Assembly (NCBI GenBank): GCA_051715345.1
Contig: JBPXJQ010000004.1
Span: 25,019-89,018 of the forward strand
DNA from: Candidatus Blackallbacteria bacterium
GTDB lineage: Bacteria > Cyanobacteriota > Sericytochromatia > UBA7694
DNA length: 64,000 bases
Direction: 5' to 3'
The position numbers were made by a program, and so were the translations under genes. Below the pieces are notes generated by a model. That model had not been told where the DNA came from. It did not search any database and saw nothing but the letters and a program-made list of their open reading frames with translations. Below, one piece after another: positions 1 through 64,000 of this stretch. The number at the start of each line of letters is the position of its first letter. Position 1 is the first letter of the stretch.

Positions 1-128
1 CCGGTTCGATGGTCAGTGGCCTCGCTGAAGGTGCAGGAGCAGTAGCCGAAGGAGCAGGGGCTGTGGCTGAAGGTCTGGGCGATCTGGTGGGTGGATTCTT
101 TGAGCTTTTGGGTGGGTTGTTTAATTAA
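1..128 (+). CDS. 3' end of a Gly/Ala-rich hypothetical protein (partial, 5' truncated by window)
   Basis: Open frame from position 3 translating ...GSMVSGLAEGAGAVAEGAGAVAEGLGDLVGGFFELLGGLFN, stop TAA 126-128 abutting the ATG of the next gene (TAAATG). Confidence 0.3.
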   Translation, partial: GSMVSGLAEGAGAVAEGAGAVAEGLGDLVGGFFELLGGLFN

Positions 129-2087
129 ATGTTCGCGGGCATCGACACGGGTGGCACCTTTACCGATTGTGTCAGTTTTGACCAAGGCCAATTGCGCGTC
201 CACAAAGTTGTATCTTGCCCCGCCAATCCAGCCCAAGCGGTTTTAACGGGGCTTGATAGCTTGCAAACGGCAAGCCCGCACACGATTAAATCGCTGGTGC
301 ATGGCACAACTGTGGCCACCAATGCGCTTTTAGAACGCAAATTGGCGCGCACGGCCCTGATCATTACCGCCGGTTTCAAGGATCTGCTCGGGATTGGCCG
401 TCAAAATCGGCCCATGCTCTACGCCTTACACAGCCAACTCCCGGCTCCACTGGTGTTGGCTGAAGACATCTTTGAAATCGATGAGCGCATCGGCAGTCAG
501 GGAGAAATCATTCGGCCCTTGCTTCAAGCACAGATCCAAGCCTGCATCGCAGCATTGCCCGCCGGGATTGAAGCGGTCTCTCTCTGCCTGCTGTTTAGCT
601 ATCGCAATCCCTTACACGAACAATTATTGGCAGCAGCCCTGCGCGAACAGGGCTTTCGGGTTTCTGCTTCACATGAAATTTTGCCTGAATACCGCGAATA
701 CGAGCGCTTCTCGACCACCACGGCCAATGCCTGCCTCATGCCCATCATGCAAAAATATATGGCCTCACTTGTGGCGGGTTTGGGTGCCTTGCCCTGCCGC
801 CTGATTCAGTCCAATGGGGGCAGCTTGCGCCTGAATGAAGTGGCCGATAAACCTGTCAGTTCTGTGCTCTCAGGTCCGGCTGGGGGCCTGATTGGCGCCT
901 GGGAAACGGGCAAACGTCTGGGTGAGACACAATTATTGACCCTGGATATGGGCGGCACGTCTACCGATGTCGCCCTGCTGAATGGTCAATTGCCCCTGCA
1001 AACGGAAGCCGTGATCAGCGGTATACCAATTAAATTGCCCATGTTGGCCATTCATACCGTGGGTGCAGGCGGTGGCTCGTTGATCACCGTCGATGCTGGC
1101 GGAGCGCTGCGGGTCGGCCCAGAAAGCGCGGGTGCGGATCCGGGTCCGCTCTGTTATGGCAAAGGAAAAATGCTCACAGTGACCGATGCGCAGGTCTTTT
1201 TGGGCCGGATTCCCGCCTCACGCAAGCTCGGTGGCCATGTGGCGTTGCAAACCGCTCCTTTGCAGACGGCCTTTGAAACCTTGGGCCAAGAACTCGGACT
1301 CTCAGCCCAGGCGGTGGCATTGGGGGCCTTGTCGGTTGCCAATGCACGCATGGAACGGGCCCTGCGCGTGGTATCGGTCGAAAAAGGCCAGAACCCGGCC
1401 GAATTTAATCTCTTTTGTTTTGGCGGAGCAGGGGGATTACATGCCTGTGAACTGGCCGAGTCCTTGGGAATCCCCAAAATTACCATTCCCGCCCATGCGG
1501 GGGTCTTTTCGGCCTTGGGCATGCTCTATGCCTCCGAAATCCGCGACTATGCCCGCACGGTTTTGGGAGAAGTACACTGGCAGCAAAAAGAGGCACTGGA
1601 ATTGGCTTTTGAGCGGCTGCGGTCACAGGCGGAAGTGGATTTTCAGGCCGCCTGGCAGGATTTAAAGCTCCAAGCCAGCCTGGACCTGCGCTATCCGGGG
1701 CAATCGTATGAATTAAATCTGCCCTATTCTCCTGCCTCTGAAGCTGACTTTCATGCTTTGCATATGGAATTACACCATTTTTCCCGTCCCGAGCTCTCAC
1801 CTGAATTGGTGACCCTTCGCCTGCGTGTCAGCCGGGAATTGCCCCAGCCCGATCTCTTGCCGCCACCGGCACAGAACCGCGTTCTCAACGCACTCTTTAT
1901 TCAAAATGTGGGCTTTGCCCAAGGTTTGCTCGAGACCCCCTTTTACGAGCGGGCTGAATTGCCCACAGACGTTTACATTTCAGGCCCTGCAATCATTCTG
2001 GAAGACACAGCCACCACCTTGGTAGCTCCTGGTTGGCGGGCACGTCTTCATGCCTTGGGCCATCTCTGTTTGGAGCAAGACCTATGA
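129..2087 (+). CDS. Hydantoinase/oxoprolinase family protein, A subunit (HyuA-like)
   Basis: 652 aa. N-terminus MFAGIDTGGTFTDCV is the typical ATPase-fold start of hydantoinase A/5-oxoprolinase/acetone carboxylase beta. Length fits the family. Stop overlaps start of the B subunit (ATGA). Confidence 0.85.
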   Translation: MFAGIDTGGTFTDCVSFDQGQLRVHKVVSCPANPAQAVLTGLDSLQTASPHTIKSLVHGTTVATNALLERKLARTALIITAGFKDLLGIGRQNRPMLYALHSQLPAPLVLAEDIFEIDERIGSQGEIIRPLLQAQIQACIAALPAGIEAVSLCLLFSYRNPLHEQLLAAALREQGFRVSASHEILPEYREYERFSTTTANACLMPIMQKYMASLVAGLGALPCRLIQSNGGSLRLNEVADKPVSSVLSGPAGGLIGAWETGKRLGETQLLTLDMGGTSTDVALLNGQLPLQTEAVISGIPIKLPMLAIHTVGAGGGSLITVDAGGALRVGPESAGADPGPLCYGKGKMLTVTDAQVFLGRIPASRKLGGHVALQTAPLQTAFETLGQELGLSAQAVALGALSVANARMERALRVVSVEKGQNPAEFNLFCFGGAGGLHACELAESLGIPKITIPAHAGVFSALGMLYASEIRDYARTVLGEVHWQQKEALELAFERLRSQAEVDFQAAWQDLKLQASLDLRYPGQSYELNLPYSPASEADFHALHMELHHFSRPELSPELVTLRLRVSRELPQPDLLPPPAQNRVLNALFIQNVGFAQGLLETPFYERAELPTDVYISGPAIILEDTATTLVAPGWRARLHALGHLCLEQDL

Positions 2088-3655
2088 ATGCCACTGTAGA
2101 TCCCGTCCAACTCGAAATCTTTAAACACCGTTTTCGCGCCATGGCCGAGGAAATGGGCGCGGCCCTCTGCCGCAGCGCGTACAGCTCGAATATCAAAGAG
2201 CGCAAAGATTTTTCCTGTGCCCTCTTTGATGCCCAAGGCCAATTATTGGCCCAGGCCGAACATTTGCCGGTTCATCTGGGCTCCATGCCACTGTCTGTGC
2301 AGGCCGCGATTCAGGCCCTGCACTTTGAACCCGGCGACAGTGTTTTGCTCAATGATCCCTTTGCTGGGGGCACCCACTTGCCAGATATCACCATGGTCGA
2401 AGGGGTCTTTTTAGACGGCGAAAGCAGTCCGCGTTTTTATGTCGCCAACCGGGCCCACCATGCCGATGTCGGGGGAATGACGCCAGGCTCGATGCCACTG
2501 TCGCGTGAGATCTTTCAGGAGGGGCTGCGCATTCCGCCACTCAAATGGCGAAAAAGGGGACAGGTCGATGCAGATTTATTGGCCTTGATTCTCAACAATG
2601 TGCGCACGCCCCTTGAACGCGAAGGGGACCTGCTGGCCCAACATGCCGCCAACCAAATTGGCAGAAAGCGCCTGATTGCATTGTGTCAAAGCGTGGGCCC
2701 AGAAATGGTAAGCCAACAGGGTAGGGCGCTGCAGGCCTATGCCGCCCGGATGATGCGGGCCGTAATTGCAAAAATCCCAGATGGGGTCTATGCTTTTGCC
2801 GATGCCCTCGAAGACGATGGGCAGGGATCTGGCCCCCTGGCCATTGCAGTGACTCTCACGGTTCAAGCTGAAAACGCCAAAGTGGACTTTAGCGGCACGG
2901 ACCCCCAAAGCCGGGGCTGTGTGAACACCATTCTGGCGGTCACCCTCTCTGCCGTCTTTTATGTCTTTCGTTGCCTGCTCGACAATGAAGTGCCCTCCAA
3001 CAGCGGCTGTTTAGAACCGATTGAGGTCATTGCGCCGCTCGGCACTTTGGTGAATGCCCGCTTTCCCTCAGCGGTGGTGGGGGGCAATGTTGAAACTTCT
3101 CAGCGTCTGGTGGATGTTTTGTTGGGGGCCCTGGCCCAGGCTTTGCCAGAGCTGATTCCCGCTGCCAGCTGTGGCTCAATGAATAATTTAATCATTGGCG
3201 GCAGCGCAGGGAATCAGCCCTTTGCCTATTACGAAACCATGGGCGGGGGCCACGGTGGCGGGCCCTTGGGGGCGGGGGTTTCGGGCCAGCACAGCCACAT
3301 GACCAATACCCTCAACACGCCGATTGAGGCCCTGGAATTGGCTTTCCCCTTTCGCGTTTGGCGCTATTGCCTGCGCAGCAATTCTGGTGGAGCGGGGCAA
3401 TTTCCCGGCGGCGAGGGTCTGGTGCGTGAGCTGGAAGTGCTCTCGCATGCCTCTGTCACCCTTTTGACAGAGCGGCGGGTACGGGCGCCCTATGGCCTCA
3501 ATGGCGGTGAACCCGGTGGTTTGGGACGCAATACCCTGATTCAGGGTGGCAAAGAGACAGAATTGCCAGGCAAGGTGCAATTACAATTGGAGCCAGGGGA
3601 TCGGGTGCGGGTCGAGACACCGGGCGGCGGGGGCTGGGGGGCTCTCACTCCTTGA
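2084..3655 (+). CDS. Hydantoinase/oxoprolinase family protein, B subunit (HyuB-like)
   Basis: ORF 2033-3655. The likely start is the ATG at 2084 (MNATVDPVQLEIFKHRF...), coupled to hyuA by an ATGA overlap. Hydantoinase_B-like sequence throughout (…GGTHLPDITMV…GGGHGGGPLG…). Confidence 0.85.
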   Translation: MNATVDPVQLEIFKHRFRAMAEEMGAALCRSAYSSNIKERKDFSCALFDAQGQLLAQAEHLPVHLGSMPLSVQAAIQALHFEPGDSVLLNDPFAGGTHLPDITMVEGVFLDGESSPRFYVANRAHHADVGGMTPGSMPLSREIFQEGLRIPPLKWRKRGQVDADLLALILNNVRTPLEREGDLLAQHAANQIGRKRLIALCQSVGPEMVSQQGRALQAYAARMMRAVIAKIPDGVYAFADALEDDGQGSGPLAIAVTLTVQAENAKVDFSGTDPQSRGCVNTILAVTLSAVFYVFRCLLDNEVPSNSGCLEPIEVIAPLGTLVNARFPSAVVGGNVETSQRLVDVLLGALAQALPELIPAASCGSMNNLIIGGSAGNQPFAYYETMGGGHGGGPLGAGVSGQHSHMTNTLNTPIEALELAFPFRVWRYCLRSNSGGAGQFPGGEGLVRELEVLSHASVTLLTERRVRAPYGLNGGEPGGLGRNTLIQGGKETELPGKVQLQLEPGDRVRVETPGGGGWGALTP

Positions 3656-3773
3656 GCCTGATCTCATAAATGATGCCTGGCTTTCTCATTCGCTCTAGGT
3701 AGGTTGGGTTACAATAACTGTGTAGATTTTATTCCTGTTTGCATATTGAATGACCTTTTTCTAAGGGTGTTTT

Positions 3774-6700
3774 GTGGAATCTTTATTTGACCAACTCAAG
3801 CCTGCATTAATTCAACGCTTATTAAACCAATCTGAAATTAGTTCTAAAGACCTGGATAATTTACGGGTTGTCAACAGCTTTCAAGAGGGCAAATCTGGCG
3901 CTGAAGTGCTTGAGGTTGAAAGCTTTTTGGGGGTTTTCAAAATCGAAGGGCGCACTGTTTTAAAAATCAGCACCCAGAGTCCTTGGCCAGATTATATTTC
4001 TGAAGAAGAGCGTTACCAACATCTTAGCCAGATTCAAGCCCTGTTTGCAAAATTGGTTTGGAGCACTACTCTGAAGGTTTCAAGCGAAACTGGAGAATTG
4101 CAAAATTACACTTGCACCTTTTGGCAACGTGCGCATGACCAGCAACCACTCCATGAAATGAATCAACTGAATCAACTCACACAAACCGAATTTTCAGCCG
4201 CTTTAAAATGTGTGGGGCAACGCTTGGTAGATGCTTTTTCTCTCGATGCACAGCCTTATCTTAGAGATGTTTCTTTTCCCTCCCTTTGTGAAGGTGTTTT
4301 GGGTTATCGTCTGCATCCCAAACAAGGACGCATTTACACCTTTGTTCAAGACCATTTCCAAGTCTCTTGGAAAAAGCCGACCTTTCGCTGGGCAGGTGTT
4401 GATTTGCCAGATCCTTATTATTATGCACGGGAAGCCCAAAACCTCAAACTCAGTCGGGTCTATCAAGGTGATATACACGGCGATCTTCATGCTGGTAATA
4501 TTTTTGCTGTGCTTAAAAATGGGAATGCCCAAGATATTTGCCTGATTGATGCAGGCCTCTCGGCTTCAAAGCAGGTTTTGTTTTATGACCAGGCTTATCT
4601 TGAAGTGAGCTTATTGCTGCAATCTGTATTGGCCCAACAAGAGAAAGAAAAAGACTGGGTACAATATCTTGGCTGGCTGAGTGACCTGGGCAATTTTGAA
4701 TTGTCTGACTTGCATCAGAAAAAGGGACTTCACTCTGAGTATTTGCCACTTCTAACGAAGATTCAAGCTTTGCGTTCATCTTTTACGACTTTTTTAGAGA
4801 CAAAAAATAGCCTTTCAGAAGACTTACGCAAGCAGTATCACTTTCAACAAATCTGTGCAGCCTTAAATTTTTGCAATAAACCTTTGGATCAGATTTCCCA
4901 GACTATGTCTTCTGTAGAAAAGAACAACTGTCTGATGCAGGGAGGGGCACAAAGGCGATTTTCTTATCTCTATGCAGCATTTTTCTTAAAAAGTTATTTG
5001 GCAAAATATGGTGATGCCCCAGAAATTGTTGACTTGAAACAAACATTGACTCGTGACCCCAGCTATCTTTATAAACTGGAGCTGCGCAAGCGAGAGGCTT
5101 ATGAATCTATCTGGAGAAAGTGGGGAACCCCTGAAACCAATCAACAATTATCAATTAAAGAATTATCTCAGGATTATCTTCAGCTAAGAGCGCTCAAATC
5201 ATTTAACCGTGTGCCTTCGTCAGTGAGCCATTATTATGCGAATTTTTTTTATCGTTGGATTTTTGTAAAAAAATACCCGAATTGTCAATCTTCAAATGAA
5301 AAACTGCAAATGTTGGCAATGTTGGCTCTTGCTGTTCAAGATTCATTTTCTCATTTGTCTGAAGTTTTAAAACAAGATCCTCAAATTGACCTCATGGGTT
5401 TGTCAGATGACTTAAAAGGAATAGAACTGTCAAAAACTAATCCAGAAAACAGATTAGATTGGTTCTATTTTGCTTTTCTATTAATTGAAGATTGCCTGTT
5501 CTTGGAAAATGAAGAGCTTTTTTCTGAGTGGATCAAAAGAGTTGAAAATGCAGTTAATGATCTTTCATTAATTAAACATGAAAAATTAGCTTCGATATAT
5601 AATCAAATTCAATATTACAAAGCTATTAAATTTGCTTTAGATCAAAAAATTGAATCACTAAAAGAGCACTTAGAACAATGGAAACCAGAAGAAGATGACT
5701 GGATTGATGCTGAATGGTGCATTAAAAAAGCCTTTTTAAATACCACACTGTTTAAGAGAAATTATCAAGAGGGGTTTGATTTTTTAGATTCAGTACTCTC
5801 ACAAGCGGATAAATGGCCTTTTCAGGAACAAATGTATTTTTTTGAGGGCTATGATTTTATTGAAAAGTCCTTCAGACATTATTCTGATCCAATTGCCTAC
5901 ATTGGGGGAGAAAAAAAGAAAGAATTAAATCTCCAGGGGTTTGAAACATTTCAAACTTATCTGGAAAAAAATATCATTCCAGATATCGAGAAAAATAATC
6001 CTTATTTCAATCAGGTTCGTATCTTTTTAAGTGGACAAGATATTCACGTTACCAGACGCAATGCTTCTTTGAATGCAATGGTTTTATTGTTTCAATTGGG
6101 ATTTATGCCACAGGTTTTTAGACTTCAATTGATTTCTCATGAAACCTGGCACCGGGTGAATCTTTATTTATTTAAGGAATATCTCCAATTCTCTTTTTTC
6201 TATCTTTTGAGATATTTAACTGTCAATGAAATAGATGCAGAATGGGTTAGAATTCAACTACATAAGGGTTTATTTGTATACAACAATGAGAGCATTAATG
6301 AAAAAATATTTTCTTTGACTCTTTCAATTTATAAACACCTCCGTGGTGAAGATAATCGCTTGTTGATGCTGATTGTTGCTGTGTTATCTGAGTTTATTCT
6401 GCAGATACCTGAAACATTTTGGAATGAATTTTTTTGGGATATTTGGACTACATTTAATCATATAGATCATAGAAATGTACTGTATTCTCAATCCAAACAA
6501 GGCCCTTTTTTCATAATTAAAAATTCGCTATCGCGGATCACAGACCCCGTTCAACTCGAAGAATGTTTGTATGTTTTATTAGAAACAGATGGGGATTTGG
6601 ATGCGGACTATTATATAAGGCCCCAACTTTTATATGAAATTATTAAAAATGTTCTTTATCAATCCATCCCGTTAAATGAGCGATTAATAGCCAGAGTTAA

Positions 6701-8963
6701 TGATTTAGTATATAAAACATCTGATTTAAAAATAGCTTATTTTGCTTTTGCAAAACTTAGATTGATTGAGGATAGGTTCTTAAATAGCTTACACAAAGAA
6801 AAAATAGCGTCTCATATTCAATTATACACAGACTTTCCTAGCTTCTTCAGAAGTACCTTTGCCTTTTTGGTTTTGTATACTTCTGCTTATCCTGAAGCAA
6901 GAAAAAATGTACATAAATTAATTATTGAAAATGGTAGAAGTATTTGGTCAACAGGGATTGAAAAAAATAAAGATGGTTGGGCTAAACATCATTTTGGTGA
7001 GGGTTCAGTAAAATTACATGAATACAAATACAAACAATATACCTTTCCCCAAGGACTACAATTTAATCAAACAGAGATTTTAGAGTTGTATCAAGCTTTA
7101 AAAGAATCTATTCAGGAATTCAAACAAAGCCCTTTTGCTCCTTCTCAAACCCAACTATCGACTCGGCTCATTTTTATGAGTGGACTTGATTTTTCACTGC
7201 TCAAAGAAATGAATTATTTTATAGATGACTATGCTGATATCCTTAAATTGGAGCCAGACTATCAAACTTTAAAAGAGGAAATTATGGCTGGAATTCAGGA
7301 ACATGCTCCTTCTTCAGGACGGCCTTCCGATTTGACTTCCGATAACCCAAATACAGTCCAAGAAGGTATTTCTCACTTGAGAGATATGTTGTTGGAACAC
7401 GATTTTGAGAATTTCACAGATTATTGGACAACTCTTCTAAGTAAAATTCTTCTTCAACAAGAACCACTTTTACATACTTCTTTAGAGTTAATGTCATATT
7501 GGCTGGTTTATTACAGAAATGAAGAAGCTATAAAATCATCACTTTTTCAAAATTTTTATTTGCAAATATTGGATAAATATCAAGCAAATAAACCTACTTC
7601 AGATTATCTAGAAAAAATTGAGTTGGGTTTGGTTAAAATATCCATGGTTCTTCGCTTTTGGAAGAAAAACTCAACTGGTATTGATTACTTTTTGGGATTG
7701 AGAAATACAAGTAAATATGAAAGTGTTAAGAATTTACCAGAACTTGATAATCAAGATATCTACCGACCAGAATTGTTTCCCACAATTGTTGATTTTTTAA
7801 AAAATGTCCAAACCACTGATTTTTTTCTGAGTGGAGTTTCGATTCAAGGCTTTAAATCTTTTTCAAACCATCATAATATCAATATTAAACTTCGACCTCT
7901 TAATGTTTTGGTTGGTGCCAATGGAGCGGGGAAAAGCAGCTTCTTTAAATTTTTAGAATTTGTTCAAGAATTCTCTCAAATGCCAATGGACAGTTTAAAT
8001 GCAAAAATGGGTTCAATCAGTGATTTGCTTTATTATGGCACTAAACAAACCGATTCATTGACTGGCAGTTTGACTTTTATTAAAAGTGAGCAAGAAAGTC
8101 TTTCTTACAATTTTCAATGCAAACCAACTGAAGATTTTAAATATTTTTACTTTGAGTCTGAGAGCATTACTTTGTCTTTGTTGGACCAAAACCAAACTCT
8201 CTATGAAAGTAAGAAACCACAGTCCGATTCTGTTCTTTTTACCCATGCTACACAACCGTGGGCAAAAATGTTGCGCGAATTGTTAGGCTCATTGGAACGT
8301 ATTCATATCCCAGATACATCTCTTTCCAGCAAACTCAGAGATGAAGCTAACCTTTATGATAATAAACATTTGGCCTCAGATGGAAAAAATTTAGCGGCCT
8401 TTCTCTATGCCCTAAAAAATTCACCGGAAGAGAAAGCACATTACAAACAGATGATTCGTCTGATTCGTCATGCCTTTCCTCAATTTCAAGAATTTGTGCT
8501 TGAACCTAATTTTGAAGATGCCAAAATTCAACTTCAATGGCGAGAAGAGGGTTCTGAATATGTCTTTGGAGCCCATCAGGCTTCAGATGGCTCATTGCGT
8601 TTTATGGTGCTCACCGCACTCTTGATGTCTCCTCCACACCGCTTGCCACGGATCTTAATTCTCGATGAGCCAGAACTGGGACTTCACCCAAAGGCTTTGG
8701 CAACCTTGGCCAATATGATCAGTTTGGCTTCGCAATATTGCCAAATTTTAATCGCCACCCAATCCAGCGAGTTATTAGACCATTTCGAAGCGGATGATCT
8801 CGTGATTGTGGATCGTACCCGTTTTGATCTTCAGACCAATGAGATGAAAGACAAAGCCTTTACTGTGATGACCCGTAAAAATTCTGAAGAATTGGCATCG
8901 TGGTTAGAAGACTATTCGCTCAGTGAACTCTGGAACAAAAATGTTCTTGGGGGTAAGCCATGA
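3774..8963 (+). CDS. Giant multidomain protein: N-terminal protein-kinase/APH-like domain, ~1000-aa helical low-complexity spacer, C-terminal OLD/AAA_21-type ABC ATPase (putative antiphage/abortive-infection effector)
   Basis: 1729-aa ORF with a GTG start preceded by AAGGG. N-terminus has a Gly-rich loop (EGKSGAEVLEV), a VLKIS lysine and the catalytic loop IHGDLHAGNIF (about nt 4470-4499, HGDxxxxN as in APH/choline-kinase/ELK folds) followed by LIDAGLS (a DFG-equivalent DxG). C-terminus has a Walker A at LNVLVGANGAGKSSFFKF (about nt 7914-7940), ASDGSLRF and a Walker B/D-loop RILILDEPELGLHP (about nt 8652-8690), then ILIATQSSELL. This is the canonical layout of AAA_21/OLD-family ATPases. The coding DNA is strikingly AT-rich relative to the flanks. 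Confidence 0.8.
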   Translation: MESLFDQLKPALIQRLLNQSEISSKDLDNLRVVNSFQEGKSGAEVLEVESFLGVFKIEGRTVLKISTQSPWPDYISEEERYQHLSQIQALFAKLVWSTTLKVSSETGELQNYTCTFWQRAHDQQPLHEMNQLNQLTQTEFSAALKCVGQRLVDAFSLDAQPYLRDVSFPSLCEGVLGYRLHPKQGRIYTFVQDHFQVSWKKPTFRWAGVDLPDPYYYAREAQNLKLSRVYQGDIHGDLHAGNIFAVLKNGNAQDICLIDAGLSASKQVLFYDQAYLEVSLLLQSVLAQQEKEKDWVQYLGWLSDLGNFELSDLHQKKGLHSEYLPLLTKIQALRSSFTTFLETKNSLSEDLRKQYHFQQICAALNFCNKPLDQISQTMSSVEKNNCLMQGGAQRRFSYLYAAFFLKSYLAKYGDAPEIVDLKQTLTRDPSYLYKLELRKREAYESIWRKWGTPETNQQLSIKELSQDYLQLRALKSFNRVPSSVSHYYANFFYRWIFVKKYPNCQSSNEKLQMLAMLALAVQDSFSHLSEVLKQDPQIDLMGLSDDLKGIELSKTNPENRLDWFYFAFLLIEDCLFLENEELFSEWIKRVENAVNDLSLIKHEKLASIYNQIQYYKAIKFALDQKIESLKEHLEQWKPEEDDWIDAEWCIKKAFLNTTLFKRNYQEGFDFLDSVLSQADKWPFQEQMYFFEGYDFIEKSFRHYSDPIAYIGGEKKKELNLQGFETFQTYLEKNIIPDIEKNNPYFNQVRIFLSGQDIHVTRRNASLNAMVLLFQLGFMPQVFRLQLISHETWHRVNLYLFKEYLQFSFFYLLRYLTVNEIDAEWVRIQLHKGLFVYNNESINEKIFSLTLSIYKHLRGEDNRLLMLIVAVLSEFILQIPETFWNEFFWDIWTTFNHIDHRNVLYSQSKQGPFFIIKNSLSRITDPVQLEECLYVLLETDGDLDADYYIRPQLLYEIIKNVLYQSIPLNERLIARVNDLVYKTSDLKIAYFAFAKLRLIEDRFLNSLHKEKIASHIQLYTDFPSFFRSTFAFLVLYTSAYPEARKNVHKLIIENGRSIWSTGIEKNKDGWAKHHFGEGSVKLHEYKYKQYTFPQGLQFNQTEILELYQALKESIQEFKQSPFAPSQTQLSTRLIFMSGLDFSLLKEMNYFIDDYADILKLEPDYQTLKEEIMAGIQEHAPSSGRPSDLTSDNPNTVQEGISHLRDMLLEHDFENFTDYWTTLLSKILLQQEPLLHTSLELMSYWLVYYRNEEAIKSSLFQNFYLQILDKYQANKPTSDYLEKIELGLVKISMVLRFWKKNSTGIDYFLGLRNTSKYESVKNLPELDNQDIYRPELFPTIVDFLKNVQTTDFFLSGVSIQGFKSFSNHHNINIKLRPLNVLVGANGAGKSSFFKFLEFVQEFSQMPMDSLNAKMGSISDLLYYGTKQTDSLTGSLTFIKSEQESLSYNFQCKPTEDFKYFYFESESITLSLLDQNQTLYESKKPQSDSVLFTHATQPWAKMLRELLGSLERIHIPDTSLSSKLRDEANLYDNKHLASDGKNLAAFLYALKNSPEEKAHYKQMIRLIRHAFPQFQEFVLEPNFEDAKIQLQWREEGSEYVFGAHQASDGSLRFMVLTALLMSPPHRLPRILILDEPELGLHPKALATLANMISLASQYCQILIATQSSELLDHFEADDLVIVDRTRFDLQTNEMKDKAFTVMTRKNSEELASWLEDYSLSELWNKNVLGGKP

Positions 8964-9676
8964 ACTGGAAACGTCTACATATTCTGGCAGAAGGGCCCAC
9001 AGAAGAACAATTTGCCAATGATGTAATTAAACCGCATCTTTATCAATATGCGGTAAATTCCTCAGTTCAATGCATTGTAACCAAACGTCTACGACAAGGT
9101 CCTGACAAAAAAGGTGGTTTAACTGATTACAGAAAGGCGCGGGAACATCTCGTTCGTTTGATGAATGAACATAAGGATACGAATTGTTTTTTTACGACGA
9201 TGTTCGACATCTATCACATGCCATCCTCAACTGAGCCAGAAAAAAGTTTTCCTGGTTATGCAGAGGCCATGAGAGAAATAAAAACATCTCATTTTGAAAA
9301 TGGCTTAACCATTCTGGCTCAAAAAATGAAAGAAGATCTTCAGCCTGAGGTCCCAAGAGTAGATCGACTACTTCCTTATTTTCAGTTACATGAATTTGAG
9401 GCTTTGATTTTTGTAGATCTCAGCTATCTCCGATTCCATTATCCGGTGGTGTGTGGCGATCTGCAATTTGAGCGGCTCGAACAAGCCTTACAATCTGCTC
9501 AAGGCGATCCCGAAAAAATCAATCATGAAAACGGGCCCGCAGCCAGAATCATTGAACAAATTAAAACCTACAGAAAACCAACAGGGGCAATGATAGCCCA
9601 AGATATTGGATTGTTTCGTCTGAGAGAAAAATGCCATTTCTTTGATCTCTGGCTGACATCCCTTGAAAAATTGTAA
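8960..9676 (+). CDS. DUF4276-like protein (TOPRIM-like partner of AAA_21 ATPases)
   Basis: 238 aa. Its start overlaps the stop of the giant ATPase gene (ATGA at 8960-8963). The N-terminus LHILAEGPTEEQF resembles the conserved EGxTE start of the DUF4276 family, which I recall as typically 187-238 aa and usually adjacent to AAA ATPases. The assignment is from memory of the family and was not searched. Confidence 0.65.
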   Translation: MNWKRLHILAEGPTEEQFANDVIKPHLYQYAVNSSVQCIVTKRLRQGPDKKGGLTDYRKAREHLVRLMNEHKDTNCFFTTMFDIYHMPSSTEPEKSFPGYAEAMREIKTSHFENGLTILAQKMKEDLQPEVPRVDRLLPYFQLHEFEALIFVDLSYLRFHYPVVCGDLQFERLEQALQSAQGDPEKINHENGPAARIIEQIKTYRKPTGAMIAQDIGLFRLREKCHFFDLWLTSLEKL

Positions 9677-9797
9677 AGATGACAGGCTCTCCCTACTGAC
9701 CTACTTGGCTTGAAGCCGTATCTTAGTTACCATAGGTAGTGGTACGCCCTGGGCCTGGTTCCAGACAGCTTATTCCCGATAGAAGCAACTGTCCGAA

Positions 9798-11030
9798 TTG
9801 AAAACCAGTCGCCCACAAATTGAAAATATGCACACATTCTTGTTTCTTTCCAAGCGCGATTTGATGCGCCTTTCCCCCATCTCTCTTGGCCTTTTATTGC
9901 TTTCCCTCACCCCACTTGTGGCCTGCGCCCCAGAAGAAGTCAAACAATACCGGGTTGCCAAAGTCTCAGCAGCCCCCGCCATGGCCCTATCAAATGCCTC
10001 AAACACGGCTTCAAGTGATGCCTCCGCAGAGGAAGGCCTGAGTTACACTGCCCCCGCCGATTGGCAGAAAATGCCCGCAGGTGGCATGCGCAAACTCTCA
10101 TTCAGCCTCAAAGGCGGTGGGGATTTCTCGCTGGTCACCCTACCAGGTAATGCCGGCGATCTCAAAGGCAATCTCAACCGCTGGCGCGGCCAAGTCGGCC
10201 TGCCGCCCCTGGAAGATCCCGCTGAGATAGCCAAAAGTGTCAGGGCTTTCACCGTTTCTGGCAGTGAAGGCATTGCCCTCGAACTCTATGCCCCCGAAGG
10301 CCAACCCGACAAAGCCATGCGCGTGGTGCTGGTCGAAAAAGAAGGCGCCAATTGGTTCTTTAAACTGGCAGGCCCCCGTGAATTGGTCAAGGCCCAGGCC
10401 AAAGCCTTTGAGACCTTTCTGGCCTCTGTCAAAATCAAAGCAGGAGCCTCGGCCCAAATGCCCGCAATGCCTGAGGGGCAGAGCATGCCCGGTCAGCCGC
10501 CGGTTGCTCCTAATTCGGACCCCAATTCAGCTCCCAATTCGGACATGAACGCGCCGGGTTTACCCAAAATGGAACCCCAGGCCACCAACACAAAACTCAC
10601 CTATACCCTGCCCGCCAGCTGGAAAGAAAAACCCGCTGGCAATATCCGTGTGGCCTCGTTTGAGGTCAAACAGGGCGAAGCGATTGGCGATGTTTCGATC
10701 GTCAGTTTGGCCGGTGATGGCGGCGGTCTGCTCAACAATACCAACCGCTGGCGCAAGCAGCTTGAAATGGTGCCCACCGATCAAGCGGGCCTCAAAAACG
10801 CAGTCAAAGATATTCAAATAGCCGGCCACAAAGGCTATTTTATGGCCCTATACAGCGGCATGGAAGGCCAGGGTATGTTGGTCGCCATGGTCGAGCAGGG
10901 TGGCCAAACCTGGTTTATTAAAATGGTCGCACCGGCCAAATTGATCCAAAGCCAAGAGAGCGACTTTCTGGCCTTTGTAAAGTCGATCGCCTTTCATGAC
11001 TCATCCCAAGTCAAGAGGCAAGCCACATGA
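9798..11030 (+). CDS. Secreted lipoprotein with an internal domain duplication (hypothetical)
   Basis: The likely true start is M at about 9864 (MRLSPISLGLLLLSLTPLVAC, lipobox LVAC). Two homologous about 150-aa halves (…YTAPADWQKMPAGGMRKLSFSLKGGGDFSLVTL…NRWRGQVGL… and …YTLPASWKEKPAGNIRVASFEVKQGEAIGDVSIVSL…NRWRKQLEM…). Stop overlaps the resB start. Confidence 0.6.
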   Translation: MKTSRPQIENMHTFLFLSKRDLMRLSPISLGLLLLSLTPLVACAPEEVKQYRVAKVSAAPAMALSNASNTASSDASAEEGLSYTAPADWQKMPAGGMRKLSFSLKGGGDFSLVTLPGNAGDLKGNLNRWRGQVGLPPLEDPAEIAKSVRAFTVSGSEGIALELYAPEGQPDKAMRVVLVEKEGANWFFKLAGPRELVKAQAKAFETFLASVKIKAGASAQMPAMPEGQSMPGQPPVAPNSDPNSAPNSDMNAPGLPKMEPQATNTKLTYTLPASWKEKPAGNIRVASFEVKQGEAIGDVSIVSLAGDGGGLLNNTNRWRKQLEMVPTDQAGLKNAVKDIQIAGHKGYFMALYSGMEGQGMLVAMVEQGGQTWFIKMVAPAKLIQSQESDFLAFVKSIAFHDSSQVKRQAT

Positions 11031-12235
11031 TAGACGCTCCCGCAGCTCCCCTGTCTGAAAAAAAACGCAAGCCCAAAACACCTTTGCAACAGGCAATGGC
11101 TTTCTTTGGCTCTCTCGAACTGACCGTGACCCTGCTGACGCTGAGTATTTTGCTGATCTTCTTTGGCACCTTGGCCCAGCTGGATCAAGGGGTCTGGACC
11201 GTGGTCAAAGACTATTTCCGCTCTTGGCTGGTCTGGGTCGATTTTCAGATTTTCTTTCCCCGCGACCGTGCCGTGCCGGGAGCCCTGCCTTTTCCCGGCG
11301 GAAATACCCTGGGCTCATTGCTTTTGATCAATTTAATGGTGGCCCATGCCCAGCGCTTTAAGCTCAGCAAACAAAAAATCGGCCTATCTGTGATTCACGC
11401 AGGCTTGATTCTCTTGTTGGTGGGAGAAGGCCTCACAGGTCTCTTTGCCGATGAGAGCAATATGTCGATCGACGAGGGGGGATCTTCCAATTACAGCGAA
11501 GACATCCGCCACACTGAATTGGCCTTTGTCGATAGCAGCGATGCCAAAACGGATTTGGTCACAGTGGTGCCCGAAAGCCAATTGCGCAGCGGCAAACGGA
11601 TTCAATCTCCACAACTGCCCGTGGATATTCAGGTGGATGCCTACTACAAAAATTCTGTCATGGAAAAAGATCCCTCAGGTGCTGGATTTAGGGCCAAACA
11701 GGCCCCCGAGATCAGTGGCACCCAAACGGCTGAAGGCGGCATCGACATGCCCACAGCCCTGGTCACGCTCTTTCCCAAAGGCAGCGACAAAGCCCTGGGC
11801 AGTTATACCACCTCGGTTTGGATCAATAGCAGCACTGACCTCGAAGTCAATGGCAAAAAATATGCTTTGAATCTGCGCTTTGAGCGCAGTTACAAACCCT
11901 ATACCTTTTACCTCAAAGATTTCCGCTTTGACCGCTATCCTGGCACGGAGATCCCCAAAAACTTTGAAAGCACGGTGCGGATTGTCGATACCGAACACAA
12001 AGTCGACCGCGAAGTGAAAATTTGGATGAACCACCCCTTGCGCTACCGGGGAGATACCTTTTACCAGGCCTCTTACAAACCCGATGAGTCCGGCACAGTC
12101 TTGCAGGTGGTCAAAAACCCCAGTTGGTTGATTCCCTATATCTCCTGTGTTTTGGTCACGCTGGGTCTGCTCTTGCAATTTGGTTTTTCACTTTCCCGTT
12201 CGCTTAAACGCCGCGCCAAAAGGAGTGCCACATGA
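11027..12235 (+). CDS. resB: Cytochrome c biogenesis protein ResB/Ccs1 (system II), compact form
   Basis: N-terminal TM helix after a basic stretch, then a periplasmic domain, then a C-terminal …NHPLRYRGDTFYQASYKP… plus a TM helix typical of the ResB C-terminus. 402 aa is shorter than the typical ~540 aa. Translationally coupled to ccsA (4-nt overlap). Confidence 0.75.
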   Translation: MIDAPAAPLSEKKRKPKTPLQQAMAFFGSLELTVTLLTLSILLIFFGTLAQLDQGVWTVVKDYFRSWLVWVDFQIFFPRDRAVPGALPFPGGNTLGSLLLINLMVAHAQRFKLSKQKIGLSVIHAGLILLLVGEGLTGLFADESNMSIDEGGSSNYSEDIRHTELAFVDSSDAKTDLVTVVPESQLRSGKRIQSPQLPVDIQVDAYYKNSVMEKDPSGAGFRAKQAPEISGTQTAEGGIDMPTALVTLFPKGSDKALGSYTTSVWINSSTDLEVNGKKYALNLRFERSYKPYTFYLKDFRFDRYPGTEIPKNFESTVRIVDTEHKVDREVKIWMNHPLRYRGDTFYQASYKPDESGTVLQVVKNPSWLIPYISCVLVTLGLLLQFGFSLSRSLKRRAKRSAT

Positions 12236-13935
12236 AAGCCCTGGAAAAATACCTTCCGCTCTTGCTTGCACTGATCTGTCTTTTGGCTTTTGGCCGCAGT
12301 ATGGTCGAAAAACCGTATGCCAAACAGGCTTTTGATTTAAATGCCTTTAGCCAAATGCCCGTTTTGCACAAGGGCCGGGTTCAACCCTTGGATTCGTTTG
12401 CCCGCAACAACCTGCTCTTTATTTCGGATAAACAGATGTACAGCGACAGTGAGGGCAAAAAACAACCCGCTGTGCAGTGGTTGGCAGAACTGATGAGTGG
12501 CCGCCCCGAATCGCGTCAGCACAAGATTTTCCGGATTGAACATGACGATGTGCTCTCTTTGATGGGGCTCAAGCCCCGCGAAGGTCTGCGCTACTCGTTG
12601 GATGAATTGGCGCCCAAATACCCGGCCCTGATTCAACAGGTGCAAATGGTCTTTCAAAAGCCCGATGCCAGCCGCGATTTGGTGGATCTCAAAACAATTG
12701 AGCTTTACGAACAGCTCGAGGTTTTTCGCCAGATCATGGCCTTTGAAGTCCCTTTGGTTTTGCCTGCCTTAAAAGCCGAGGGCAATGATTGGCTGCCGCT
12801 GGGTGGAGAAAAAAGCGACCTCAACCGCAGCAATTATGCCAATGCCTGGTATAAAAGCCTCAAAGCCTACCAAAACAACGATATTGTCCTGTTTAATGCC
12901 ACTACCGCTGAATACCTTCAGGGCCTCAAAAGCTCACACCCCACGCTGTTCCCCAAATTACAAATTGAGCAGCGTTTCAATTTGAGCATGCCCTTTTACC
13001 AGGCCATGGTCCTGTTTGTCCTGGCATTTTTGCTCAGTGTCTTTGGCTGGATGTTTTGGGGCAAGGCCCTGAACCGCTCAGCCTTTGGCTTGGTCGTGAT
13101 CGGACTTGTGATCTTTACAGGGGCGCTACTGACGCGCATGTATTTGCAGGGCCGCCCGCCAGTCACCAATTTATACTCTTCGGCAATTTTTGTCGGTTGG
13201 GTTGCGGTTCTTATGGGCCTGGGAGTGGAGTGGTTCATGAAAAACGGATTTGGCACAATCATGGCCTCAATCACGGGCTTTTGTGCGCTTTTGGTGGCCC
13301 ACAATCTCGGCAGTGGGGGTGATACCCTCGAAATGATGCGGGCTGTTCTCGACACCAATTTCTGGCTGGCCACCCATGTCACCACTGTGACCATGGGCTA
13401 TTCCGCCAGTTTCTTGGCTGGATTCATGGGCCTGATCGTCATCATCATGGGGGTCTTAACCCGCAAATTGGACAAAGATCTCTACACCAAGATCTCGGCA
13501 ATGATCTACGGTACAGTGGCATTTGCCACCCTGTTTAGTTTTGTCGGCACCGTGCTGGGTGGCATCTGGGCCGATCAGAGTTGGGGCCGCTTTTGGGGCT
13601 GGGATCCCAAAGAAAACGGCGCAGTCATGATCGTGCTTTGGAATGCGATTATTTTACACGCCCGCTGGGGGGGGCTGGCCAAAAAACGCGGAATTGCGCT
13701 CTTGGCCATTGGAGGCAATATTGTCACAGCCTGGTCGTGGTTTGGCGTAAACATGCTGGGAGTGGGTTTGCACTCTTATGGTTTTACCGATAAAGCCTTT
13801 ATTGGCTTAGCGGGATTTGTGGGCCTGAATTTGCTTGTGATCTGGTTGGGAACCATTCCCGAAGAACATTGGCGCAGTTTTAAAGGCCCGCAGGCAAATA
13901 ACAAGGGATCTCTGAGCGATGTCTCTCTGAAATGA
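12232..13935 (+). CDS. ccsA: Cytochrome c-type biogenesis protein CcsA/ResC with a ~250-aa N-terminal extension
   Basis: The C-terminal half is polytopic and carries the CcsA-like Trp-rich WGRFWGWDPKENGAVMIVLWNAIILHARWGG motif. The N-terminal part has a signal/TM segment then a soluble region. Confidence 0.8.
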   Translation: MKALEKYLPLLLALICLLAFGRSMVEKPYAKQAFDLNAFSQMPVLHKGRVQPLDSFARNNLLFISDKQMYSDSEGKKQPAVQWLAELMSGRPESRQHKIFRIEHDDVLSLMGLKPREGLRYSLDELAPKYPALIQQVQMVFQKPDASRDLVDLKTIELYEQLEVFRQIMAFEVPLVLPALKAEGNDWLPLGGEKSDLNRSNYANAWYKSLKAYQNNDIVLFNATTAEYLQGLKSSHPTLFPKLQIEQRFNLSMPFYQAMVLFVLAFLLSVFGWMFWGKALNRSAFGLVVIGLVIFTGALLTRMYLQGRPPVTNLYSSAIFVGWVAVLMGLGVEWFMKNGFGTIMASITGFCALLVAHNLGSGGDTLEMMRAVLDTNFWLATHVTTVTMGYSASFLAGFMGLIVIIMGVLTRKLDKDLYTKISAMIYGTVAFATLFSFVGTVLGGIWADQSWGRFWGWDPKENGAVMIVLWNAIILHARWGGLAKKRGIALLAIGGNIVTAWSWFGVNMLGVGLHSYGFTDKAFIGLAGFVGLNLLVIWLGTIPEEHWRSFKGPQANNKGSLSDVSLK

Positions 13936-13992
13936 GCATTTCGCCTTTTTGCTCCCTGCTGTTATAATTCCAACTGAGGAAAACGCAATTTC

Positions 13993-14916
13993 ATGGATCT
14001 CAAAGCCCTCTTAAAAACCCACGAACAGGTTGCCAGCAAACGCAAACACTTGGGTGCTCAGGCCTGTGAACAAGGCTATAGCTTGTTGATCAAAGCAGAA
14101 CAAACTGGGTTTAAAGATAAATCCCTGCTAAAGTCTGCTTCAGATGCTTTTATTCGTGCAATTCGCCAAGAACGCGGCAATGCCGAATCCTATGTCGGAT
14201 TGGGCTATTTGCTCATGTTGATTTCCGACTTTGAAGGCGCAGAAAAGCAACTCAAAGCGGCCCTGCAATTTGCGCCAAATAACTCTGATGCCAAATCCCT
14301 GCTGGAGTTTAGCCAACACAAACGTTTGGGCATTCCACTGAAATCCGCTCAGCCCGAAACGGAAGAGTCCGAACAATTGTTTGTTCATTTTGTGGAACGG
14401 ATTCAGACTGCAACCCGAAAAGCCAAGGCCTCTCAACTCAAACAGCCCCTGATGGACACAGCACAATTGCAAGTTTTGGTCAAAGAGCACGGTGAATCCC
14501 AGTGGCGTTACCAACAATTGGAGCAAGAATTGGCTGAATTGGATCTGGCTTTGCCTGCCGATTCGCTGAAGGGACTATTAAACAGCTTTGCCGATCTGCT
14601 GCGCCATCAGACCAAAATGATTCAGACCTCTTTGACCTTTCAGAAGTTGGAGCAGGCCTTGCTAAAGCAAATGGAACGGGCACGGGACAGCATCGTCAAT
14701 CTTCCCCATTTGCGCAGCAAAGAGGCCATCCAGGACTTTGAGCAGAATACCCTCGAAGATCTGCTTGACCACTGCGATAAACTGGCAGACCAACTGGATT
14801 CTATTTCCGATCAGGGCCACGATATTCGATCGCTCGAAAGACAATACGAGACATTGGTACAGATGATTGAAAACCTGCAGGAACAAATCGACGGTCAGCT
14901 CGAACAGGGTTTTTAG
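13993..14916 (+). CDS. Hypothetical protein, TPR-like N-terminus plus coiled coil
   Basis: 307-aa ORF, helical and Gln/Leu/Glu-rich. Convergent with tetR with a 4-nt stop overlap. Confidence 0.5.
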   Translation: MDLKALLKTHEQVASKRKHLGAQACEQGYSLLIKAEQTGFKDKSLLKSASDAFIRAIRQERGNAESYVGLGYLLMLISDFEGAEKQLKAALQFAPNNSDAKSLLEFSQHKRLGIPLKSAQPETEESEQLFVHFVERIQTATRKAKASQLKQPLMDTAQLQVLVKEHGESQWRYQQLEQELAELDLALPADSLKGLLNSFADLLRHQTKMIQTSLTFQKLEQALLKQMERARDSIVNLPHLRSKEAIQDFEQNTLEDLLDHCDKLADQLDSISDQGHDIRSLERQYETLVQMIENLQEQIDGQLEQGF

Positions 14917-15677
14917 GGCCGCGCCAACCCATTCAATAACATTTCCAGGGTGGATTCGAGTAAATCCTCGGGCTTATCCGCACCCAAATTATCCCATTTC
15001 AACTGCTTGTTGACTAATAATGAAGTAAAACCATGAATTTGCGCCCAAAAAGTTAAAGCAATAAGTTCTGCCGGTGCTTTCCGGAGCTGCTTATCCTTGA
15101 TCGCCGTTGAAATCGTTTCAACGAAATAGATAAAGGTATCTTCAGTGGCCTGAGACAAATGGGGGTAAAGCGCTTTGTCTTCAATTGCAGCACCAAACAT
15201 CAAAGCAAAATAATCGGGAAATTCAAGGCCAAACTGACAATACACCCTGGCTTGGGCCCTGAGTTTTTCCAAAGGCTTGCTCTCAGGCAGAGCGGCCAAG
15301 CGCAGGGACATTTTCTCAAAGCCCCGCGCAGCAACTGCAGCAATCATCTCCTGTTTGTCAGCAAAATGACGATAGGGAGCAGCGGGGCTCACACCCACCG
15401 CTTGAGCAATCGCTCGCAGACTCAGACCCTGCACCCCTTTTTGGGTTACACATGCCAAAGTCGCCTCAAGCAGGGCTTCGTACAAATCACCATGGTGATA
15501 GGGTTTATCTGCCACCGCTTTTTTTAAACGCAGAGAGCGGGGCTTGGGTATTTCGCTTCCAGGCAGAGACGGTGCCAATGCAGAAAATTGAGCCAATTGC
15601 TCATCCATGCGCTGAGAGAGGGCATCCAGCTCTTGATCATTCATGGGAGCAGGGAGAGATTTTTTTGCTCTACCCAC
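14913..15677 (-). CDS. TetR/AcrR family transcriptional regulator
   Basis: HTH region …LEATLACVTQKGVQGLSLRAIAQAVGVSPAAPYRHFADKQ… The roughly 55-aa N-terminal extension is unusual, so the start may be a downstream Met. Confidence 0.7.
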   Translation of the reverse strand: MGRAKKSLPAPMNDQELDALSQRMDEQLAQFSALAPSLPGSEIPKPRSLRLKKAVADKPYHHGDLYEALLEATLACVTQKGVQGLSLRAIAQAVGVSPAAPYRHFADKQEMIAAVAARGFEKMSLRLAALPESKPLEKLRAQARVYCQFGLEFPDYFALMFGAAIEDKALYPHLSQATEDTFIYFVETISTAIKDKQLRKAPAELIALTFWAQIHGFTSLLVNKQLKWDNLGADKPEDLLESTLEMLLNGLARP

Positions 15678-16521
15678 GGGTTCCTGATAAAGCCAAGCTT
15701 TGGCGTGCAGCCTGCAGTGTGTTTAAGAGCAAGCATGAAATGGTCATAGGTCCCACCCCGCCGGGCACGGGGGTAATCCAACTGGCTTTGGGGGCCACAC
15801 CTTCAAAATCCACATCACCACAGAGTTTGCCCTCACTGCGGTTCATCCCGACATCGATTACGACAGCACCAGGCCGAACCATCTCTGCTGTGACCAATTT
15901 GGCTTTGCCAACAGCAGCCACAATAATATCCGCTTGCAAACAGAGTTCAGCCAAATTGGGGGTGCGAGAATGAGCGATGGTCACAGTGGCATGTTCCTGC
16001 AAAAGCAACAAAGCCATGGGTTTGCCCACGATATTGCTGCGTCCAATTACCAGCGCCTGTTTGCCCAGCATGGGAATTTGCTGGCTTTTGAGCAAATGCA
16101 TCACTCCCAAAGCCGTGCAAGGTACCAAATTGGGGGTGCCATTGAAGAGATGGCCTGCGTTGATCGGATGAAAGCCATCCACATCTTTTTCGGGGGCCAC
16201 AGCTTCGAGCACCTGGGTCACATCTATCTGGGCAGGCAGAGGCAATTGCACCAAAATACCATGAATATCTGGCCGTTGATTGAGAAGCTGCACCTGTTCC
16301 AGCAATTTCTCTTGGGAAATCTCTGCGGGCAAATAGACCATTTCTGAGAAAAAGCCCACCCGCTGACAGGCCTGCTCTTTGCGCCCCACATAGATTTTTG
16401 AAGCCGCATCATCACCAGCCATAATCACAGCCAAACCAGGCCGAATTGGAAGGCGTTCCACTTCGTTTTTCAGGGACGCTTCCAGCTCGGCAGCAAGGGC
16501 TTTGCCATCGAGCAGGGCCAT
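15670..16521 (-). CDS. folD: Bifunctional methylenetetrahydrofolate dehydrogenase/cyclohydrolase FolD
   Basis: MALLDGKALAAEL…IMAGDDAASKIYVGRKEQACQRVGF…VIGRSNIVGKPMALLL…PVPGGVGPMTISCLLLNTL. These are classic FolD motifs. Start placed at the MALLDGKA Met (ORF extends to 16536). Confidence 0.9.
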   Translation of the reverse strand: MALLDGKALAAELEASLKNEVERLPIRPGLAVIMAGDDAASKIYVGRKEQACQRVGFFSEMVYLPAEISQEKLLEQVQLLNQRPDIHGILVQLPLPAQIDVTQVLEAVAPEKDVDGFHPINAGHLFNGTPNLVPCTALGVMHLLKSQQIPMLGKQALVIGRSNIVGKPMALLLLQEHATVTIAHSRTPNLAELCLQADIIVAAVGKAKLVTAEMVRPGAVVIDVGMNRSEGKLCGDVDFEGVAPKASWITPVPGGVGPMTISCLLLNTLQAARQSLALSGTRG

Positions 16522-18140
16522 TATTCTATCCACCAATTGGCGCTGTTCCAGGTGGCACCCATAAAGGGATTGGGGTAATAATTATGTACCCTTTTTTTAC
16601 TGGCTTCGAGCACCGTGTCGTGATAAAGCGGGATGGCAGGCAAACGCTCGCTCAGGACCGCGGCCAATTGGAAATAGAGGCGGCGCTGTTGATTGATATC
16701 ACTGGCGTTTTCCAGCGACTGCAACAGACTATCTGCTTGGTAATCGACAAAACGGGTGAAATTATTGCCTTTGGGGGGCACTTGGCTGGAATGCCAGCGC
16801 TTGAAAGAGGTTTCATCGGGATGGCTGCTCCAAGAAGACAAAGCCAATTCGTAATGCCCGCCTGGCAACATTTCACCGATCAACATTTCTTCGGGTACGG
16901 GTTTGAGTTCGAGTTTAACCCCAATTTGGGCAAAGGCATCACGCAGATAGCTGCCTACCAATTGGTGGGACTTATTGCCGTTGACCATCGCCAAAGTCAG
17001 GGTCAAGGCTTCGCCATTTTCGTTGTAGCGCTGTCCTGCACCTTTGGGGCTCCAACCGGCTTCATTTAAAAGCTTGGCGGCATGTTGGGGATTAAAATTA
17101 TAAAAGCTGGAGCTGCGCTCGTTGTATTTCCAGGAATCTTGAGGCTGGTCGCTCCAAGCGGGCTGAGCCAAACCAAGCAGGCGTTCGCTGATCGCTTTGC
17201 GATCAATGGCGTAAGCCAGGGCCCGTCTCACGCGCAAGTCCGCCAATACAGGCTGTTTGATATTGATTTCGATATGTTCAATTTTTCCGGTATTGCGCAG
17301 GTGCAGTTCCAGTTCGGGGTGTTCTTTGAGGTAATCGTACGAGACAATCGACATACCTTGAACAATGTCGGCCCCCTGAACCCAATCAACCACGCCCGGT
17401 ATGGCGCGGTAGCCTGTTTCTTTGAATTGGTAGCGAATTTGATCCAAATTCGGTTTGGCACGGTGGTAGAGGGGATTGGCATCAAAGATGGCCATCTCGC
17501 CTTTTTTCCAGTCTTTTAAGACAAAAGGCCCAGAGCCCACAGGGTGACTGTTCCAAGGATGATCTTCAGCAAAGTCCCAGTATTTACTGCGAAACGAGTG
17601 TTTGGGCAGAATATGTTGAAAGAGGTTGTAATATTCGGGATAGGTTTCAAAAAAGGTCACCCGAATGGTTTGGGGATCCACCACCTGAACTTGGCGAATC
17701 TGTTCGTAACCAGGCGTCGGGGGGTATTTGAAGCGGGGATCCGTGTGGGCCATCCAGGTAAATTGCACATCTTCAGCGGTGAGGGGGTGGCCGTCTTGCC
17801 AAAGCAAATGGGGCCGCAGGGTGTAGGTCACTTCCATTTCGCCGCTGGGCAAATTGCGAATCATGCCATTTTGGTAAGTGGGTACAACGGTTAACAAATC
17901 CGGCTCGAGCTGCGACTGGCTGTTGCGCCGAATCAAGCTGCTGAAGATCAAATTATACAGTTCACGGGCTGCATCGCTGTTGTCAAAAACGGGATTGAGC
18001 AGGGTGGGTTCTCCCACAGAAACAATACGCAGCACACCTCCCCGTTGCAGGGCTTGAGCGGATGGGGAAGTGGGTACCCCGAGACAGATCGCGGCGGCCA
18101 AAAGACCTGAAAGAAACTTGATTGAATGGCGCATATACAA
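16521..18140 (-). CDS. ABC transporter substrate-binding protein, family 5 (peptide/nickel type)
   Basis: 539 aa with a signal peptide (MRHSIKFLSGLLAAAICLG). Length and composition are typical of OppA/DppA-like SBP_bac_5. Confidence 0.75.
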   Translation of the reverse strand: MYMRHSIKFLSGLLAAAICLGVPTSPSAQALQRGGVLRIVSVGEPTLLNPVFDNSDAARELYNLIFSSLIRRNSQSQLEPDLLTVVPTYQNGMIRNLPSGEMEVTYTLRPHLLWQDGHPLTAEDVQFTWMAHTDPRFKYPPTPGYEQIRQVQVVDPQTIRVTFFETYPEYYNLFQHILPKHSFRSKYWDFAEDHPWNSHPVGSGPFVLKDWKKGEMAIFDANPLYHRAKPNLDQIRYQFKETGYRAIPGVVDWVQGADIVQGMSIVSYDYLKEHPELELHLRNTGKIEHIEINIKQPVLADLRVRRALAYAIDRKAISERLLGLAQPAWSDQPQDSWKYNERSSSFYNFNPQHAAKLLNEAGWSPKGAGQRYNENGEALTLTLAMVNGNKSHQLVGSYLRDAFAQIGVKLELKPVPEEMLIGEMLPGGHYELALSSWSSHPDETSFKRWHSSQVPPKGNNFTRFVDYQADSLLQSLENASDINQQRRLYFQLAAVLSERLPAIPLYHDTVLEASKKRVHNYYPNPFMGATWNSANWWIE

Positions 18141-18156
18141 TTACCTCACTCCTGCA

Positions 18157-19575
18157 TTAAACGGCTTCAAAGGTGGGATGCCCAAAGACCTGGGACCATT
18201 TTTGCGCTTCGTATTTTAAAACGCGGGCGCGTTGGGTATCTGCCAGATACAAACGGCCCTGGCTGTCAAAAGTTATATCAAAAGGGTGGGACAAATTCTG
18301 TAATTTTGGATCCAGTTTGGGCAAAGGGGCGGAAATTTCTCCCTCTTTGAGGTTCAATACCCGGTTATTGGCAGTATCAGCCAACCAAAGCAGGCCATCT
18401 GGGTCAATTGCTGCGCCGTTCCAACAAAAGGGGTAATCCTCATCATCGAGGCTTTTGCCCACAGGCAAATCCAGGGTTTTGAGCCACTCACGGGTTTCGC
18501 TGTGAAAGACCTGGACTTTTTCACGGTCGTAGAGATAGATCCGTTTGGCTTTGTCTACGGCCAGCCCACAATAATAATTTTTGCCGCTCTGGGGCATGGT
18601 GGTATTATTGCCAAAAGCCCCTTCGTGAAAGCCCTGAGCATTAAAGACGTGAATGCCTTCCATGTGCAAATAGAGCACATAGAGCTGGTTTTGGGCGTCT
18701 ACAGCCAGAGAGATGGGCCGCAGGGGGCGGTTGGATGCGGGAGCCTGATAGGTCTTGAGCAGCTTCCAATCGGGGCTAAAGACCCCAATGGCATCTCGGT
18801 TACCTGCCAAATAAATATGGCCATTGGGCCCGACACAGAGATCTGAGAGTTCCCAGCGGGCCTCAGGATGTAAAAATTGCCCCATGGCCAATTGGCGTTC
18901 GCTGATACCGCGCTCAAATTTGCCATTGGCATCAAATTGAAAAATCAGGCGGTTATAACTGTCGAGCAAATAGAGCTGATCTTGTGGGCCCGTCGCCAAG
19001 GCCACCAAACGCAGAGGGGCTTTTCCGCCTTCCCAAGCATACAAGCGGTCGAAGAGCAAAAAGTCAAACTCGAGCATGTCTGCGCTAACGGCATCTGAAG
19101 AGCGGGTGGTGGTATGTAAAAAATCTGGGGCTTGGACGACTTCGCAGGCTTTGGCAAAAGCAGCGGCAGCAGCAGGCAAATCTGATTTTTGGCGCAGGCG
19201 CTCCTGGGCCAAAAGACGCCAGACGCGGGCAGAATCGGCTCCTGAGCTGGGCAGAGAGGGGGCCAAGGCCTCCAATTGACTTAATGCAGTCTCAGCTTGG
19301 TTCTGAGCCAGGGCCAAAAGGGCTTGTAAATAAACCGCATCCGCTTCTTGGGGGTTGAGCTTGAGGCTGCGCTCCAGACAGCTTTGGGCACAGCTGGCAT
19401 CTTTGTTGCGGATGGCCAATTCGGAACAGGCCAGGAGATCATTCTGGCTGGTTTTGGCATCTGCTGTGCGTTTGCGATAGAGGGCAAATTGGGTTTCTTC
19501 CCATTTTTGCAGGTCCTGAGGGTCCGCGGCGGCGGCGGAGAATTCAGGGGACTGATAGGCAAGGCGGCTGCTCAT
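18157..19575 (-). CDS. TPR plus NHL-repeat beta-propeller protein
   Basis: N-terminal TPR-like helices. C-terminal repeats carry NHL signatures (…LYLADTQRARVLKY…, …LWLADTANNRVLNL…, …IYLAGNRDAIGVF…). Confidence 0.7.
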   Translation of the reverse strand: MSSRLAYQSPEFSAAAADPQDLQKWEETQFALYRKRTADAKTSQNDLLACSELAIRNKDASCAQSCLERSLKLNPQEADAVYLQALLALAQNQAETALSQLEALAPSLPSSGADSARVWRLLAQERLRQKSDLPAAAAAFAKACEVVQAPDFLHTTTRSSDAVSADMLEFDFLLFDRLYAWEGGKAPLRLVALATGPQDQLYLLDSYNRLIFQFDANGKFERGISERQLAMGQFLHPEARWELSDLCVGPNGHIYLAGNRDAIGVFSPDWKLLKTYQAPASNRPLRPISLAVDAQNQLYVLYLHMEGIHVFNAQGFHEGAFGNNTTMPQSGKNYYCGLAVDKAKRIYLYDREKVQVFHSETREWLKTLDLPVGKSLDDEDYPFCWNGAAIDPDGLLWLADTANNRVLNLKEGEISAPLPKLDPKLQNLSHPFDITFDSQGRLYLADTQRARVLKYEAQKWSQVFGHPTFEAV

Positions 19576-20123
19576 AAAAAACTCAGGCTCTCCTCAAACA
19601 TACTCTCATATGAGGTATCACAAAAAGGTATCACTAAAAACAAGGGCATTATACCACACCCAGAGGTCTTGGCTAAGGCCCTAAAAACAGGCTTTTGAGA
19701 GTGTTAGAGTGGCGTGTTCTGGCTGAAATTGCTGTGCGATCGCTTGTGAATCGACAAAACATGCAATTGTACTTGGGAGTCGGGAAAAAGGTGTTGAAGA
19801 TAGGTCAAATGCTGCCGGGCAGGCTCTGCTTCTGAAAAGAAACGATCCCGCATAAGTAAGCCATTTTGCTGATAAGTGATCAGAAATACCTGTTCTTGTA
19901 TATGAGTCATGCCTTGTCCTGAACGCCAGAGTTATTCTATTCATAACAGAAACGGCAACTGTATATCCAGAGAAAAGGGATTAAGCTTGGGCTAAATTCT
20001 GAAATTAACCATTTTTTTACGTTTAGTTAACTCATTTTTAGTCTTTTTCCAGTCAGAAAGGGAAATCAATCAGCCATAAATAAACAGGATCCACACTTAA
20101 TAGCTTAGAAAAGAGAAAAAACC

Positions 20124-20558
20124 ATGTCCAATTTTGCAATTACTAACCAAACAACCTTGCTTACCGCCACACCTAGCGAGCTTAAAAAAACAGATAAACC
20201 CGTTGTTAATACCGAAACAAAACCCACCCCTGCTTTAAACAAAGATCAACTTGAATTGTCAGGCAAAAGTGTTGGGAAAGTAGCCGCTGTTTCCCTTTTG
20301 GGGGGCGGTGCAATTGCTGGTGCTGGCGGACTTTTAATTCATTCAGCCAAACATTTAACTGGGACAGGCGCTTTTGGTGCCACCTTTTTGGGCATTGGCC
20401 TGTTGGGAGTGGGGGCCTTAACTGCTCTGTTGGGGGTGGAATTGGCGGCACAGTTGGAGCGGCCTTTGCTGACTCCAAAGGTTCGGGCGCAGCCCTGGGT
20501 GCAGCTGTCAGCGGTGCACTGGCTGGTGGAGCAGCCTTTGCCGTTACCAGAGATTTGA
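20124..20558 (+). CDS. Gly/Ala-rich glycine-zipper membrane protein, probably continuing to 20629 via a -1 frame change (possible frameshift/pseudogene)
   Basis: The ORF-track frame turns into non-Gly junk after about 20435. The adjacent frame reads …GGIGGTVGAAFADSKGSGAALGAAVSGALAGGAAFAVTRDLKTAALFAAPAALVGGAGGYWGSK*, ending about 20629, in the same Gly/Ala style. Confidence 0.4.
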   Translation: MSNFAITNQTTLLTATPSELKKTDKPVVNTETKPTPALNKDQLELSGKSVGKVAAVSLLGGGAIAGAGGLLIHSAKHLTGTGAFGATFLGIGLLGVGALTALLGVELAAQLERPLLTPKVRAQPWVQLSAVHWLVEQPLPLPEI

Positions 20559-20767
20559 AAACAGCAGCTCTGTTTGCCGCTCCCGCAGCCCTGGTCGGTG
20601 GCGCAGGTGGGTATTGGGGTTCAAAATAACCCAGGCACCCATTTCACTTCTCAGGGGCTTGGCCACAATCTTATAGGGGCCAGAGCCCCTTGTTTTGTCT
20701 CTCTGCCAGGATCGGTTACGATGTAGGGATAGAAAATGCCCCAAACTAATTTAGCTGATGAGGTCTT

Positions 20768-21652
20768 ATGCCCAAGTCTCTTTTCGCCACTCTCTTGCTT
20801 CTGTCTGGTTTAATTGCACAGCCTGTCTGGGCAGAATCGTATGATGAACCCCCTTCTGAACAGCCCAGCCCAAGTGCTTCGCCCACTTCTTCCCCCCAGC
20901 CTGAACCCACCCCCGTCAGCGCAGAGGAAAGCCATGAGCCCGTGATGCGGACCTATGGCCGACTTGGCTATCAGATTGACCTCTTTGGCGAAAAGTTAAC
21001 CCTTCCCAGTACCGAATTGGGTGAAATTACCGCAGGGGGGGTGGTCTATCACGAGCCCCGGATTGGCGGCATGTACCGTTTTAAAGAGGGGAATCTCAAA
21101 AACGCCTATGTCTTTATGGACTATACCTTTCTCTCCCAGCCGGTCAAAAACCAGCGTACAGGGGATCAATTTGGACGCTATACCCATTTTCTCGATGCTG
21201 GCGTGGGCTATTTCTTCAAGCTTTTAAAAGACCGAATTGAATTGGCGCCGTATTTGGGCATGTCTGCCCAATTCAATCACAACGACAAAAACATTGACGA
21301 TAAATCTGTCTATTACCATGTCAACCAAAACCGATTGGGGTTTGGTTTGGGCACCCAATTGGCCGTGCGTTTTGACGACACCTTGCCCTTTCCACTCTTT
21401 CTCTTTATCAATCTGGCGGCGTATCCCTTTACCCCGGTTTTAACCGATTCCAGCACAGCCAATTTTCCCAGCAATATGAGTATTTTTCATCTGGGCCTGA
21501 GTTGGTACGGGCGCTTTTTGCCCTATCTCGGCGGAGAGGTCGGGTTTCGCCAACAATTCCATCTCGGCAGCGGCGGCAGCGCGAATTTCAGCGCCTCGTG
21601 GAGTGAATTTTTTGCCACCGTCCGCTTTGAACCCGAGATCTTTTTGCCCTAA
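20768..21652 (+). CDS. Secreted hypothetical protein (signal peptide, Pro/Ser-rich linker, beta-rich C-terminal domain)
   Basis: MPKSLFATLLLLSGLIAQPVWA signal peptide, then SPSASPTSSPQPEPTP, then alternating aromatic/hydrophobic beta-strand-like sequence. Confidence 0.55.
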   Translation: MPKSLFATLLLLSGLIAQPVWAESYDEPPSEQPSPSASPTSSPQPEPTPVSAEESHEPVMRTYGRLGYQIDLFGEKLTLPSTELGEITAGGVVYHEPRIGGMYRFKEGNLKNAYVFMDYTFLSQPVKNQRTGDQFGRYTHFLDAGVGYFFKLLKDRIELAPYLGMSAQFNHNDKNIDDKSVYYHVNQNRLGFGLGTQLAVRFDDTLPFPLFLFINLAAYPFTPVLTDSSTANFPSNMSIFHLGLSWYGRFLPYLGGEVGFRQQFHLGSGGSANFSASWSEFFATVRFEPEIFLP

Positions 21653-21683
21653 CTTAAACCCAAAGAGGGCTTTGGTAAAGCAC

Positions 21684-22988
21684 TTAATGGGCCTGCCGCA
21701 TTTTGCGGAAGTGGTAACTCATCATCATGGCTGAGCCAATTGCCAAAAGCGAAAAAGCGGTGAGAATACCAAAGACCTGTGGCCAACCGAGCATATCTGA
21801 GAGCAGACCGGCCCCCCAGGTGGCCAAGGCCCCGCCAATATAACCCACGCCATCGATCAGCCCTGTGCAAGACCCTGCGCCTTTGGAACCGGCAATATCC
21901 AGCGTCAGGCAGCCGCTTGACATGGAATAGGGCCCCAGCAGAAAAAAGCCGCTCAGGCCCAACATGATCACAACCATGGTGTGACCACTGGTTCCGTTGC
22001 CCGACATCAAAGTAATGCCCAACATGCTCAAAAACAGACCCACCAGCATCACGGCCATGGCTTTGGCCCGGTCGCCGTTGGGGGCATATTTATCTGTATA
22101 CCAACCCAAAAGCACGGTGCCCAAACAGCCCAAAAACGGAAAGACCGCCGATTGAAAAATGGCCGTTGTCGAGCTCATGCCGATATCCACCAAAAATTTG
22201 GGGGTCCAGAAAAAGAAGATCGAGCGCAAAAAGGTCGTGATAAAAGAATAGACCAATAAATGGCGAAAGACCGGCATTTTCAGCAGCGAGAAAATAATCT
22301 GGCTGACCTTGAGATCGTCCTGATCTTCGAAATTGGCCAGGGATTTTTTTTCGGGATTGTCCGAGCCAAATGAGGCACCGGGAATCACATCTCCCGGTTT
22401 TTCTTTTGAGGCAAAATAAGACCAGACCCAGACTCCGCAGACCAAGATCGCGGGGTAGATAAAGAGTTTATCCCAGGAATGGCCCTGGCTAACGAGATAA
22501 CCCGCAAAGAGGGTGGCAACCACACCCCCAAATTGGAAATTCAGACTGATCCAACCCATGACAGTGCCATTTTTTTCGGGTTCGTACCAGGCCCCAATTG
22601 TCTTGGCGATCCCGCCCCAGCCCATCGAGAGAAAATACCTGCAGAGACACCAGACCACCACAAAAAACAGCAAATCCCGCCCAAAGGCAAAGATGATATT
22701 ACAGACAATCCCCCCAGCCATGCCGAGCAGAAAGATTTTTTTGCCCCCGATTTTGTCTCCGAGGGGCCCGTTGATAAATTTGCCAATGGCATATGCGATT
22801 TCGGAAGTGGCCGCAATCAGGCCCAATTGGGCATTGGTATAGCCAAAAGCCTTTTCCATCAGCGGAAAGGCGGCAGAGAGATTTTGGCGAATCAAATAAT
22901 AGCCCACATAGCCAAAGAGCATCACCAAAAAAGTCCAGGTGCGCCAGGTTTTGAGACGTTTCCATTGGGCTTCGGTCAGTTCCATCAA
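21684..22988 (-). CDS. MFS transporter (organophosphate:Pi antiporter-like)
   Basis: 434 aa with 12 predicted hydrophobic segments. N-terminus …YYLIRQNLSAAFPLM…GKFINGPLGDKIGGKK… is MFS_1-like. Confidence 0.75.
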   Translation of the reverse strand: MMELTEAQWKRLKTWRTWTFLVMLFGYVGYYLIRQNLSAAFPLMEKAFGYTNAQLGLIAATSEIAYAIGKFINGPLGDKIGGKKIFLLGMAGGIVCNIIFAFGRDLLFFVVVWCLCRYFLSMGWGGIAKTIGAWYEPEKNGTVMGWISLNFQFGGVVATLFAGYLVSQGHSWDKLFIYPAILVCGVWVWSYFASKEKPGDVIPGASFGSDNPEKKSLANFEDQDDLKVSQIIFSLLKMPVFRHLLVYSFITTFLRSIFFFWTPKFLVDIGMSSTTAIFQSAVFPFLGCLGTVLLGWYTDKYAPNGDRAKAMAVMLVGLFLSMLGITLMSGNGTSGHTMVVIMLGLSGFFLLGPYSMSSGCLTLDIAGSKGAGSCTGLIDGVGYIGGALATWGAGLLSDMLGWPQVFGILTAFSLLAIGSAMMMSYHFRKMRQAH

Positions 22989-23047
22989 AACGGTCCTTTC
23001 TCAGGCAAAGATAAATAATCGGTTAAAAGACACGGCTAAAAAAGTGA

Positions 23048-24067
23048 CTAAAAAAGTGGATACAGTAGAGCCAAAAGGCCCAGGCTGGCCAGAGAAATAA
23101 AAACCGAGGCACCCAGTCCCAACCATAAGGGCTTGAGGCCAGTGGCCCTCAGTTTGTCCAAGCGGGTTTCCAGTCCCAAAGCCGCCATCGCCATGCTAAT
23201 TAAAAATAAGTCGAATTCCACCAGTCCCTGCACCACTGGCGCAGGCAAAAAGTTGAGTGAATTCACCCCTATCATACCCACAAACAGTAAAACAAACCAG
23301 GGCAGGGGAAGTTCTTTCCAATTGAGTTTTTTTGTTTGGTTCTGGCTTTGAATGCGGATATGCCATGCCAATAGGCCAAAGATCACAGGCACCAAAAAGA
23401 CGACCCGGGTCATCTTGATCAAACTGGCAACCTGCCCACTTTGTTCTCCATGGGCAAAGCCTGCGGCAATGACCTGGGCCACTTCATGAATCGAGGCCCC
23501 AACCCAAACCCCATAACTTTGGGGTGAAAAATGCAAGATCATTTGAGCCAAGGGGTACAGGCTCATCGCAAGCGTGCCCATCAGCGTAATTGTCGCCACA
23601 GCATAAGCGCAGTCCTGCTCTTCGGCCTCGATCACCGCATCAGTAGCAACAATCGCGGAGGCCCCGCAAATGGAGGTGCCTGAGGCCAATAATAGACTAA
23701 GTTTGGGCGAAAGCCCCAGGCGTTTGCCCAGCCAAATTGTAAAGAAAAAGGAACTGCTTACGGTTAAGGTTAAAAGCAGCAGTCCTTGCCAACCAATGCT
23801 CTGAACCTGGGTCAGTGAAATTTTAAAGCCGAGCAGAATAATCCCCAGGCGCAGGATTTTTTTGAGTGAAAAGGTCAATCCGGGTTTGTAAATGGCGGGC
23901 CAGAGACGCAAATTACCCAGCAAAAGGCCAATAAAAATAGCCAAAAGCAGCGGACTCAGTGGCAGCTGTTTGGACAATTCAGGCAGCCGCGAAAGCCAGA
24001 TTGAGAGACCGGCCAACAGCGCTGAAAGCCCCACACCAGGCAGAAGTGAGCGAAATGTATTAAACAA
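23048..24067 (-). CDS. YeiH/UPF0324 family putative sulfate exporter membrane protein
   Basis: 339-aa polytopic membrane protein. Its pattern resembles the YeiH family (Cons_hypoth698). Confidence 0.6.
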   Translation of the reverse strand: MFNTFRSLLPGVGLSALLAGLSIWLSRLPELSKQLPLSPLLLAIFIGLLLGNLRLWPAIYKPGLTFSLKKILRLGIILLGFKISLTQVQSIGWQGLLLLTLTVSSSFFFTIWLGKRLGLSPKLSLLLASGTSICGASAIVATDAVIEAEEQDCAYAVATITLMGTLAMSLYPLAQMILHFSPQSYGVWVGASIHEVAQVIAAGFAHGEQSGQVASLIKMTRVVFLVPVIFGLLAWHIRIQSQNQTKKLNWKELPLPWFVLLFVGMIGVNSLNFLPAPVVQGLVEFDLFLISMAMAALGLETRLDKLRATGLKPLWLGLGASVFISLASLGLLALLYPLF

Positions 24068-24076
24068 GGTTGCTCT

Positions 24077-24517
24077 TTAAGCCTTGGCTGTCGGCTTTTG
24101 AATCACAGCGATGGTAAGTCGGCTGATACACACCAGTCGGTCTTTGTTGTCGCGAATGCGAATTTCCCAGACCTGGGTCGTACGGCCCAAATGCAGTGGC
24201 GAAACCCGGCCAATCACATGTCCCTCTGAAACCCCACGCAAATGATTGGCGTTGATTTCAACCCCGACCACAGCTTGGCTGCTGCGGTCGACACAGAGAC
24301 TGCCCGCCACGCTGCCGAGGGTCTCAGCCAGCAGAACCGAAGCCCCGCCATGCAAAAGCCCCGCCGGTTGATGGGTGCGGTGGTCGACGGGCATCTGGGC
24401 CTCGATCCAATCGGGTCCGGATGCCACACATTCGATGCCCAGCGATTCAGCTGCCGTGTTTTTCATCCAGGCATTGAGTGCGTTCAGATCGAGCTGGCTA
24501 AAATCAGGGGCTGCCAT
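24077..24517 (-). CDS. Hotdog-fold thioesterase (PaaI/YbdB-like)
   Basis: …HQPAGLLHGGASVLLAETLGSVAGS…GRTTQVWEIRIRD… is characteristic of the PaaI family. Start placed at the MAAPDFSQL Met. It overlaps the upstream gene end (24504) by 14 nt. Confidence 0.7.
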   Translation of the reverse strand: MAAPDFSQLDLNALNAWMKNTAAESLGIECVASGPDWIEAQMPVDHRTHQPAGLLHGGASVLLAETLGSVAGSLCVDRSSQAVVGVEINANHLRGVSEGHVIGRVSPLHLGRTTQVWEIRIRDNKDRLVCISRLTIAVIQKPTAKA

Positions 24518-25694
24518 GGGCGCCTCCCGAAGTGGAATGATAGGTATGACTGAGTTCTGCAAAGACATTGCGCAAAAGGGGGACATAAATGCGCCAGAAA
24601 AAGTCGATTTGTTCGGCATTGGGATTGTCAAAAGGCCAGTATTTAAACCAAGTTTGGCGCCCTGACCAAGCCTCGCTGCCCAGATCCAGGGCATTGTCCG
24701 AGGCATCGCCTGCAATATACAAGCGCAAACTGGGTTTCTCTTTCAGAATCACAGCCGGGAATTGATGGGGAATACCCTCTTTACTCAAAAGGGCGGCCCC
24801 ACTTTGGGTTAAGTCCAGGCGGTATTCAGCCAAGACTTCTGTGCCCGGAAGGGCTTTGAGAATATCAAACCAGTAGTGAAAAGCCACCCCAGTGCCCATG
24901 CCTTCGGTCAAACGATGGCTGGAAGTCTTAAACATCCGCAGACCTTCGGGGCTGACTTCTTTGTTCTCTTCCAGCACCACCACCCGGCTGTTTTCATGCA
25001 CAAACAAAAATCCGGGTCCTTTAAAGGCCCAGTCTTTGCCCGTTTGTTTCTTCCAATTGCGTCGGGCCCAAGCGGGAATTTCGGTCGGGTGTGAAAGCTC
25101 TTCAAAATAGCGGCCACTCCATTCAGTCCAATCCAAGCCCAAGAGAGATTCCAGACGATCGCGGGCAGCCCCTTTGGTGGGAGAGGCAAAGGTATTAAAT
25201 TCAGCGATCAGGGCTTTGCCACTGCCGACAAAATTCTCAATCAAACCGACTTCGCGTTCGTCAAAGCCGCCATAGATTTTGCGGCTGTAATCGGGGGCCA
25301 CTTCGCGGCGGGCCTCGGCTTTGTCTTGGCTATAGACCCCGTAGGTATCAGCCACAAAAAGCAGATCTTTGCCCTTGAGATCAGCAGCCTGTAAATCTTC
25401 TGCGATGGCGGGCTTATTTCTAACGGGGTCTTCGGGCGTATAGCCCCGATAATCGGTTTCTTTGTTCCAGTTGCGGCCATCGGGGTGAGGCACTTTAAAA
25501 TGGTTCAAGCTCCAAATCAGGGCCACATGCTCTCGAAAGGTGCGTTCGGGCACTGTTTTGTCGACAATTGTGAGTTGCAAAGGCACTTCGGGCTGCCAAG
25601 CCCAGTGAACAAAAGGAGAACCAAGTAAGAGCAAAAGCCCCAATACGAGTAGACCCGGAAGAAATTTTGTGCGGCGTGATTTCTGCGTTGACAT
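24504..25694 (-). CDS. Hypothetical exported protein
   Basis: 396 aa. N-terminal TM/signal (FLPGLLVLGLLLLLGSPFV). No motif I can recognise. Confidence 0.5.
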   Translation of the reverse strand: MSTQKSRRTKFLPGLLVLGLLLLLGSPFVHWAWQPEVPLQLTIVDKTVPERTFREHVALIWSLNHFKVPHPDGRNWNKETDYRGYTPEDPVRNKPAIAEDLQAADLKGKDLLFVADTYGVYSQDKAEARREVAPDYSRKIYGGFDEREVGLIENFVGSGKALIAEFNTFASPTKGAARDRLESLLGLDWTEWSGRYFEELSHPTEIPAWARRNWKKQTGKDWAFKGPGFLFVHENSRVVVLEENKEVSPEGLRMFKTSSHRLTEGMGTGVAFHYWFDILKALPGTEVLAEYRLDLTQSGAALLSKEGIPHQFPAVILKEKPSLRLYIAGDASDNALDLGSEAWSGRQTWFKYWPFDNPNAEQIDFFWRIYVPLLRNVFAELSHTYHSTSGGAHGSP

Positions 25695-25740
25695 GCTAAT
25701 CAGAATACTGGAGAGCTGTGAGAATGTCTATCTGTTGGCT

Positions 25741-26952
25741 TTAAAGGCGCTGAACCCGATAGCCTTTGTCTTCCAGTTCAGCCACAATCTCTGCCGCGTG
25801 TTGGTGGTCGCGGGTTTCGATCTCAACTTCGATTTGGGTCGTACCCAAAGGGATATCCGAGCGAAAGCGGGCATGTTCAATATGCAGAACATTGGCTTTT
25901 TGCCCTGCCAAGAGTTTTAAGACTTTCTTGAGGGAGCCCGGTGAGTCGGTGATCAGGGTTTTAAAGGTCAAAAAGCGCCCGGCGCGCATCATGCCTTTGT
26001 TGATAATCGAATCCAGTAATTTGACATCAATGTTTCCCCCACTCAAAACCACCAAGGTCGGCCCTGTGGCTGGCACCTTGCCACTGAGCAATGCTGCCAA
26101 ACCAGCCACACCTGCGCCTTCGGCAATCACATGTTTGTATTGAATCGCAAAATAGAGGGCATCACTGAGTTCTTCTTCTGAGACCTGCACCATTTCATCG
26201 ACATACTGACAGAGCACCTCAAAATTGCGTTGAGCGGGCTTTTTGATCGCAATGCCATCGGCAATCGTGGGGCTTGAGGGAGCGAGGATCAGCTTCTTGC
26301 GCGCAAACGATTCGTAAAGCGAAGACGAAGCCCGGGCCTGCACACCAATCAATCTGACGGAGGGCTTCAAAGCCTTGATCGCAATGGCAATTCCAGAGAG
26401 CAACCCCCCCCCACCGACAGGAACCACAACCGTTTCAACTTCGGGCAATTGATCCAAAATCTCCAGACCACATGAGCCTTGACCCGTAATGATATCGTCG
26501 TCGTCAAATGGGCTGATAAAAGTCACGGGGTTGGCTTCGAGCCATTCCATGGCATGGTCTTTGGTTTCATCAAAGCTTTTGCCAATGCAGATCACCTCTG
26601 CGCCATAATTGCGGGTGGCCTGAACCTTGGCCAAGGGGGCATCAGCAGGCATAAAAACAGTGCTTGAAATGCCTGTCAGGCGACCGGCCAGAGCCACCCC
26701 CTGAGCGTGATTGCCTGCAGAAATGGCCATCACCTGTTTGACTTGGCCTTCGGCAGCCAATTTACGCAACTTATAATAGGCACCGCGAATTTTAAACGAG
26801 CCTGTGCGCTGTAAATTTTCGAGTTTGAGTGTCACCGGGGCCCCCAAAATCTCACTCAGGCGCATCGATTCCAAGATCGGCGTCACCCTTGCAACAGGCC
26901 GAATTTGGGTTTCAGCTTGTTGAATCGCAGCTAAATCTACCTGACAGATCAT
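25741..26952 (-). CDS. ilvA: Threonine ammonia-lyase (threonine dehydratase) with a C-terminal ACT domain
   Basis: PLP-fold with …TGSFKIRGAYYKL… (PLP-binding Lys), …GGGGLLSGIAIA…, and a C-terminal regulatory domain of about 80 aa. Confidence 0.85.
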   Translation of the reverse strand: MICQVDLAAIQQAETQIRPVARVTPILESMRLSEILGAPVTLKLENLQRTGSFKIRGAYYKLRKLAAEGQVKQVMAISAGNHAQGVALAGRLTGISSTVFMPADAPLAKVQATRNYGAEVICIGKSFDETKDHAMEWLEANPVTFISPFDDDDIITGQGSCGLEILDQLPEVETVVVPVGGGGLLSGIAIAIKALKPSVRLIGVQARASSSLYESFARKKLILAPSSPTIADGIAIKKPAQRNFEVLCQYVDEMVQVSEEELSDALYFAIQYKHVIAEGAGVAGLAALLSGKVPATGPTLVVLSGGNIDVKLLDSIINKGMMRAGRFLTFKTLITDSPGSLKKVLKLLAGQKANVLHIEHARFRSDIPLGTTQIEVEIETRDHQHAAEIVAELEDKGYRVQRL

Positions 26953-29246
26953 ATATGTTTATCCCCTCGGTTATCCGCTTGAGCCCTATTATACCCCGGT
27001 CGCCACCAATTCCAGCGGCCAAGCAACATCATAAAGCTGGGCACGAGAAAAAGCCGCACAACTGTGGCATCAAGCAAAATGGCTGCCGAAATGCCAATAC
27101 AGATTTCCTGGGTCTGAGGCGAGCCCGAAAAGACCCCCGGTAAAAATACCCCAAGCAGAATCAGCACCGCACCGGTGATCACCGACCCACTGCGGGCCAG
27201 CCCTTCGACCACCGCTTCGCGCACGGGAGCGCCGCGGTGGTAATACTCAGAAATGCGGCTCAGAATCAGCACCTCGTAGTCCATGCTGAGGCCAAAAATA
27301 ATACAAAACAGCACCAATGGCACAATATTGGTAACAGCCCCGTTGATCGGGGTGTGTAAAATCCCCGAAAACCAGCCCTGCTGAAAGACCAAGGTTAAAA
27401 AGCCAAAGGCCGAAACAATTGGCAAGAAGTTCATAATCGCGGCTTTGAGCGGCAAAACCACCGTGCGCATAATCCCGAAGAGCAACAGATATATACCGCC
27501 AAAGACCAACGCCAACATCACAGGCGCGTGGCGGTAGAGTTCGTGGGTAAAGTCCTGCACACGGGCCACCACACCGCCCGTAAGCAAGGTGATTTCGGGA
27601 TGCGCAACCGCATAGGCCCGCGCAAACCGAATGATCTTGCGCGTGTCTTCCAGCTCCATCGGGTCGCTGGGCAAAATATGCATTAGACTTAAATGGCTGC
27701 CTTTGGCCAGATTCACCAAAGGCGCGATGCGCTCTTGATTGTTCAAAAGACCCAAGGCGCCCAGATTGCTGTAGAGCGTGAGATAATCCGCTTTTTCAAA
27801 GTCGGGATTCCAACTGACCAGGCTTTTAACCTCTGCCACATAAGACTCTCGGCGCAGCGCCTGGTAAAAGGCATCCATTTTTTCCAAGACAGCAGGTTCA
27901 AAAACGGTTTGCCCCGGCGGGGCTTTGACCAGGATCGTCACGGGCAAAAGCTCCCCCGCCCAACCGTCTTTTTGCAAATGAGAGTAACCCAGCATGGATT
28001 CGGACTGAAGGGGCGCCACAGCTTGAACCGGCTCCCAAAGTTTCATCCAGCTCACTGGCAAAGCGCAAAGCAATAACAGGGCCGCTGAGAGCAGAAAATA
28101 GCGCAGGGGGTGGCCTGTCACATGTTGCGAGAAGCGCTTCCAGCTTGGATATGAGTCAAAACGCCCAATCCATTGGGATAAAAAACGGGGCCGATCCAAA
28201 AAGCGCTCACCCAAGGCCAGCAAAGCAGGCAAAACCAAAAGGGCATTGGTCAAAGAGAGACCTATCACCACCAACAGGCCCTGCATCACGGTGCGGCTCA
28301 AGGAGACATCGGGGATCAAGAGTACAGCGATACTGCAAAACATGATCAAGGCCGAAAACAAGACGGTTTCGCCTGCCCATTTGAGGGTCATGGACAACGC
28401 TGCTTCAACGGTTTTGCCCTGTTTGCGTTCTTCGCGAAAGCGGCTGACAAGAAAAAGGGAATAGTCGATCGCCAAGGCCAATCCGACCAATCCGGTGAGA
28501 ATCCGCGAAACGGGATTGGAGCCAAAACCCGGCAATTTGAGCAGACTGTTGAGCAAGATCAGGGTCGAAGCCCCCATTAAAAGAGGCAATAGAGCTGCGG
28601 TTAAGGCGCCAAAATTCAGAATCAAAATCACAAACGAAATCAGCAAGGCAATCGATTCGCCCCGGTGAGAATCTTTGTGGCCCTCTTGATGGGCATCGTA
28701 CTGAAAAGCAGTATTGCCTGTTAGCCAGGTTTTGATACCGGTTTGGGCTGACCAATTTTTTAAAAACTGTCGAAGCGGGCCAGACAGGGCCTGTGCTTCG
28801 GGCATGCGTAAGCGGGGGTCAAACTCCAAGAGCAACAGGTTGTATTGGTGGGGACGGCTGCTGCTTACACTGCGAATCGGCAAAAGCTGTGGAAATTGCT
28901 TTTGTAAAGCGGGAATCAAGGCCTCAATTGGCGCTTGTTTCGGCAGAACCACCGCTGCAGTACTGCCCAGGCGCAAGCCAAATTCTTCGCGCATCAATTT
29001 AACAACCTGAAAAGCTTCTGTATCTCGGGCCCCAGTGAGTTCTACTTCGGGGTTTTCATGGGGATTGAACTTTAAATTGAGCCCCGCGAAGGTCAGCACA
29101 CACAGCCAGACCAACAAAATACTTACCCGTTTTTGGTAGAGAAAGCGGCTGAAGTGTTCGAGCAAAATCTGCAAAAGCGAAACTCCTTGGCGGGCAGAAA
29201 TAGAAAGCCGTTCACAGCATTTTTTAATGCTAGCAGAAATTCGCAT
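26949..29246 (-). CDS. MMPL/RND-superfamily membrane transporter
   Basis: 765 aa. Two repeats of a large periplasmic loop followed by about 5 TM helices, typical of the MMPL family. Its stop overlaps the ilvA start (ATGA). Confidence 0.75.
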   Translation of the reverse strand: MRISASIKKCCERLSISARQGVSLLQILLEHFSRFLYQKRVSILLVWLCVLTFAGLNLKFNPHENPEVELTGARDTEAFQVVKLMREEFGLRLGSTAAVVLPKQAPIEALIPALQKQFPQLLPIRSVSSSRPHQYNLLLLEFDPRLRMPEAQALSGPLRQFLKNWSAQTGIKTWLTGNTAFQYDAHQEGHKDSHRGESIALLISFVILILNFGALTAALLPLLMGASTLILLNSLLKLPGFGSNPVSRILTGLVGLALAIDYSLFLVSRFREERKQGKTVEAALSMTLKWAGETVLFSALIMFCSIAVLLIPDVSLSRTVMQGLLVVIGLSLTNALLVLPALLALGERFLDRPRFLSQWIGRFDSYPSWKRFSQHVTGHPLRYFLLSAALLLLCALPVSWMKLWEPVQAVAPLQSESMLGYSHLQKDGWAGELLPVTILVKAPPGQTVFEPAVLEKMDAFYQALRRESYVAEVKSLVSWNPDFEKADYLTLYSNLGALGLLNNQERIAPLVNLAKGSHLSLMHILPSDPMELEDTRKIIRFARAYAVAHPEITLLTGGVVARVQDFTHELYRHAPVMLALVFGGIYLLLFGIMRTVVLPLKAAIMNFLPIVSAFGFLTLVFQQGWFSGILHTPINGAVTNIVPLVLFCIIFGLSMDYEVLILSRISEYYHRGAPVREAVVEGLARSGSVITGAVLILLGVFLPGVFSGSPQTQEICIGISAAILLDATVVRLFLVPSFMMLLGRWNWWRPGYNRAQADNRGDKHI

Positions 29247-29326
29247 CCAAAGCCGGGGATGTGGTATGATGCCACTGATATTTTTAATGGCTGCATCACA
29301 CCTCCTTGTGCGGAAAGGGACAGTAC

Positions 29327-29866
29327 ATGGAAAAACAAAAAGAACAGGACAATTGGGAGAAATTGACCCGGGTCGAACGCCTGGGTGAAATGCTTGTGCG
29401 GATACACGCCCTCAAGCTCTCTCAACTCACCGAATTGATGCAGGAACAGGAACGCACAGGCAAACGCCTGGGTGAACTGGCCGTCGAAAAAGGGTTTATC
29501 ACCCAAGATGAATTGGTTGATTACCTGATCGCTCAGATTCGCGGCAGCCAAGTCGTGGACGACAGCCTGCGTGAACTGGGCCGCATGACCACCGAAGAAA
29601 AATGGGAGCGCCTCTCTCAACACGAACGCCTCGGTGAAATTTTGATCAAACGCCAGGTCATTCGCCTGTCTGAACTGGTTGAAGCGATTGAAATTCAAAA
29701 ACAAAACCCCGAAAAACACCTCGGTGAAGTGCTGAAAGAAAAAGGCCTGATCTCTGAATCTGATTTAGATGAAGCGCTGCGGATGCAGTTTCAACAAACC
29801 GAAACCCTGCGCAATACCATTGAAGAGATTCAAAGCGCGCCAGCCAAAGACAAAGAGCCCACTTAA
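29327..29866 (+). CDS. Stand-alone tandem MshEN (T2SSE_N) domain protein, putative c-di-GMP receptor
   Basis: Four copies of the 24-residue MshEN motif RLGxxLVxxG(I/F)(L/V)xxxxLxxxLxxQ arranged as two pairs: RLGEMLVRIHALKLSQLTELMQEQ-ERTGK-RLGELAVEKGFITQDELVDYLIAQ and RLGEILIKRQVIRLSELVEAIEIQ-KQNPEK-HLGEVLKEKGLISESDLDEALRMQ. Start is the ATG at 29327 after AAGGGA (track ORF begins at a TTG at 29306). Confidence 0.65.
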   Translation: MEKQKEQDNWEKLTRVERLGEMLVRIHALKLSQLTELMQEQERTGKRLGELAVEKGFITQDELVDYLIAQIRGSQVVDDSLRELGRMTTEEKWERLSQHERLGEILIKRQVIRLSELVEAIEIQKQNPEKHLGEVLKEKGLISESDLDEALRMQFQQTETLRNTIEEIQSAPAKDKEPT

Positions 29867-29949
29867 ACGGAGCCCGCTGTCGAACCGATCAGCCCCCCAC
29901 CAACAGTTGTCCCTCACAAGCGGTTGTGAGGGATTCTTTTTTGAACAGT

Positions 29950-39942: not shown

Positions 39943-40761
39943 CTAAAGCAAACTGGTGATGCGCGCCCGCAGACGGTACATGGCCTCTTGAACCTCGTCT
40001 TCGCTCTTCATCAAAGGGGCAATCCGGTCCATCAATTTATCTGCCACAGCCAATAATTGATTAAAGCCAAATTTTTGAAAGCGATCAAAGCCCAATTCAA
40101 GCAGGGACTCTTCCAACATTTGATGGCTCGATTCAATCCCTACAAATTCCATCACAATGCTCTCCAGAGAATCGATGGGCGTGAGGCTGACAGTGGTACG
40201 CAAATCTTCACCCGAAACCCCCACCAAAAAGGCCTTGTGTTTGACCATCTCGTTCATAAATTGCAGGGCATCCCACTGATTAAACGGACACATTTCAAAG
40301 AAACGCGCGACCGTAAACGAACGCGGCAATTGTTTGGTAAAATCGGGCAAGCGCCCTTCAGAAGCCATTTGTAAAGCTTTATCTGAAAAACGCAAACCAC
40401 TGGTCAAGTGAGGTAATTTTTCACGCAATTTGGCAAATTCATCCATATAGCGGGCACTTTCCATCAATACCGCATCGAGAGAGACGTTGATATTTGGAAT
40501 GGGCAATTCTGCAGTTGTCAGCCCAGTCATCTGAAAATGCCCTGAAGCCCACCAGCCTATCAAGCGGTAAAGGGCATCTACGCCCAATAAATGATTTAAG
40601 CGACCGTGAGTGATGGTCCCTTTATCAAAATAGACAAAGGCCTCTTGGGCCACTTCTTTGACCTCCACGCGAAAGAGACAGTTCTTTTGCTCCAGCTTAA
40701 TAAACTGTAATAAATTAAACAGTGAAATCGAGGCCAATTCGCCCTCAAGCAAAACTGTCAT
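39943..40761 (-). CDS. DUF4388-like domain protein
   Basis: The N-terminal GELASISLFNLLQFI…G…H…G…ALYRLIGW…G.F pattern is reminiscent of DUF4388. Not searched. Confidence 0.5.
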   Translation of the reverse strand: MTVLLEGELASISLFNLLQFIKLEQKNCLFRVEVKEVAQEAFVYFDKGTITHGRLNHLLGVDALYRLIGWWASGHFQMTGLTTAELPIPNINVSLDAVLMESARYMDEFAKLREKLPHLTSGLRFSDKALQMASEGRLPDFTKQLPRSFTVARFFEMCPFNQWDALQFMNEMVKHKAFLVGVSGEDLRTTVSLTPIDSLESIVMEFVGIESSHQMLEESLLELGFDRFQKFGFNQLLAVADKLMDRIAPLMKSEDEVQEAMYRLRARITSLL

Positions 40762-40926
40762 AATTTAGTGTCCCAACACGCAAACATCTACAAAGGTGAG
40801 AGAAACGGAGGTCATGGTTGAACTAATTTCATCTTGGCTTGGCTTAATATGCCCATGTATAAATTACCCATGGTCTCATTGTTACATGCAATTTAGCTGA
40901 AAAAAAGTACGGATTTACTTTTTGTA

Positions 40927-43587
40927 TCACAGCTTGGTAACTCTTTCTTGTAAAGTTTGCACTTGAAACTGCAAATTGGCCAATTGGGCCTCGACTTCTG
41001 CCACCACGTCTTGGGGAGCACGGCTGCGGAAATTGGGATTTTCAAGCCGGGATTGCAACCCCTTCATTTCTTTTTCGAGTTTGAGAATTTCTTTGTTTAA
41101 GCGCTCACGCTCTTTGTCGAGGTCAATCAGGCCCGCCAAAGGCAAAATCACCTGAATACCCAAACTGACCCCATGGGCAGCTTGGTCGATCTCGGCCTGT
41201 TCCGCTTGCACGTTCACCCCCGAGACCTTGCCCATACGGCCGATCATGCCCAGATTTTGGCTCAGCAAATCACGGCTGGAATCAGATTCGCTGACCAGAA
41301 AGACAGTTTCAGCCTCTTTATTGGCGGGAACACCAACTTCCATGCGCAGATTGCGAATCACACGAATGGTCTCCATCAGCAGAGCCATTTCACTTTCTGC
41401 TTGGGGATCAGCACCAGGGAGGCACTCAACACTGGGCCAGGGAGCGATAATCAGATGTTCGCCCTGCATTTGGGGGCAGATCGGTTTAAGACCTTCGCTC
41501 CAGAGTTCTTCGCTGACAAAAGGCATAAACGGATGCGCCATGCGCAAAATAGAGTCCAGACAGAGTACGAGAATGGCTTGAACCTGTTTGCGATCATCCC
41601 CCTGCAGACGGGGCTTGCAGATTTCCAGGTACCAATCGCAAAACTCAGTCCAGACAAAGCTATACAGATCTTTGGTGGCCTGGGTCAAATTGTGATTACC
41701 AAGGCTATCTGTGACTGAAGCCAAGGTACTGCGCAAACGGCTGAGAATCCAACGATCAGCCAGCTCCAAACGGTTGTGGTCCAGGCTGTAATGGGGATCA
41801 AAATCTTCCAAATTCATCAAAGCAAAACGGCAGGCGTTCCAAATCTTGGTGACAAAATGCTGCCCATTTTCGAGCTTTTCATCGCTAAAACGCACGTCTT
41901 GGCCACTCATCGCCGCTTCGGCCAGCCAGAAACGGCAGGCATCAGCCCCATATTTGTCGAGCATTTCCAAGGGGTTTAAGCCCGTGCCTTTGGATTTGCT
42001 CATGCGTTTACCGTCTTTGGTCAAGATGGTAGCGTGTACCAACACGTCTTGAAAGGGAATTTCCCCCAAAAAGTGCAGTGAGCTAAAAATCATGCGGGCC
42101 ACCCAAAGATAGAGGATCTCGCGGGCGGTAGAGAGAACCGCAGTGGGGTGAAATTGTTTTAATTCGGGAGTCTCGTCGGGCCAACCAAGGGTGGCAAAGG
42201 TCCACAGGGCCGAACTAAACCAAGTGTCGAGCACATCTTCGTCGCGGGTCCACCCTTTGGCACTGAGATCTTGATCTGAGGGGTCTTCCATGCCTACATA
42301 GGCAATTTGACCCTCGGAATCATACCAAACGGGGATTTGGTGTCCCCACCAAAGTTGACGTGAGATGCACCAATCACGAATATTTTCAAGCCACTCGACC
42401 GTAATTCGCGACCAGCGCTCAGGGGTATAACGCACCTTGCCAGACTGAATCGCTTCAATCGCAGGGGCTGCCAGGGGTTTCATATTTACCCACCACTGCA
42501 CCAGGGGCAGGGGTTCAATAATCGCGCCACTGCGCTCGGAGCGACTGGGCATATACACATGGGCCTCTACTTTTTCGAGCAGTCCGGCCTCTTCGAGATC
42601 AGCCACAACGGCTTTGCGGGCCTCTTCGCGGGTCAATCCCTGGTATTTTTCGGGGGCGTTTTCATTCATACAGGCATCTTGGCCAATGACTTGTAAAAGG
42701 CCCAAATTGTGGCGTTGGCCGCATTCCCAATCGTTAAAATCATGGGCAGGAGTGATTTTGACCGCGCCAGATCCGAACTCACGCTCGACCATTTCGTCAG
42801 CCAGAATTGGGATTTGGCGCATGGTGAGGGGCAGGTTTAAGCTCTGCCCCAGCAACGCGGTATAGCGCTCATCTTTGGGATTGACGGCCACAGCCAAATC
42901 ACCCAGCAGGGTTTCGGGGCGGGTGGTGGCGACCACCACATATTGGCTGGGATCTTGGCTGAGTGGGTAGCGAATATGGTAGAGTTGGCCGTTTTCTTCT
43001 TTTTGTTCGATTTCGAGATCACTGAGGACGGTTTGGCCGACGGGATCCCAGTTGACCAGGCGCTCGCCCCTGTAAATCAGGCCTTTTTGGTACCATTCCA
43101 CAAAGACCTTGCGAATCGCACGGGAATAGTCGGCGTCCATCGTAAACCGGGCCCGGTCAAAATCACCAGAAGCCCCCAAGCGCCGCATTTGGTTAATAAT
43201 CGCGTTGCCGTTTTCCTCTTTCCAGGCCCAGACATGTTTGAGAAATTCTTCGCGGCCCAGATCGTGGCGGGTTTTGTTTAATTCTTTTTTGATCTTGCGT
43301 TCGACCATGATTTGGGTGGCAATACCTGCGTGATCCGTACCGAGCATCCAGAGGGTGTTATAACCCATCATGCGGCGGCTGCGAATCAAGACGTCTTGCA
43401 AAGTGGCATTGCAGGCATGGCCCATGTGCAAAACACCTGTCACATTGGGGGGAGGAAAAGCAATTGTATAGGGTTTCTGTTCAGGATTGACCTCGGGATG
43501 GAAATAGCCTTTTTCATCCCAAATCTGGTTCCATTTTGCTTCCACCGCGGCAAAGTCAAAGCGGGTGGGCAGATTTAATCGTGTCAT
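40927..43587 (-). CDS. valS: Valine--tRNA ligase
   Basis: 886 aa. HIGH motif …PPNVTGVLHMGHA… and KMSKS motif …GKRMSKSKGT…. A C-terminal coiled coil is typical of ValRS. Confidence 0.95.
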   Translation of the reverse strand: MTRLNLPTRFDFAAVEAKWNQIWDEKGYFHPEVNPEQKPYTIAFPPPNVTGVLHMGHACNATLQDVLIRSRRMMGYNTLWMLGTDHAGIATQIMVERKIKKELNKTRHDLGREEFLKHVWAWKEENGNAIINQMRRLGASGDFDRARFTMDADYSRAIRKVFVEWYQKGLIYRGERLVNWDPVGQTVLSDLEIEQKEENGQLYHIRYPLSQDPSQYVVVATTRPETLLGDLAVAVNPKDERYTALLGQSLNLPLTMRQIPILADEMVEREFGSGAVKITPAHDFNDWECGQRHNLGLLQVIGQDACMNENAPEKYQGLTREEARKAVVADLEEAGLLEKVEAHVYMPSRSERSGAIIEPLPLVQWWVNMKPLAAPAIEAIQSGKVRYTPERWSRITVEWLENIRDWCISRQLWWGHQIPVWYDSEGQIAYVGMEDPSDQDLSAKGWTRDEDVLDTWFSSALWTFATLGWPDETPELKQFHPTAVLSTAREILYLWVARMIFSSLHFLGEIPFQDVLVHATILTKDGKRMSKSKGTGLNPLEMLDKYGADACRFWLAEAAMSGQDVRFSDEKLENGQHFVTKIWNACRFALMNLEDFDPHYSLDHNRLELADRWILSRLRSTLASVTDSLGNHNLTQATKDLYSFVWTEFCDWYLEICKPRLQGDDRKQVQAILVLCLDSILRMAHPFMPFVSEELWSEGLKPICPQMQGEHLIIAPWPSVECLPGADPQAESEMALLMETIRVIRNLRMEVGVPANKEAETVFLVSESDSSRDLLSQNLGMIGRMGKVSGVNVQAEQAEIDQAAHGVSLGIQVILPLAGLIDLDKERERLNKEILKLEKEMKGLQSRLENPNFRSRAPQDVVAEVEAQLANLQFQVQTLQERVTKL

Positions 43588-43655
43588 AGGGCCTCGTTGC
43601 GTGAGTGAGTTTCAAGAAAGGTAGTATACCATTCGCTCACAGCCAATGAGGGAAG

Positions 43656-43997
43656 CTATTTGACCAAGCGCAGGCAAAGAGGATAGCGGTAGAACTCGCC
43701 TTCATTGGCTTTTAAGGTGGCCTGAATCATGGTTACGAGCCCAAAGATCATGAGCACGGGCAGGATCAAAAAGCCGATCAGGACAAAACAGAGAATCCCT
43801 GCCCCAATGCAATAGAGGGTCATGGAAATCTGAAAATTAAGCGACTCTTTGGCCTGCTCGCGAATAAACGGGGAATCGGTTTTGATCAGCAAAATGGCAA
43901 GTGGTATCAGCAATTGGCCAAAACCGATCAAATAGCCAAACAAAGGGGCCAAGTGGGCAATTGCACTAAAGGTCTTATCTTCTTTGGTAACTTCCAT
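43656..43997 (-). CDS. Small membrane protein (DUF4870-like)
   Basis: 113 aa with 3 TM segments. …PFIREQAKESLNFQISMTL… resembles the DUF4870 pattern. Confidence 0.5.
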   Translation of the reverse strand: MEVTKEDKTFSAIAHLAPLFGYLIGFGQLLIPLAILLIKTDSPFIREQAKESLNFQISMTLYCIGAGILCFVLIGFLILPVLMIFGLVTMIQATLKANEGEFYRYPLCLRLVK

Positions 43998-44080
43998 GGT
44001 GGCCCTGCTTTCGCAAATTTTTGGTTCGGAGTAAAATAGCCAGAATTTAGCCAGAATTTAGATTCGAGGATAGGTGATTA

Positions 44081-45268
44081 TCAAGGCTTTGTCAAGCGCT
44101 TGCCACGATACATCTGGGCTTTAAGGGCCTTGAGCGGGTAAAAGTCCTCGCGCCAAAAAATGCCCTTTTGCGATTGGGTTTTGAGGGCAGAATGCCAAAA
44201 TGTGGCCAAATTGAGTGCCGCTCCCAGAGGGGCTGCCAGACCGATCCAGGGATTTTTGCAGAATTCATATCCTTTAACAAAATAGAGGCCATGTAACAGC
44301 AGCAGAGCCGTTGCATAGCCACTGCTGCGCAGGTCTGGCCAGAGCAATAACGCCAGATAGGGCAAAAGATAAAAAACCCCCACGGTGGCTGTAAAAAGCA
44401 GCAAAAGAAACCAAGAATAGCGAATCCCTGCAAAGGCATTTTTTTCCAAACCTTTAAACAGACCTTTGACCCCCTGATGCCAGCGCAATTGGACCCGCTT
44501 TCGGGCAAAGAGCGCGCTAATTTTGAAGCCTTCGCGTTTGAGCAAACGCCCCAATTGGACGTCATCAATCACTTCTAGGGCCAGGGTTTGGTGACCGCCG
44601 CAGGCCAAATAACTTTCCCGCTTGAAAAGTCCAAAGGCACCAATGCCCGTATAACTGTTTTTGCGCTGGGGATCCGCAAGGCCTGAAAGATCGTAAACCG
44701 AAAAGAACATAATCCCAAAATGGCAGATAAACAGGTTTTCCCAATAGCCGCCGGGGAGAAAATCGGGAAACAAACTGAGTTGATCCACTTTGCGCCCTGC
44801 AGCAAAACGCACAGCCAGCTTTAAGCAGTCAGGAGCCAGAAAAATATCCCCATCCATAAACAAAAGCCACTCACCTGTGGCGGATTGAACCCCTTGCCAG
44901 AGGGCATGGGTTTTTCCCAACCAATCTGCGGGTTTGTCTGTAAGGGTGATGACTTTTAAGCGTTCATCTTGGTTTGCCCAGGTTGTCATCCATTCCCCAG
45001 TGGCATCTTGGGAACGATCATTGACAGCAATGATCTCCAAATGGGGATAGTCTTGGGCCAGGAGTTTTTCCAGACAAGCTGAAATGGCACGGGCCTCATT
45101 GCGAGCGGGCACCACAATTGAAACTTTTGGCCAGTTCTCTGGCTCTGGATAAGCACAAGCCGCAGGTTCCAATTCAAAGCCCGTCTGAAAAGCGGGTTGA
45201 AAGAGACGCCAAATCAAGCCCAACCAGAAGGCGCAGATGACCCAACCCAAAACAAAACTCAGCTCCAT
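44081..45268 (-). CDS. Family 2 glycosyltransferase, membrane-anchored
   Basis: …SIVVPARNEARAISACLEKLLAQDYPHLEIIAVNDRSQDAT… (GT2 DxD-type N-terminus). TM helices at both ends. Confidence 0.8.
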   Translation of the reverse strand: MELSFVLGWVICAFWLGLIWRLFQPAFQTGFELEPAACAYPEPENWPKVSIVVPARNEARAISACLEKLLAQDYPHLEIIAVNDRSQDATGEWMTTWANQDERLKVITLTDKPADWLGKTHALWQGVQSATGEWLLFMDGDIFLAPDCLKLAVRFAAGRKVDQLSLFPDFLPGGYWENLFICHFGIMFFSVYDLSGLADPQRKNSYTGIGAFGLFKRESYLACGGHQTLALEVIDDVQLGRLLKREGFKISALFARKRVQLRWHQGVKGLFKGLEKNAFAGIRYSWFLLLLFTATVGVFYLLPYLALLLWPDLRSSGYATALLLLHGLYFVKGYEFCKNPWIGLAAPLGAALNLATFWHSALKTQSQKGIFWREDFYPLKALKAQMYRGKRLTKP

Positions 45269-45443
45269 CGGCAGTTTCCTTTTTCGTTTAACTGGGTGGG
45301 TGTTTCAAAACCCGGTGACTTCAGTCTGCCACTGTCGCAGTTCAATCGCAATACAGGTCCGAAGAGTCAGATCATGCTTGGCGATCCGGGGCAATTGGAG
45401 TTAGTATGCAACAGTGTTGGGTGGTCTGAAAAAGGAGAATAGA

Positions 45444-46223
45444 ATGCGTTTAAAATTGGGCTTGTTTCTCATGTGTTTGCTGCTCTGCGGTTGCCCCCCT
45501 ACCGAAGAGAACACCCAAGCCTCCTCCTCTCCTGGGCCGAGTAGCTCAGCCACAACAACAACGGGGAGCAAAGACCCAACCGCTTCTGTCAAACCCACCA
45601 AACTTACAGCTTCTGGTGCCCCAGATCCCGTTACCGAAGTCGGCATCTTTCAGGGCCTGTTTATGGCCGGAGAGGGCCTGCAATTGTTTAAGGCCTGTGG
45701 CAGTAAAGAAGAAATCTGGGTTGAAGATCCCAACGGAGAATTACTCAAGCGCCACGCAGCGCTCAAAGGCCTGATCGATCTCGAACCTGTCTATGTTGAA
45801 CTCACGGGCTCAGTAGCCCCATTGACCGCGGGAGAGGGCTTTGCCTCTGGCTACCGCAAATCCCTGAGCGTGAAGACGGTCAAGGTGGTACAGCCATGGC
45901 TAAATACCGGCACCTGTTTTAAAAGCGATTTTGTCGCTTTTGGTCACAGCCCCGAATGGACCCTGCGGGTTTTGACCAAAAATGCCGTCTATTTTAAATC
46001 TTTGGAAGGGGAATTCCCGATTGTCGAAAGCCTGCTCTGGCAAGCCCCAGAACAGAACGGAAACCAGTCCAAATACACCTTTCGCTATCGTTCCCCCGAA
46101 ACCGAGGCCATGCAGGTCACTTTGAGCAAAGAGCCCTGCCAAGATGGGACCCAAAATTATGCTTTCAAAGCCACGATTTCTTTTCGGGGCAGCACGTATG
46201 AAGGCTGTGCTCAAGCCCCCTAA
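45444..46223 (+). CDS. Lipoprotein, hypothetical
   Basis: ATG at 45444 after AAAGGAG. MRLKLGLFLMCLLLCGCPP lipobox, then a Ser/Thr linker. Confidence 0.55.
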   Translation: MRLKLGLFLMCLLLCGCPPTEENTQASSSPGPSSSATTTTGSKDPTASVKPTKLTASGAPDPVTEVGIFQGLFMAGEGLQLFKACGSKEEIWVEDPNGELLKRHAALKGLIDLEPVYVELTGSVAPLTAGEGFASGYRKSLSVKTVKVVQPWLNTGTCFKSDFVAFGHSPEWTLRVLTKNAVYFKSLEGEFPIVESLLWQAPEQNGNQSKYTFRYRSPETEAMQVTLSKEPCQDGTQNYAFKATISFRGSTYEGCAQAP

Positions 46224-46241
46224 GCAGCAAAGCCTGACCGC

Positions 46242-46964
46242 TTAAAAACCCGTCAGCCCAAATTGACTCAGTCCCGTTTGGATTTCAGTCAGATTTAACG
46301 GCACGTTTTCCAACCAATAATGCAAAAGTTCACTTTTTTTGCCTGCTTTTTCGCTGCTGCTGAGGGCATGCATCAGAGCCTCTATTTCCACGGGAGTGTA
46401 ATAAACTTCTTGCTTGCGCGCCAACGCTTCGGCATTGAGCAGTGGATAAAGCCATTCACGGTATTGCTTTAAACCCAGTCCATAGCCCCTGAAAATGGCT
46501 TGCAGATCTGTACGGTGTTCGTATTTGCGTAAACTTTCGTACAACCGCAATTGATTGATCACACAGAGGACATTTTGCACCCGATGAACTCCCGCGTTTT
46601 TGCCCAAGTGATAGTCACGGGTATGGGCCAATTCGTGCGCCAAAACAGCTTTAAGTGCCGAAGGGGGAAGAGAAAGCAGCCAAATTCGCGGATTGACTTC
46701 AATCCGATAAATGGGTTGCTCAGAAAACAAACTCAGAGGCTCAAAATTGCTCTGGAAAAAACTGTCACTTTCTGAAAAATTCCCAGTTGTGAGTGTGATG
46801 TCTTTCAGTTCGGGGTAAGCTTCGGCAATGATTTCTCTGAGCAAGGGCAAAAGGTCCGCCTCAGTTTGGGACAAAGCTGCTGAAGGACCTGTTAGCCCCA
46901 CGACCAGACTCAAAAGCAAATTTATACCAACACGAAAAAAACTGATTTTATCTATCTTGACCAT
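46242..46964 (-). CDS. Secreted putative zinc metallopeptidase (HExxH)
   Basis: A signal peptide and the motif …LAHELAHTRDYHLG…. Confidence 0.5.
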   Translation of the reverse strand: MVKIDKISFFRVGINLLLSLVVGLTGPSAALSQTEADLLPLLREIIAEAYPELKDITLTTGNFSESDSFFQSNFEPLSLFSEQPIYRIEVNPRIWLLSLPPSALKAVLAHELAHTRDYHLGKNAGVHRVQNVLCVINQLRLYESLRKYEHRTDLQAIFRGYGLGLKQYREWLYPLLNAEALARKQEVYYTPVEIEALMHALSSSEKAGKKSELLHYWLENVPLNLTEIQTGLSQFGLTGF

Positions 46965-47077
46965 TATTTATCCTTGTCTTTGATTTAATTTAATATTTCT
47001 CTTGCAAGTTTGCAATCCCAAACAGGGATAAGACTTGTATCAAAAGCCTGAAGATCAGGCCCTGGAGAGTAGAGAGT

Positions 47078-48085
47078 ATGCGTTCATCCATTTGGCCCCG
47101 TATCAGTTCAGTTCTTTTGGCAAGCAGCCTAATTTTGAGTGCCTGTGGCACGGACTCTGAGGAATTGCCAAGCGCGCCCCTGACGCCATCAGCAGCTTTA
47201 ACCTCAGCCAACAATTCCCAAACCGAGCAGATTTTGGCAAGTTTGCCCAAAATCATGGCCGGCATTGACGATATCAAGGCCCGTATTGTGGCCCTCGAAG
47301 TTCAACCCGTGGCTGCGACAACACAACCCACTGCTCCTGCGGTGACATCTGCCGCTTCCGGCACCAAACCCACCACCACAACCACCCCTGCCCGCACTCC
47401 CAGCAAGCCTGCAACAACGACCGCTCCCGTTAAAGCCCCCGCCAAACCGGCTGCCCCCAGTGCAGCCGAAAAAGGCCAAGCTGAGTTGATGAAGGTGCTA
47501 AGTACCTTTACCTCTGCGGGTGCAGTCCAATGTACGATTGAAAAAATCGAAAAACACCTGCAAAATGGCAGCACAGTGACCAATAAGCTCAAGCTCTCCA
47601 CGCGCCAACCCAATACCGTTAAAATTGAAGTCTTGCAATCGAGCAAAAGCCCCCCAGGGACAAAAATTCTCTATACCTCTGGGGTAGGCAGCAAAGTCAA
47701 GGTCCGTCCCCAAGGGGCACTGAGTTTTGTTGTCACCGACCTCGACAAAAACGACGAACGCCTGATTTCTGTGAATAAATTCCCACTGGATGACACCGAT
47801 TTCTTTGGCGCCACCAAACGCCTGTCATCTGGATACAAAGCCACATTGCTTGGCACAGCCACCGTGGCTGGCAATAAAGTAAACATTCTCAAGGTAGTGC
47901 CCACTGGCACCCACAGCTTAAATGCCCAGATTGCCTATGAACATATTGGCTATGATCCCCAGACCTATGCCATTCGCATGATGGAGATGTATGATAAAAG
48001 TGGTGGCAAAGAGCCCTTTTTCCGAATTGTGCTGCCCAGCATTGAGTACCTCGACTCTTTGCCAGAAAGTACCTTCAAGCTTTAG
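47078..48085 (+). CDS. Lipoprotein with a PT-rich linker and a conserved C-terminal domain (paralogue A)
   Basis: Lipobox LILSAC, then …LPKIMAGIDDIKARIVALE…, a Pro/Thr/Ala linker, and an about 180-aa C-terminal domain (…VKIEVLQSS…YTSGVGSKVKVRP…FPLDDTDFFG…EHIGYDPQTY…). Confidence 0.6.
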   Translation: MRSSIWPRISSVLLASSLILSACGTDSEELPSAPLTPSAALTSANNSQTEQILASLPKIMAGIDDIKARIVALEVQPVAATTQPTAPAVTSAASGTKPTTTTTPARTPSKPATTTAPVKAPAKPAAPSAAEKGQAELMKVLSTFTSAGAVQCTIEKIEKHLQNGSTVTNKLKLSTRQPNTVKIEVLQSSKSPPGTKILYTSGVGSKVKVRPQGALSFVVTDLDKNDERLISVNKFPLDDTDFFGATKRLSSGYKATLLGTATVAGNKVNILKVVPTGTHSLNAQIAYEHIGYDPQTYAIRMMEMYDKSGGKEPFFRIVLPSIEYLDSLPESTFKL

Positions 48086-48200
48086 AATATAAGCAGCTAC
48101 AAATTTTTCTCAAAATTTGAAGCAAGCTTCTTTCACCTTAAACTATAATTAACTAAAGATAACCTATTATTAATAATTCTGGGGAGTAAAAGACGAAGTC

Positions 48201-49220
48201 ATGATGACCCTTCGCCCTGCACTGTTCCGCATTTTGACAGCATCAATGCTCTCTGCCTCGGTACTTTTACCGGGTTGCGGCAGCAAAGAAGATCCCACAG
48301 ACCTTTCACCCGCGTTACAGACTTCGAGCACCATCGATCCCACAACGCAAAAACTATTGGATACCCTGCCCAAAATCATGGAAGGGCTTGAAGATATCAA
48401 AACCAAGATTGATGCTTTGGAATTGCGTGCAGTCGACGACGATCTGCCTGTGCCAACCACCCCCACCAGACCCAGTACCGGGACACCAACAAAGCCCGCA
48501 ACAGGGACCACGACCCCCAAGCCGGTGACGGGCACAACGACTCCCACCAAACCCACGACCACCAAACCGACGACCACAACCCCACCCAAGCTGACCGCCA
48601 AAGAGCGCGGTGCTCAAGAGCTCAAAAAATTGCTCGAGAAAGTTAAATCTGCGCCATTTATTCAGGCCTCGGTTGAAAAAATTGAGAAAAACCTCAAGAC
48701 CGGCAAAGTCACGACCAATAAGTTGACCATGTATACCAAACAGCCCGATATGGTTAAAATTGAAGTTTCTTTCTCATCTTCAGGTGCTTCTGGTGCCAAA
48801 GTGCTTTATAACTCAGGCGTTGGCAGCAAAATCAAAATTCGCCCCGGTGGCAATTTGAGCTTTGTCACCACCGAATTGGATAAAAAAGATGAGCGTGTGG
48901 TTTCCAATAACGGTTATCCCTTGGATGATACCGATTTCTTCGGTGTGGTTCGCCGCATGTCCTCTGGTTATGAGGCTGAACTGATAGGGGCGACCACCTT
49001 AAATGGCAAAAAGATTCAGATTCTTAAATTGACCACCTCCGGCACCAATACCATGGACAGCCGCGTGACCCATGAGCATATTGGTTATGATCCTCAGACT
49101 TATGGGATTGTGCTCTGGGAAATGTACAACGAGGCTGGCAGCAAAGAACCCTACTTCCGCCTGACCTTGCCCACTTTGGAATTCCCCTCCAGTATTGAAG
49201 ATTCCAGATTTAAGGTCTAA
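48201..49220 (+). CDS. Lipoprotein paralogue B of 47078-48085
   Basis: Same architecture and collinear similarity (…LPKIMEGLEDIKTKIDALE…PT-linker…VKIEVSFSS…YNSGVGSKIKIRP…YPLDDTDFFG…EHIGYDPQTY…). Confidence 0.6.
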   Translation: MMTLRPALFRILTASMLSASVLLPGCGSKEDPTDLSPALQTSSTIDPTTQKLLDTLPKIMEGLEDIKTKIDALELRAVDDDLPVPTTPTRPSTGTPTKPATGTTTPKPVTGTTTPTKPTTTKPTTTTPPKLTAKERGAQELKKLLEKVKSAPFIQASVEKIEKNLKTGKVTTNKLTMYTKQPDMVKIEVSFSSSGASGAKVLYNSGVGSKIKIRPGGNLSFVTTELDKKDERVVSNNGYPLDDTDFFGVVRRMSSGYEAELIGATTLNGKKIQILKLTTSGTNTMDSRVTHEHIGYDPQTYGIVLWEMYNEAGSKEPYFRLTLPTLEFPSSIEDSRFKV

Positions 49221-49286
49221 AACAGAGACCCCAACAACGGCCCGGAATGACTTCCGGGCCGTTTACTTTTGGCCTCTTTCTCAAGC

Positions 49287-51317
49287 TCAGAGACTGCGTC
49301 CCCCCGCTGCAAAATGGGCCTCAAGCAGGGAATTTTCAAAGGCGGCCAAAGCAGGTGGATAACGATAAATGCGGTGGTTGTGACTCAAAATCCGCTGGCG
49401 GATCGCCGTCCGAAGATCGGGATCTGTCGCCCAATTTTGGGCCTTATTCAGATAATCAGCGCGATCGGATGCAATTAAATCTCCCAGACCCATTTGCTGA
49501 TAAAACATGGCCGCAAAACGGCCCCGGGCAAATTCTGGGGCCAGGGCCACCACCGGAATGCCACAGGCAAAGGCCGAAAACAGGGTGGTTCCACTGCCAA
49601 AGGGAAAGGTTTCCAAATAGACTTCGGCATTGAGCAGCAATTGCAAGAACTCATCCGGGTTGAGCCAAGGCAAGAACCAGATCCGTTCAGCCAATTTGCC
49701 CAGGCTGTTTTGAAAGCGAACCTTTAGAATTGTATCCAAGCCACTTTGGGGACGATCCAGCAGCAGAATCAGGCCCTGGGGATCTTGGGCTAAAATCTCA
49801 GCAAAGAGTCCATCCATCCCTGGGTGCAGTTTAAACAAACTGACAGGGCAAAGATAAAGATGTTGCTTGTCAGTAAAGCCCCATTGGGCGCGAAGATTTT
49901 GCAACTGGGGAAGAGGTGGGGGGGTTACAAAGGTGGGAAAGATCTCAAGGCGCAGCAGTTTTTCGCGATAATGGCTTTGGGCTTCGGGGCTGTCGAGCCA
50001 AATGCTGCTGATAAATCCATCGATCTGGGCTGAACCCGATGTCACTGGATGGCCGGGAAAGACCCATTGAACGGGAGCCAAGCGGTATTGTCCTAAAAGC
50101 CAGGTGGGCAAATGGGGCCCCAAATCGGTATAGAGCACGATATCCGGTTGCCATTTGAGAAGGGTCTGAATTTGAGCCGCAAGAGAAGGGGGCAATTCAC
50201 ACCAATGATCGGCTCTTTGGCGCAATCTTGATGTCGTAGCATCGGCCAGCAGGGGTGAAAGCGAAAAACAGCCCAGTTCAAAGCGGTCACGCTCCAGATT
50301 TTCAATCATGCCGCCGAAACACTGCATCAGTGAGTGGGTATGAAAATAATGTGAGACAACTGCCACTTTGAGACGCCCGCTCTTGGCTGAAGGAGGCAAT
50401 CCAGGCTGAGGGGGTAAAAAACGGGTATAAATATCGCTGAGCAAACTCAAGGCACGACAGTCGTTATAGCCCTGATAGGGCAGATAAAAAGGCAGAGAAC
50501 CCACTTCGGCCACGGGATCGGCGATCTGAAGCGGCCCAGCCTCGGCAGCCAGTGCATCTAAGGCTTTTTCCCAATTCTGACGCGTCAGTTCCAATTCACT
50601 TTGGCTTTGATAAATCGGGGGCAACAGGGACAGTTGGGCCAACTTAAATCCATCTTGAGGGAAATAGTGACAGCCTCTTTGCAATGAGCGCTCAGCCCGA
50701 CTCAGATCTCCTGCCTCACTTTGCACGTGGGCCAATTGCAGGCAAATCTTGGCCTTTTCTTGGGGGGAGACCTCTCGCTTGAGAGCCGTTTCCAAGCTCT
50801 CTTCTGCCGATGTATATTGCAAATTGGCGGTTTGTATTTCAGCCAAAGCCAACCAGACAGAGGCGCGCTCGGGAATCAAATAGCTCAACTTTTGCAAGAC
50901 CTGAATCGCGGAGTGCAACTGGCCCTGAGCCCGCCAAATTTGAGCCATTTTCCAATATAACCGAGAGAGGGTGGGGGAAATTTCATGGGCTTTTTGATAG
51001 GCCTTTAAGGCCTCACGTCTCGCCTCGGCAGAGGCTTCGAGGTTAAGCAAATCCCCCAGACTTTCCCAGATTCGGGCCTGAGCAATGGGTTCTGGACAAT
51101 CTGCCAAGGCCTTTTCAAACTGTGCTTTGGCTTCAGAAATTTGGCCCTGGGCTTGTAAGACCAGGGCCAAATTATTGCGACAGGCCCAAAATTGGGGGTG
51201 TCTTTCCAATTCTTGATGGTAATAGACCCGCGCCATTTCAGGATCTTCAGCCTGAGACAAAAGTCCCAAGCGAAAAGCCAGATTGGGAAAATGGGGGAAA
51301 TCCTGGTACAGGGCCAA
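49287..51317 (-). CDS. TPR-repeat protein with a C-terminal GT41 (O-GlcNAc-transferase-like) glycosyltransferase domain
   Basis: The N-terminal half is TPR-rich. The C-terminal half resembles bacterial OGT-like proteins (…LKVAVVSHYFHTHS…YLCPVSLFKLHP…). Confidence 0.65.
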   Translation of the reverse strand: MALYQDFPHFPNLAFRLGLLSQAEDPEMARVYYHQELERHPQFWACRNNLALVLQAQGQISEAKAQFEKALADCPEPIAQARIWESLGDLLNLEASAEARREALKAYQKAHEISPTLSRLYWKMAQIWRAQGQLHSAIQVLQKLSYLIPERASVWLALAEIQTANLQYTSAEESLETALKREVSPQEKAKICLQLAHVQSEAGDLSRAERSLQRGCHYFPQDGFKLAQLSLLPPIYQSQSELELTRQNWEKALDALAAEAGPLQIADPVAEVGSLPFYLPYQGYNDCRALSLLSDIYTRFLPPQPGLPPSAKSGRLKVAVVSHYFHTHSLMQCFGGMIENLERDRFELGCFSLSPLLADATTSRLRQRADHWCELPPSLAAQIQTLLKWQPDIVLYTDLGPHLPTWLLGQYRLAPVQWVFPGHPVTSGSAQIDGFISSIWLDSPEAQSHYREKLLRLEIFPTFVTPPPLPQLQNLRAQWGFTDKQHLYLCPVSLFKLHPGMDGLFAEILAQDPQGLILLLDRPQSGLDTILKVRFQNSLGKLAERIWFLPWLNPDEFLQLLLNAEVYLETFPFGSGTTLFSAFACGIPVVALAPEFARGRFAAMFYQQMGLGDLIASDRADYLNKAQNWATDPDLRTAIRQRILSHNHRIYRYPPALAAFENSLLEAHFAAGGRSL

Positions 51318-51403
51318 GTAAGCCTGTTTTGCAGCTGTTGGCTCCCGTTCTTCTAAGGCCCTTGCAGCTTCAAACCGCGACAGCCCCAGGGGCTGCTCAG
51401 GAA

Positions 51404-51625
51404 TCAGAATCCGCTATCGCCCCCAGAGTCATCATAGTCGCCGTCAAAATCTGAATCGGTGTCATAATAATCGTCGTCTTCACTCTCGTCTGAATCCGCA
51501 TCGGAGAGATCAAAGTCTTCGCTGCTGTCCATAATCAGAGAGACCGAAGAATCCGACTCTTCGCCCAAAGCTTCATCATGATCTTCGTCTTCTTCAGCGC
51601 CATCCGCTTCATATTCCAAATTCAT
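51404..51625 (-). CDS. Small polyacidic protein (73 aa, 33 Asp/Glu, no Lys/Arg)
   Basis: A perfect SD AAGGAG lies 6 nt upstream of the ATG. The product is MNLEYEADGAEEDEDHDE…DDYYDTDSDFDGDYDDSGGDSGF. Confidence 0.4.
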   Translation of the reverse strand: MNLEYEADGAEEDEDHDEALGEESDSSVSLIMDSSEDFDLSDADSDESEDDDYYDTDSDFDGDYDDSGGDSGF

Positions 51626-51751
51626 GCCGTGCTCCTTGTGGGGGGAGACCCGCCCTATTTTACTATTGCCCTGTTTTTATACTATCATACGCAAAGGTTA
51701 AAAATCCCCTCAAAAATGGGCCCCAAAGGCACACTTAGAAAGAGATCAAAG

Positions 51752-52315
51752 ATGCCCAGAATTTGGATTTATGGCTTTGGCCCCTTTCGCCAATACCGCA
51801 AAAATATCACCCAAGAAATTTTAAATCAATTGCCAGAGCGACCGGGTGTAAAGACCCAGGTTTTGCCCGTCAGGTTTGAATCCAATCTATTTTTGGATCC
51901 TGTTAAGCACTATCAACCTGACTATATTTTGGGTCTGGGCCAATGTCCCAGAGGCGATTTATTGCGCTATGAACGCCGTGCCTTTAATCAAATGCGGGAT
52001 CGCCGCCTGGGGATTGAGCAGCCGATAGATCCAAGTTACCCAGAATCCATTCTCTTAAGTTGGAAATTGCCAATACGCAGTGATACCCGCATTTCTTATG
52101 ATGCGGGAAGGTATGTTTGTAATTATTCGATGTTTGTCTTGGGACAGCACGCCCAAGAAAGTCGAATACCCTCGGCATTTGTCCATATTCCCAGAACCTA
52201 TTCTTTGAAGTCGGGCTTGGCTTGGTTAGAACACTTGCTTAAAGATCTGGGGCTAAATACAGTTCAGCCTTGCGCGCAAGAGTCTGATCGAAGCGTGCTT
52301 CCAGAGCAGGATTGA
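51752..52315 (+). CDS. pcp: Pyroglutamyl-peptidase I (peptidase C15)
   Basis: MPRIWIYGFGPFRQYRKNITQEI…YILGLGQ…SYDAGRYVCNYSMFV…AFVHIP are typical Pcp motifs (GFxPF, Cys, HIP). Start at the ATG at 51752 rather than the track start 51578. Confidence 0.7.
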   Translation: MPRIWIYGFGPFRQYRKNITQEILNQLPERPGVKTQVLPVRFESNLFLDPVKHYQPDYILGLGQCPRGDLLRYERRAFNQMRDRRLGIEQPIDPSYPESILLSWKLPIRSDTRISYDAGRYVCNYSMFVLGQHAQESRIPSAFVHIPRTYSLKSGLAWLEHLLKDLGLNTVQPCAQESDRSVLPEQD

Positions 52316-52784
52316 CACCACGCAACCCAACGCCGACCTGTTCTGCCCAGTCAAAATAGTCCAATCGGCGCGACAGAGGCCAATCGGCGGGCGGGTGAGC
52401 CAAAATATCTTGAAGATTGCAAATTTTGTCTGCGAGCTTGATTTGCTTGGCCTTGGGGTTTAAATGGGGGGCATGTTGAATTTGTAATCTTTTGCGTTCG
52501 GCTTTGGGCAACGATTTGTCATCACTGACCGCTTGAACCAGGCTGCAAATTTCGTCTCCAAAGGCCATTGCCAATTCGGAGCTTGTGGTTGGGGTGTCTT
52601 CTAAGGTGTCATGCAGGAGTGCCGCCATAATCAAAGCAGAATCGCGCACCCCACCCAGTTCAGTGAGTAGGTAGGCAACTTCGATCGGATGATTGAGATA
52701 AGGCGTGAAACCATCTTTGCGCAATTGACCTGCATGTTTTTGGGCGGAAAAATGCAGCACACGGTTCCAAAGTGCAATATCCAT
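52239..52784 (-). CDS. HD-domain (p)ppGpp hydrolase-like small alarmone hydrolase (SpoT/Mesh1-type)
   Basis: …YLNHPIEVAYLLTELGGVRDSALIMAALLHDTLEDT… matches the RelA/SpoT HD hydrolase signature (HDxxED). Start placed at the MDIALWNRV Met. Confidence 0.65.
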   Translation of the reverse strand: MDIALWNRVLHFSAQKHAGQLRKDGFTPYLNHPIEVAYLLTELGGVRDSALIMAALLHDTLEDTPTTSSELAMAFGDEICSLVQAVSDDKSLPKAERKRLQIQHAPHLNPKAKQIKLADKICNLQDILAHPPADWPLSRRLDYFDWAEQVGVGLRGVNPALEARFDQTLARKAELYLAPDL

Positions 52785-52821
52785 GGGTGTTTTACTTATT
52801 GTTCTGATGGCTGTACAGGTT

Positions 52822-53112
52822 CTAGGCGGGCACTTTGGCCTTGAGTGCTTGTCCACCCAATAATTCAGAGAAAGCCTCTCCCAAAACCTGATCCCCTTCT
52901 TCACCGCTGGGCAAAGGCAATTCCCGCTGAGACAGGTACCAGCCAAACAACATTTCTGTCATTTCGATCGAGGTCGGGTGCTGGTCTGTAACAGGAATGC
53001 TGTCCAGCCAGTGGAGACTGCGATTGCAAATCTGAAATCGCAGCCCTTCGGGTGTCATAAAAAAATCAGGTGTGGTTTTTCGGTTCATATTCGTCATCCC
53101 ATATTTGTCCAA
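52822..53112 (-). CDS. Hypothetical small protein
   Basis: 96-aa ORF (TTG start) directly upstream of the HD hydrolase gene. No motif. Confidence 0.25.
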   Translation of the reverse strand: MDKYGMTNMNRKTTPDFFMTPEGLRFQICNRSLHWLDSIPVTDQHPTSIEMTEMLFGWYLSQRELPLPSGEEGDQVLGEAFSELLGGQALKAKVPA

Positions 53113-53326
53113 AACTCGTCCAAAACTCAGTTAACTTTCAGCTATACCCCTTATTGTAACAGAGAGCGTAGTCAAAATGTAGCACAAACTTTAAAAATAG
53201 AGTCCCTTTTTTGGGGCCTTAAATCGCGCAGATTTTTGATTAATTCAAGGCCCTTTTTGTTTTTTGGGGTCAGAAAAATCTGCTATGCGACTATAATATA
53301 TCCCGAACCCCTATTTATGCGCTTGT

Positions 53327-56300
53327 ATGCTATCCGTGGAGGATTTTGTGTCTCAAATTTCGTCATCCCGGCAGACTTTCCAGACCCTTATTGCAGATAA
53401 ACGGCTGACCCGCCAAGAAGTGCAAACCCTCCAACAGGCTTATCAAAAAGAAAATCCCCAGGCTTCTGAAGCCCAATTTGAAAAGTGGATGGCAGATAGT
53501 CTGACAGGCAAAACAGGCAGTCAAGATGCCCTGGCGACGTTGCAGCAGCTGAAATCCGGCAAAAGTGATTCGGTTTTGCTCTTCTTTGAAGACAATGCTC
53601 CCGAACCACCCAAAGGCAAAGCCGCCCCGGTTCAGGTTCGGGTTGAAGGTTTACAACTCACCGACAAAAATGGCTTTGAACAGCGCAGTCTCGATGACCT
53701 GACAGGTTCCATTAAAAAAGTCGATGTCACCCTTTCCCATGATTTTGTCCAACAAATTGCCCAGGGGGTGGTCGATGCCTTGCCATTAGGCAAACACAAA
53801 GCAGAAGTGACCTATGTCCCCGGTAAAGACGGCGGGTCTGGTCACCATCAAATTCGCGTGGGCGGCTTTCATATCGCAGATTTGCGCAGTGATCAAGGCC
53901 GTCTGTTTTTGGAATATGGCTCTCAACCGCAGCCAGAAATGGTCGCTCCACGTTTGGACCAGACACCGGATCTGATCACGCAAAGCCTTTCTCAGGCTTG
54001 GAATTGGGTTGGCGAGCAGGCCAATAACGCTTTTGATGCCACAATGGCGGGTGTCGGTCAAGATCCCAAAGCAGTCAGGCAGTCAATTTCAGACACGGTG
54101 GATGGCGCCGTTGATTGGAGCCGCGACAAGGTTGCTGAAGGTGTGGCCTGGGCTTTTGGCCTAAAACCCGAGGACATGCGCAAGATTTTTGAAAACGGCA
54201 AATTACAAGTGGATGCTGGTTCGGGGATTCAAAGTGAGATCGATTTGGACTGGGACAGTGAGAAGAATCGGGTGTATATTAACCCCGGCAATTTGAGCTT
54301 GAATGGCAAAGATTTGGCGGGTGCAGGCAGTGTCTTAGAGGGTTCACGGGTGACCTTGACCCCCGAAAAGCCCCAATTGAACATTTTGCCCGACGGACGG
54401 GTGCGTATTTCGAGTGAAAATGCGGGTTTAAGTGGCGGCACAGGCCCAGAAAGCCCCGCTGCCGATACCCCTGACAGGCCCAAACTCCGTCCAGCAGACG
54501 CTCCCCCTGATCGCCTGACCCTCAACAGTGCCGAAGCCGAAATTCGCAGCGACGGCCAGCGCACCTCACTGGAAGTGACCGAAGCCGAAGGCACCCTTCA
54601 GGCGGCGGGAGTCTTGACCGATGAACGGATACAGATCTTAAAAAAGCAGATCGATGATGCTCTCACTGCGGTAGATCAAAAACTGGCGGAATACGGGATA
54701 GACCGGGCCAGTTTGGCGAAAATTTTCAGCCAAGTACCCACAGATTTGCTCAAATCCTTGCTCAGTTCCACCAATCAAGGTGAATTGGCCAAGACAGCTG
54801 CCAATTTGGGCATTGACCCCACGCAACTGGGCCAGTTTGTGGCTTTTTTACAAGAACAACCCGTGCAAGGCCTGCTGGGTGATTTGCAAAAACTAACGGG
54901 AACATTGGCCAGCAATACCCAATTGCAGGGCAATTTATCTTTTAAATTGGGCCGTCTCAATCTCGAGAGCAGCAGCCAAGGGCTTTTGCTGCAACTCCAA
55001 GGACTCGATCTCAAGGCCTTGATCAGCAGCCAGACTCCCTCAGGAACACAAACCGAAACCAGCGTGAGTGCTCAATTGACCAGTGGGGCACTCTCCAGCT
55101 CCGAAAATACGCAGCCCCAGCTCAAGACCGGTCAAGCAAAGATAGCACTTGAGGCCACAATCACCGAAGCGCAGACGCCGTTTGAAACCCGTCTCCAGGC
55201 CTTTATTCAAGATTTAAATGGGCGCAGCAACCCCAAAGCCTACCTCACCCCCAAAGGGATTACCCCTGGGCGTTCGGGTCTGACGATCCAAACGGTCAAA
55301 GACCTGCTGGGCAAACTCACTCCCGCAGAGTGGCAACGGGTGGCCAGTGGTGACGATAAGTCTGTGCAAAGCCTGGCTGCCGAGAAAAATCTGCCACCCA
55401 ATTATTTGTTGTATATGCGTAAATACTTTCAAGATCAGGGCATGAACGCTCCCGAACAGAGCAAAGTCACAGCCACTGCTGGTTTGCAAGCATTTAGCCA
55501 CAGTGCCAGTGAAACCGGGATTGAAAAGCCCGAGGCAGCTCTGCGTGTGACCACCAGCGCCAATGGCCAGGTCACTTCTGAAGCGGGGGCTTCACTCAGC
55601 GCCACGGAAGTCAAGCTTAATCCCACCGAAGCAGCGATTCAGGCTGCCGCAAAATTAATGGGGTTTCGGATTGAAATGGCCCAAAAACCGGCCAAAGAAT
55701 TGCTCACACCGCATGGCCTCAGCGCAGGGAAAACCGGGCTGAGTTACGAAACCGTGAGGGGCATCATGGCCAAGGTGACGGATGCTGAGTGGCGTGCGCT
55801 GGCCAAAATGGAGCCGCCGGCCCGCAGTGAATTTGCTCAGAGCAAAGGAATTCAGCCCAATTATCTGGACTATCTGCGCGATTATTTTCAGAAAAATGGC
55901 ATGTTGCCCGCAGCGGCTGTGGCGAGCCACGTTCAGCTTGAAGCGGATGCCCAGGTGCGTCGCAGCGAGGGAACTACCAGCAGTCAGATCAGTGCTGAAG
56001 CGACACGTGTTTCAGCGTCTCCCGAAATGATTGCCGCTCAAGGCATTGAGGCCCAGGGCAAGCTCGATACCCCCGGCGCGGATGTCGCAGTCAAACTCAG
56101 CCAAGGCACGCTGGGTGCCAGCGCAGAGCGAATCATGGGTTCTGGCCAACTCGGTCCAGCCACTGTCACGACTGAAAACGGCAAGTTTACTGTGAATCAG
56201 GGGCAAATTTGGGGAGCAGCGACCCCCGATACTGGCCTGGCAGTGGATGCAAAAGCCGATTGGAGCTTGGATACCCGGGGTGATAAGGCCCGAACCCAGC

Positions 56301-57061
56301 TCAACGGCAATACGCATTTGGCCATTGGCGAAGGCGAGTTACAGGGCTCAGAGACCACCCAATTGGGCGGAACCTCACGCATCAAATCCGATGAGTTGAT
56401 GCGCTTGGCCAAAAATCACCCTGATTTACAGGCCTTTCTCAAATTGCTGGGTTCACAATTCCGTTTAAACAATGAATCTGTCACGGTCGCACTCAAAGAC
56501 AGCAGCCTGCTCACCGGAGACAAAGGCAAGGTCAATTACGACCTGCAATTGGGCGTGCAAAAGGTTGAAACCAGCCTCGGACCCATGGACGTGCAAGTGC
56601 GGGCTTCCAATCAGGGGGTGCGCGGAAATGTCACTTTTTCGCCCAATCAAATGGCCGTGGCCTGGATCAATGGACTGGTCTCTGAGGCCCTCAAAAAACC
56701 CACCCAAACGGCACTCAATCAGGGCCGCATCGAAGTGAAATTTGATCACTCGGTGGTGAGTGATATCGTGATCGGTGCCCGCATCAAAGGCGATCAGGTC
56801 GAAATCAAGGTCGATCAGGCCAAACTCTTTGGCTTCCTCGATCTGGACTTTATTCGCGGCAGCGCCCGAGACACGGTACTCGAACAATTGAAAAAAATGG
56901 GGATCAGCCGTGCCAGCGCCAAGGGCGAAACCACAGTAACTCTGCCAGTACAGGCTCTGATGGCCCAGGCTTTGGGCCCAGAAGCAGCGGGCCGTACCAC
57001 CCTTCAGCCAACTCTGGGCAGCGATAACCGCCTGCGTGTGGCCTTTGATTACCGCCCCTAA
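53327..57061 (+). CDS. Giant hypothetical protein (1244 aa) with an internal ~85-aa duplication
   Basis: A long ORF preceded by an AT-rich region with TATAAT about 30 nt upstream. No signal peptide. Duplicated segment …YLTPKGITPGRSGLTIQTVKDLLGKLTPAEWQRVA…NLPPNYLLYMRKYFQDQGM… versus …LLTPHGLSAGKTGLSYETVRGIMAKVTDAEWRALA…GIQPNYLDYLRDYFQKNGM…. My hand coordinate count near 53281-53400 disagrees with the ORF track by 1 nt. I used the track coordinates. Confidence 0.65.
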   Translation: MLSVEDFVSQISSSRQTFQTLIADKRLTRQEVQTLQQAYQKENPQASEAQFEKWMADSLTGKTGSQDALATLQQLKSGKSDSVLLFFEDNAPEPPKGKAAPVQVRVEGLQLTDKNGFEQRSLDDLTGSIKKVDVTLSHDFVQQIAQGVVDALPLGKHKAEVTYVPGKDGGSGHHQIRVGGFHIADLRSDQGRLFLEYGSQPQPEMVAPRLDQTPDLITQSLSQAWNWVGEQANNAFDATMAGVGQDPKAVRQSISDTVDGAVDWSRDKVAEGVAWAFGLKPEDMRKIFENGKLQVDAGSGIQSEIDLDWDSEKNRVYINPGNLSLNGKDLAGAGSVLEGSRVTLTPEKPQLNILPDGRVRISSENAGLSGGTGPESPAADTPDRPKLRPADAPPDRLTLNSAEAEIRSDGQRTSLEVTEAEGTLQAAGVLTDERIQILKKQIDDALTAVDQKLAEYGIDRASLAKIFSQVPTDLLKSLLSSTNQGELAKTAANLGIDPTQLGQFVAFLQEQPVQGLLGDLQKLTGTLASNTQLQGNLSFKLGRLNLESSSQGLLLQLQGLDLKALISSQTPSGTQTETSVSAQLTSGALSSSENTQPQLKTGQAKIALEATITEAQTPFETRLQAFIQDLNGRSNPKAYLTPKGITPGRSGLTIQTVKDLLGKLTPAEWQRVASGDDKSVQSLAAEKNLPPNYLLYMRKYFQDQGMNAPEQSKVTATAGLQAFSHSASETGIEKPEAALRVTTSANGQVTSEAGASLSATEVKLNPTEAAIQAAAKLMGFRIEMAQKPAKELLTPHGLSAGKTGLSYETVRGIMAKVTDAEWRALAKMEPPARSEFAQSKGIQPNYLDYLRDYFQKNGMLPAAAVASHVQLEADAQVRRSEGTTSSQISAEATRVSASPEMIAAQGIEAQGKLDTPGADVAVKLSQGTLGASAERIMGSGQLGPATVTTENGKFTVNQGQIWGAATPDTGLAVDAKADWSLDTRGDKARTQLNGNTHLAIGEGELQGSETTQLGGTSRIKSDELMRLAKNHPDLQAFLKLLGSQFRLNNESVTVALKDSSLLTGDKGKVNYDLQLGVQKVETSLGPMDVQVRASNQGVRGNVTFSPNQMAVAWINGLVSEALKKPTQTALNQGRIEVKFDHSVVSDIVIGARIKGDQVEIKVDQAKLFGFLDLDFIRGSARDTVLEQLKKMGISRASAKGETTVTLPVQALMAQALGPEAAGRTTLQPTLGSDNRLRVAFDYRP

Positions 57062-57153
57062 AAAGAAATGAAACGGCATCTTTAACAGAATCACCGGCTC
57101 TTCCCAATCAGAGCAGTCTTGCGTATCCTGAAGAAAAAAGCGGGAGTGGCCCC

Positions 57154-58599
57154 ATGTTCAAATCTCAATTGCTTAAGTTATTTGGAACCTGCCTAAGTGC
57201 CAGTTTCTGCGCTTGTCTGAGTGCCAGTCTCTGCCTGAGCTTGCCCGCAAGTGCGCTCTCGATTTTGCCTCAAACCCCTTTGCAACAAGAGGCCTTGCAC
57301 AATTTTCAGCAGTATTTGCGCATGGATACCAGCAATCCACCGGGCAATGAATTGCCCACTGCGCGTTTTCTCAAAGCCCTGTTAGACAAAGAGGGAATCG
57401 AAAACCAGCTCTTTGAACTCGGCCCCGAATTTGGCAAAAACCGGGCCAATCTCTACGCCATTTTGCGCGGCGATGGCAGCCGCAAACCGCTGGTGTTTTT
57501 GCACCACATGGATGTGGTGCCCGCTGATCCGCAGTTTTGGACCTTTCCACCTTTTTCGGGGCAGATCGACAGAGGTTTTGTCTATGGCCGGGGAGCGATC
57601 GATGTCAAAGGCAAAGGCATGGTCGATCTCTACACGCTGATTCGGCTCAAACGGGAAAAACAGCCCCTCAAACGCGACCTGATCTTTTTGGCCGTGGCCG
57701 ATGAAGAGGTCAATTCATCGGGTTCGCGCTGGATGATTCAAAACAAACCTGAGCTGATTCGCGATGCTGAATTTCTGATTGATGAAGGCAAAACCGTGAC
57801 CGAAGACGACACAGGCAAAGCCCTGTATGCCATGGTCGGCATTGGCGAAAAATCCCCGCTCTGGCTCAAATTGAGCTTTTTTGGTACACCCGGCCATGCC
57901 TCGGTACCCATGGCCGACAATGCCGTCAACCGGGCCCTGCGCGCTGCCCAGAAAATTTTGGCCTACAGCCAGGAGATTCCCTTTGAAGTATTGCCAGGAC
58001 TGGCAGAGAGCCTGCGTCTGCAATATCCCGGCGATGTGACCCGCTTGCCTGGCTACCAAAAGGACATGGCCAACTCACTCAAAAACCAAGCCTTTCTCAA
58101 GGCCTTGGCCGAGAACCCAGAAATCAATGCCATGTTGCGTAACACCATTTCGATTACCGGCATGCGCGGCAGCGACAAAACCAATATTATCCCCAACGCG
58201 GCCAGTTTAAGCCTCGATTGCCGACTTTTGCCAGGGCAAGACAAAGAACGCTTTCTGCAAAAATTGCGCGAAGTCATTGGGGACACGACGGTTAAAATTG
58301 AAATTGAAGAATATTATCAATCGCTTTATTCTCCCGCCGACACCGTTTATTTCACGAGTTTGGAGCGGGTCTTGCACCGCCACTATCCAGGTCTGCCGGT
58401 GGTACCCACCATATTTACGTCTTCAACCGACAGCTCGCTTTACCGCGCATTGGGACTCAAGGTCTATGGTTTTGAAGCCTACCGTGTGGACGAAGCCACT
58501 GCCACACGGGCCCATGGCAACGATGAACGTCTGGGCGTGGAAGGCTTTTTCTGGGGCTTGGATTTTTTGCATGAATGGGTGCTCGACCTCAACAGCTGA
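57154..58599 (+). CDS. M20 family metallopeptidase, secreted
   Basis: A signal peptide, then …LVFLHHMDVVPADP…GRGAIDVKGKG…LIFLAVADEEVNSSGS…. These are typical M20 metal-binding blocks. Confidence 0.8.
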   Translation: MFKSQLLKLFGTCLSASFCACLSASLCLSLPASALSILPQTPLQQEALHNFQQYLRMDTSNPPGNELPTARFLKALLDKEGIENQLFELGPEFGKNRANLYAILRGDGSRKPLVFLHHMDVVPADPQFWTFPPFSGQIDRGFVYGRGAIDVKGKGMVDLYTLIRLKREKQPLKRDLIFLAVADEEVNSSGSRWMIQNKPELIRDAEFLIDEGKTVTEDDTGKALYAMVGIGEKSPLWLKLSFFGTPGHASVPMADNAVNRALRAAQKILAYSQEIPFEVLPGLAESLRLQYPGDVTRLPGYQKDMANSLKNQAFLKALAENPEINAMLRNTISITGMRGSDKTNIIPNAASLSLDCRLLPGQDKERFLQKLREVIGDTTVKIEIEEYYQSLYSPADTVYFTSLERVLHRHYPGLPVVPTIFTSSTDSSLYRALGLKVYGFEAYRVDEATATRAHGNDERLGVEGFFWGLDFLHEWVLDLNS

Positions 58600-58787
58600 A
58601 AAGGTGTTATGAAAGTCCGCTGATTGGGTATAAAATCAATGCAGTGGTTTTTAGTTCGGGGCCGGAAAAGACCGAAGCCTAATCAAAATTTAATCCAATC
58701 CTGTGCTTCTGGGCGCAAGATCAGACGCCTGCTGTGCCATAATTTGCTTAACGACTTAAATTACCCTCAGAAGCGGAGACACGCGGC

Positions 58788-64000: not shown

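Follow-up and report, generated by a model that had tools for sequence, protein, structure and literature searches.

Gene content and composition of the locus

The window (the 64-kb stretch of DNA analyzed here) carries an island of two genes, the first encoding a large multidomain protein and the second a DUF4276 protein (Table 1). The neighbors of this pair are housekeeping genes of metabolism and cytochrome biogenesis, with hyuB on one side and a lipoprotein-resB-ccsA operon on the other, and in this window the pair lies outside any defense island.

Table 1. Features of the two-gene locus (positions in the window).
Feature	Position	Strand	Basis or remarks
Upstream intergenic region	3656..3773	+	Left motif 3696-3712; likely ribosome-binding site AAGGG ~8 nt 5′ of the GTG start
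Gene for 1729-aa protein (kinase-like, α-solenoid, ABC ATPase)	3774..8963	+	Sole long ORF here; Pfam and PADLOC domains
Kinase-like domain (choline kinase/APH-type), aa 1-439	3774..5090	+	Pfam TCAD9 (PF19974), 50.3 bits (cut-off 40)
Cassette swapped by recombination, aa ≈386-1486	4930..8230	+	Sharp identity breakpoints, incongruent phylogeny
Central all-α solenoid (TPR/HEAT-like), aa 440-1345, ~900 aa	5091..7808	+	
C-terminal ABC-type ATPase, aa 1352-1729 (378 aa)	7827..8963	+	PADLOC HEC-01A, Pfam AAA_21
Gene for 238-aa DUF4276 protein, Toprim-like putative nuclease	8960..9676	+	Pfam DUF4276 1.2e-34; HEC-01B PDLC04188 3.5e-50
Downstream intergenic region	9677..9797	+	Weak terminator-like hairpin 9706-9718 (terminator scan); right motif 9733-9745

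An AT-rich island with sharp steps near 3.7 and 9.7 kb had been described in the initial annotation, and the computed profile bears this out: the GC content is 0.55-0.61 until ~3750, 0.30-0.45 over 3750-9750 and 0.55-0.59 beyond 9750, which amounts to 36.9% for the island (3656-9797) versus 51.7% elsewhere in the window. A recount of the line 5581-5640 likewise gave 12 G+C in 60 positions. The inner trough at 4930-8230 reaches 0.327, more than 10 sd under the other 3.3-kb windows (0.512±0.017). The codon usage of both genes is alien to the host as well, with a GC3 of 0.31 and 0.34 versus 0.61-0.62 for hyuB, resB, and ccsA. As had been noted from the sequence, integrase, transposase, and tRNA genes are absent according to a tRNA scan and a domain search of the neighborhood. 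The tRNA scan found none in the entire 64 kb, the Rfam scan found no family, and mobility genes are lacking in the neighborhood of the island.

Domain architecture of the encoded proteins

The N-terminal region of the large protein shows the hallmarks of a TCAD9-type, protein-kinase-like domain: a score above the Pfam threshold, an HxDxxxxN loop, a metal-binding Asp, and a bilobal kinase fold. The motifs comprise a G39-x-S-G-A-x-V loop, K64, the catalytic H235-G-D237-L-H-x-G-N242, and the metal-binding D259 (LIDAG), of which H235, D237, N242, and D259 are invariant across 25 diverse TCAD9-type sequences. The catalytic residues are intact, and the domain appears to be active. Its AF2 model (pLDDT 88.7, pTM 0.88) gave choline kinase α and putative aminoglycoside phosphotransferases as top Foldseek matches (prob 1.0, TM 0.4-0.5). 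We take the Pfam name TCAD9 (“ternary complex associated domain 9”) to refer to the NTPase-centered “ternary” conflict systems, presumably those of Kaur et al. 2020. The term TCAD is absent from the text of that paper (PMC7159879). The locus differs from such systems in that its NTPase is an ABC ATPase and not a STAND protein, and in that no other ternary-system component is present.

For the solenoid, presumably a ligand or sensor domain, no sequence match was obtained in PADLOC or in the PDB. A fold search with its AF2 model returned generic TPR/HEAT folds, with DSR2 at rank 25 only.

The C-terminal ATPase matches the HEC-01A model PDLC04175 at 6.1e-105 over profile positions 6-362 of 363 and Pfam AAA_21 at 6.8e-25; the matches to AriA (2.9e-25) and mad3 (1.1e-25) are weaker than that to HEC-01A. 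Walker A (G1381ANGAGKS), signature (A1603SDGSLRF), and Walker B (I1627LILDEPE) motifs are invariant in six homologues, and T-Q occupies the H-loop position (1662-1663). Taken alone, this domain has more than 6500 homologues, and its nearest relatives are stand-alone ATPases of 375-380 aa with 37-42% identity.

The start codon of the DUF4276 gene and the stop codon of the large gene share a 4-nt overlap (ATGA), and the two genes are translationally coupled. Six acidic residues of the DUF4276 protein (E11, E15, E16, D83, E145, and E147) show no variation among six orthologues; a classical DxD motif is not evident in its sequence. DUF4276 has been placed in the Toprim superfamily and is homologous to Mad4 from the MADS defense system (PMC12065111); the assignment to Toprim was also reached from the structure predictions of Payne et al. 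(bioRxiv 10.1101/2024.01.29.577857).

Occurrence of the locus in related lineages

In all five related Candidatus Sericytochromatia lineages recovered, the locus is bordered by hyuB on one side and by the lipoprotein-resB-ccsA operon on the other. The four haplotypes besides that of the window are designated L001, L131/L132, L133-L136, and L081. Four lineages contain the whole locus together with the same GC trough, and the L001 contig stops inside the large gene. An empty site, with hyuB beside the lipoprotein gene, had been proposed as a check and was not found in the related lineages recovered. A scan of genome contigs with HyuB yielded one close relative (L001), other matches being at most 61% identical and not syntenic, and in a scan of metagenome contigs with ResB the identity did not exceed 56% (47% among near-full-length matches). 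At distant ResB loci the lipoprotein-resB-ccsA operon is kept and hyuB is not adjacent.

Synonymous divergence of the conserved island ends is comparable to that of the flanks or smaller (lower dS in most comparisons), and the dS ordering window<L131<L133<L081 is retained. In several comparisons dS in the island amounts to roughly half of that in the flanks. Gene flow, synonymous constraint, or a bias of the method with skewed composition may be the cause, so the ends may not have been inherited strictly vertically. Based on these comparisons, the locus appears to have been in place before the five related lineages recovered diverged and to have been AT-rich throughout. The proposal of a recent horizontal acquisition therefore stands in one part only: foreign origin is plausible in view of the alien codons, the patchy family, and a GC content below that of the flanks in unrelated contexts, whereas recency of the whole locus is contradicted by the same genes with the same composition at the same site in relatives. 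A sharp GC trough need not signify a recent insertion: here the locus has kept its chromosomal site, and its internal cassette alone was replaced recently.

Low GC could also be a maintained property of a native gene, owing to expression, silencing, or amino-acid composition, and not a foreign mark. The trough persisted while the flanking genes diverged to a dS of ~0.6-1.0, the reduced island dS fits a constraint on synonymous sites, and F, Y, I, N, K, and M together make up 33.8% of the solenoid residues. However, amino-acid content does not explain the bias, because GC3 is 0.25-0.38 as opposed to a host value of 0.61. Since the pair is AT-shifted in unrelated host contexts too and the family is patchily distributed, we regard a purely native origin of the low GC as distinctly unlikely. 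Maintenance of low GC is nevertheless compatible with a foreign origin, where it would account for the missing amelioration.

Intergenic regions

From ~3675, the upstream intergenic region is ~95% identical to those of L001 and L081, which exceeds the identity of the hyuB end; the downstream region is ~82% identical to that of L081 along its full length. Matches resembling σ70 promoters in the upstream region are no commoner than in shuffles, and promoter and terminator scans of the locus gave nothing beyond chance.

The initial annotation had seen an imperfect direct repeat in the two regions and considered it a possible insertion scar. Its motifs are found exactly at the positions given, but the repeat does not hold up as a real feature. 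The only exact sequence common to both regions is the heptamer TAGGTAG, and a shared exact word of at least 7 nt occurs in 43% of shuffles of the two regions (P≈0.43). Their best gapped local alignment scores 8, under the shuffle mean of 8.5, and the proposed repeat is absent from the repeat families that a repeat search found. The corresponding sequences in L081 are TGGGTGG and TGGGTAT, and the shared word is therefore not conserved. Being at chance level, the motifs are not credible as scars.

These results bear on the view that the island is a recent, mobile-element-like foreign insertion with the TAGGTAG motifs as target-site or recombination scars. The sharp GC step at both intergenic regions, the codon usage alien to the host, and the heptamer common to the motifs at 3696 and 9733 would all fit such an event. 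We nevertheless consider it extremely improbable, given the chance expectation for the shared word and its absence from L081, the lack of integrase, transposase, and tRNA genes, and the presence of the locus in four other haplotypes with an island-end dS that does not exceed the flank dS. None of the features of an integrative island or mobile element was found: neither integrase or transposase, nor tRNA or att site, nor above-chance repeats, nor an empty site.

A diverged cassette in the center of the large gene

Nucleotide identity between the window and L133 is at least 0.80 up to 4928, falls to 0.32-0.77 from ~4930 to 8228, and is 0.87-0.98 from 8229 onwards. The diverged 3.3-kb segment coincides with the inner GC trough (32.7% GC); it reaches from the end of the kinase-like region across the entire solenoid into the ATPase, of which it covers the N-terminal half. 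At the protein level, aa 500-1100 show 20-35% identity as compared with 87-97% in the flanks. The segment has a dN of 0.56 and a dS of 1.40, versus a dS of 0.25-0.39 in the adjoining parts of the large gene and 0.44-0.50 in the flanks. The L133 core shares 78-90% identity with the core of L081, a more distant haplotype. The core of the window resembles its syntenic orthologue no more than it does family members that are not syntenic. The identity matrices of the individual regions are incongruent, and the distribution of the alleles conflicts with the flank phylogeny.

Judged from these alignments, the cassette exists as two deeply diverged alleles that have been exchanged by homologous recombination. 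The recent event is a replacement of the central 3.3 kb in the lineage of the window, narrower than an insertion of the whole locus. The cassette is bordered by conserved kinase-side and ATPase-side sequences, and its swap between these conserved sides gives rise to the sharpest part of the GC trough. A word-indexed search with aa 386-1486 for a donor of the A-type cassette returned its own cluster only, and an exhaustive HMMER search gave no closer core for the cassette of the window.

The central divergence could instead have arisen in place by diversifying selection on the sensor domain, that is, without recombination with a foreign allele. Indeed, the variable region corresponds to the presumed ligand-binding solenoid, and rapid evolution is common in immune sensors. 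In the P0004/P0005 pair, also counted in its favor, no such contrast between core and flanks is seen, so the large-protein family is not uniformly hypervariable. Divergence in place is difficult to reconcile with the abrupt change of identity at ~4930 and ~8230 and with core synonymous sites that are saturated relative to the adjoining parts of the same gene. Moreover, the L133 core groups with the distant L081 and not with the window and L131, which are nearer by their flanks, and for the window core the syntenic counterpart is no better a match than non-syntenic members. We therefore hold divergence in place to be very unlikely and retain the exchange of cassettes.

Similarity to known systems

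HEC-01 (“Hma-embedded candidate 01”), a candidate system in PADLOC, is a gene pair first delimited within Hma defense systems, and its type system gave no protection in E. coli against any phage tested (Payne et al., bioRxiv 10.1101/2024.01.29.577857). The C-terminal 378 aa of the large protein match HEC-01A end to end, and the adjacent, co-oriented second gene matches HEC-01B. The locus differs from HEC-01 in the size of the ATPase protein: HEC-01A models have 264-464 positions, and in place of a stand-alone ATPase of ~260-460 aa, the ATPase here forms the C-terminal end of a 1729-aa protein and is preceded by 1350 aa of kinase-like domain and solenoid.

The combination of an AAA_15/21-type ABC ATPase with a Toprim-superfamily protein is shared with OLD/PARIS (AriA/AriB; PMC11464382) and with Mad3/Mad4 of MADS (bioRxiv 10.1101/2023.03.30.534895), and DUF4276-associated ATPases fall in the same ATPase tree as PARIS. 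The locus is unlike PARIS in its giant N-terminal fusion and in its partner protein: AriB is a DUF4435 protein, whereas the second protein here matches the HEC-01B models and DUF4276 only. It is unlike MADS in that the locus has no methyltransferase or other MADS genes.

DSR2 consists of an N-terminal SIR2 NADase and a long helical sensor that binds the phage tail tube protein (PMC10981675, PMC11850899). The large protein has no SIR2 match, and its N-terminus is kinase-like. A homology to the C-terminal domain of DSR2, suggested by matches of P0066, P0022, and P0142 to the Dsr2 HMM, was dropped because the C-terminal parts of P0066 and P0022 alone missed the model.

The architecture joins three themes of prokaryotic immunity, namely OLD/PARIS-like ATPase-Toprim pairs, DSR2-like solenoid sensors, and the TCAD9 kinase-like domain.

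Distribution of the family and possible function

Full-length homologues of the 1729-aa protein share 36-94% identity with it, and every one of them is followed by a DUF4276 gene. One of them, MBT9544200.1 (at least 90% identical, 94% overall), is labeled merely “AAA family ATPase [Candidatus Sericytochromatia bacterium]” at NCBI. For P0001, the protein of the window itself, a look-up returned no recorded gene. The fusion with the 1350-aa N-terminal part, and with it the combination of kinase-like domain, solenoid, and ABC ATPase with a DUF4276 Toprim partner, is very rare (about nine distinct proteins among ~15 billion). Its distribution is patchy: in other genomes the pair occurs in unrelated contexts, at 10-20 GC points under the flanks wherever flanks are available. 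The pair at L082 is located between a WYL/PLD/MZB/helicase cluster and genes for DarT, an ADP-ribosylglycohydrolase, an MmeI-type R-M protein, and an SNF2 protein, and that at L084 follows a Schlafen-like ATPase. There was no phage match and no relative in IMG/VR contigs; the one plasmid match is confined to the kinase-like domain. P0009 consists of kinase and solenoid without the ATPase, and a group II intron adjoins it. A split of P0009 by this intron was considered, and its short contig holds no ATPase remnant.

About 170 relatives of the kinase-like domain are parts of large multidomain proteins that also carry STAND/NB-ARC NTPases and TPR repeats. The solenoid is also present in SIR2-effector proteins. 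There the SIR2 domain, for which DSR2 is the best-scoring model, occupies the position of the kinase-like domain.

From these similarities we infer that the pair functions as a defense-like module. With moderate confidence, we interpret the island as a horizontally derived, long-resident, and likely anti-phage two-gene module whose central cassette was swapped by recombination. Alternatively, the pair could be a selfish module of the addiction or toxin-antitoxin type, or a system against plasmids or mobile DNA, that persists through the cost of its loss. In Pfam, AAA_21 carries the description “putative AbiEii toxin, Type IV TA system”, the locus has stayed at one site with no defense genes as neighbors, and HEC-01 itself did not protect against phages. 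A 1350-aa sensor-like extension and an exchangeable cassette are, however, hard to square with simple addiction; the L082 pair sits in a defense island, and the solenoid is shared with the SIR2-effector proteins. We thus judge an addiction module to be fairly unlikely and favor a defense role.

For such a defense module, the following mechanism is conceivable, in which the relay of the signal and the role of the kinase-like domain are pure conjecture. The solenoid would bind an invader-derived protein or ligand, and binding would be relayed to the ABC ATPase head. By analogy to OLD/PARIS-type ATPase-Toprim systems, among which the ATPase of PARIS sequesters its nuclease, the ATPase might then license or release the putative Toprim nuclease as effector. 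As the kinase-like domain takes the position of SIR2 in the homologous solenoid proteins, it might serve as a second effector or as a regulator.

More tentatively, and with less confidence than in the reading as a long-resident defense module, one may think of an undescribed class of modular immune receptors, in which the solenoid would be interchangeable between kinase- and SIR2-headed proteins, circulating sensor alleles would act as specificity cassettes, and AT-richness would be actively maintained. HEC-01-type systems are candidates for defense, and a sensor-fused variant might reveal the logic of their trigger. The two natural cassette alleles, found in otherwise near-identical backgrounds, provide a ready-made system for mapping sensor recognition.

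Composition of the island and its borders

A GC profile in 500-nt windows confirms the sharp step that the initial annotation had described at both edges of the island: values of 0.55-0.61 up to ~3750 drop to 0.30-0.46 over both genes and return to 0.55-0.59 after 9750. The count of 12/60 G+C at 5581-5640 also holds. Overall, the island (3656-9797) contains 36.9% GC, compared with 51.7% in the remaining window. The trough consists of shoulders of ~0.42 GC (3774-4929 and 8231-9676) around an inner floor of 0.327 (4930-8230), and this inner 3.3 kb is unique in the window, since every other 3.3-kb stretch has at least 48% GC. The two island genes have a third-position GC of 0.31 and 0.34, versus 0.61-0.62 in hyuB, resB and ccsA, indicating an AT bias in codon choice beyond amino acid content alone. 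The genes adjoining the island encode hydantoinase A/B, a lipoprotein, ResB and CcsA. No tRNA or tmRNA was found in the whole 64 kb, and no Rfam family was matched. A shallower second dip (0.47 against about 0.52) lies at 39000-42000.

The direct repeat suggested as a possible insertion scar is located exactly where claimed (3696-3712 and 9733-9745), but is a coincidence. The heptamer TAGGTAG is the sole sequence common to the two intergenic regions, and an exact common word of at least 7 nt occurs in 43% of shuffles of both regions. Their best gapped local alignment scores 8, below the shuffle mean of 8.5, the motif pair is absent from the repeat families found in the window, and the matching sites in the syntenic relative L081 read TGGGTGG and TGGGTAT.

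Two observations concern the flanking genes. The hyuB ORF was called mechanically from a TTG at 2033, with a 55-nt overlap with hyuA (2033-2087), while gene calls in relatives (523 aa) place the start near 2084. The lipoprotein carries a lipobox (LVAC) and an internal duplication, has no Pfam match and lacks a CxxCH motif; homologues (25-39% identity) stand before resB-ccsA in many distant metagenomic loci, and it looks like a conserved, unannotated member of a system II cytochrome c biogenesis operon.

The island is an old resident of its locus

The closest GTDB genome, and the only close relative there, is a co-assembled Candidatus Sericytochromatia MAG (L001), which matches 283-4624 of the window with 87% identity and runs from hyuB straight into the large gene up to its contig end. 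In the related haplotypes L131/L132, L133-L136 and L081, wherever the contigs are long enough, we found the order hyuA-hyuB-large gene-DUF4276-lipoprotein-resB-ccsA with the same GC trough. The relatedness order in the N-terminal part of the large gene is that of the flanks, L001 included. The same genes with similar composition thus occupy the same position in related genomes, which refutes a recent insertion, one part of the horizontal acquisition proposed initially; a foreign origin of the island is still plausible. The island is older than the split of these lineages, and its composition has not ameliorated.

Divergence of related haplotypes from the window (dS by NG86; flank identity at the protein level)
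Haplotype	Flank identity	dS flanks	dS large gene, N-terminal	dS core	dS large gene, C-terminal	dS DUF4276
L131	91-98%	0.26-0.34	0.10	0.15	0.10	0.14
L133	87-97%	0.44-0.50	0.25	1.40	0.39	0.12
L081	78-92%	0.61-1.05	0.49-0.81		0.97	1.36

Throughout the island, dS to L131 is 0.10-0.15, and each of the five flanking genes has 0.26-0.34. The roughly twofold lower dS inside the island could be due to gene flow, to synonymous-site constraint keeping the locus AT-rich or to a bias of the NG86 estimator at skewed composition. For the DUF4276 gene, dS is low between the window and L133 (L133:10001-10717) relative to the flanks, but above flank dS between L133 and L081 (1.29), a pattern that hints at gene flow of its own at this end of the island.

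L133 and L134 additionally carry a gene for a 715-aa Ser/Thr protein kinase between ccsA and a 307-aa gene (L133:15064-17211); the same interval in the window (13935-13993) and in L081 is only a short intergenic spacer.

The core of the large gene has been exchanged

Instead of a recent locus insertion, the recent event is an internal replacement within the large gene. Per 100 aa, the large proteins of the window and L133 are 96, 94, 86 and 79% identical over aa 1-400, 47% over aa 401-500, 29, 35, 23, 27, 24 and 23% over aa 501-1100, 59, 51, 62 and 60% over aa 1101-1500, and 90, 93 and 93% over aa 1501-1729. At the nucleotide level, identity is at least 0.80 up to 4928, 0.32-0.77 over ~4930-8228 and 0.87-0.98 from 8229. 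The replaced segment and the inner GC floor occupy the same interval. Core dN reaches 0.56 and dS 1.40; the stretches of the gene on either side have a dS of 0.25-0.39.

Core type A is common to the window and L131 (97-100% aa identity over most of the core), while type B is shared by L133, close to the window by its flanks, and the more distant L081 (78-90%). Judged from these alignments, the core alleles depart from the flank phylogeny. Likewise, among six family members, no two are more alike in the kinase (84%) and ATPase (75%) regions than the window's protein and its syntenic orthologue P0002; in the core, these two form one of the most distant pairs (27%). Most simply read, type B is the clade's ancestral core, and homologous recombination inside the conserved sequences on both sides put type A in its place in the lineage of the window and L131. 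Neither exhaustive HMMER nor word-indexed searches found a type A donor.

The L001 contig stops ~300 nt short of the left breakpoint (L001:11739-12589 corresponds to window 3774-4624); an assembly would be expected to break there if the sampled populations contained both alleles. Another mosaic patch, smaller than the first (~450 nt), lies at the solenoid/ATPase junction, with an identity to L131 of 0.79-0.85 inside and 97-100% around it.

Domain architecture of the two proteins

Features of the locus (nucleotide positions in the window)
Feature	Nucleotides	Residues	Evidence
Large gene	3774-8963	1-1729
Protein-kinase-like domain		1-440	Pfam TCAD9, 50.3 bits (cut-off 40)
All-α solenoid		440-1345	confident predicted model, pLDDT 85.8, pTM 0.73
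Complete ABC ATPase		1352-1729	PADLOC HEC-01A 6.1e-105 over whole model; Pfam AAA_21 6.8e-25
DUF4276 gene	8960-9676		start overlaps large-gene stop by 4 nt; Pfam DUF4276 1.2e-34; HEC-01B 3.5e-50
Exchanged core	≈4930-8230	≈386-1486	alleles type A and type B
Mosaic patch	7479-7928	≈1235-1385	identity to L131
Conserved solenoid loop	≈7275-7373	1168-1200
Lipoprotein gene	9828-11030		lipobox

The catalytic loop of the kinase-like domain (H235-G-D-L-H-x-G-N242) and its metal-binding D259 are invariant across 25 diverse relatives. Its AF2 model is confident (pLDDT 88.7, pTM 0.88), and the best Foldseek hits are choline kinase α and putative aminoglycoside phosphotransferases (prob 1.0, TM 0.4-0.5). 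The solenoid region has no sequence match in Pfam, PADLOC or PDB, and Foldseek with its model retrieves only generic HEAT proteins. Walker A, signature and Walker B motifs of the ATPase are invariant, as are the acidic residues E11, E15, E16, D83, E145 and E147 of the DUF4276 protein. According to PMC12065111, DUF4276 belongs to the Toprim superfamily and is homologous to the MADS defence protein Mad4. By definition, HEC-01 pairs an ABC ATPase with a Toprim protein inside Hma defence systems; it did not protect against the phages with which it was challenged (bioRxiv 10.1101/2024.01.29.577857).

Distribution and modularity of the family

A word-indexed search of 5.8 billion clusters yielded six full-length relatives (36-100% identity). 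Exhaustive HMMER with aa 1-1200 against 1.84 billion representatives returned the same few plus P0009 (1290 aa), which lacks the ATPase, and look-ups added two further haplotypes (L131/L132 and L133-L136). By contrast, homologues of the isolated ATPase domain number more than 6500, and those closest to it are stand-alone proteins of 375-380 aa (37-42% identity). The kinase-like domain by itself is common to ~170 proteins, often with STAND/NB-ARC NTPases and TPR repeats. P0009 (L128:257-5577), comprising kinase-like domain and solenoid, adjoins a group II intron reverse transcriptase (RVT_1 and GIIM), and no ATPase remnant was found beside it on the short contig L128.

The solenoid profile aligns end to end with the last ~850 aa of three proteins of ~1200 aa bearing an N-terminal SIR2_2 domain (E-values 9e-55, 3.5e-36 and 1e-27 at library size), indicating one solenoid module that follows a kinase-like head in some proteins and a SIR2 head in others. 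These SIR2-headed proteins score highest against the PADLOC Dsr2 model. The C-terminal parts of P0066 and P0022 alone, the two tested, do not match this model, so that the DSR2 sensor known from experiments is at most a possible homologue of the solenoid. The large protein resembles DSR2 in layout; among the structural matches of the solenoid, which are generic TPR/HEAT folds, DSR2 comes only 25th.

Genomic context and proposed mechanism

A DUF4276 gene directly follows every full-length homologue, and the GC content of the pair lies 10-20 points under the flanks wherever these are available. In L082 (labelled Cyanobacteria_JACYMC01), the pair has WYL, PLD, MZB and helicase genes on one side and DarT, ADP-ribosylglycohydrolase, an MmeI-type R-M gene and an SNF2 gene on the other, a typical defence island. 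No relatives were found in phage genomes or IMG/VR contigs, and the plasmid search gave one match, confined to the kinase-like domain. In L084, the locus of a distant homologue, genes for a Schlafen-like and a ParA/CbiA-like ATPase stand ahead of the large gene (L084:7808-10008) and may be extra components of that variant; the latter overlaps the large-gene start by 8 nt.

In PARIS, an ATPase scaffold senses a phage protein and then frees a Toprim nuclease (PMC11464382), and in DSR2, helical repeats capture the phage tail tube protein, switching on the N-terminal enzyme (PMC10981675, PMC11850899). Direct observation covers the domains with their catalytic residues intact, the coupling of the two genes, the exchange of the cassette and, in other genomes, the link to a defence island. 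Taking ABC-ATPase/Toprim systems such as PARIS as a model, we propose a mechanism in which recognition would fall to the exchangeable solenoid, the ATPase would pass on the binding event and the DUF4276 putative nuclease would act as effector, with the kinase-like domain as a possible second effector or regulator. Within a known candidate kind, HEC-01/OLD-like ATPase-Toprim, the system is a rare variant that carries a giant kinase-solenoid fusion.

The best-conserved stretch of the solenoid is the loop EEIMAGIQEHAPSSGRPxDLxxxNPNTVxEG, which could be a phosphorylation or interaction site; its core L-x-S-D…T-V is recognisable in the SIR2-headed relatives too.

Follow-up and report, generated by a model that had tools for sequence, protein, structure and literature searches.

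A TCAD9 kinase-like domain and a DSR-like helical domain fused to an HEC-01-type ATPase: a candidate antiviral gene pair in Candidatus Blackallbacteria

HEC-01 ('Hma-embedded candidate 01') was found embedded in another system and gave no protection against any phage tried in the E. coli assays of its authors (bioRxiv 10.1101/2024.01.29.577857). Its HEC-01B partner belongs to DUF4276, which has been placed in the Toprim superfamily (PMC12065111; also bioRxiv 10.1101/2024.01.29.577857). In PARIS (AriA ABC ATPase and AriB TOPRIM protein, OLD class 4) the ATPase scaffold frees the TOPRIM nuclease upon trigger binding. The characterised DSR2 of B. subtilis captures a phage tail-tube protein with its HEAT-like domain and activates SIR2, and its C-terminal domain also makes dimer contacts (PMC11850899). 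The Dsr1/Avs7 sensor, which senses capsid protein, is paired with NADase, nuclease or protein-kinase effectors (PMC12803255, preprint). TCAD9, listed among the KINtaro kinase-like families, provides kinase-like domains of STAND (NLR-like) NTPases and of the vWA-MoxR-VMAP ternary conflict systems (Kaur et al. 2020, PMC7159879).

In the window, the whole 64-kb stretch of DNA analysed here, a giant gene is followed by a DUF4276 gene, and the stop of the former overlaps the start of the latter as ATGA at 8960-8963 (Table 1). Both reading frames and their overlap, read in the sequence, are as given in the first-pass annotation, and all motifs that it quoted were found (EGKSGAEV, VLKIS, IHGDLHAGN, LIDAG, GANGAGKSS, ASDGSLRF, ILILDEPELGLHP and LHILAEGPTEEQF). 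The 5.2-kb frame stays open in AT-rich DNA and is kept in six lineages, so it is not a chance ORF. Six full-length homologues with 36-55% identity have the same three-module architecture, and the key motif residues are invariant across them.

Table 1. Coordinates of the gene pair, its modules and the surrounding island (positions in the window).
Feature	Position	Residues	Strand	Basis and remarks
Giant gene	3774..8963	1,729 aa	+	GTG start; three modules: TCAD9 kinase-like, DSR-like helical, HEC-01A ABC ATPase
TCAD9 protein-kinase-like domain, APH/choline-kinase-like	3774..5033	1-420	+	Pfam, AlphaFold2 model, Foldseek
DSR-like all-helical (alpha-solenoid) domain, candidate trigger sensor	5076..7733	~435-1320	+	HMMER, hhalign, model
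Swapped/hypervariable cassette	5125..7180	~451-1136	+	2.06 kb; blastn against L001
ABC ATPase, AAA_21 / PADLOC HEC-01A type	7827..8963	1352-1729	+	PADLOC, Pfam
DUF4276 / HEC-01B gene	8960..9676	238 aa	+	ATG start
Low-GC island	3656..9797		n/a	~6.1 kb; GC drop against flanks

Judged by profile matches, the C-terminal ATPase and the DUF4276 protein are the pair that PADLOC lists as candidate HEC-01, and this part of the locus is hence already described. The HEC-01A model PDLC04175 matches the last 378 aa of the giant protein end to end (6.1e-105, profile positions 6-362 of 363) and nine more HEC-01A models match as well; the HEC-01A profiles are 264-464 positions long. Pfam detects AAA_21 at residues 1376-1669 (6.8e-25), in agreement with the first reading of this region, and SMC_N (8.5e-12). 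The Walker A motif (G1381-ANGxGKS1388), the signature (Q1602xSxGxLRF1610) and Walker B (L1630-DEPELxLHP1639) are invariant in the six homologues. The partner, which is encoded adjacently on the same strand and had been proposed to be a DUF4276/TOPRIM-like protein, indeed matches Pfam DUF4276 over its full length (1.2e-34) and HEC-01B PDLC04188 (3.5e-50). With invariant acidic residues at E11, E15, E16, D83, E145 and E147, it is a predicted TOPRIM-superfamily nuclease, translationally coupled to the giant gene. The discovery setting is also alike, as the homologue at locus L002 likewise lies within another system, DISARM. In difference to HEC-01, about 1,350 aa with kinase-like and DSR-like domains precede the ATPase here.

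Other systems with an ATPase and a TOPRIM-superfamily protein resemble the locus in part. PARIS also combines an AAA_15/21-type ABC ATPase with a separately encoded TOPRIM-superfamily protein. However, the partner found here matches DUF4276/HEC-01B only, with no match to AriB or DUF4435, and PARIS has no counterpart of the kinase and DSR-like modules. The giant protein gives partial matches to the PADLOC models Old (1.1e-14) and GajA (4.5e-11), but it differs from OLD classes 1-3 in that the ATPase is its last domain and the TOPRIM-superfamily domain is encoded by a gene of its own. MADS contains the Mad3 AAA_21 ATPase and Mad4 DUF4276 pair together with a kinase gene. It is, however, an eight-gene, methylation-dependent operon in which Mad6-8 are mandatory, whereas the flanking genes scanned in the window are those of hydantoinase and cytochrome c biogenesis, not methylase or specificity genes. 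Membership in MADS was also tried with NCBIfam antiphage_MADS3 and rejected, the score being 101 bits against a cut-off of 420.

The N-terminus had been read as a kinase domain, and profile as well as fold searches bear this out. Pfam TCAD9 (PF19974) scores 50.3 bits with the whole protein and 55.8 bits with the domain alone, at a gathering cut-off of 40 bits. The AlphaFold2 model of the domain (pLDDT 90.2, pTM 0.91) finds choline kinase, maltokinase and APH as best Foldseek matches (probability 1.0, E 1.5e-5), and its fold is nearest to small-molecule kinases. The catalytic set comprises the Gly loop G39-S41, K64, E77, H235-G-D237-L-H-x-G-N242 and I258-D259-x-G261, and these motifs are invariant in the six homologues and in 32 STAND-linked relatives. 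The nearest relatives of the domain are N-terminal domains of STAND NTPases, with nSTAND_NTPase5 in 28 of the 32; another relative, P0007, carries NB-ARC and TPR. The giant protein thus resembles TCAD9-STAND proteins in its kinase-like family, its catalytic set and the N-terminal place of the domain in a large immune-type protein. Unlike STAND and Avs proteins it has no NB-ARC, NACHT or nSTAND match, and its sole NTPase is of the ABC type and C-terminal. The ternary systems share the TCAD9 kinase-like domains with the giant protein; vWA, MoxR and VMAP were found neither in Pfam scans of six flanking genes in the window nor in the Pfam tables for loci L001-L005.

The region between kinase and ATPase was described in the first-pass annotation as a low-complexity spacer of about 1000 aa. 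This description does not hold: the region is a complete DSR-like domain. The middle ~900 aa are all-helical in the model, with conserved positions throughout in the six homologues. In an exhaustive HMMER search 31 stand-alone relatives matched the DSR-like region alone; in each of them the domain is C-terminal, ending at most 21 aa from the C-terminus, and 26 carry SIR2_2. These SIR2-bearing relatives match the PADLOC Dsr2 model along their length (1e-26 to 1e-48) and gave no match to the PADLOC Dsr1 models. By hhalign the DSR-like domain has homology with these SIR2 proteins across the whole of their C-terminal region (probability 100, E 1.1e-76, 819 columns), and tblastn leads from the DSR-like region directly to L012 (E 1.5e-21). 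The middle region of the window protein gave no direct match to the PADLOC Dsr2 model, and neither it nor the SIR2-bearing relatives matched the solved DSR1/DSR2 chains in sequence. Fold searches with the low-confidence solenoid model returned generic HEAT/TPR solenoids only, with no fold link to the solved DSR structures. The tie to the experimentally studied DSR proteins therefore consists of one PADLOC model name.

Like DSR2, the giant protein starts with an enzyme, and behind it comes a large helical domain whose homology is with the C-terminal part of the SIR2 proteins. It is unlike DSR1/DSR2 in that there is no SIR2 match, the N-terminal enzyme being TCAD9 kinase-like, and in that an ABC ATPase comes after the now internal helical domain, which in the stand-alone relatives lies at the C-terminus. 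The two-domain relative P0011 is a complete protein made up of kinase and DSR-like domain, without ATPase, and keeps the kinase catalytic residues. Kinase and DSR-like domain can thus stand alone, as SIR2 and the DSR-like domain do, and the kinase is the sole candidate effector of P0011 since no other domain is present. The Avs7/Dsr1 scheme of one helical-repeat sensor with varied effectors, protein kinases included, accommodates P0011 as well as the first 1,320 aa of the giant protein. Differences are that the SIR2-bearing relatives match the Dsr2 model but no Dsr1 model, and that PMC12803255 has no mention of an ABC ATPase or TOPRIM fusion.

Comparison with the syntenic locus L001 located the variable part of the protein. 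In blastn, window positions 27-5124 (79%) and 7181-16999 (80%) align with L001, whereas only a 66-bp patch aligns in the interval between, whose L001 counterpart is L001 7348-9385. At the protein level the two are 27-32% identical in this cassette, compared to 83% in the kinase, 74% in the ATPase and 78-92% in the flanking genes. In the cassette the window protein is no closer to that of L001 than to distant family members. The cassette has thus been exchanged between two syntenic alleles that are otherwise 74-92% identical. In the control pair P0004/P0005 divergence is even. As the DSR-like domain is the hypervariable part of the protein, it is a better sensor candidate than the kinase, for which a role as sensor or effector had at first been proposed. 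A further block, GIQEHAPSSGRPSDL at aa 1173-1187, contains two serines. Its conservation is confined to the ATPase-fused family, and P0011 and the SIR2-type relatives lack it.

The fusion of kinase, DSR-like domain and ATPase is rare. The exhaustive HMMER search found only six clusters among 1.84 billion representatives, and two contig collections gave zero matches; with a family of six clusters enrichment statistics are not computable. In all five relatives with genomic context the DUF4276 gene directly follows the giant gene, with a 4-nt overlap or a 3-nt gap at the junction, while all other neighbours differ. At L002 a DISARM locus (DrmA 2.7e-301, DrmB, DrmC, DrmMI) contains the pair, which adjoins DarT. 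The module has housekeeping genes on either side in the window, L001 and L006, and no further defence gene is near it in these three. The expectation of variable surroundings therefore holds for the other lineages, one homologue being within DISARM, but not for these three genomes.

The AT-rich island noted at the outset is real, with a GC content of 0.36 in the giant gene and 0.40 in the DUF4276 gene against 0.57 upstream and 0.51 downstream. By Pfam, its neighbours are a hydantoinase B gene on one side and, on the other, a conserved gene of 410 aa that lies upstream of genes resembling ResB/CcsA. Integrase, transposase and tRNA genes were looked for at the island edges and none was found, and tRNA and Rfam searches of the whole window gave zero matches. 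The insertion site is the one used in L001, and the genes upstream of the island are also present in L006. Given the housekeeping neighbours and a site common to a related genome, the window module forms a small, stable island rather than a mobile insertion of recent date.

Each of the three modules is already known as a part of immune systems. No kinase-ATPase fusion is described in the TCAD9, DUF4276 and HEC-01 literature or in an OLD-family review, and the combination is most likely an undescribed fused form. The claim of an undescribed module thus stands for the kinase fusion in the literature covered, but not for the ATPase-DUF4276 pair, which is HEC-01. On balance it seems probable that the locus is a two-gene antiviral module of the abortive-infection type, in which a DSR-type 'effector plus sensor' is fused end to end to an HEC-01-type ATPase. 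We infer the antiviral action from the PADLOC matches, the L002 homologue in DISARM next to DarT and the variable contexts among relatives. The defence function proposed at first gains from the same observations, but no protection was seen with HEC-01 itself in E. coli. In such a module the DSR-like domain would bind a phage-made protein, as the solenoids of DSR2 and Dsr1/Avs7 do, and the central cassette would determine which phage protein is recognised. Upon trigger binding the giant protein would change its conformation or its oligomeric state and thereby turn on the TCAD9 kinase, which sits where the SIR2 NADase sits in DSR and effector domains sit in STAND proteins. Binding would also drive ATP-dependent engagement of the ABC ATPase heads. 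On the model of AriA-AriB in PARIS, this may free or activate the DUF4276 TOPRIM nuclease, which would then cut nucleic acid and halt the infection. In its full form, 'one sensor, two effectors', a swappable DSR-type sensor would at once control an active APH/choline-kinase-like kinase and a TOPRIM nuclease gated by the ABC ATPase, and the kinase would kill or arrest the cell by phosphorylating a target in host or phage. This we propose only tentatively, as possible rather than probable.

The role of the kinase is the point on which a second version of the defence module differs. The kinase may be regulatory or licensing, for example by nucleotide binding, autophosphorylation or phosphorylation of the ATPase or the DUF4276 protein, with the TOPRIM nuclease as the only effector. 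The GIQEHAPSSGRPSDL block with its two serines could be a phospho-acceptor or an interface, MADS has a kinase gene and the Mad3/Mad4 pair as separate components, and kinase domains without catalytic activity are common in related conflict systems (Kaur et al., PMC7159879). However, the catalytic residues are invariant in the giant protein's family, P0011 has no candidate effector other than the kinase, and the same N-terminal position is held by the effector in the DSR and STAND relatives, so that we regard a purely regulatory kinase as rather unlikely. It is very improbable that the locus is an ordinary HEC-01-type pair whose N-terminal extension is a scaffold, an oligomerisation arm or the decaying remnant of a fused gene. 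For a PADLOC call of HEC-01 the last 378 aa and the partner would suffice, solenoid domains are frequently scaffolds, the fold searches were non-specific and the C-terminal domain of DSR2 also mediates dimer contacts. Nevertheless, six lineages with 36-55% identity have kept the 1,350-aa extension open and colinear, with invariant kinase catalytic residues, the cassette exchange lies between conserved ends, and the homologues of the extension are domains with a sensor role in related proteins. Decay predicts frameshifts and motif loss, and none were seen.

The pair might also have no antiviral function. It could instead be selfish, in the manner of a toxin-antitoxin or addiction-like system, or act as a housekeeping complex for DNA/RNA processing in Sericytochromatia and relatives. 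In three related genomes the pair is found at a single site, flanked by hydantoinase and cytochrome c biogenesis genes, the locus is free of mobility genes, HEC-01 showed no defence in assays and the Pfam text for AAA_21 reads 'putative AbiEii toxin, Type IV TA system'. A housekeeping role, however, predicts broad, syntenic conservation, and the family is patchy and extremely rare (the six clusters, and none in the two contig collections), of foreign composition and found in wholly different contexts in other lineages, including DISARM next to DarT at L002. As the nearest relatives of all three modules are immune proteins, we consider a function outside antiviral defence quite unlikely.

The combination joins DSR-type sensors, the TCAD9 kinases of NLR-like proteins and the ATPase-TOPRIM systems (OLD/PARIS/HEC-01), which are usually separate fields of study. 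If the antiviral module favoured here is active, it would be a natural experiment on wiring one sensor to two outputs and a route to a kinase-effector role in bacterial immunity, with P0011 as the minimal test case. The silence of HEC-01 in assays may then reflect the need for a sensing partner, and the two syntenic alleles, which differ essentially only in the 2-kb cassette, would be a ready specificity-swap pair. Should 'one sensor, two effectors' be true, P0011 would represent a 'defence-associated kinase', a hitherto unnamed parallel to the defence-associated sirtuins, and HEC-01 would gain a natural trigger-sensing partner that explains its silence when alone.

The NCBI name for the giant protein is 'AAA family ATPase'; this label and the PADLOC label 'HEC-01' would miss 1,350 aa of informative architecture.

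The genes for the giant protein and for its 238-aa DUF4276 partner form an island of low GC content, with values of 0.36 for the giant gene (0.32 in its middle part) and 0.40 for the DUF4276 gene, compared to 0.57 upstream and 0.51 downstream. Both frames overlap in an ATGA, in which the TGA of the giant gene meets the ATG of the DUF4276 gene. The motifs quoted in the first-pass annotation were all found in translations of the window, and the overlap and the AT-rich island that it had described are likewise seen in the sequence. By Pfam, genes for the A and B subunits of a hydantoinase/oxoprolinase lie upstream of the island; downstream come a 410-aa gene, the genes for ResB-like and CcsA-like proteins of cytochrome c biogenesis, and a TPR gene. 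Among large ORFs scanned in the rest of the window, housekeeping genes prevail (ValRS, MMPL, solute-binding protein, subtilase). No tRNA or Rfam elements were found in the window, and a promoter/terminator scan gave signal at chance level. An assembly chimera or a pseudogene was ruled out as explanation for the giant gene, because it has six colinear homologues that were recovered from datasets independent of one another.

Features of the window and their positions
Feature	Position	Strand	Description
Giant gene	3774-8963	+	uninterrupted frame, 1,729 codons, GTG start
DUF4276 gene	8960-9676	+	238-codon frame, ATG start
Block GIQEHAPSSGRPSDL	7290-7334		giant residues 1173-1187
410-aa ORF	9798-11030		next to the ResB-like gene
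817-aa protein	30774-33227		MVP-like/SPFH protein
1,244-aa ORF	53327-57061		no Pfam family at E <= 1e-5

The C-terminal part of the giant and the partner protein were assigned with Pfam and PADLOC. Residues 1376-1669 match AAA_21 (6.8e-25), and residues 1352-1729 span the PADLOC HEC-01A profile from end to end (6.1e-105). The partner is DUF4276 over its full length (1.2e-34) and matches HEC-01B (3.5e-50), so that both first assignments, an AAA_21/OLD-type ATPase and a DUF4276 protein, were confirmed by Pfam. In six homologues the Walker A, signature and Walker B motifs of the ATPase are invariant, as are the acidic positions E11, E15, E16, D83, E145 and E147 of the partner, which probably represent Toprim catalytic sites. 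DUF4276 has been placed in the Toprim superfamily, with Mad4 of MADS as a homologue (PMC12065111). HEC-01, an ABC ATPase with a TOPRIM-like protein, was discovered embedded in Hma defence systems and in E. coli protected against none of the tested phages (bioRxiv 10.1101/2024.01.29.577857). The giant reaches only 101 bits with the NCBIfam MAD3 model, far below the cut-off of 420, which sets the locus apart from MADS, and it matches the Old and GajA models of PADLOC only partially. PARIS, OLD classes 1-3, STAND and ternary vWA-MoxR systems were each tested, and the locus belongs to none of them.

The middle region has no Pfam match of its own, and neither it nor the N-terminal region, when scanned in isolation, had a match in PADLOC. 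It is predicted to be all-helical and is conserved along its length among homologues. A profile of giant residues 1-1200 was searched exhaustively with HMMER against 1.84 billion representatives, which yielded 434 proteins. The kinase part only was matched by 117 proteins and the middle part only by 31; one protein, P0011, has both without the ATPase, and all three parts are combined only in a family of six clusters. Most of the middle-only proteins (26/31) carry an N-terminal SIR2_2 domain. All five SIR2-bearing proteins scanned match the PADLOC Dsr2 model (1e-26 to 1e-48), and in one SIR2-bearing relative the match extends across residues 2-1168. In a profile-profile comparison the 31 proteins align to giant residues ~435-1312 (probability 100%, E 1.1e-76, 819 columns), and a direct tblastn search reached one of them at E 1.5e-21. 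The low-complexity helical spacer of the first-pass annotation is thus a conserved domain, homologous to the C-terminal region of SIR2 proteins. In each of the 31 proteins this region stops at most 21 residues from the C-terminus, and their terminal motif has a counterpart near giant residue 1320. This points to a complete DSR-type C-terminal domain inside the giant, followed by a linker of ~30 aa and the ATPase. PDB sequence searches with the giant, the middle-region profile and a SIR2-relative profile reached no DSR1 or DSR2 chain.

At the N-terminus, residues 204-291 match TCAD9 of Pfam above the gathering score, a family which is listed with the protein-kinase-like families and owes its name to the association with vWA-MoxR-VMAP conflict systems. 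Six homologues (36-55% identity) show no variation at G39 and S41 of the Gly loop, K64, E77, H235-G-D-L-H-x-G-N242 and I258-D-x-G261, and 32 more distant relatives likewise have invariant residues at the corresponding G, K, H-x-D...N and D positions. An AlphaFold2 model of residues 1-420, for which 28 sequences served as input alignment, is confident (pLDDT 90.2, pTM 0.91). Its best Foldseek matches among solved structures (probability 1.0, E from 1.5e-5) comprise choline kinase, maltokinase, aminoglycoside phosphotransferases, ethanolamine kinase and N-acetylhexosamine kinase, and eukaryotic protein kinases rank after these small-molecule kinases (E ~2e-3). Together with the TCAD9 match and the invariant motifs, these structure matches support the initial call of a eukaryotic-like/APH-type kinase. 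In most of the kinase-only relatives the domain sits at the N-terminus of a STAND NTPase, with nSTAND_NTPase5 in 28/32; the relative P0007 carries NB-ARC and TPR.

Counterparts with 90% identity or more appear at NCBI under the names 'AAA family ATPase' and 'DUF4276 family protein'; they belong to a Candidatus Sericytochromatia MAG. A genome scan gave distant kinase matches and one close relative on the Sericytochromatia contig L006, which ends inside the gene; the gene start is 93% identical and lies behind the same hydantoinase genes. In 5/5 relatives with context the DUF4276 gene is directly 3' of the giant gene, and no other neighbour is conserved. A MAG with the label Cyanobacteria JACYMC01 has the pair embedded within a DISARM locus (L002:1-24063; WYL, DrmC, DrmB, DrmA ... 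DrmMI, SNF2), which is broken by two inserted systems. One is the giant gene with its DUF4276 partner, encoded on the strand opposite to the DISARM locus, and the other is a DarT/ADP-ribosylglycohydrolase pair. The giant pair is flanked by DrmC, DrmB and DrmA on one side and by DrmMI and the SNF2 gene on the other, adjoining DarT/ADP-ribosylglycohydrolase. A 350-aa TPR gene without PADLOC match is located between DrmA and the giant gene. On two contigs of the branch of family member P0005 (L004:7808-10008, L005:737-2994) a CbiA/ParA-like ATPase gene overlaps the giant gene at its 5' side, and further upstream an AlbA_2/HATPase_c_4 gene matches the PADLOC models for pAgo and pAgo-associated SIR2 (7.5e-19). 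Both genes may be extra components in this branch only.

A long family-specific DNA pattern, validated on the window and all known members, had no matches in metagenome_contigs and none in viral_contigs (2.9 million viral contigs), which shows that the family is rare and provides no hint that phages carry it. A word-indexed homologue search returned one fragment with the N-terminal alignment (A2) and none with that of the middle region (A3).

On the metagenomic contig L001 the gene pair occupies the same chromosomal site as in the window. Identities are 78-92% for the flanking proteins, 83% for the kinase domain, 74% for the ATPase and 78% for DUF4276, but only 27-32% for giant residues 421-1130. 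In this segment the window protein is no closer to L001 than to the most distant family members, and thus the phylogeny is incongruent. The control pair P0004/P0005, two other family members, diverges evenly over all modules. At the DNA level both loci align at 79-80% over positions 27-5124 and 7181-16999, and 5125-7180, whose L001 counterpart is 7348-9385, has no detectable similarity to L001 except for a 66-bp patch. In the simplest reading, a 2.06-kb cassette within the DSR-like domain would have been replaced by a divergent allele; extreme local acceleration is a formal, less simple alternative. An immune receptor would be expected to show such a pattern in the part that determines its specificity. 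A diversity-generating retroelement as source of the variable region was set aside, judged by the pattern only (a 2-kb block, sharp edges, no residual DNA similarity). Diversity-generating retroelements yield a short adenine-targeted variable repeat.

The GC content of the island (3774-9676) stays very low (0.36-0.40), yet the kinase and ATPase ends have diverged from the L001 copy about as far as the flanking housekeeping genes (~79-80% DNA identity). Together this suggests long residence without compositional amelioration.

The architecture reads as an effector-position kinase, a DSR-type sensor and an ABC ATPase, accompanied by a TOPRIM nuclease. In B. subtilis DSR2, a helical bundle and a HEAT-like domain bind the tail-tube protein of the phage, which activates the N-terminal SIR2 (PMC11850899). 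A Dsr1/Avs7 sensor, which recognises capsid protein, is found shuffled onto NADase, nuclease and protein-kinase effectors (PMC12803255). In PARIS an ABC ATPase and a separately encoded TOPRIM nuclease form one immune complex, in which a viral-protein trigger leads to tRNA degradation. The PARIS ATPase reportedly holds the nuclease and then releases it. The modules and their homologies, the conserved motifs, the gene pairing, the divergent cassette and the position within a defence locus are observed. On these precedents we infer a defence role, with a trigger, a kinase substrate and a coupling of the modules. A phage protein would bind the solenoid, with specificity set by the cassette, and cause a conformational or oligomeric change in the giant. 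This change would activate the kinase and, in an ATP-dependent step, release the DUF4276 nuclease or switch it on, with abortive infection as outcome. We consider this proposal, a sensor-triggered kinase with an ATPase-gated nuclease, moderately probable.

The main rival assumes the same defence role with the kinase as regulator instead of effector. The block GIQEHAPSSGRPSDL is strongly conserved and specific to the ATPase-fused family; in P0011 and the SIR2-type relatives the HAPSSGRP segment is absent at this position. The block might serve as a phospho-acceptor loop or as an interface with the ATPase. However, P0011, a complete ORF of 1,290 aa that keeps the catalytic loop (HGDCHSGN), has kinase and DSR-like sensor only, and neither ATPase nor DUF4276 was found on its contigs, which argues against a kinase with a purely regulatory function. 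We regard the regulator reading as unlikely. Downstream of P0011, on the opposite strand, lies a group II intron-type reverse transcriptase (RVT_1 and GIIM; L010:257-5951).

The first-pass annotation had proposed an undescribed module. For the ATPase-DUF4276 pair this does not hold, as it is already known as the candidate system HEC-01. TCAD9 kinases on immune NTPases are also known, and sensor-effector shuffling including kinases has been reported (PMC12803255). For the fusion of the three modules, which is very rare with six clusters, no description was found in the TCAD9, DUF4276, HEC-01, OLD-family or MADS literature. The locus is of interest because the giant physically joins three defence themes and the window and L001 alleles offer a built-in specificity-swap experiment.

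The 410-aa ORF has normal GC content, shares 80% identity with the corresponding L001 protein and has no match in Pfam, NCBIfam or PADLOC. With its stop it overlaps the ResB-like gene at the start, and it may belong to the cytochrome c biogenesis operon, as a component not yet characterised, rather than to the island. The 817-aa protein is a bacterial MVP-like/SPFH protein, with a major-vault-protein shoulder domain (3.6e-27), Band_7/SPFH and a weak Vault_3 repeat.

Follow-up and report, generated by a model that had tools for sequence, protein, structure and literature searches.

MshEN_N and MshEN_C, the two parts of the MshEN domain, were defined by Wang et al. 2016 (PMC5013675; structure of MshE, PDB 5HTL). 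Three elements of MshE hold c-di-GMP: Gly3 and residue 4 through their backbone amides, the Leu triads at motif positions 2, 17 and 21, and Gln24 (PMC5013675). The backbone amides read guanine O6 and N7, and mutation of G11 or G40 abolishes binding; the Arg at position 1 merely stacks on guanine, and the effect of R9A is less than 5-fold (PMC5013675). For MshEN_N isolated from MshE (residues 1-62/65), c-di-GMP binding was measured at 0.35 µM; a missing MshEN_C is therefore no obstacle to binding. The affinity of MshEN_N for cGAMP is weak (KD 0.33 mM; PMC5013675).

PilF of T. thermophilus carries MshEN-type modules in tandem, which retain a C-terminal subdomain that adds ligand contacts and are fused to a hexameric ATPase. 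Its GSPII-B module binds c-di-GMP at 6 nM with Lys and Leu replacing the two position-1 Arg residues, and the first turn of its helix α1 unwinds when the ligand binds. In GSPII-C, motif II opens with Pro and the spacer is longer, and the affinity is about 460 nM. Binding is abolished in a PilF Q190E+Q218E double mutant, and there are MshEN domains that do not bind at all, namely XpsE, PilF GSPII-A and PilB_3 of D. geothermalis.

MshEN_N modules also occur on their own. Supplementary Table 4 of Wang et al. 2016 (PMC5013675) lists, under 'MshEN_N only, no T2SSE_N1 domain', a '(MshEN_N)2' protein of Cyanobacteria, Cyanothece cce_1044, which lay outside the set of proteins measured in that work. 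A 2025 paper describes c-di-GMP binding by cyanobacterial MshEN domains as untested experimentally so far, and the searchable literature yielded no experiments with stand-alone MshEN_N proteins and no paper about c-di-GMP in Sericytochromatia. Here we analyse a 179-aa protein encoded in a 64-kb stretch of DNA (the window). The stand-alone (MshEN_N)2 layout was thus already catalogued in 2016, and the 179-aa protein is a new example of it.

A conserved gene for two tandem MshEN_N modules

The gene and the parts of its product, all on the + strand, are:

29327 to 29866, +: coding sequence of the 179-aa (MshEN_N)2 protein, stop codon included (ORF call, homologues, NF053729)
29345 to 29377, +: lead-in 1, residues 7-17, QDNWEKLTRVE, repeated ahead of module 2 (alignments of homologues)
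29378 to 29536, +: module 1, residues 18-70, made of motif 1a, spacer ERTGK and motif 1b (NF053729, 52.0 bits)
29537 to 29626, +: conserved linker and lead-in 2, residues 71-100 (homologue alignment; low AF2 confidence)
29627 to 29788, +: module 2, residues 101-154, made of motif 2a, spacer KQNPEK and motif 2b (NF053729, 64.9 bits)
29789 to 29863, +: C-terminal tail helix, residues 155-179, with Glu167 (repeat alignment, conservation, AF2)

The reading frame proposed by the first-pass annotation is intact: it runs for 179 codons from the ATG at 29327 to the TAA at 29864-29866. With the in-frame TTG at 29306 as start, the product would have 186 aa; we favour the ATG because the closest database twins (99-100% identity) have 179 aa and a Shine-Dalgarno-like AAGGGA lies 5' of it. 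Compared with an orthologue of 87% identity (L007), dN/dS is 0.04, indicating strong purifying selection, and the gene is kept in 16 GTDB species; it is a genuine, conserved gene under selection. The protein is acidic (pI 5.07, net charge -9), as are all of its homologues.

A database search returned 51 homologues of 168-207 aa, all of them unannotated or labelled 'hypothetical', and those with an organism name come from Candidatus Sericytochromatia or Blackallbacteria MAGs. When one genome was taken per GTDB species, 15 of the 16 full-length relatives were titled Candidatus Sericytochromatia and one Cyanobacteriota. There is a 100% identical match on JADMKE010000003.1 (isolate MAG_89). In an exhaustive HMMER search over 1.84 billion cluster representatives, only about 6 matches were full-length family members, and the other 4,000 or so share the module only. 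To judge from these searches, the family is restricted to Sericytochromatia.

Four copies of the 24-residue MshE-type motif had been claimed, and all four were found in place on inspection of the sequence: 1a (residues 18-41, RLGEMLVRIHALKLSQLTELMQEQ), 1b (residues 47-70, RLGELAVEKGFITQDELVDYLIAQ), 2a (residues 101-124, RLGEILIKRQVIRLSELVEAIEIQ) and 2b (residues 131-154, HLGEVLKEKGLISESDLDEALRMQ). Two motifs make up each module, of 53 and 54 residues respectively. The details of the claim fared unevenly. The first spacer has the 5 residues announced (ERTGK), but the second has 6 (KQNPEK); the Gly at position 10 is indeed replaced in both a-motifs, by His in 1a and Gln in 2a, but motif 2b opens with His131 and not with the Arg of the described pattern. 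A relaxed motif regex matched four times in the 179-aa ORF, and the rest of the window's six-frame ORFs yielded a single match. Aligned to its C-terminal half, the N-terminal half of the protein shows 33% identity over 79 residues (E 2e-14). Together with the profile score given below, these results place the motif set beyond chance. The repeat unit, of about 84 aa, exceeds the 53-residue core.

Profile searches give the modules their name. NCBIfam NF053729, 'cyclic di-GMP-binding domain-containing protein, MshE-related', has 53 positions, and its curated cutoff stands at 38 bits. The whole protein reaches 97.5 bits (E 2.7e-28), and each module alone, residues 18-70 and 101-154, covers profile positions 1-53 of 53. 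For reference, the same profile gives V. cholerae MshE 86.4 bits and PilF GSPII-C of T. thermophilus, a proven binder, 63.6 bits; at 52.0 and 64.9 bits, both modules score in a range similar to the latter. Searches of PDB sequences lead to the N-domains of pilus and secretion ATPases, which account for all significant matches: the single sequence finds PilF (3e-8) and MshE 5HTL (1.4e-5), and the family profile finds PilF (2.4e-14) and Geobacter PilB (6.3e-9). MshE residues 8-68 (5htl) align to module 1, and the best PDB match of module 2 is PilF GSPII-C, residues 300-369 (family-profile E 2.4e-14).

The first-pass annotation had looked to a T2SSE_N/MshEN profile hit as its check and would have taken the lack of one as a refutation. 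In Pfam, that profile (PF05157, T2SSE_N, now 'MshEN') has no match on the protein or its halves even at E<=10, and the same Pfam pattern, again with no PF05157, is given by genuine MshEN_N segments (MshE 8-68, T. thermophilus PilF 290-369, Geobacter PilB 22-81). On two PilB-like control fragments that contain both parts, P0145 and P0094, the 90 positions of PF05157 match only residues 116-195 and 112-197, past the motifs. PF05157 models MshEN_C and not the ligand-binding four-helix MshEN_N; because it covers only the α/β region after the motifs, its absence is no argument against MshEN_N, and the fitting profile is NF053729, which scores above its cutoff. It follows from the same searches that the modules are not whole MshEN domains, as had been proposed, but the N-terminal four-helix subdomain. 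A complete MshEN/GSPII domain would include the α/β subdomain MshEN_C (T2SSE_N1), and here PF05157 finds none and AF2 predicts helices only.

Pfam and NCBIfam searches found no domain besides the two modules, giving a (MshEN_N)2 architecture and agreeing with the earlier statement that an ATPase or other output domain is absent. TIGR02538 matches its first 53 positions only, its 18.5 bits falling far short of the 675-bit cutoff, and the protein is not a T2SS/T4P ATPase. Two other Pfam matches were set aside. DUF4388/PatA_N (PF14332) matches at 27.9 bits over profile positions 46-79 of 122, a partial cover, and the motif segments of MshE, PilF and PilB give the same cross-match; FumaraseC_C is sub-threshold, a motif-level cross-match that the control segments reproduce. 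The annotation is thereby mended for a protein that carried a DUF4388/PatA_N label through a Pfam cross-match and that PF05157 misses by design. Elsewhere in the window, a genuine PATAN protein covers PF14332 positions 1-120.

The AF2 model is of moderate confidence (pLDDT 62-63): values reach 75-87 in module 2, lie at 52-76 in module 1 and drop below 50 in the lead-in and linker. A second run with 48 sequences brought no gain (62.8 vs 62.5). The model has the helix order α1-turn-α2-α3-turn-α4 twice, with the turns predicted despite the lost Gly10 and the 6-residue spacer, and in module 1 helix α1 runs on unbroken from the lead-in. The predicted four-helix bundle superimposes on ligand-bound MshEN_N, best on GSPII-B at 0.8 Å; with modules as short as these, Foldseek gives weak E-values (0.57).

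Compared with V. cholerae MshE, the like module is thus MshEN_N, here duplicated and stand-alone, with neither MshEN_C nor an ATPase. Unlike those of MshE, the a-motifs lack Gly10 and 2b opens with His, and there are extra Trp lead-ins and Glu-bearing tail helices. PilF shares the tandem arrangement, and its GSPII-C, the best sequence match to module 2, also shares with that module a non-Arg start of motif II and a longer spacer; in contrast to PilF, the 179-aa protein has no effector domain. Cyanothece sp. ATCC 51142 cce_1044 has the same layout of two MshEN_N only and comes from the cyanobacterial lineage, but it is a 145-aa protein that lacks the Trp lead-ins and the tail. Orthology with cce_1044 is not supported: the similarity is motif-level and out of register (BLASTP, 58 aa at 1e-5; hhalign, 60 columns at 89.7%), so cce_1044 stands for a separate family of like layout. 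Six metagenomic proteins likewise consist of MshEN_N repeats only, two modules in P0153 and P0107, three in P0080 and P0084 and about four in P0058 and P0059. P0153 and P0107 are strong NF053729 matches, and all six are unrelated to the 179-aa protein beyond the 53-residue core.

Conservation of the putative ligand site and of family-specific residues

Conservation was measured over 48 homologues, with 20 positions counted as ligand contacts (2, 3, 17, 21 and 24 in each of the four motifs). Mean entropy is 0.31 bits at these positions, 1.17 at other motif positions and 1.54 outside the motifs, and the ligand-contact positions are the more conserved (Mann-Whitney p 2.4e-7). Leu2-Gly3 is present in all four motifs of the 179-aa protein, and among the homologues Gly3 is kept in all 48 for motifs 1a, 1b and 2a and in 46 of 48 for 2b. 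The solvent-exposed Gln24, also found in all four motifs here, is kept in 46/48, 48/48, 44/48 and 46/48 (1a, 1b, 2a, 2b). In the 179-aa protein itself, position 17 is always Leu, and position 21 reads M, L, I and L. Conservation of the Leu and Gly residues is no proof of binding, because the same positions also serve the fold.

Other positions are freer. Position 1 is Arg in 1a, 1b and 2a of this protein and His in 2b, so that Arg does not open every motif; across the homologues it is R/K/T in 1a, R/K/P/Q in 1b and H/P/S/Y, never Arg, in 2b. To judge from PilF GSPII-B and GSPII-C, Arg at this position is no strict requirement. Gly10 is kept in 1b (48/48) and 2b (43/48), and 1a and 2a carry N/Q/H and others. 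Geobacter PilB, counted here as a relative and not as a proven binder, has Asn at position 10. As far as sequence comparison can tell, the odd features of the protein (His in 2b, the 6-residue spacer, the lack of Gly10) are all tolerated in proven binders or found in relatives. The changes that disable XpsE (G11V, G40L, L54H, L58C, Q61V) are absent from the 179-aa protein.

With the contacts intact, the XpsE losses absent and MshEN_N of MshE binding on its own, it is likely that both modules bind c-di-GMP, and binding by at least one of them appears highly probable. The interpretation of the protein as a c-di-GMP receptor, as the first-pass annotation had it, is in this sense supported by the sequence.

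The family also conserves residues away from the ligand site. In lead-in 1, Trp10 is near-invariant and Arg15 invariant; in the linker and lead-in 2, Glu83, Lys92 and Trp93 are invariant. These follow the repeat, as a Trp (W10, W93) stands 8 residues ahead of the start of each module and an invariant Glu (E83, E167) 13 residues past its last Gln, Glu167 being the counterpart of Glu83. The K-L-S-Q-L of the a-motifs is almost invariant, and the linker ELGxMTxEEKW is highly conserved, yet of low AF2 confidence.

Locus and neighbouring genes

The features around the gene are:

25741 to 26952, -: ilvA, threonine ammonia-lyase (PALP 1.6e-79; TIGR01127 471 bits, cutoff 378.75)
26949 to 29246, -: MMPL-family RND transporter, 765 aa (Pfam MMPL 5.4e-51)
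29262 to 29270, +: TGGTATGAT, extended -10-like element and putative promoter (shared by 8 of the 9 clade-A upstream regions that were aligned)
29909 to 29944, +: terminator-like hairpin (29909-29934, 11-bp stem) and subsequent T-run, 43 nt past the stop and between convergent genes

The gene is transcribed divergently from an MMPL/ilvA operon, as had been noted, with 80 nt between the MMPL start codon and the ATG at 29327, and the MMPL stop overlaps ilvA by 4 nt. The transporter has TIGR00833 and MmpL3-like NCBIfam matches below cutoff. The -10-like element, TGGTATGAT, was missed by a two-hexamer consensus scan and may act as a promoter; with the hairpin downstream, the 179-aa gene looks monocistronic.

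The first-pass annotation had proposed looking for conserved partners of the orthologues, and the search led to two clade-specific neighbourhoods (MMPL with ilvA, and gshA-like with HAD) and to no universal partner. Relatives of at least 69% identity (clade A) lie head-to-head with MMPL in about 10 of 11 species; their MMPL proteins retain only 41-57% identity, and the flanks further out are not the same. Among relatives at 53-60% identity, the gene sits directly 3' of a plant-type glutamate-cysteine ligase (gshA-like) in 7 of 8, and a phosphoglycolate-phosphatase-like HAD hydrolase follows 3-36 nt downstream or overlaps in 5 of 8. In the 46% relative the flanking genes encode a Zip transporter and a metallophosphatase. 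Guilt by association was rejected as a clue to function, the neighbours being clade-specific genes of a housekeeping type.

Machinery for c-di-GMP is not close at hand. About 25 loci had no T4P, T2SS, GGDEF, EAL or PilZ neighbour, and genes for pili, secretion, chemotaxis or c-di-GMP turnover do not recur beside the homologues and are absent from the window. In the window, Pfam found no GGDEF or EAL and Rfam no c-di-GMP riboswitch, and tblastn with PleD and WspR GGDEF queries was negative over 379 kb of related loci, a sample too small to be telling. Turnover of c-di-GMP is hinted at only near one homologue, where an HD_5/HD (HD-GYP-type) gene lies 6 kb away. PADLOC gave no defence-system match for the 179-aa protein, and a search of the locus gave no CD-NTase or CBASS gene near it.

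A candidate two-site adaptor and its rivals

Single-domain PilZ adaptors such as MapZ and DgrA are small c-di-GMP binders that have no output domain and dock on their targets in a ligand-dependent manner. They offer a functional analogy and not a homology, as they have a β-barrel fold with RxxxR and DxSxxG motifs. We think it fairly probable that the 179-aa protein is a small cytoplasmic two-site c-di-GMP adaptor, a single-purpose one in the manner of these stand-alone PilZ proteins. By analogy with MshE and with PilF GSPII-B and GSPII-C, we infer that each module would take one c-di-GMP, so that the stoichiometry should be 2:1. The Leu triads (positions 2, 17 and 21) would support the guanines, Gly3 and residue 4 would hydrogen-bond to their Hoogsteen edges through backbone amides, and Gln24 would grip the ribose-phosphate. 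Helix α1 of each module is predicted to extend into a Trp-bearing lead-in, which for module 2 means into the inter-module linker. Because of this continuity with conserved segments, the lead-in and linker are plausible moving parts of a conformational switch, and occupancy by the ligand could shift family-specific surfaces and so alter docking on a partner.

One could go further and envision a self-contained MshEN receptor peculiar to Sericytochromatia, in which the Trp and Glu additions replace the Arg and MshEN_C contacts and the switch governs a lineage-specific target. W10 and W93 would then stack on the exposed face of guanine, and E83 and E167 would read its Watson-Crick edge as Asp108 does in MshE and Asp266 in PilF; the ligand would unwind the lead-in helices and thereby switch the relative pose of the modules. 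Candidate targets would be the MMPL lipid exporter in one clade and the gshA-like or HAD protein in the other. We regard this elaborate version as unlikely.

A buffer, or sponge, that takes up two c-di-GMP per chain and acts on no partner, setting a threshold or damping fluctuations, is to our mind just as unlikely. Two predicted sites in 179 aa with no output domain would suit it well, as would a monocistronic gene with its own conserved -10-like element and terminator and homologue loci that yielded no conserved partner gene. A mere buffer, however, sits poorly with the conservation outside the ligand site of W10, W93, K92, E83, E167, the KLSQL of the a-motifs and the linker ELGxMT, since residues conserved there suggest an additional interaction surface.

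The protein could also be a degenerate scaffold that has kept the fold, lost c-di-GMP and serves as a protein-protein module only. XpsE, PilF GSPII-A and D. geothermalis PilB_3 are precedents for such a loss, and here 2b has no Arg at position 1, that position varies in 1a and 1b, Gly10 is gone from the a-motifs and one spacer has 6 residues. Yet losses of the XpsE type are absent, both modules score above the curated NF053729 cutoff and Leu2, Gly3, Leu17, position 21 and Gln24 are not only kept but the most conserved positions of all; moreover, Arg-less motifs bind at nM affinity in PilF GSPII-B. A scaffold of this kind is, in our judgement, rather improbable.

Very improbable is a receptor of another cyclic dinucleotide, such as 3'3'-cGAMP. 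MshEN_N does bind cGAMP, though as weakly as noted above, and the 379 kb of sampled loci contain no c-di-GMP cyclase. Against this, each of the four motifs retains the recognition of guanine O6/N7 by Gly3 and residue 4, which excludes adenine, and the surroundings of the gene contain neither a CD-NTase nor a CBASS gene. As for a PATAN/DUF4388 protein, in keeping with the Pfam gathering-threshold label, or a small regulator that binds DNA and acts on the divergent MMPL gene, we find either scarcely credible.

The practical gain from placing the 179-aa family is modest, an annotation corrected from 'hypothetical' or DUF4388. The wider interest lies in c-di-GMP networks, which typically have many cyclases and few known receptors. 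The family supplies a compact candidate receptor with two MshEN_N sites and no output domain, from the non-photosynthetic sister class of Cyanobacteria, and its specific additions, the Trp lead-ins and Glu tails, could be of interest in their own right. Thus, the protein offers a minimal system for asking whether tandem MshEN_N modules act independently or cooperatively, how an MshEN_N protein with no output domain passes on its signal and what roles c-di-GMP plays in Sericytochromatia.

Intergenic element and downstream genes

Upstream of the (MshEN_N)2 gene, which encodes the predicted two-module c-di-GMP receptor, we found a short element that is kept in 8 of 9 aligned upstream regions of clade A, its mostly MMPL-paired relatives (the loci include L001, L007 and L018-L022). 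A small palindrome in the window, GTGGTATGATGCCAC, includes this element.

29262..29270 (+): TGGTATGAT, extended -10-like element between the divergent MMPL and (MshEN_N)2 genes

On the other side of the gene lie a convergent ORF, then a long gene on the plus strand.

29950..30579 (-): convergent 209-aa ORF
30774..33227 (+): major-vault-protein-like gene, 817 aa (MVP_shoulder, 3.6e-27; SPFH/Band_7; Vault_3 repeat, sub-threshold)

The 209-aa ORF combines a signal-peptide-like start with a long, low-complexity stretch rich in Pro, Ser, Thr and Ala; profile searches gave no family match, and its conservation is 73-91% in the closest relatives and 47% in L007. Its 817-aa neighbour is identified by sequence as a bacterial major-vault-protein-like protein, and the place of its gene near the (MshEN_N)2 locus is retained in the closest relatives (L007, L013-L016), at 86-99% identity.

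Neighbourhoods among related genomes

In one subclade, the divergent MMPL gene is adjoined by a gene for a CsoS1D_N/BMC-like shell protein and by two genes of the mevalonate pathway.

L001 801-3733; L011 4836-7743: MMPL-side neighbours, namely the CsoS1D_N/BMC-like shell protein, HMG-CoA reductase and GHMP kinase

The (MshEN_N)2 gene is itself directly upstream of LexA in at least six species. In the more distant clade, the apparent operon runs from a plant-type glutamate-cysteine ligase through the (MshEN_N)2 gene to a HAD phosphatase.

L004 4615-8499; L012 8620-12446; L006; L025; L028: apparent-operon loci of the more distant clade

At two of these loci, L004 and L012, the gene of a conserved ~400-aa protein, which has no match to any family, comes after the HAD phosphatase gene.

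A HEC-01-like pair in the window

3774..8963 (+): HEC-01A-like gene, 1729 aa (PADLOC HEC-01A, 6e-105; Pfam AAA_21)
8960..9676 (+): HEC-01B-like gene (DUF4276; HEC-01B, 3.5e-50)

Judged by these matches, 3774..9676 (+) holds a HEC-01-like pair whose A subunit is unusually large. The match to HEC-01A, a PADLOC candidate-defence ATPase, is confined to the C-terminal ~380 aa; the N-terminal extension of ~1350 aa contains a TCAD9 domain. The two genes overlap by 4 nt.

MshEN_N-only proteins and their Pfam labels

Two metagenomic proteins, P0058 and P0059 (430-435 aa), are built solely from ~7-8 consecutive MshE-type 24-residue motifs, equivalent to ~4 MshEN_N modules, and are predicted to be potential multi-site c-di-GMP binders.

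39943..40761 (-): PATAN/DUF4388 protein, 272 aa (profile positions 1-120 of 122, 8e-14)

This protein served as a contrast: its PATAN/DUF4388 domain is full-length and genuine, whereas the DUF4388 cross-match of the (MshEN_N)2 protein is partial. MshE, PilF and PilB share a 53-residue c-di-GMP motif that cross-matches DUF4388/PatA_N (PF14332) at positions ~46-79 and, likewise, Pfam FumaraseC_C. PF05157, the Pfam model named 'MshEN', is limited in coverage to the C-terminal α/β subdomain. Thus, MshEN_N-only proteins come to be labelled DUF4388 or nothing, and their Pfam labelling is an annotation pitfall.
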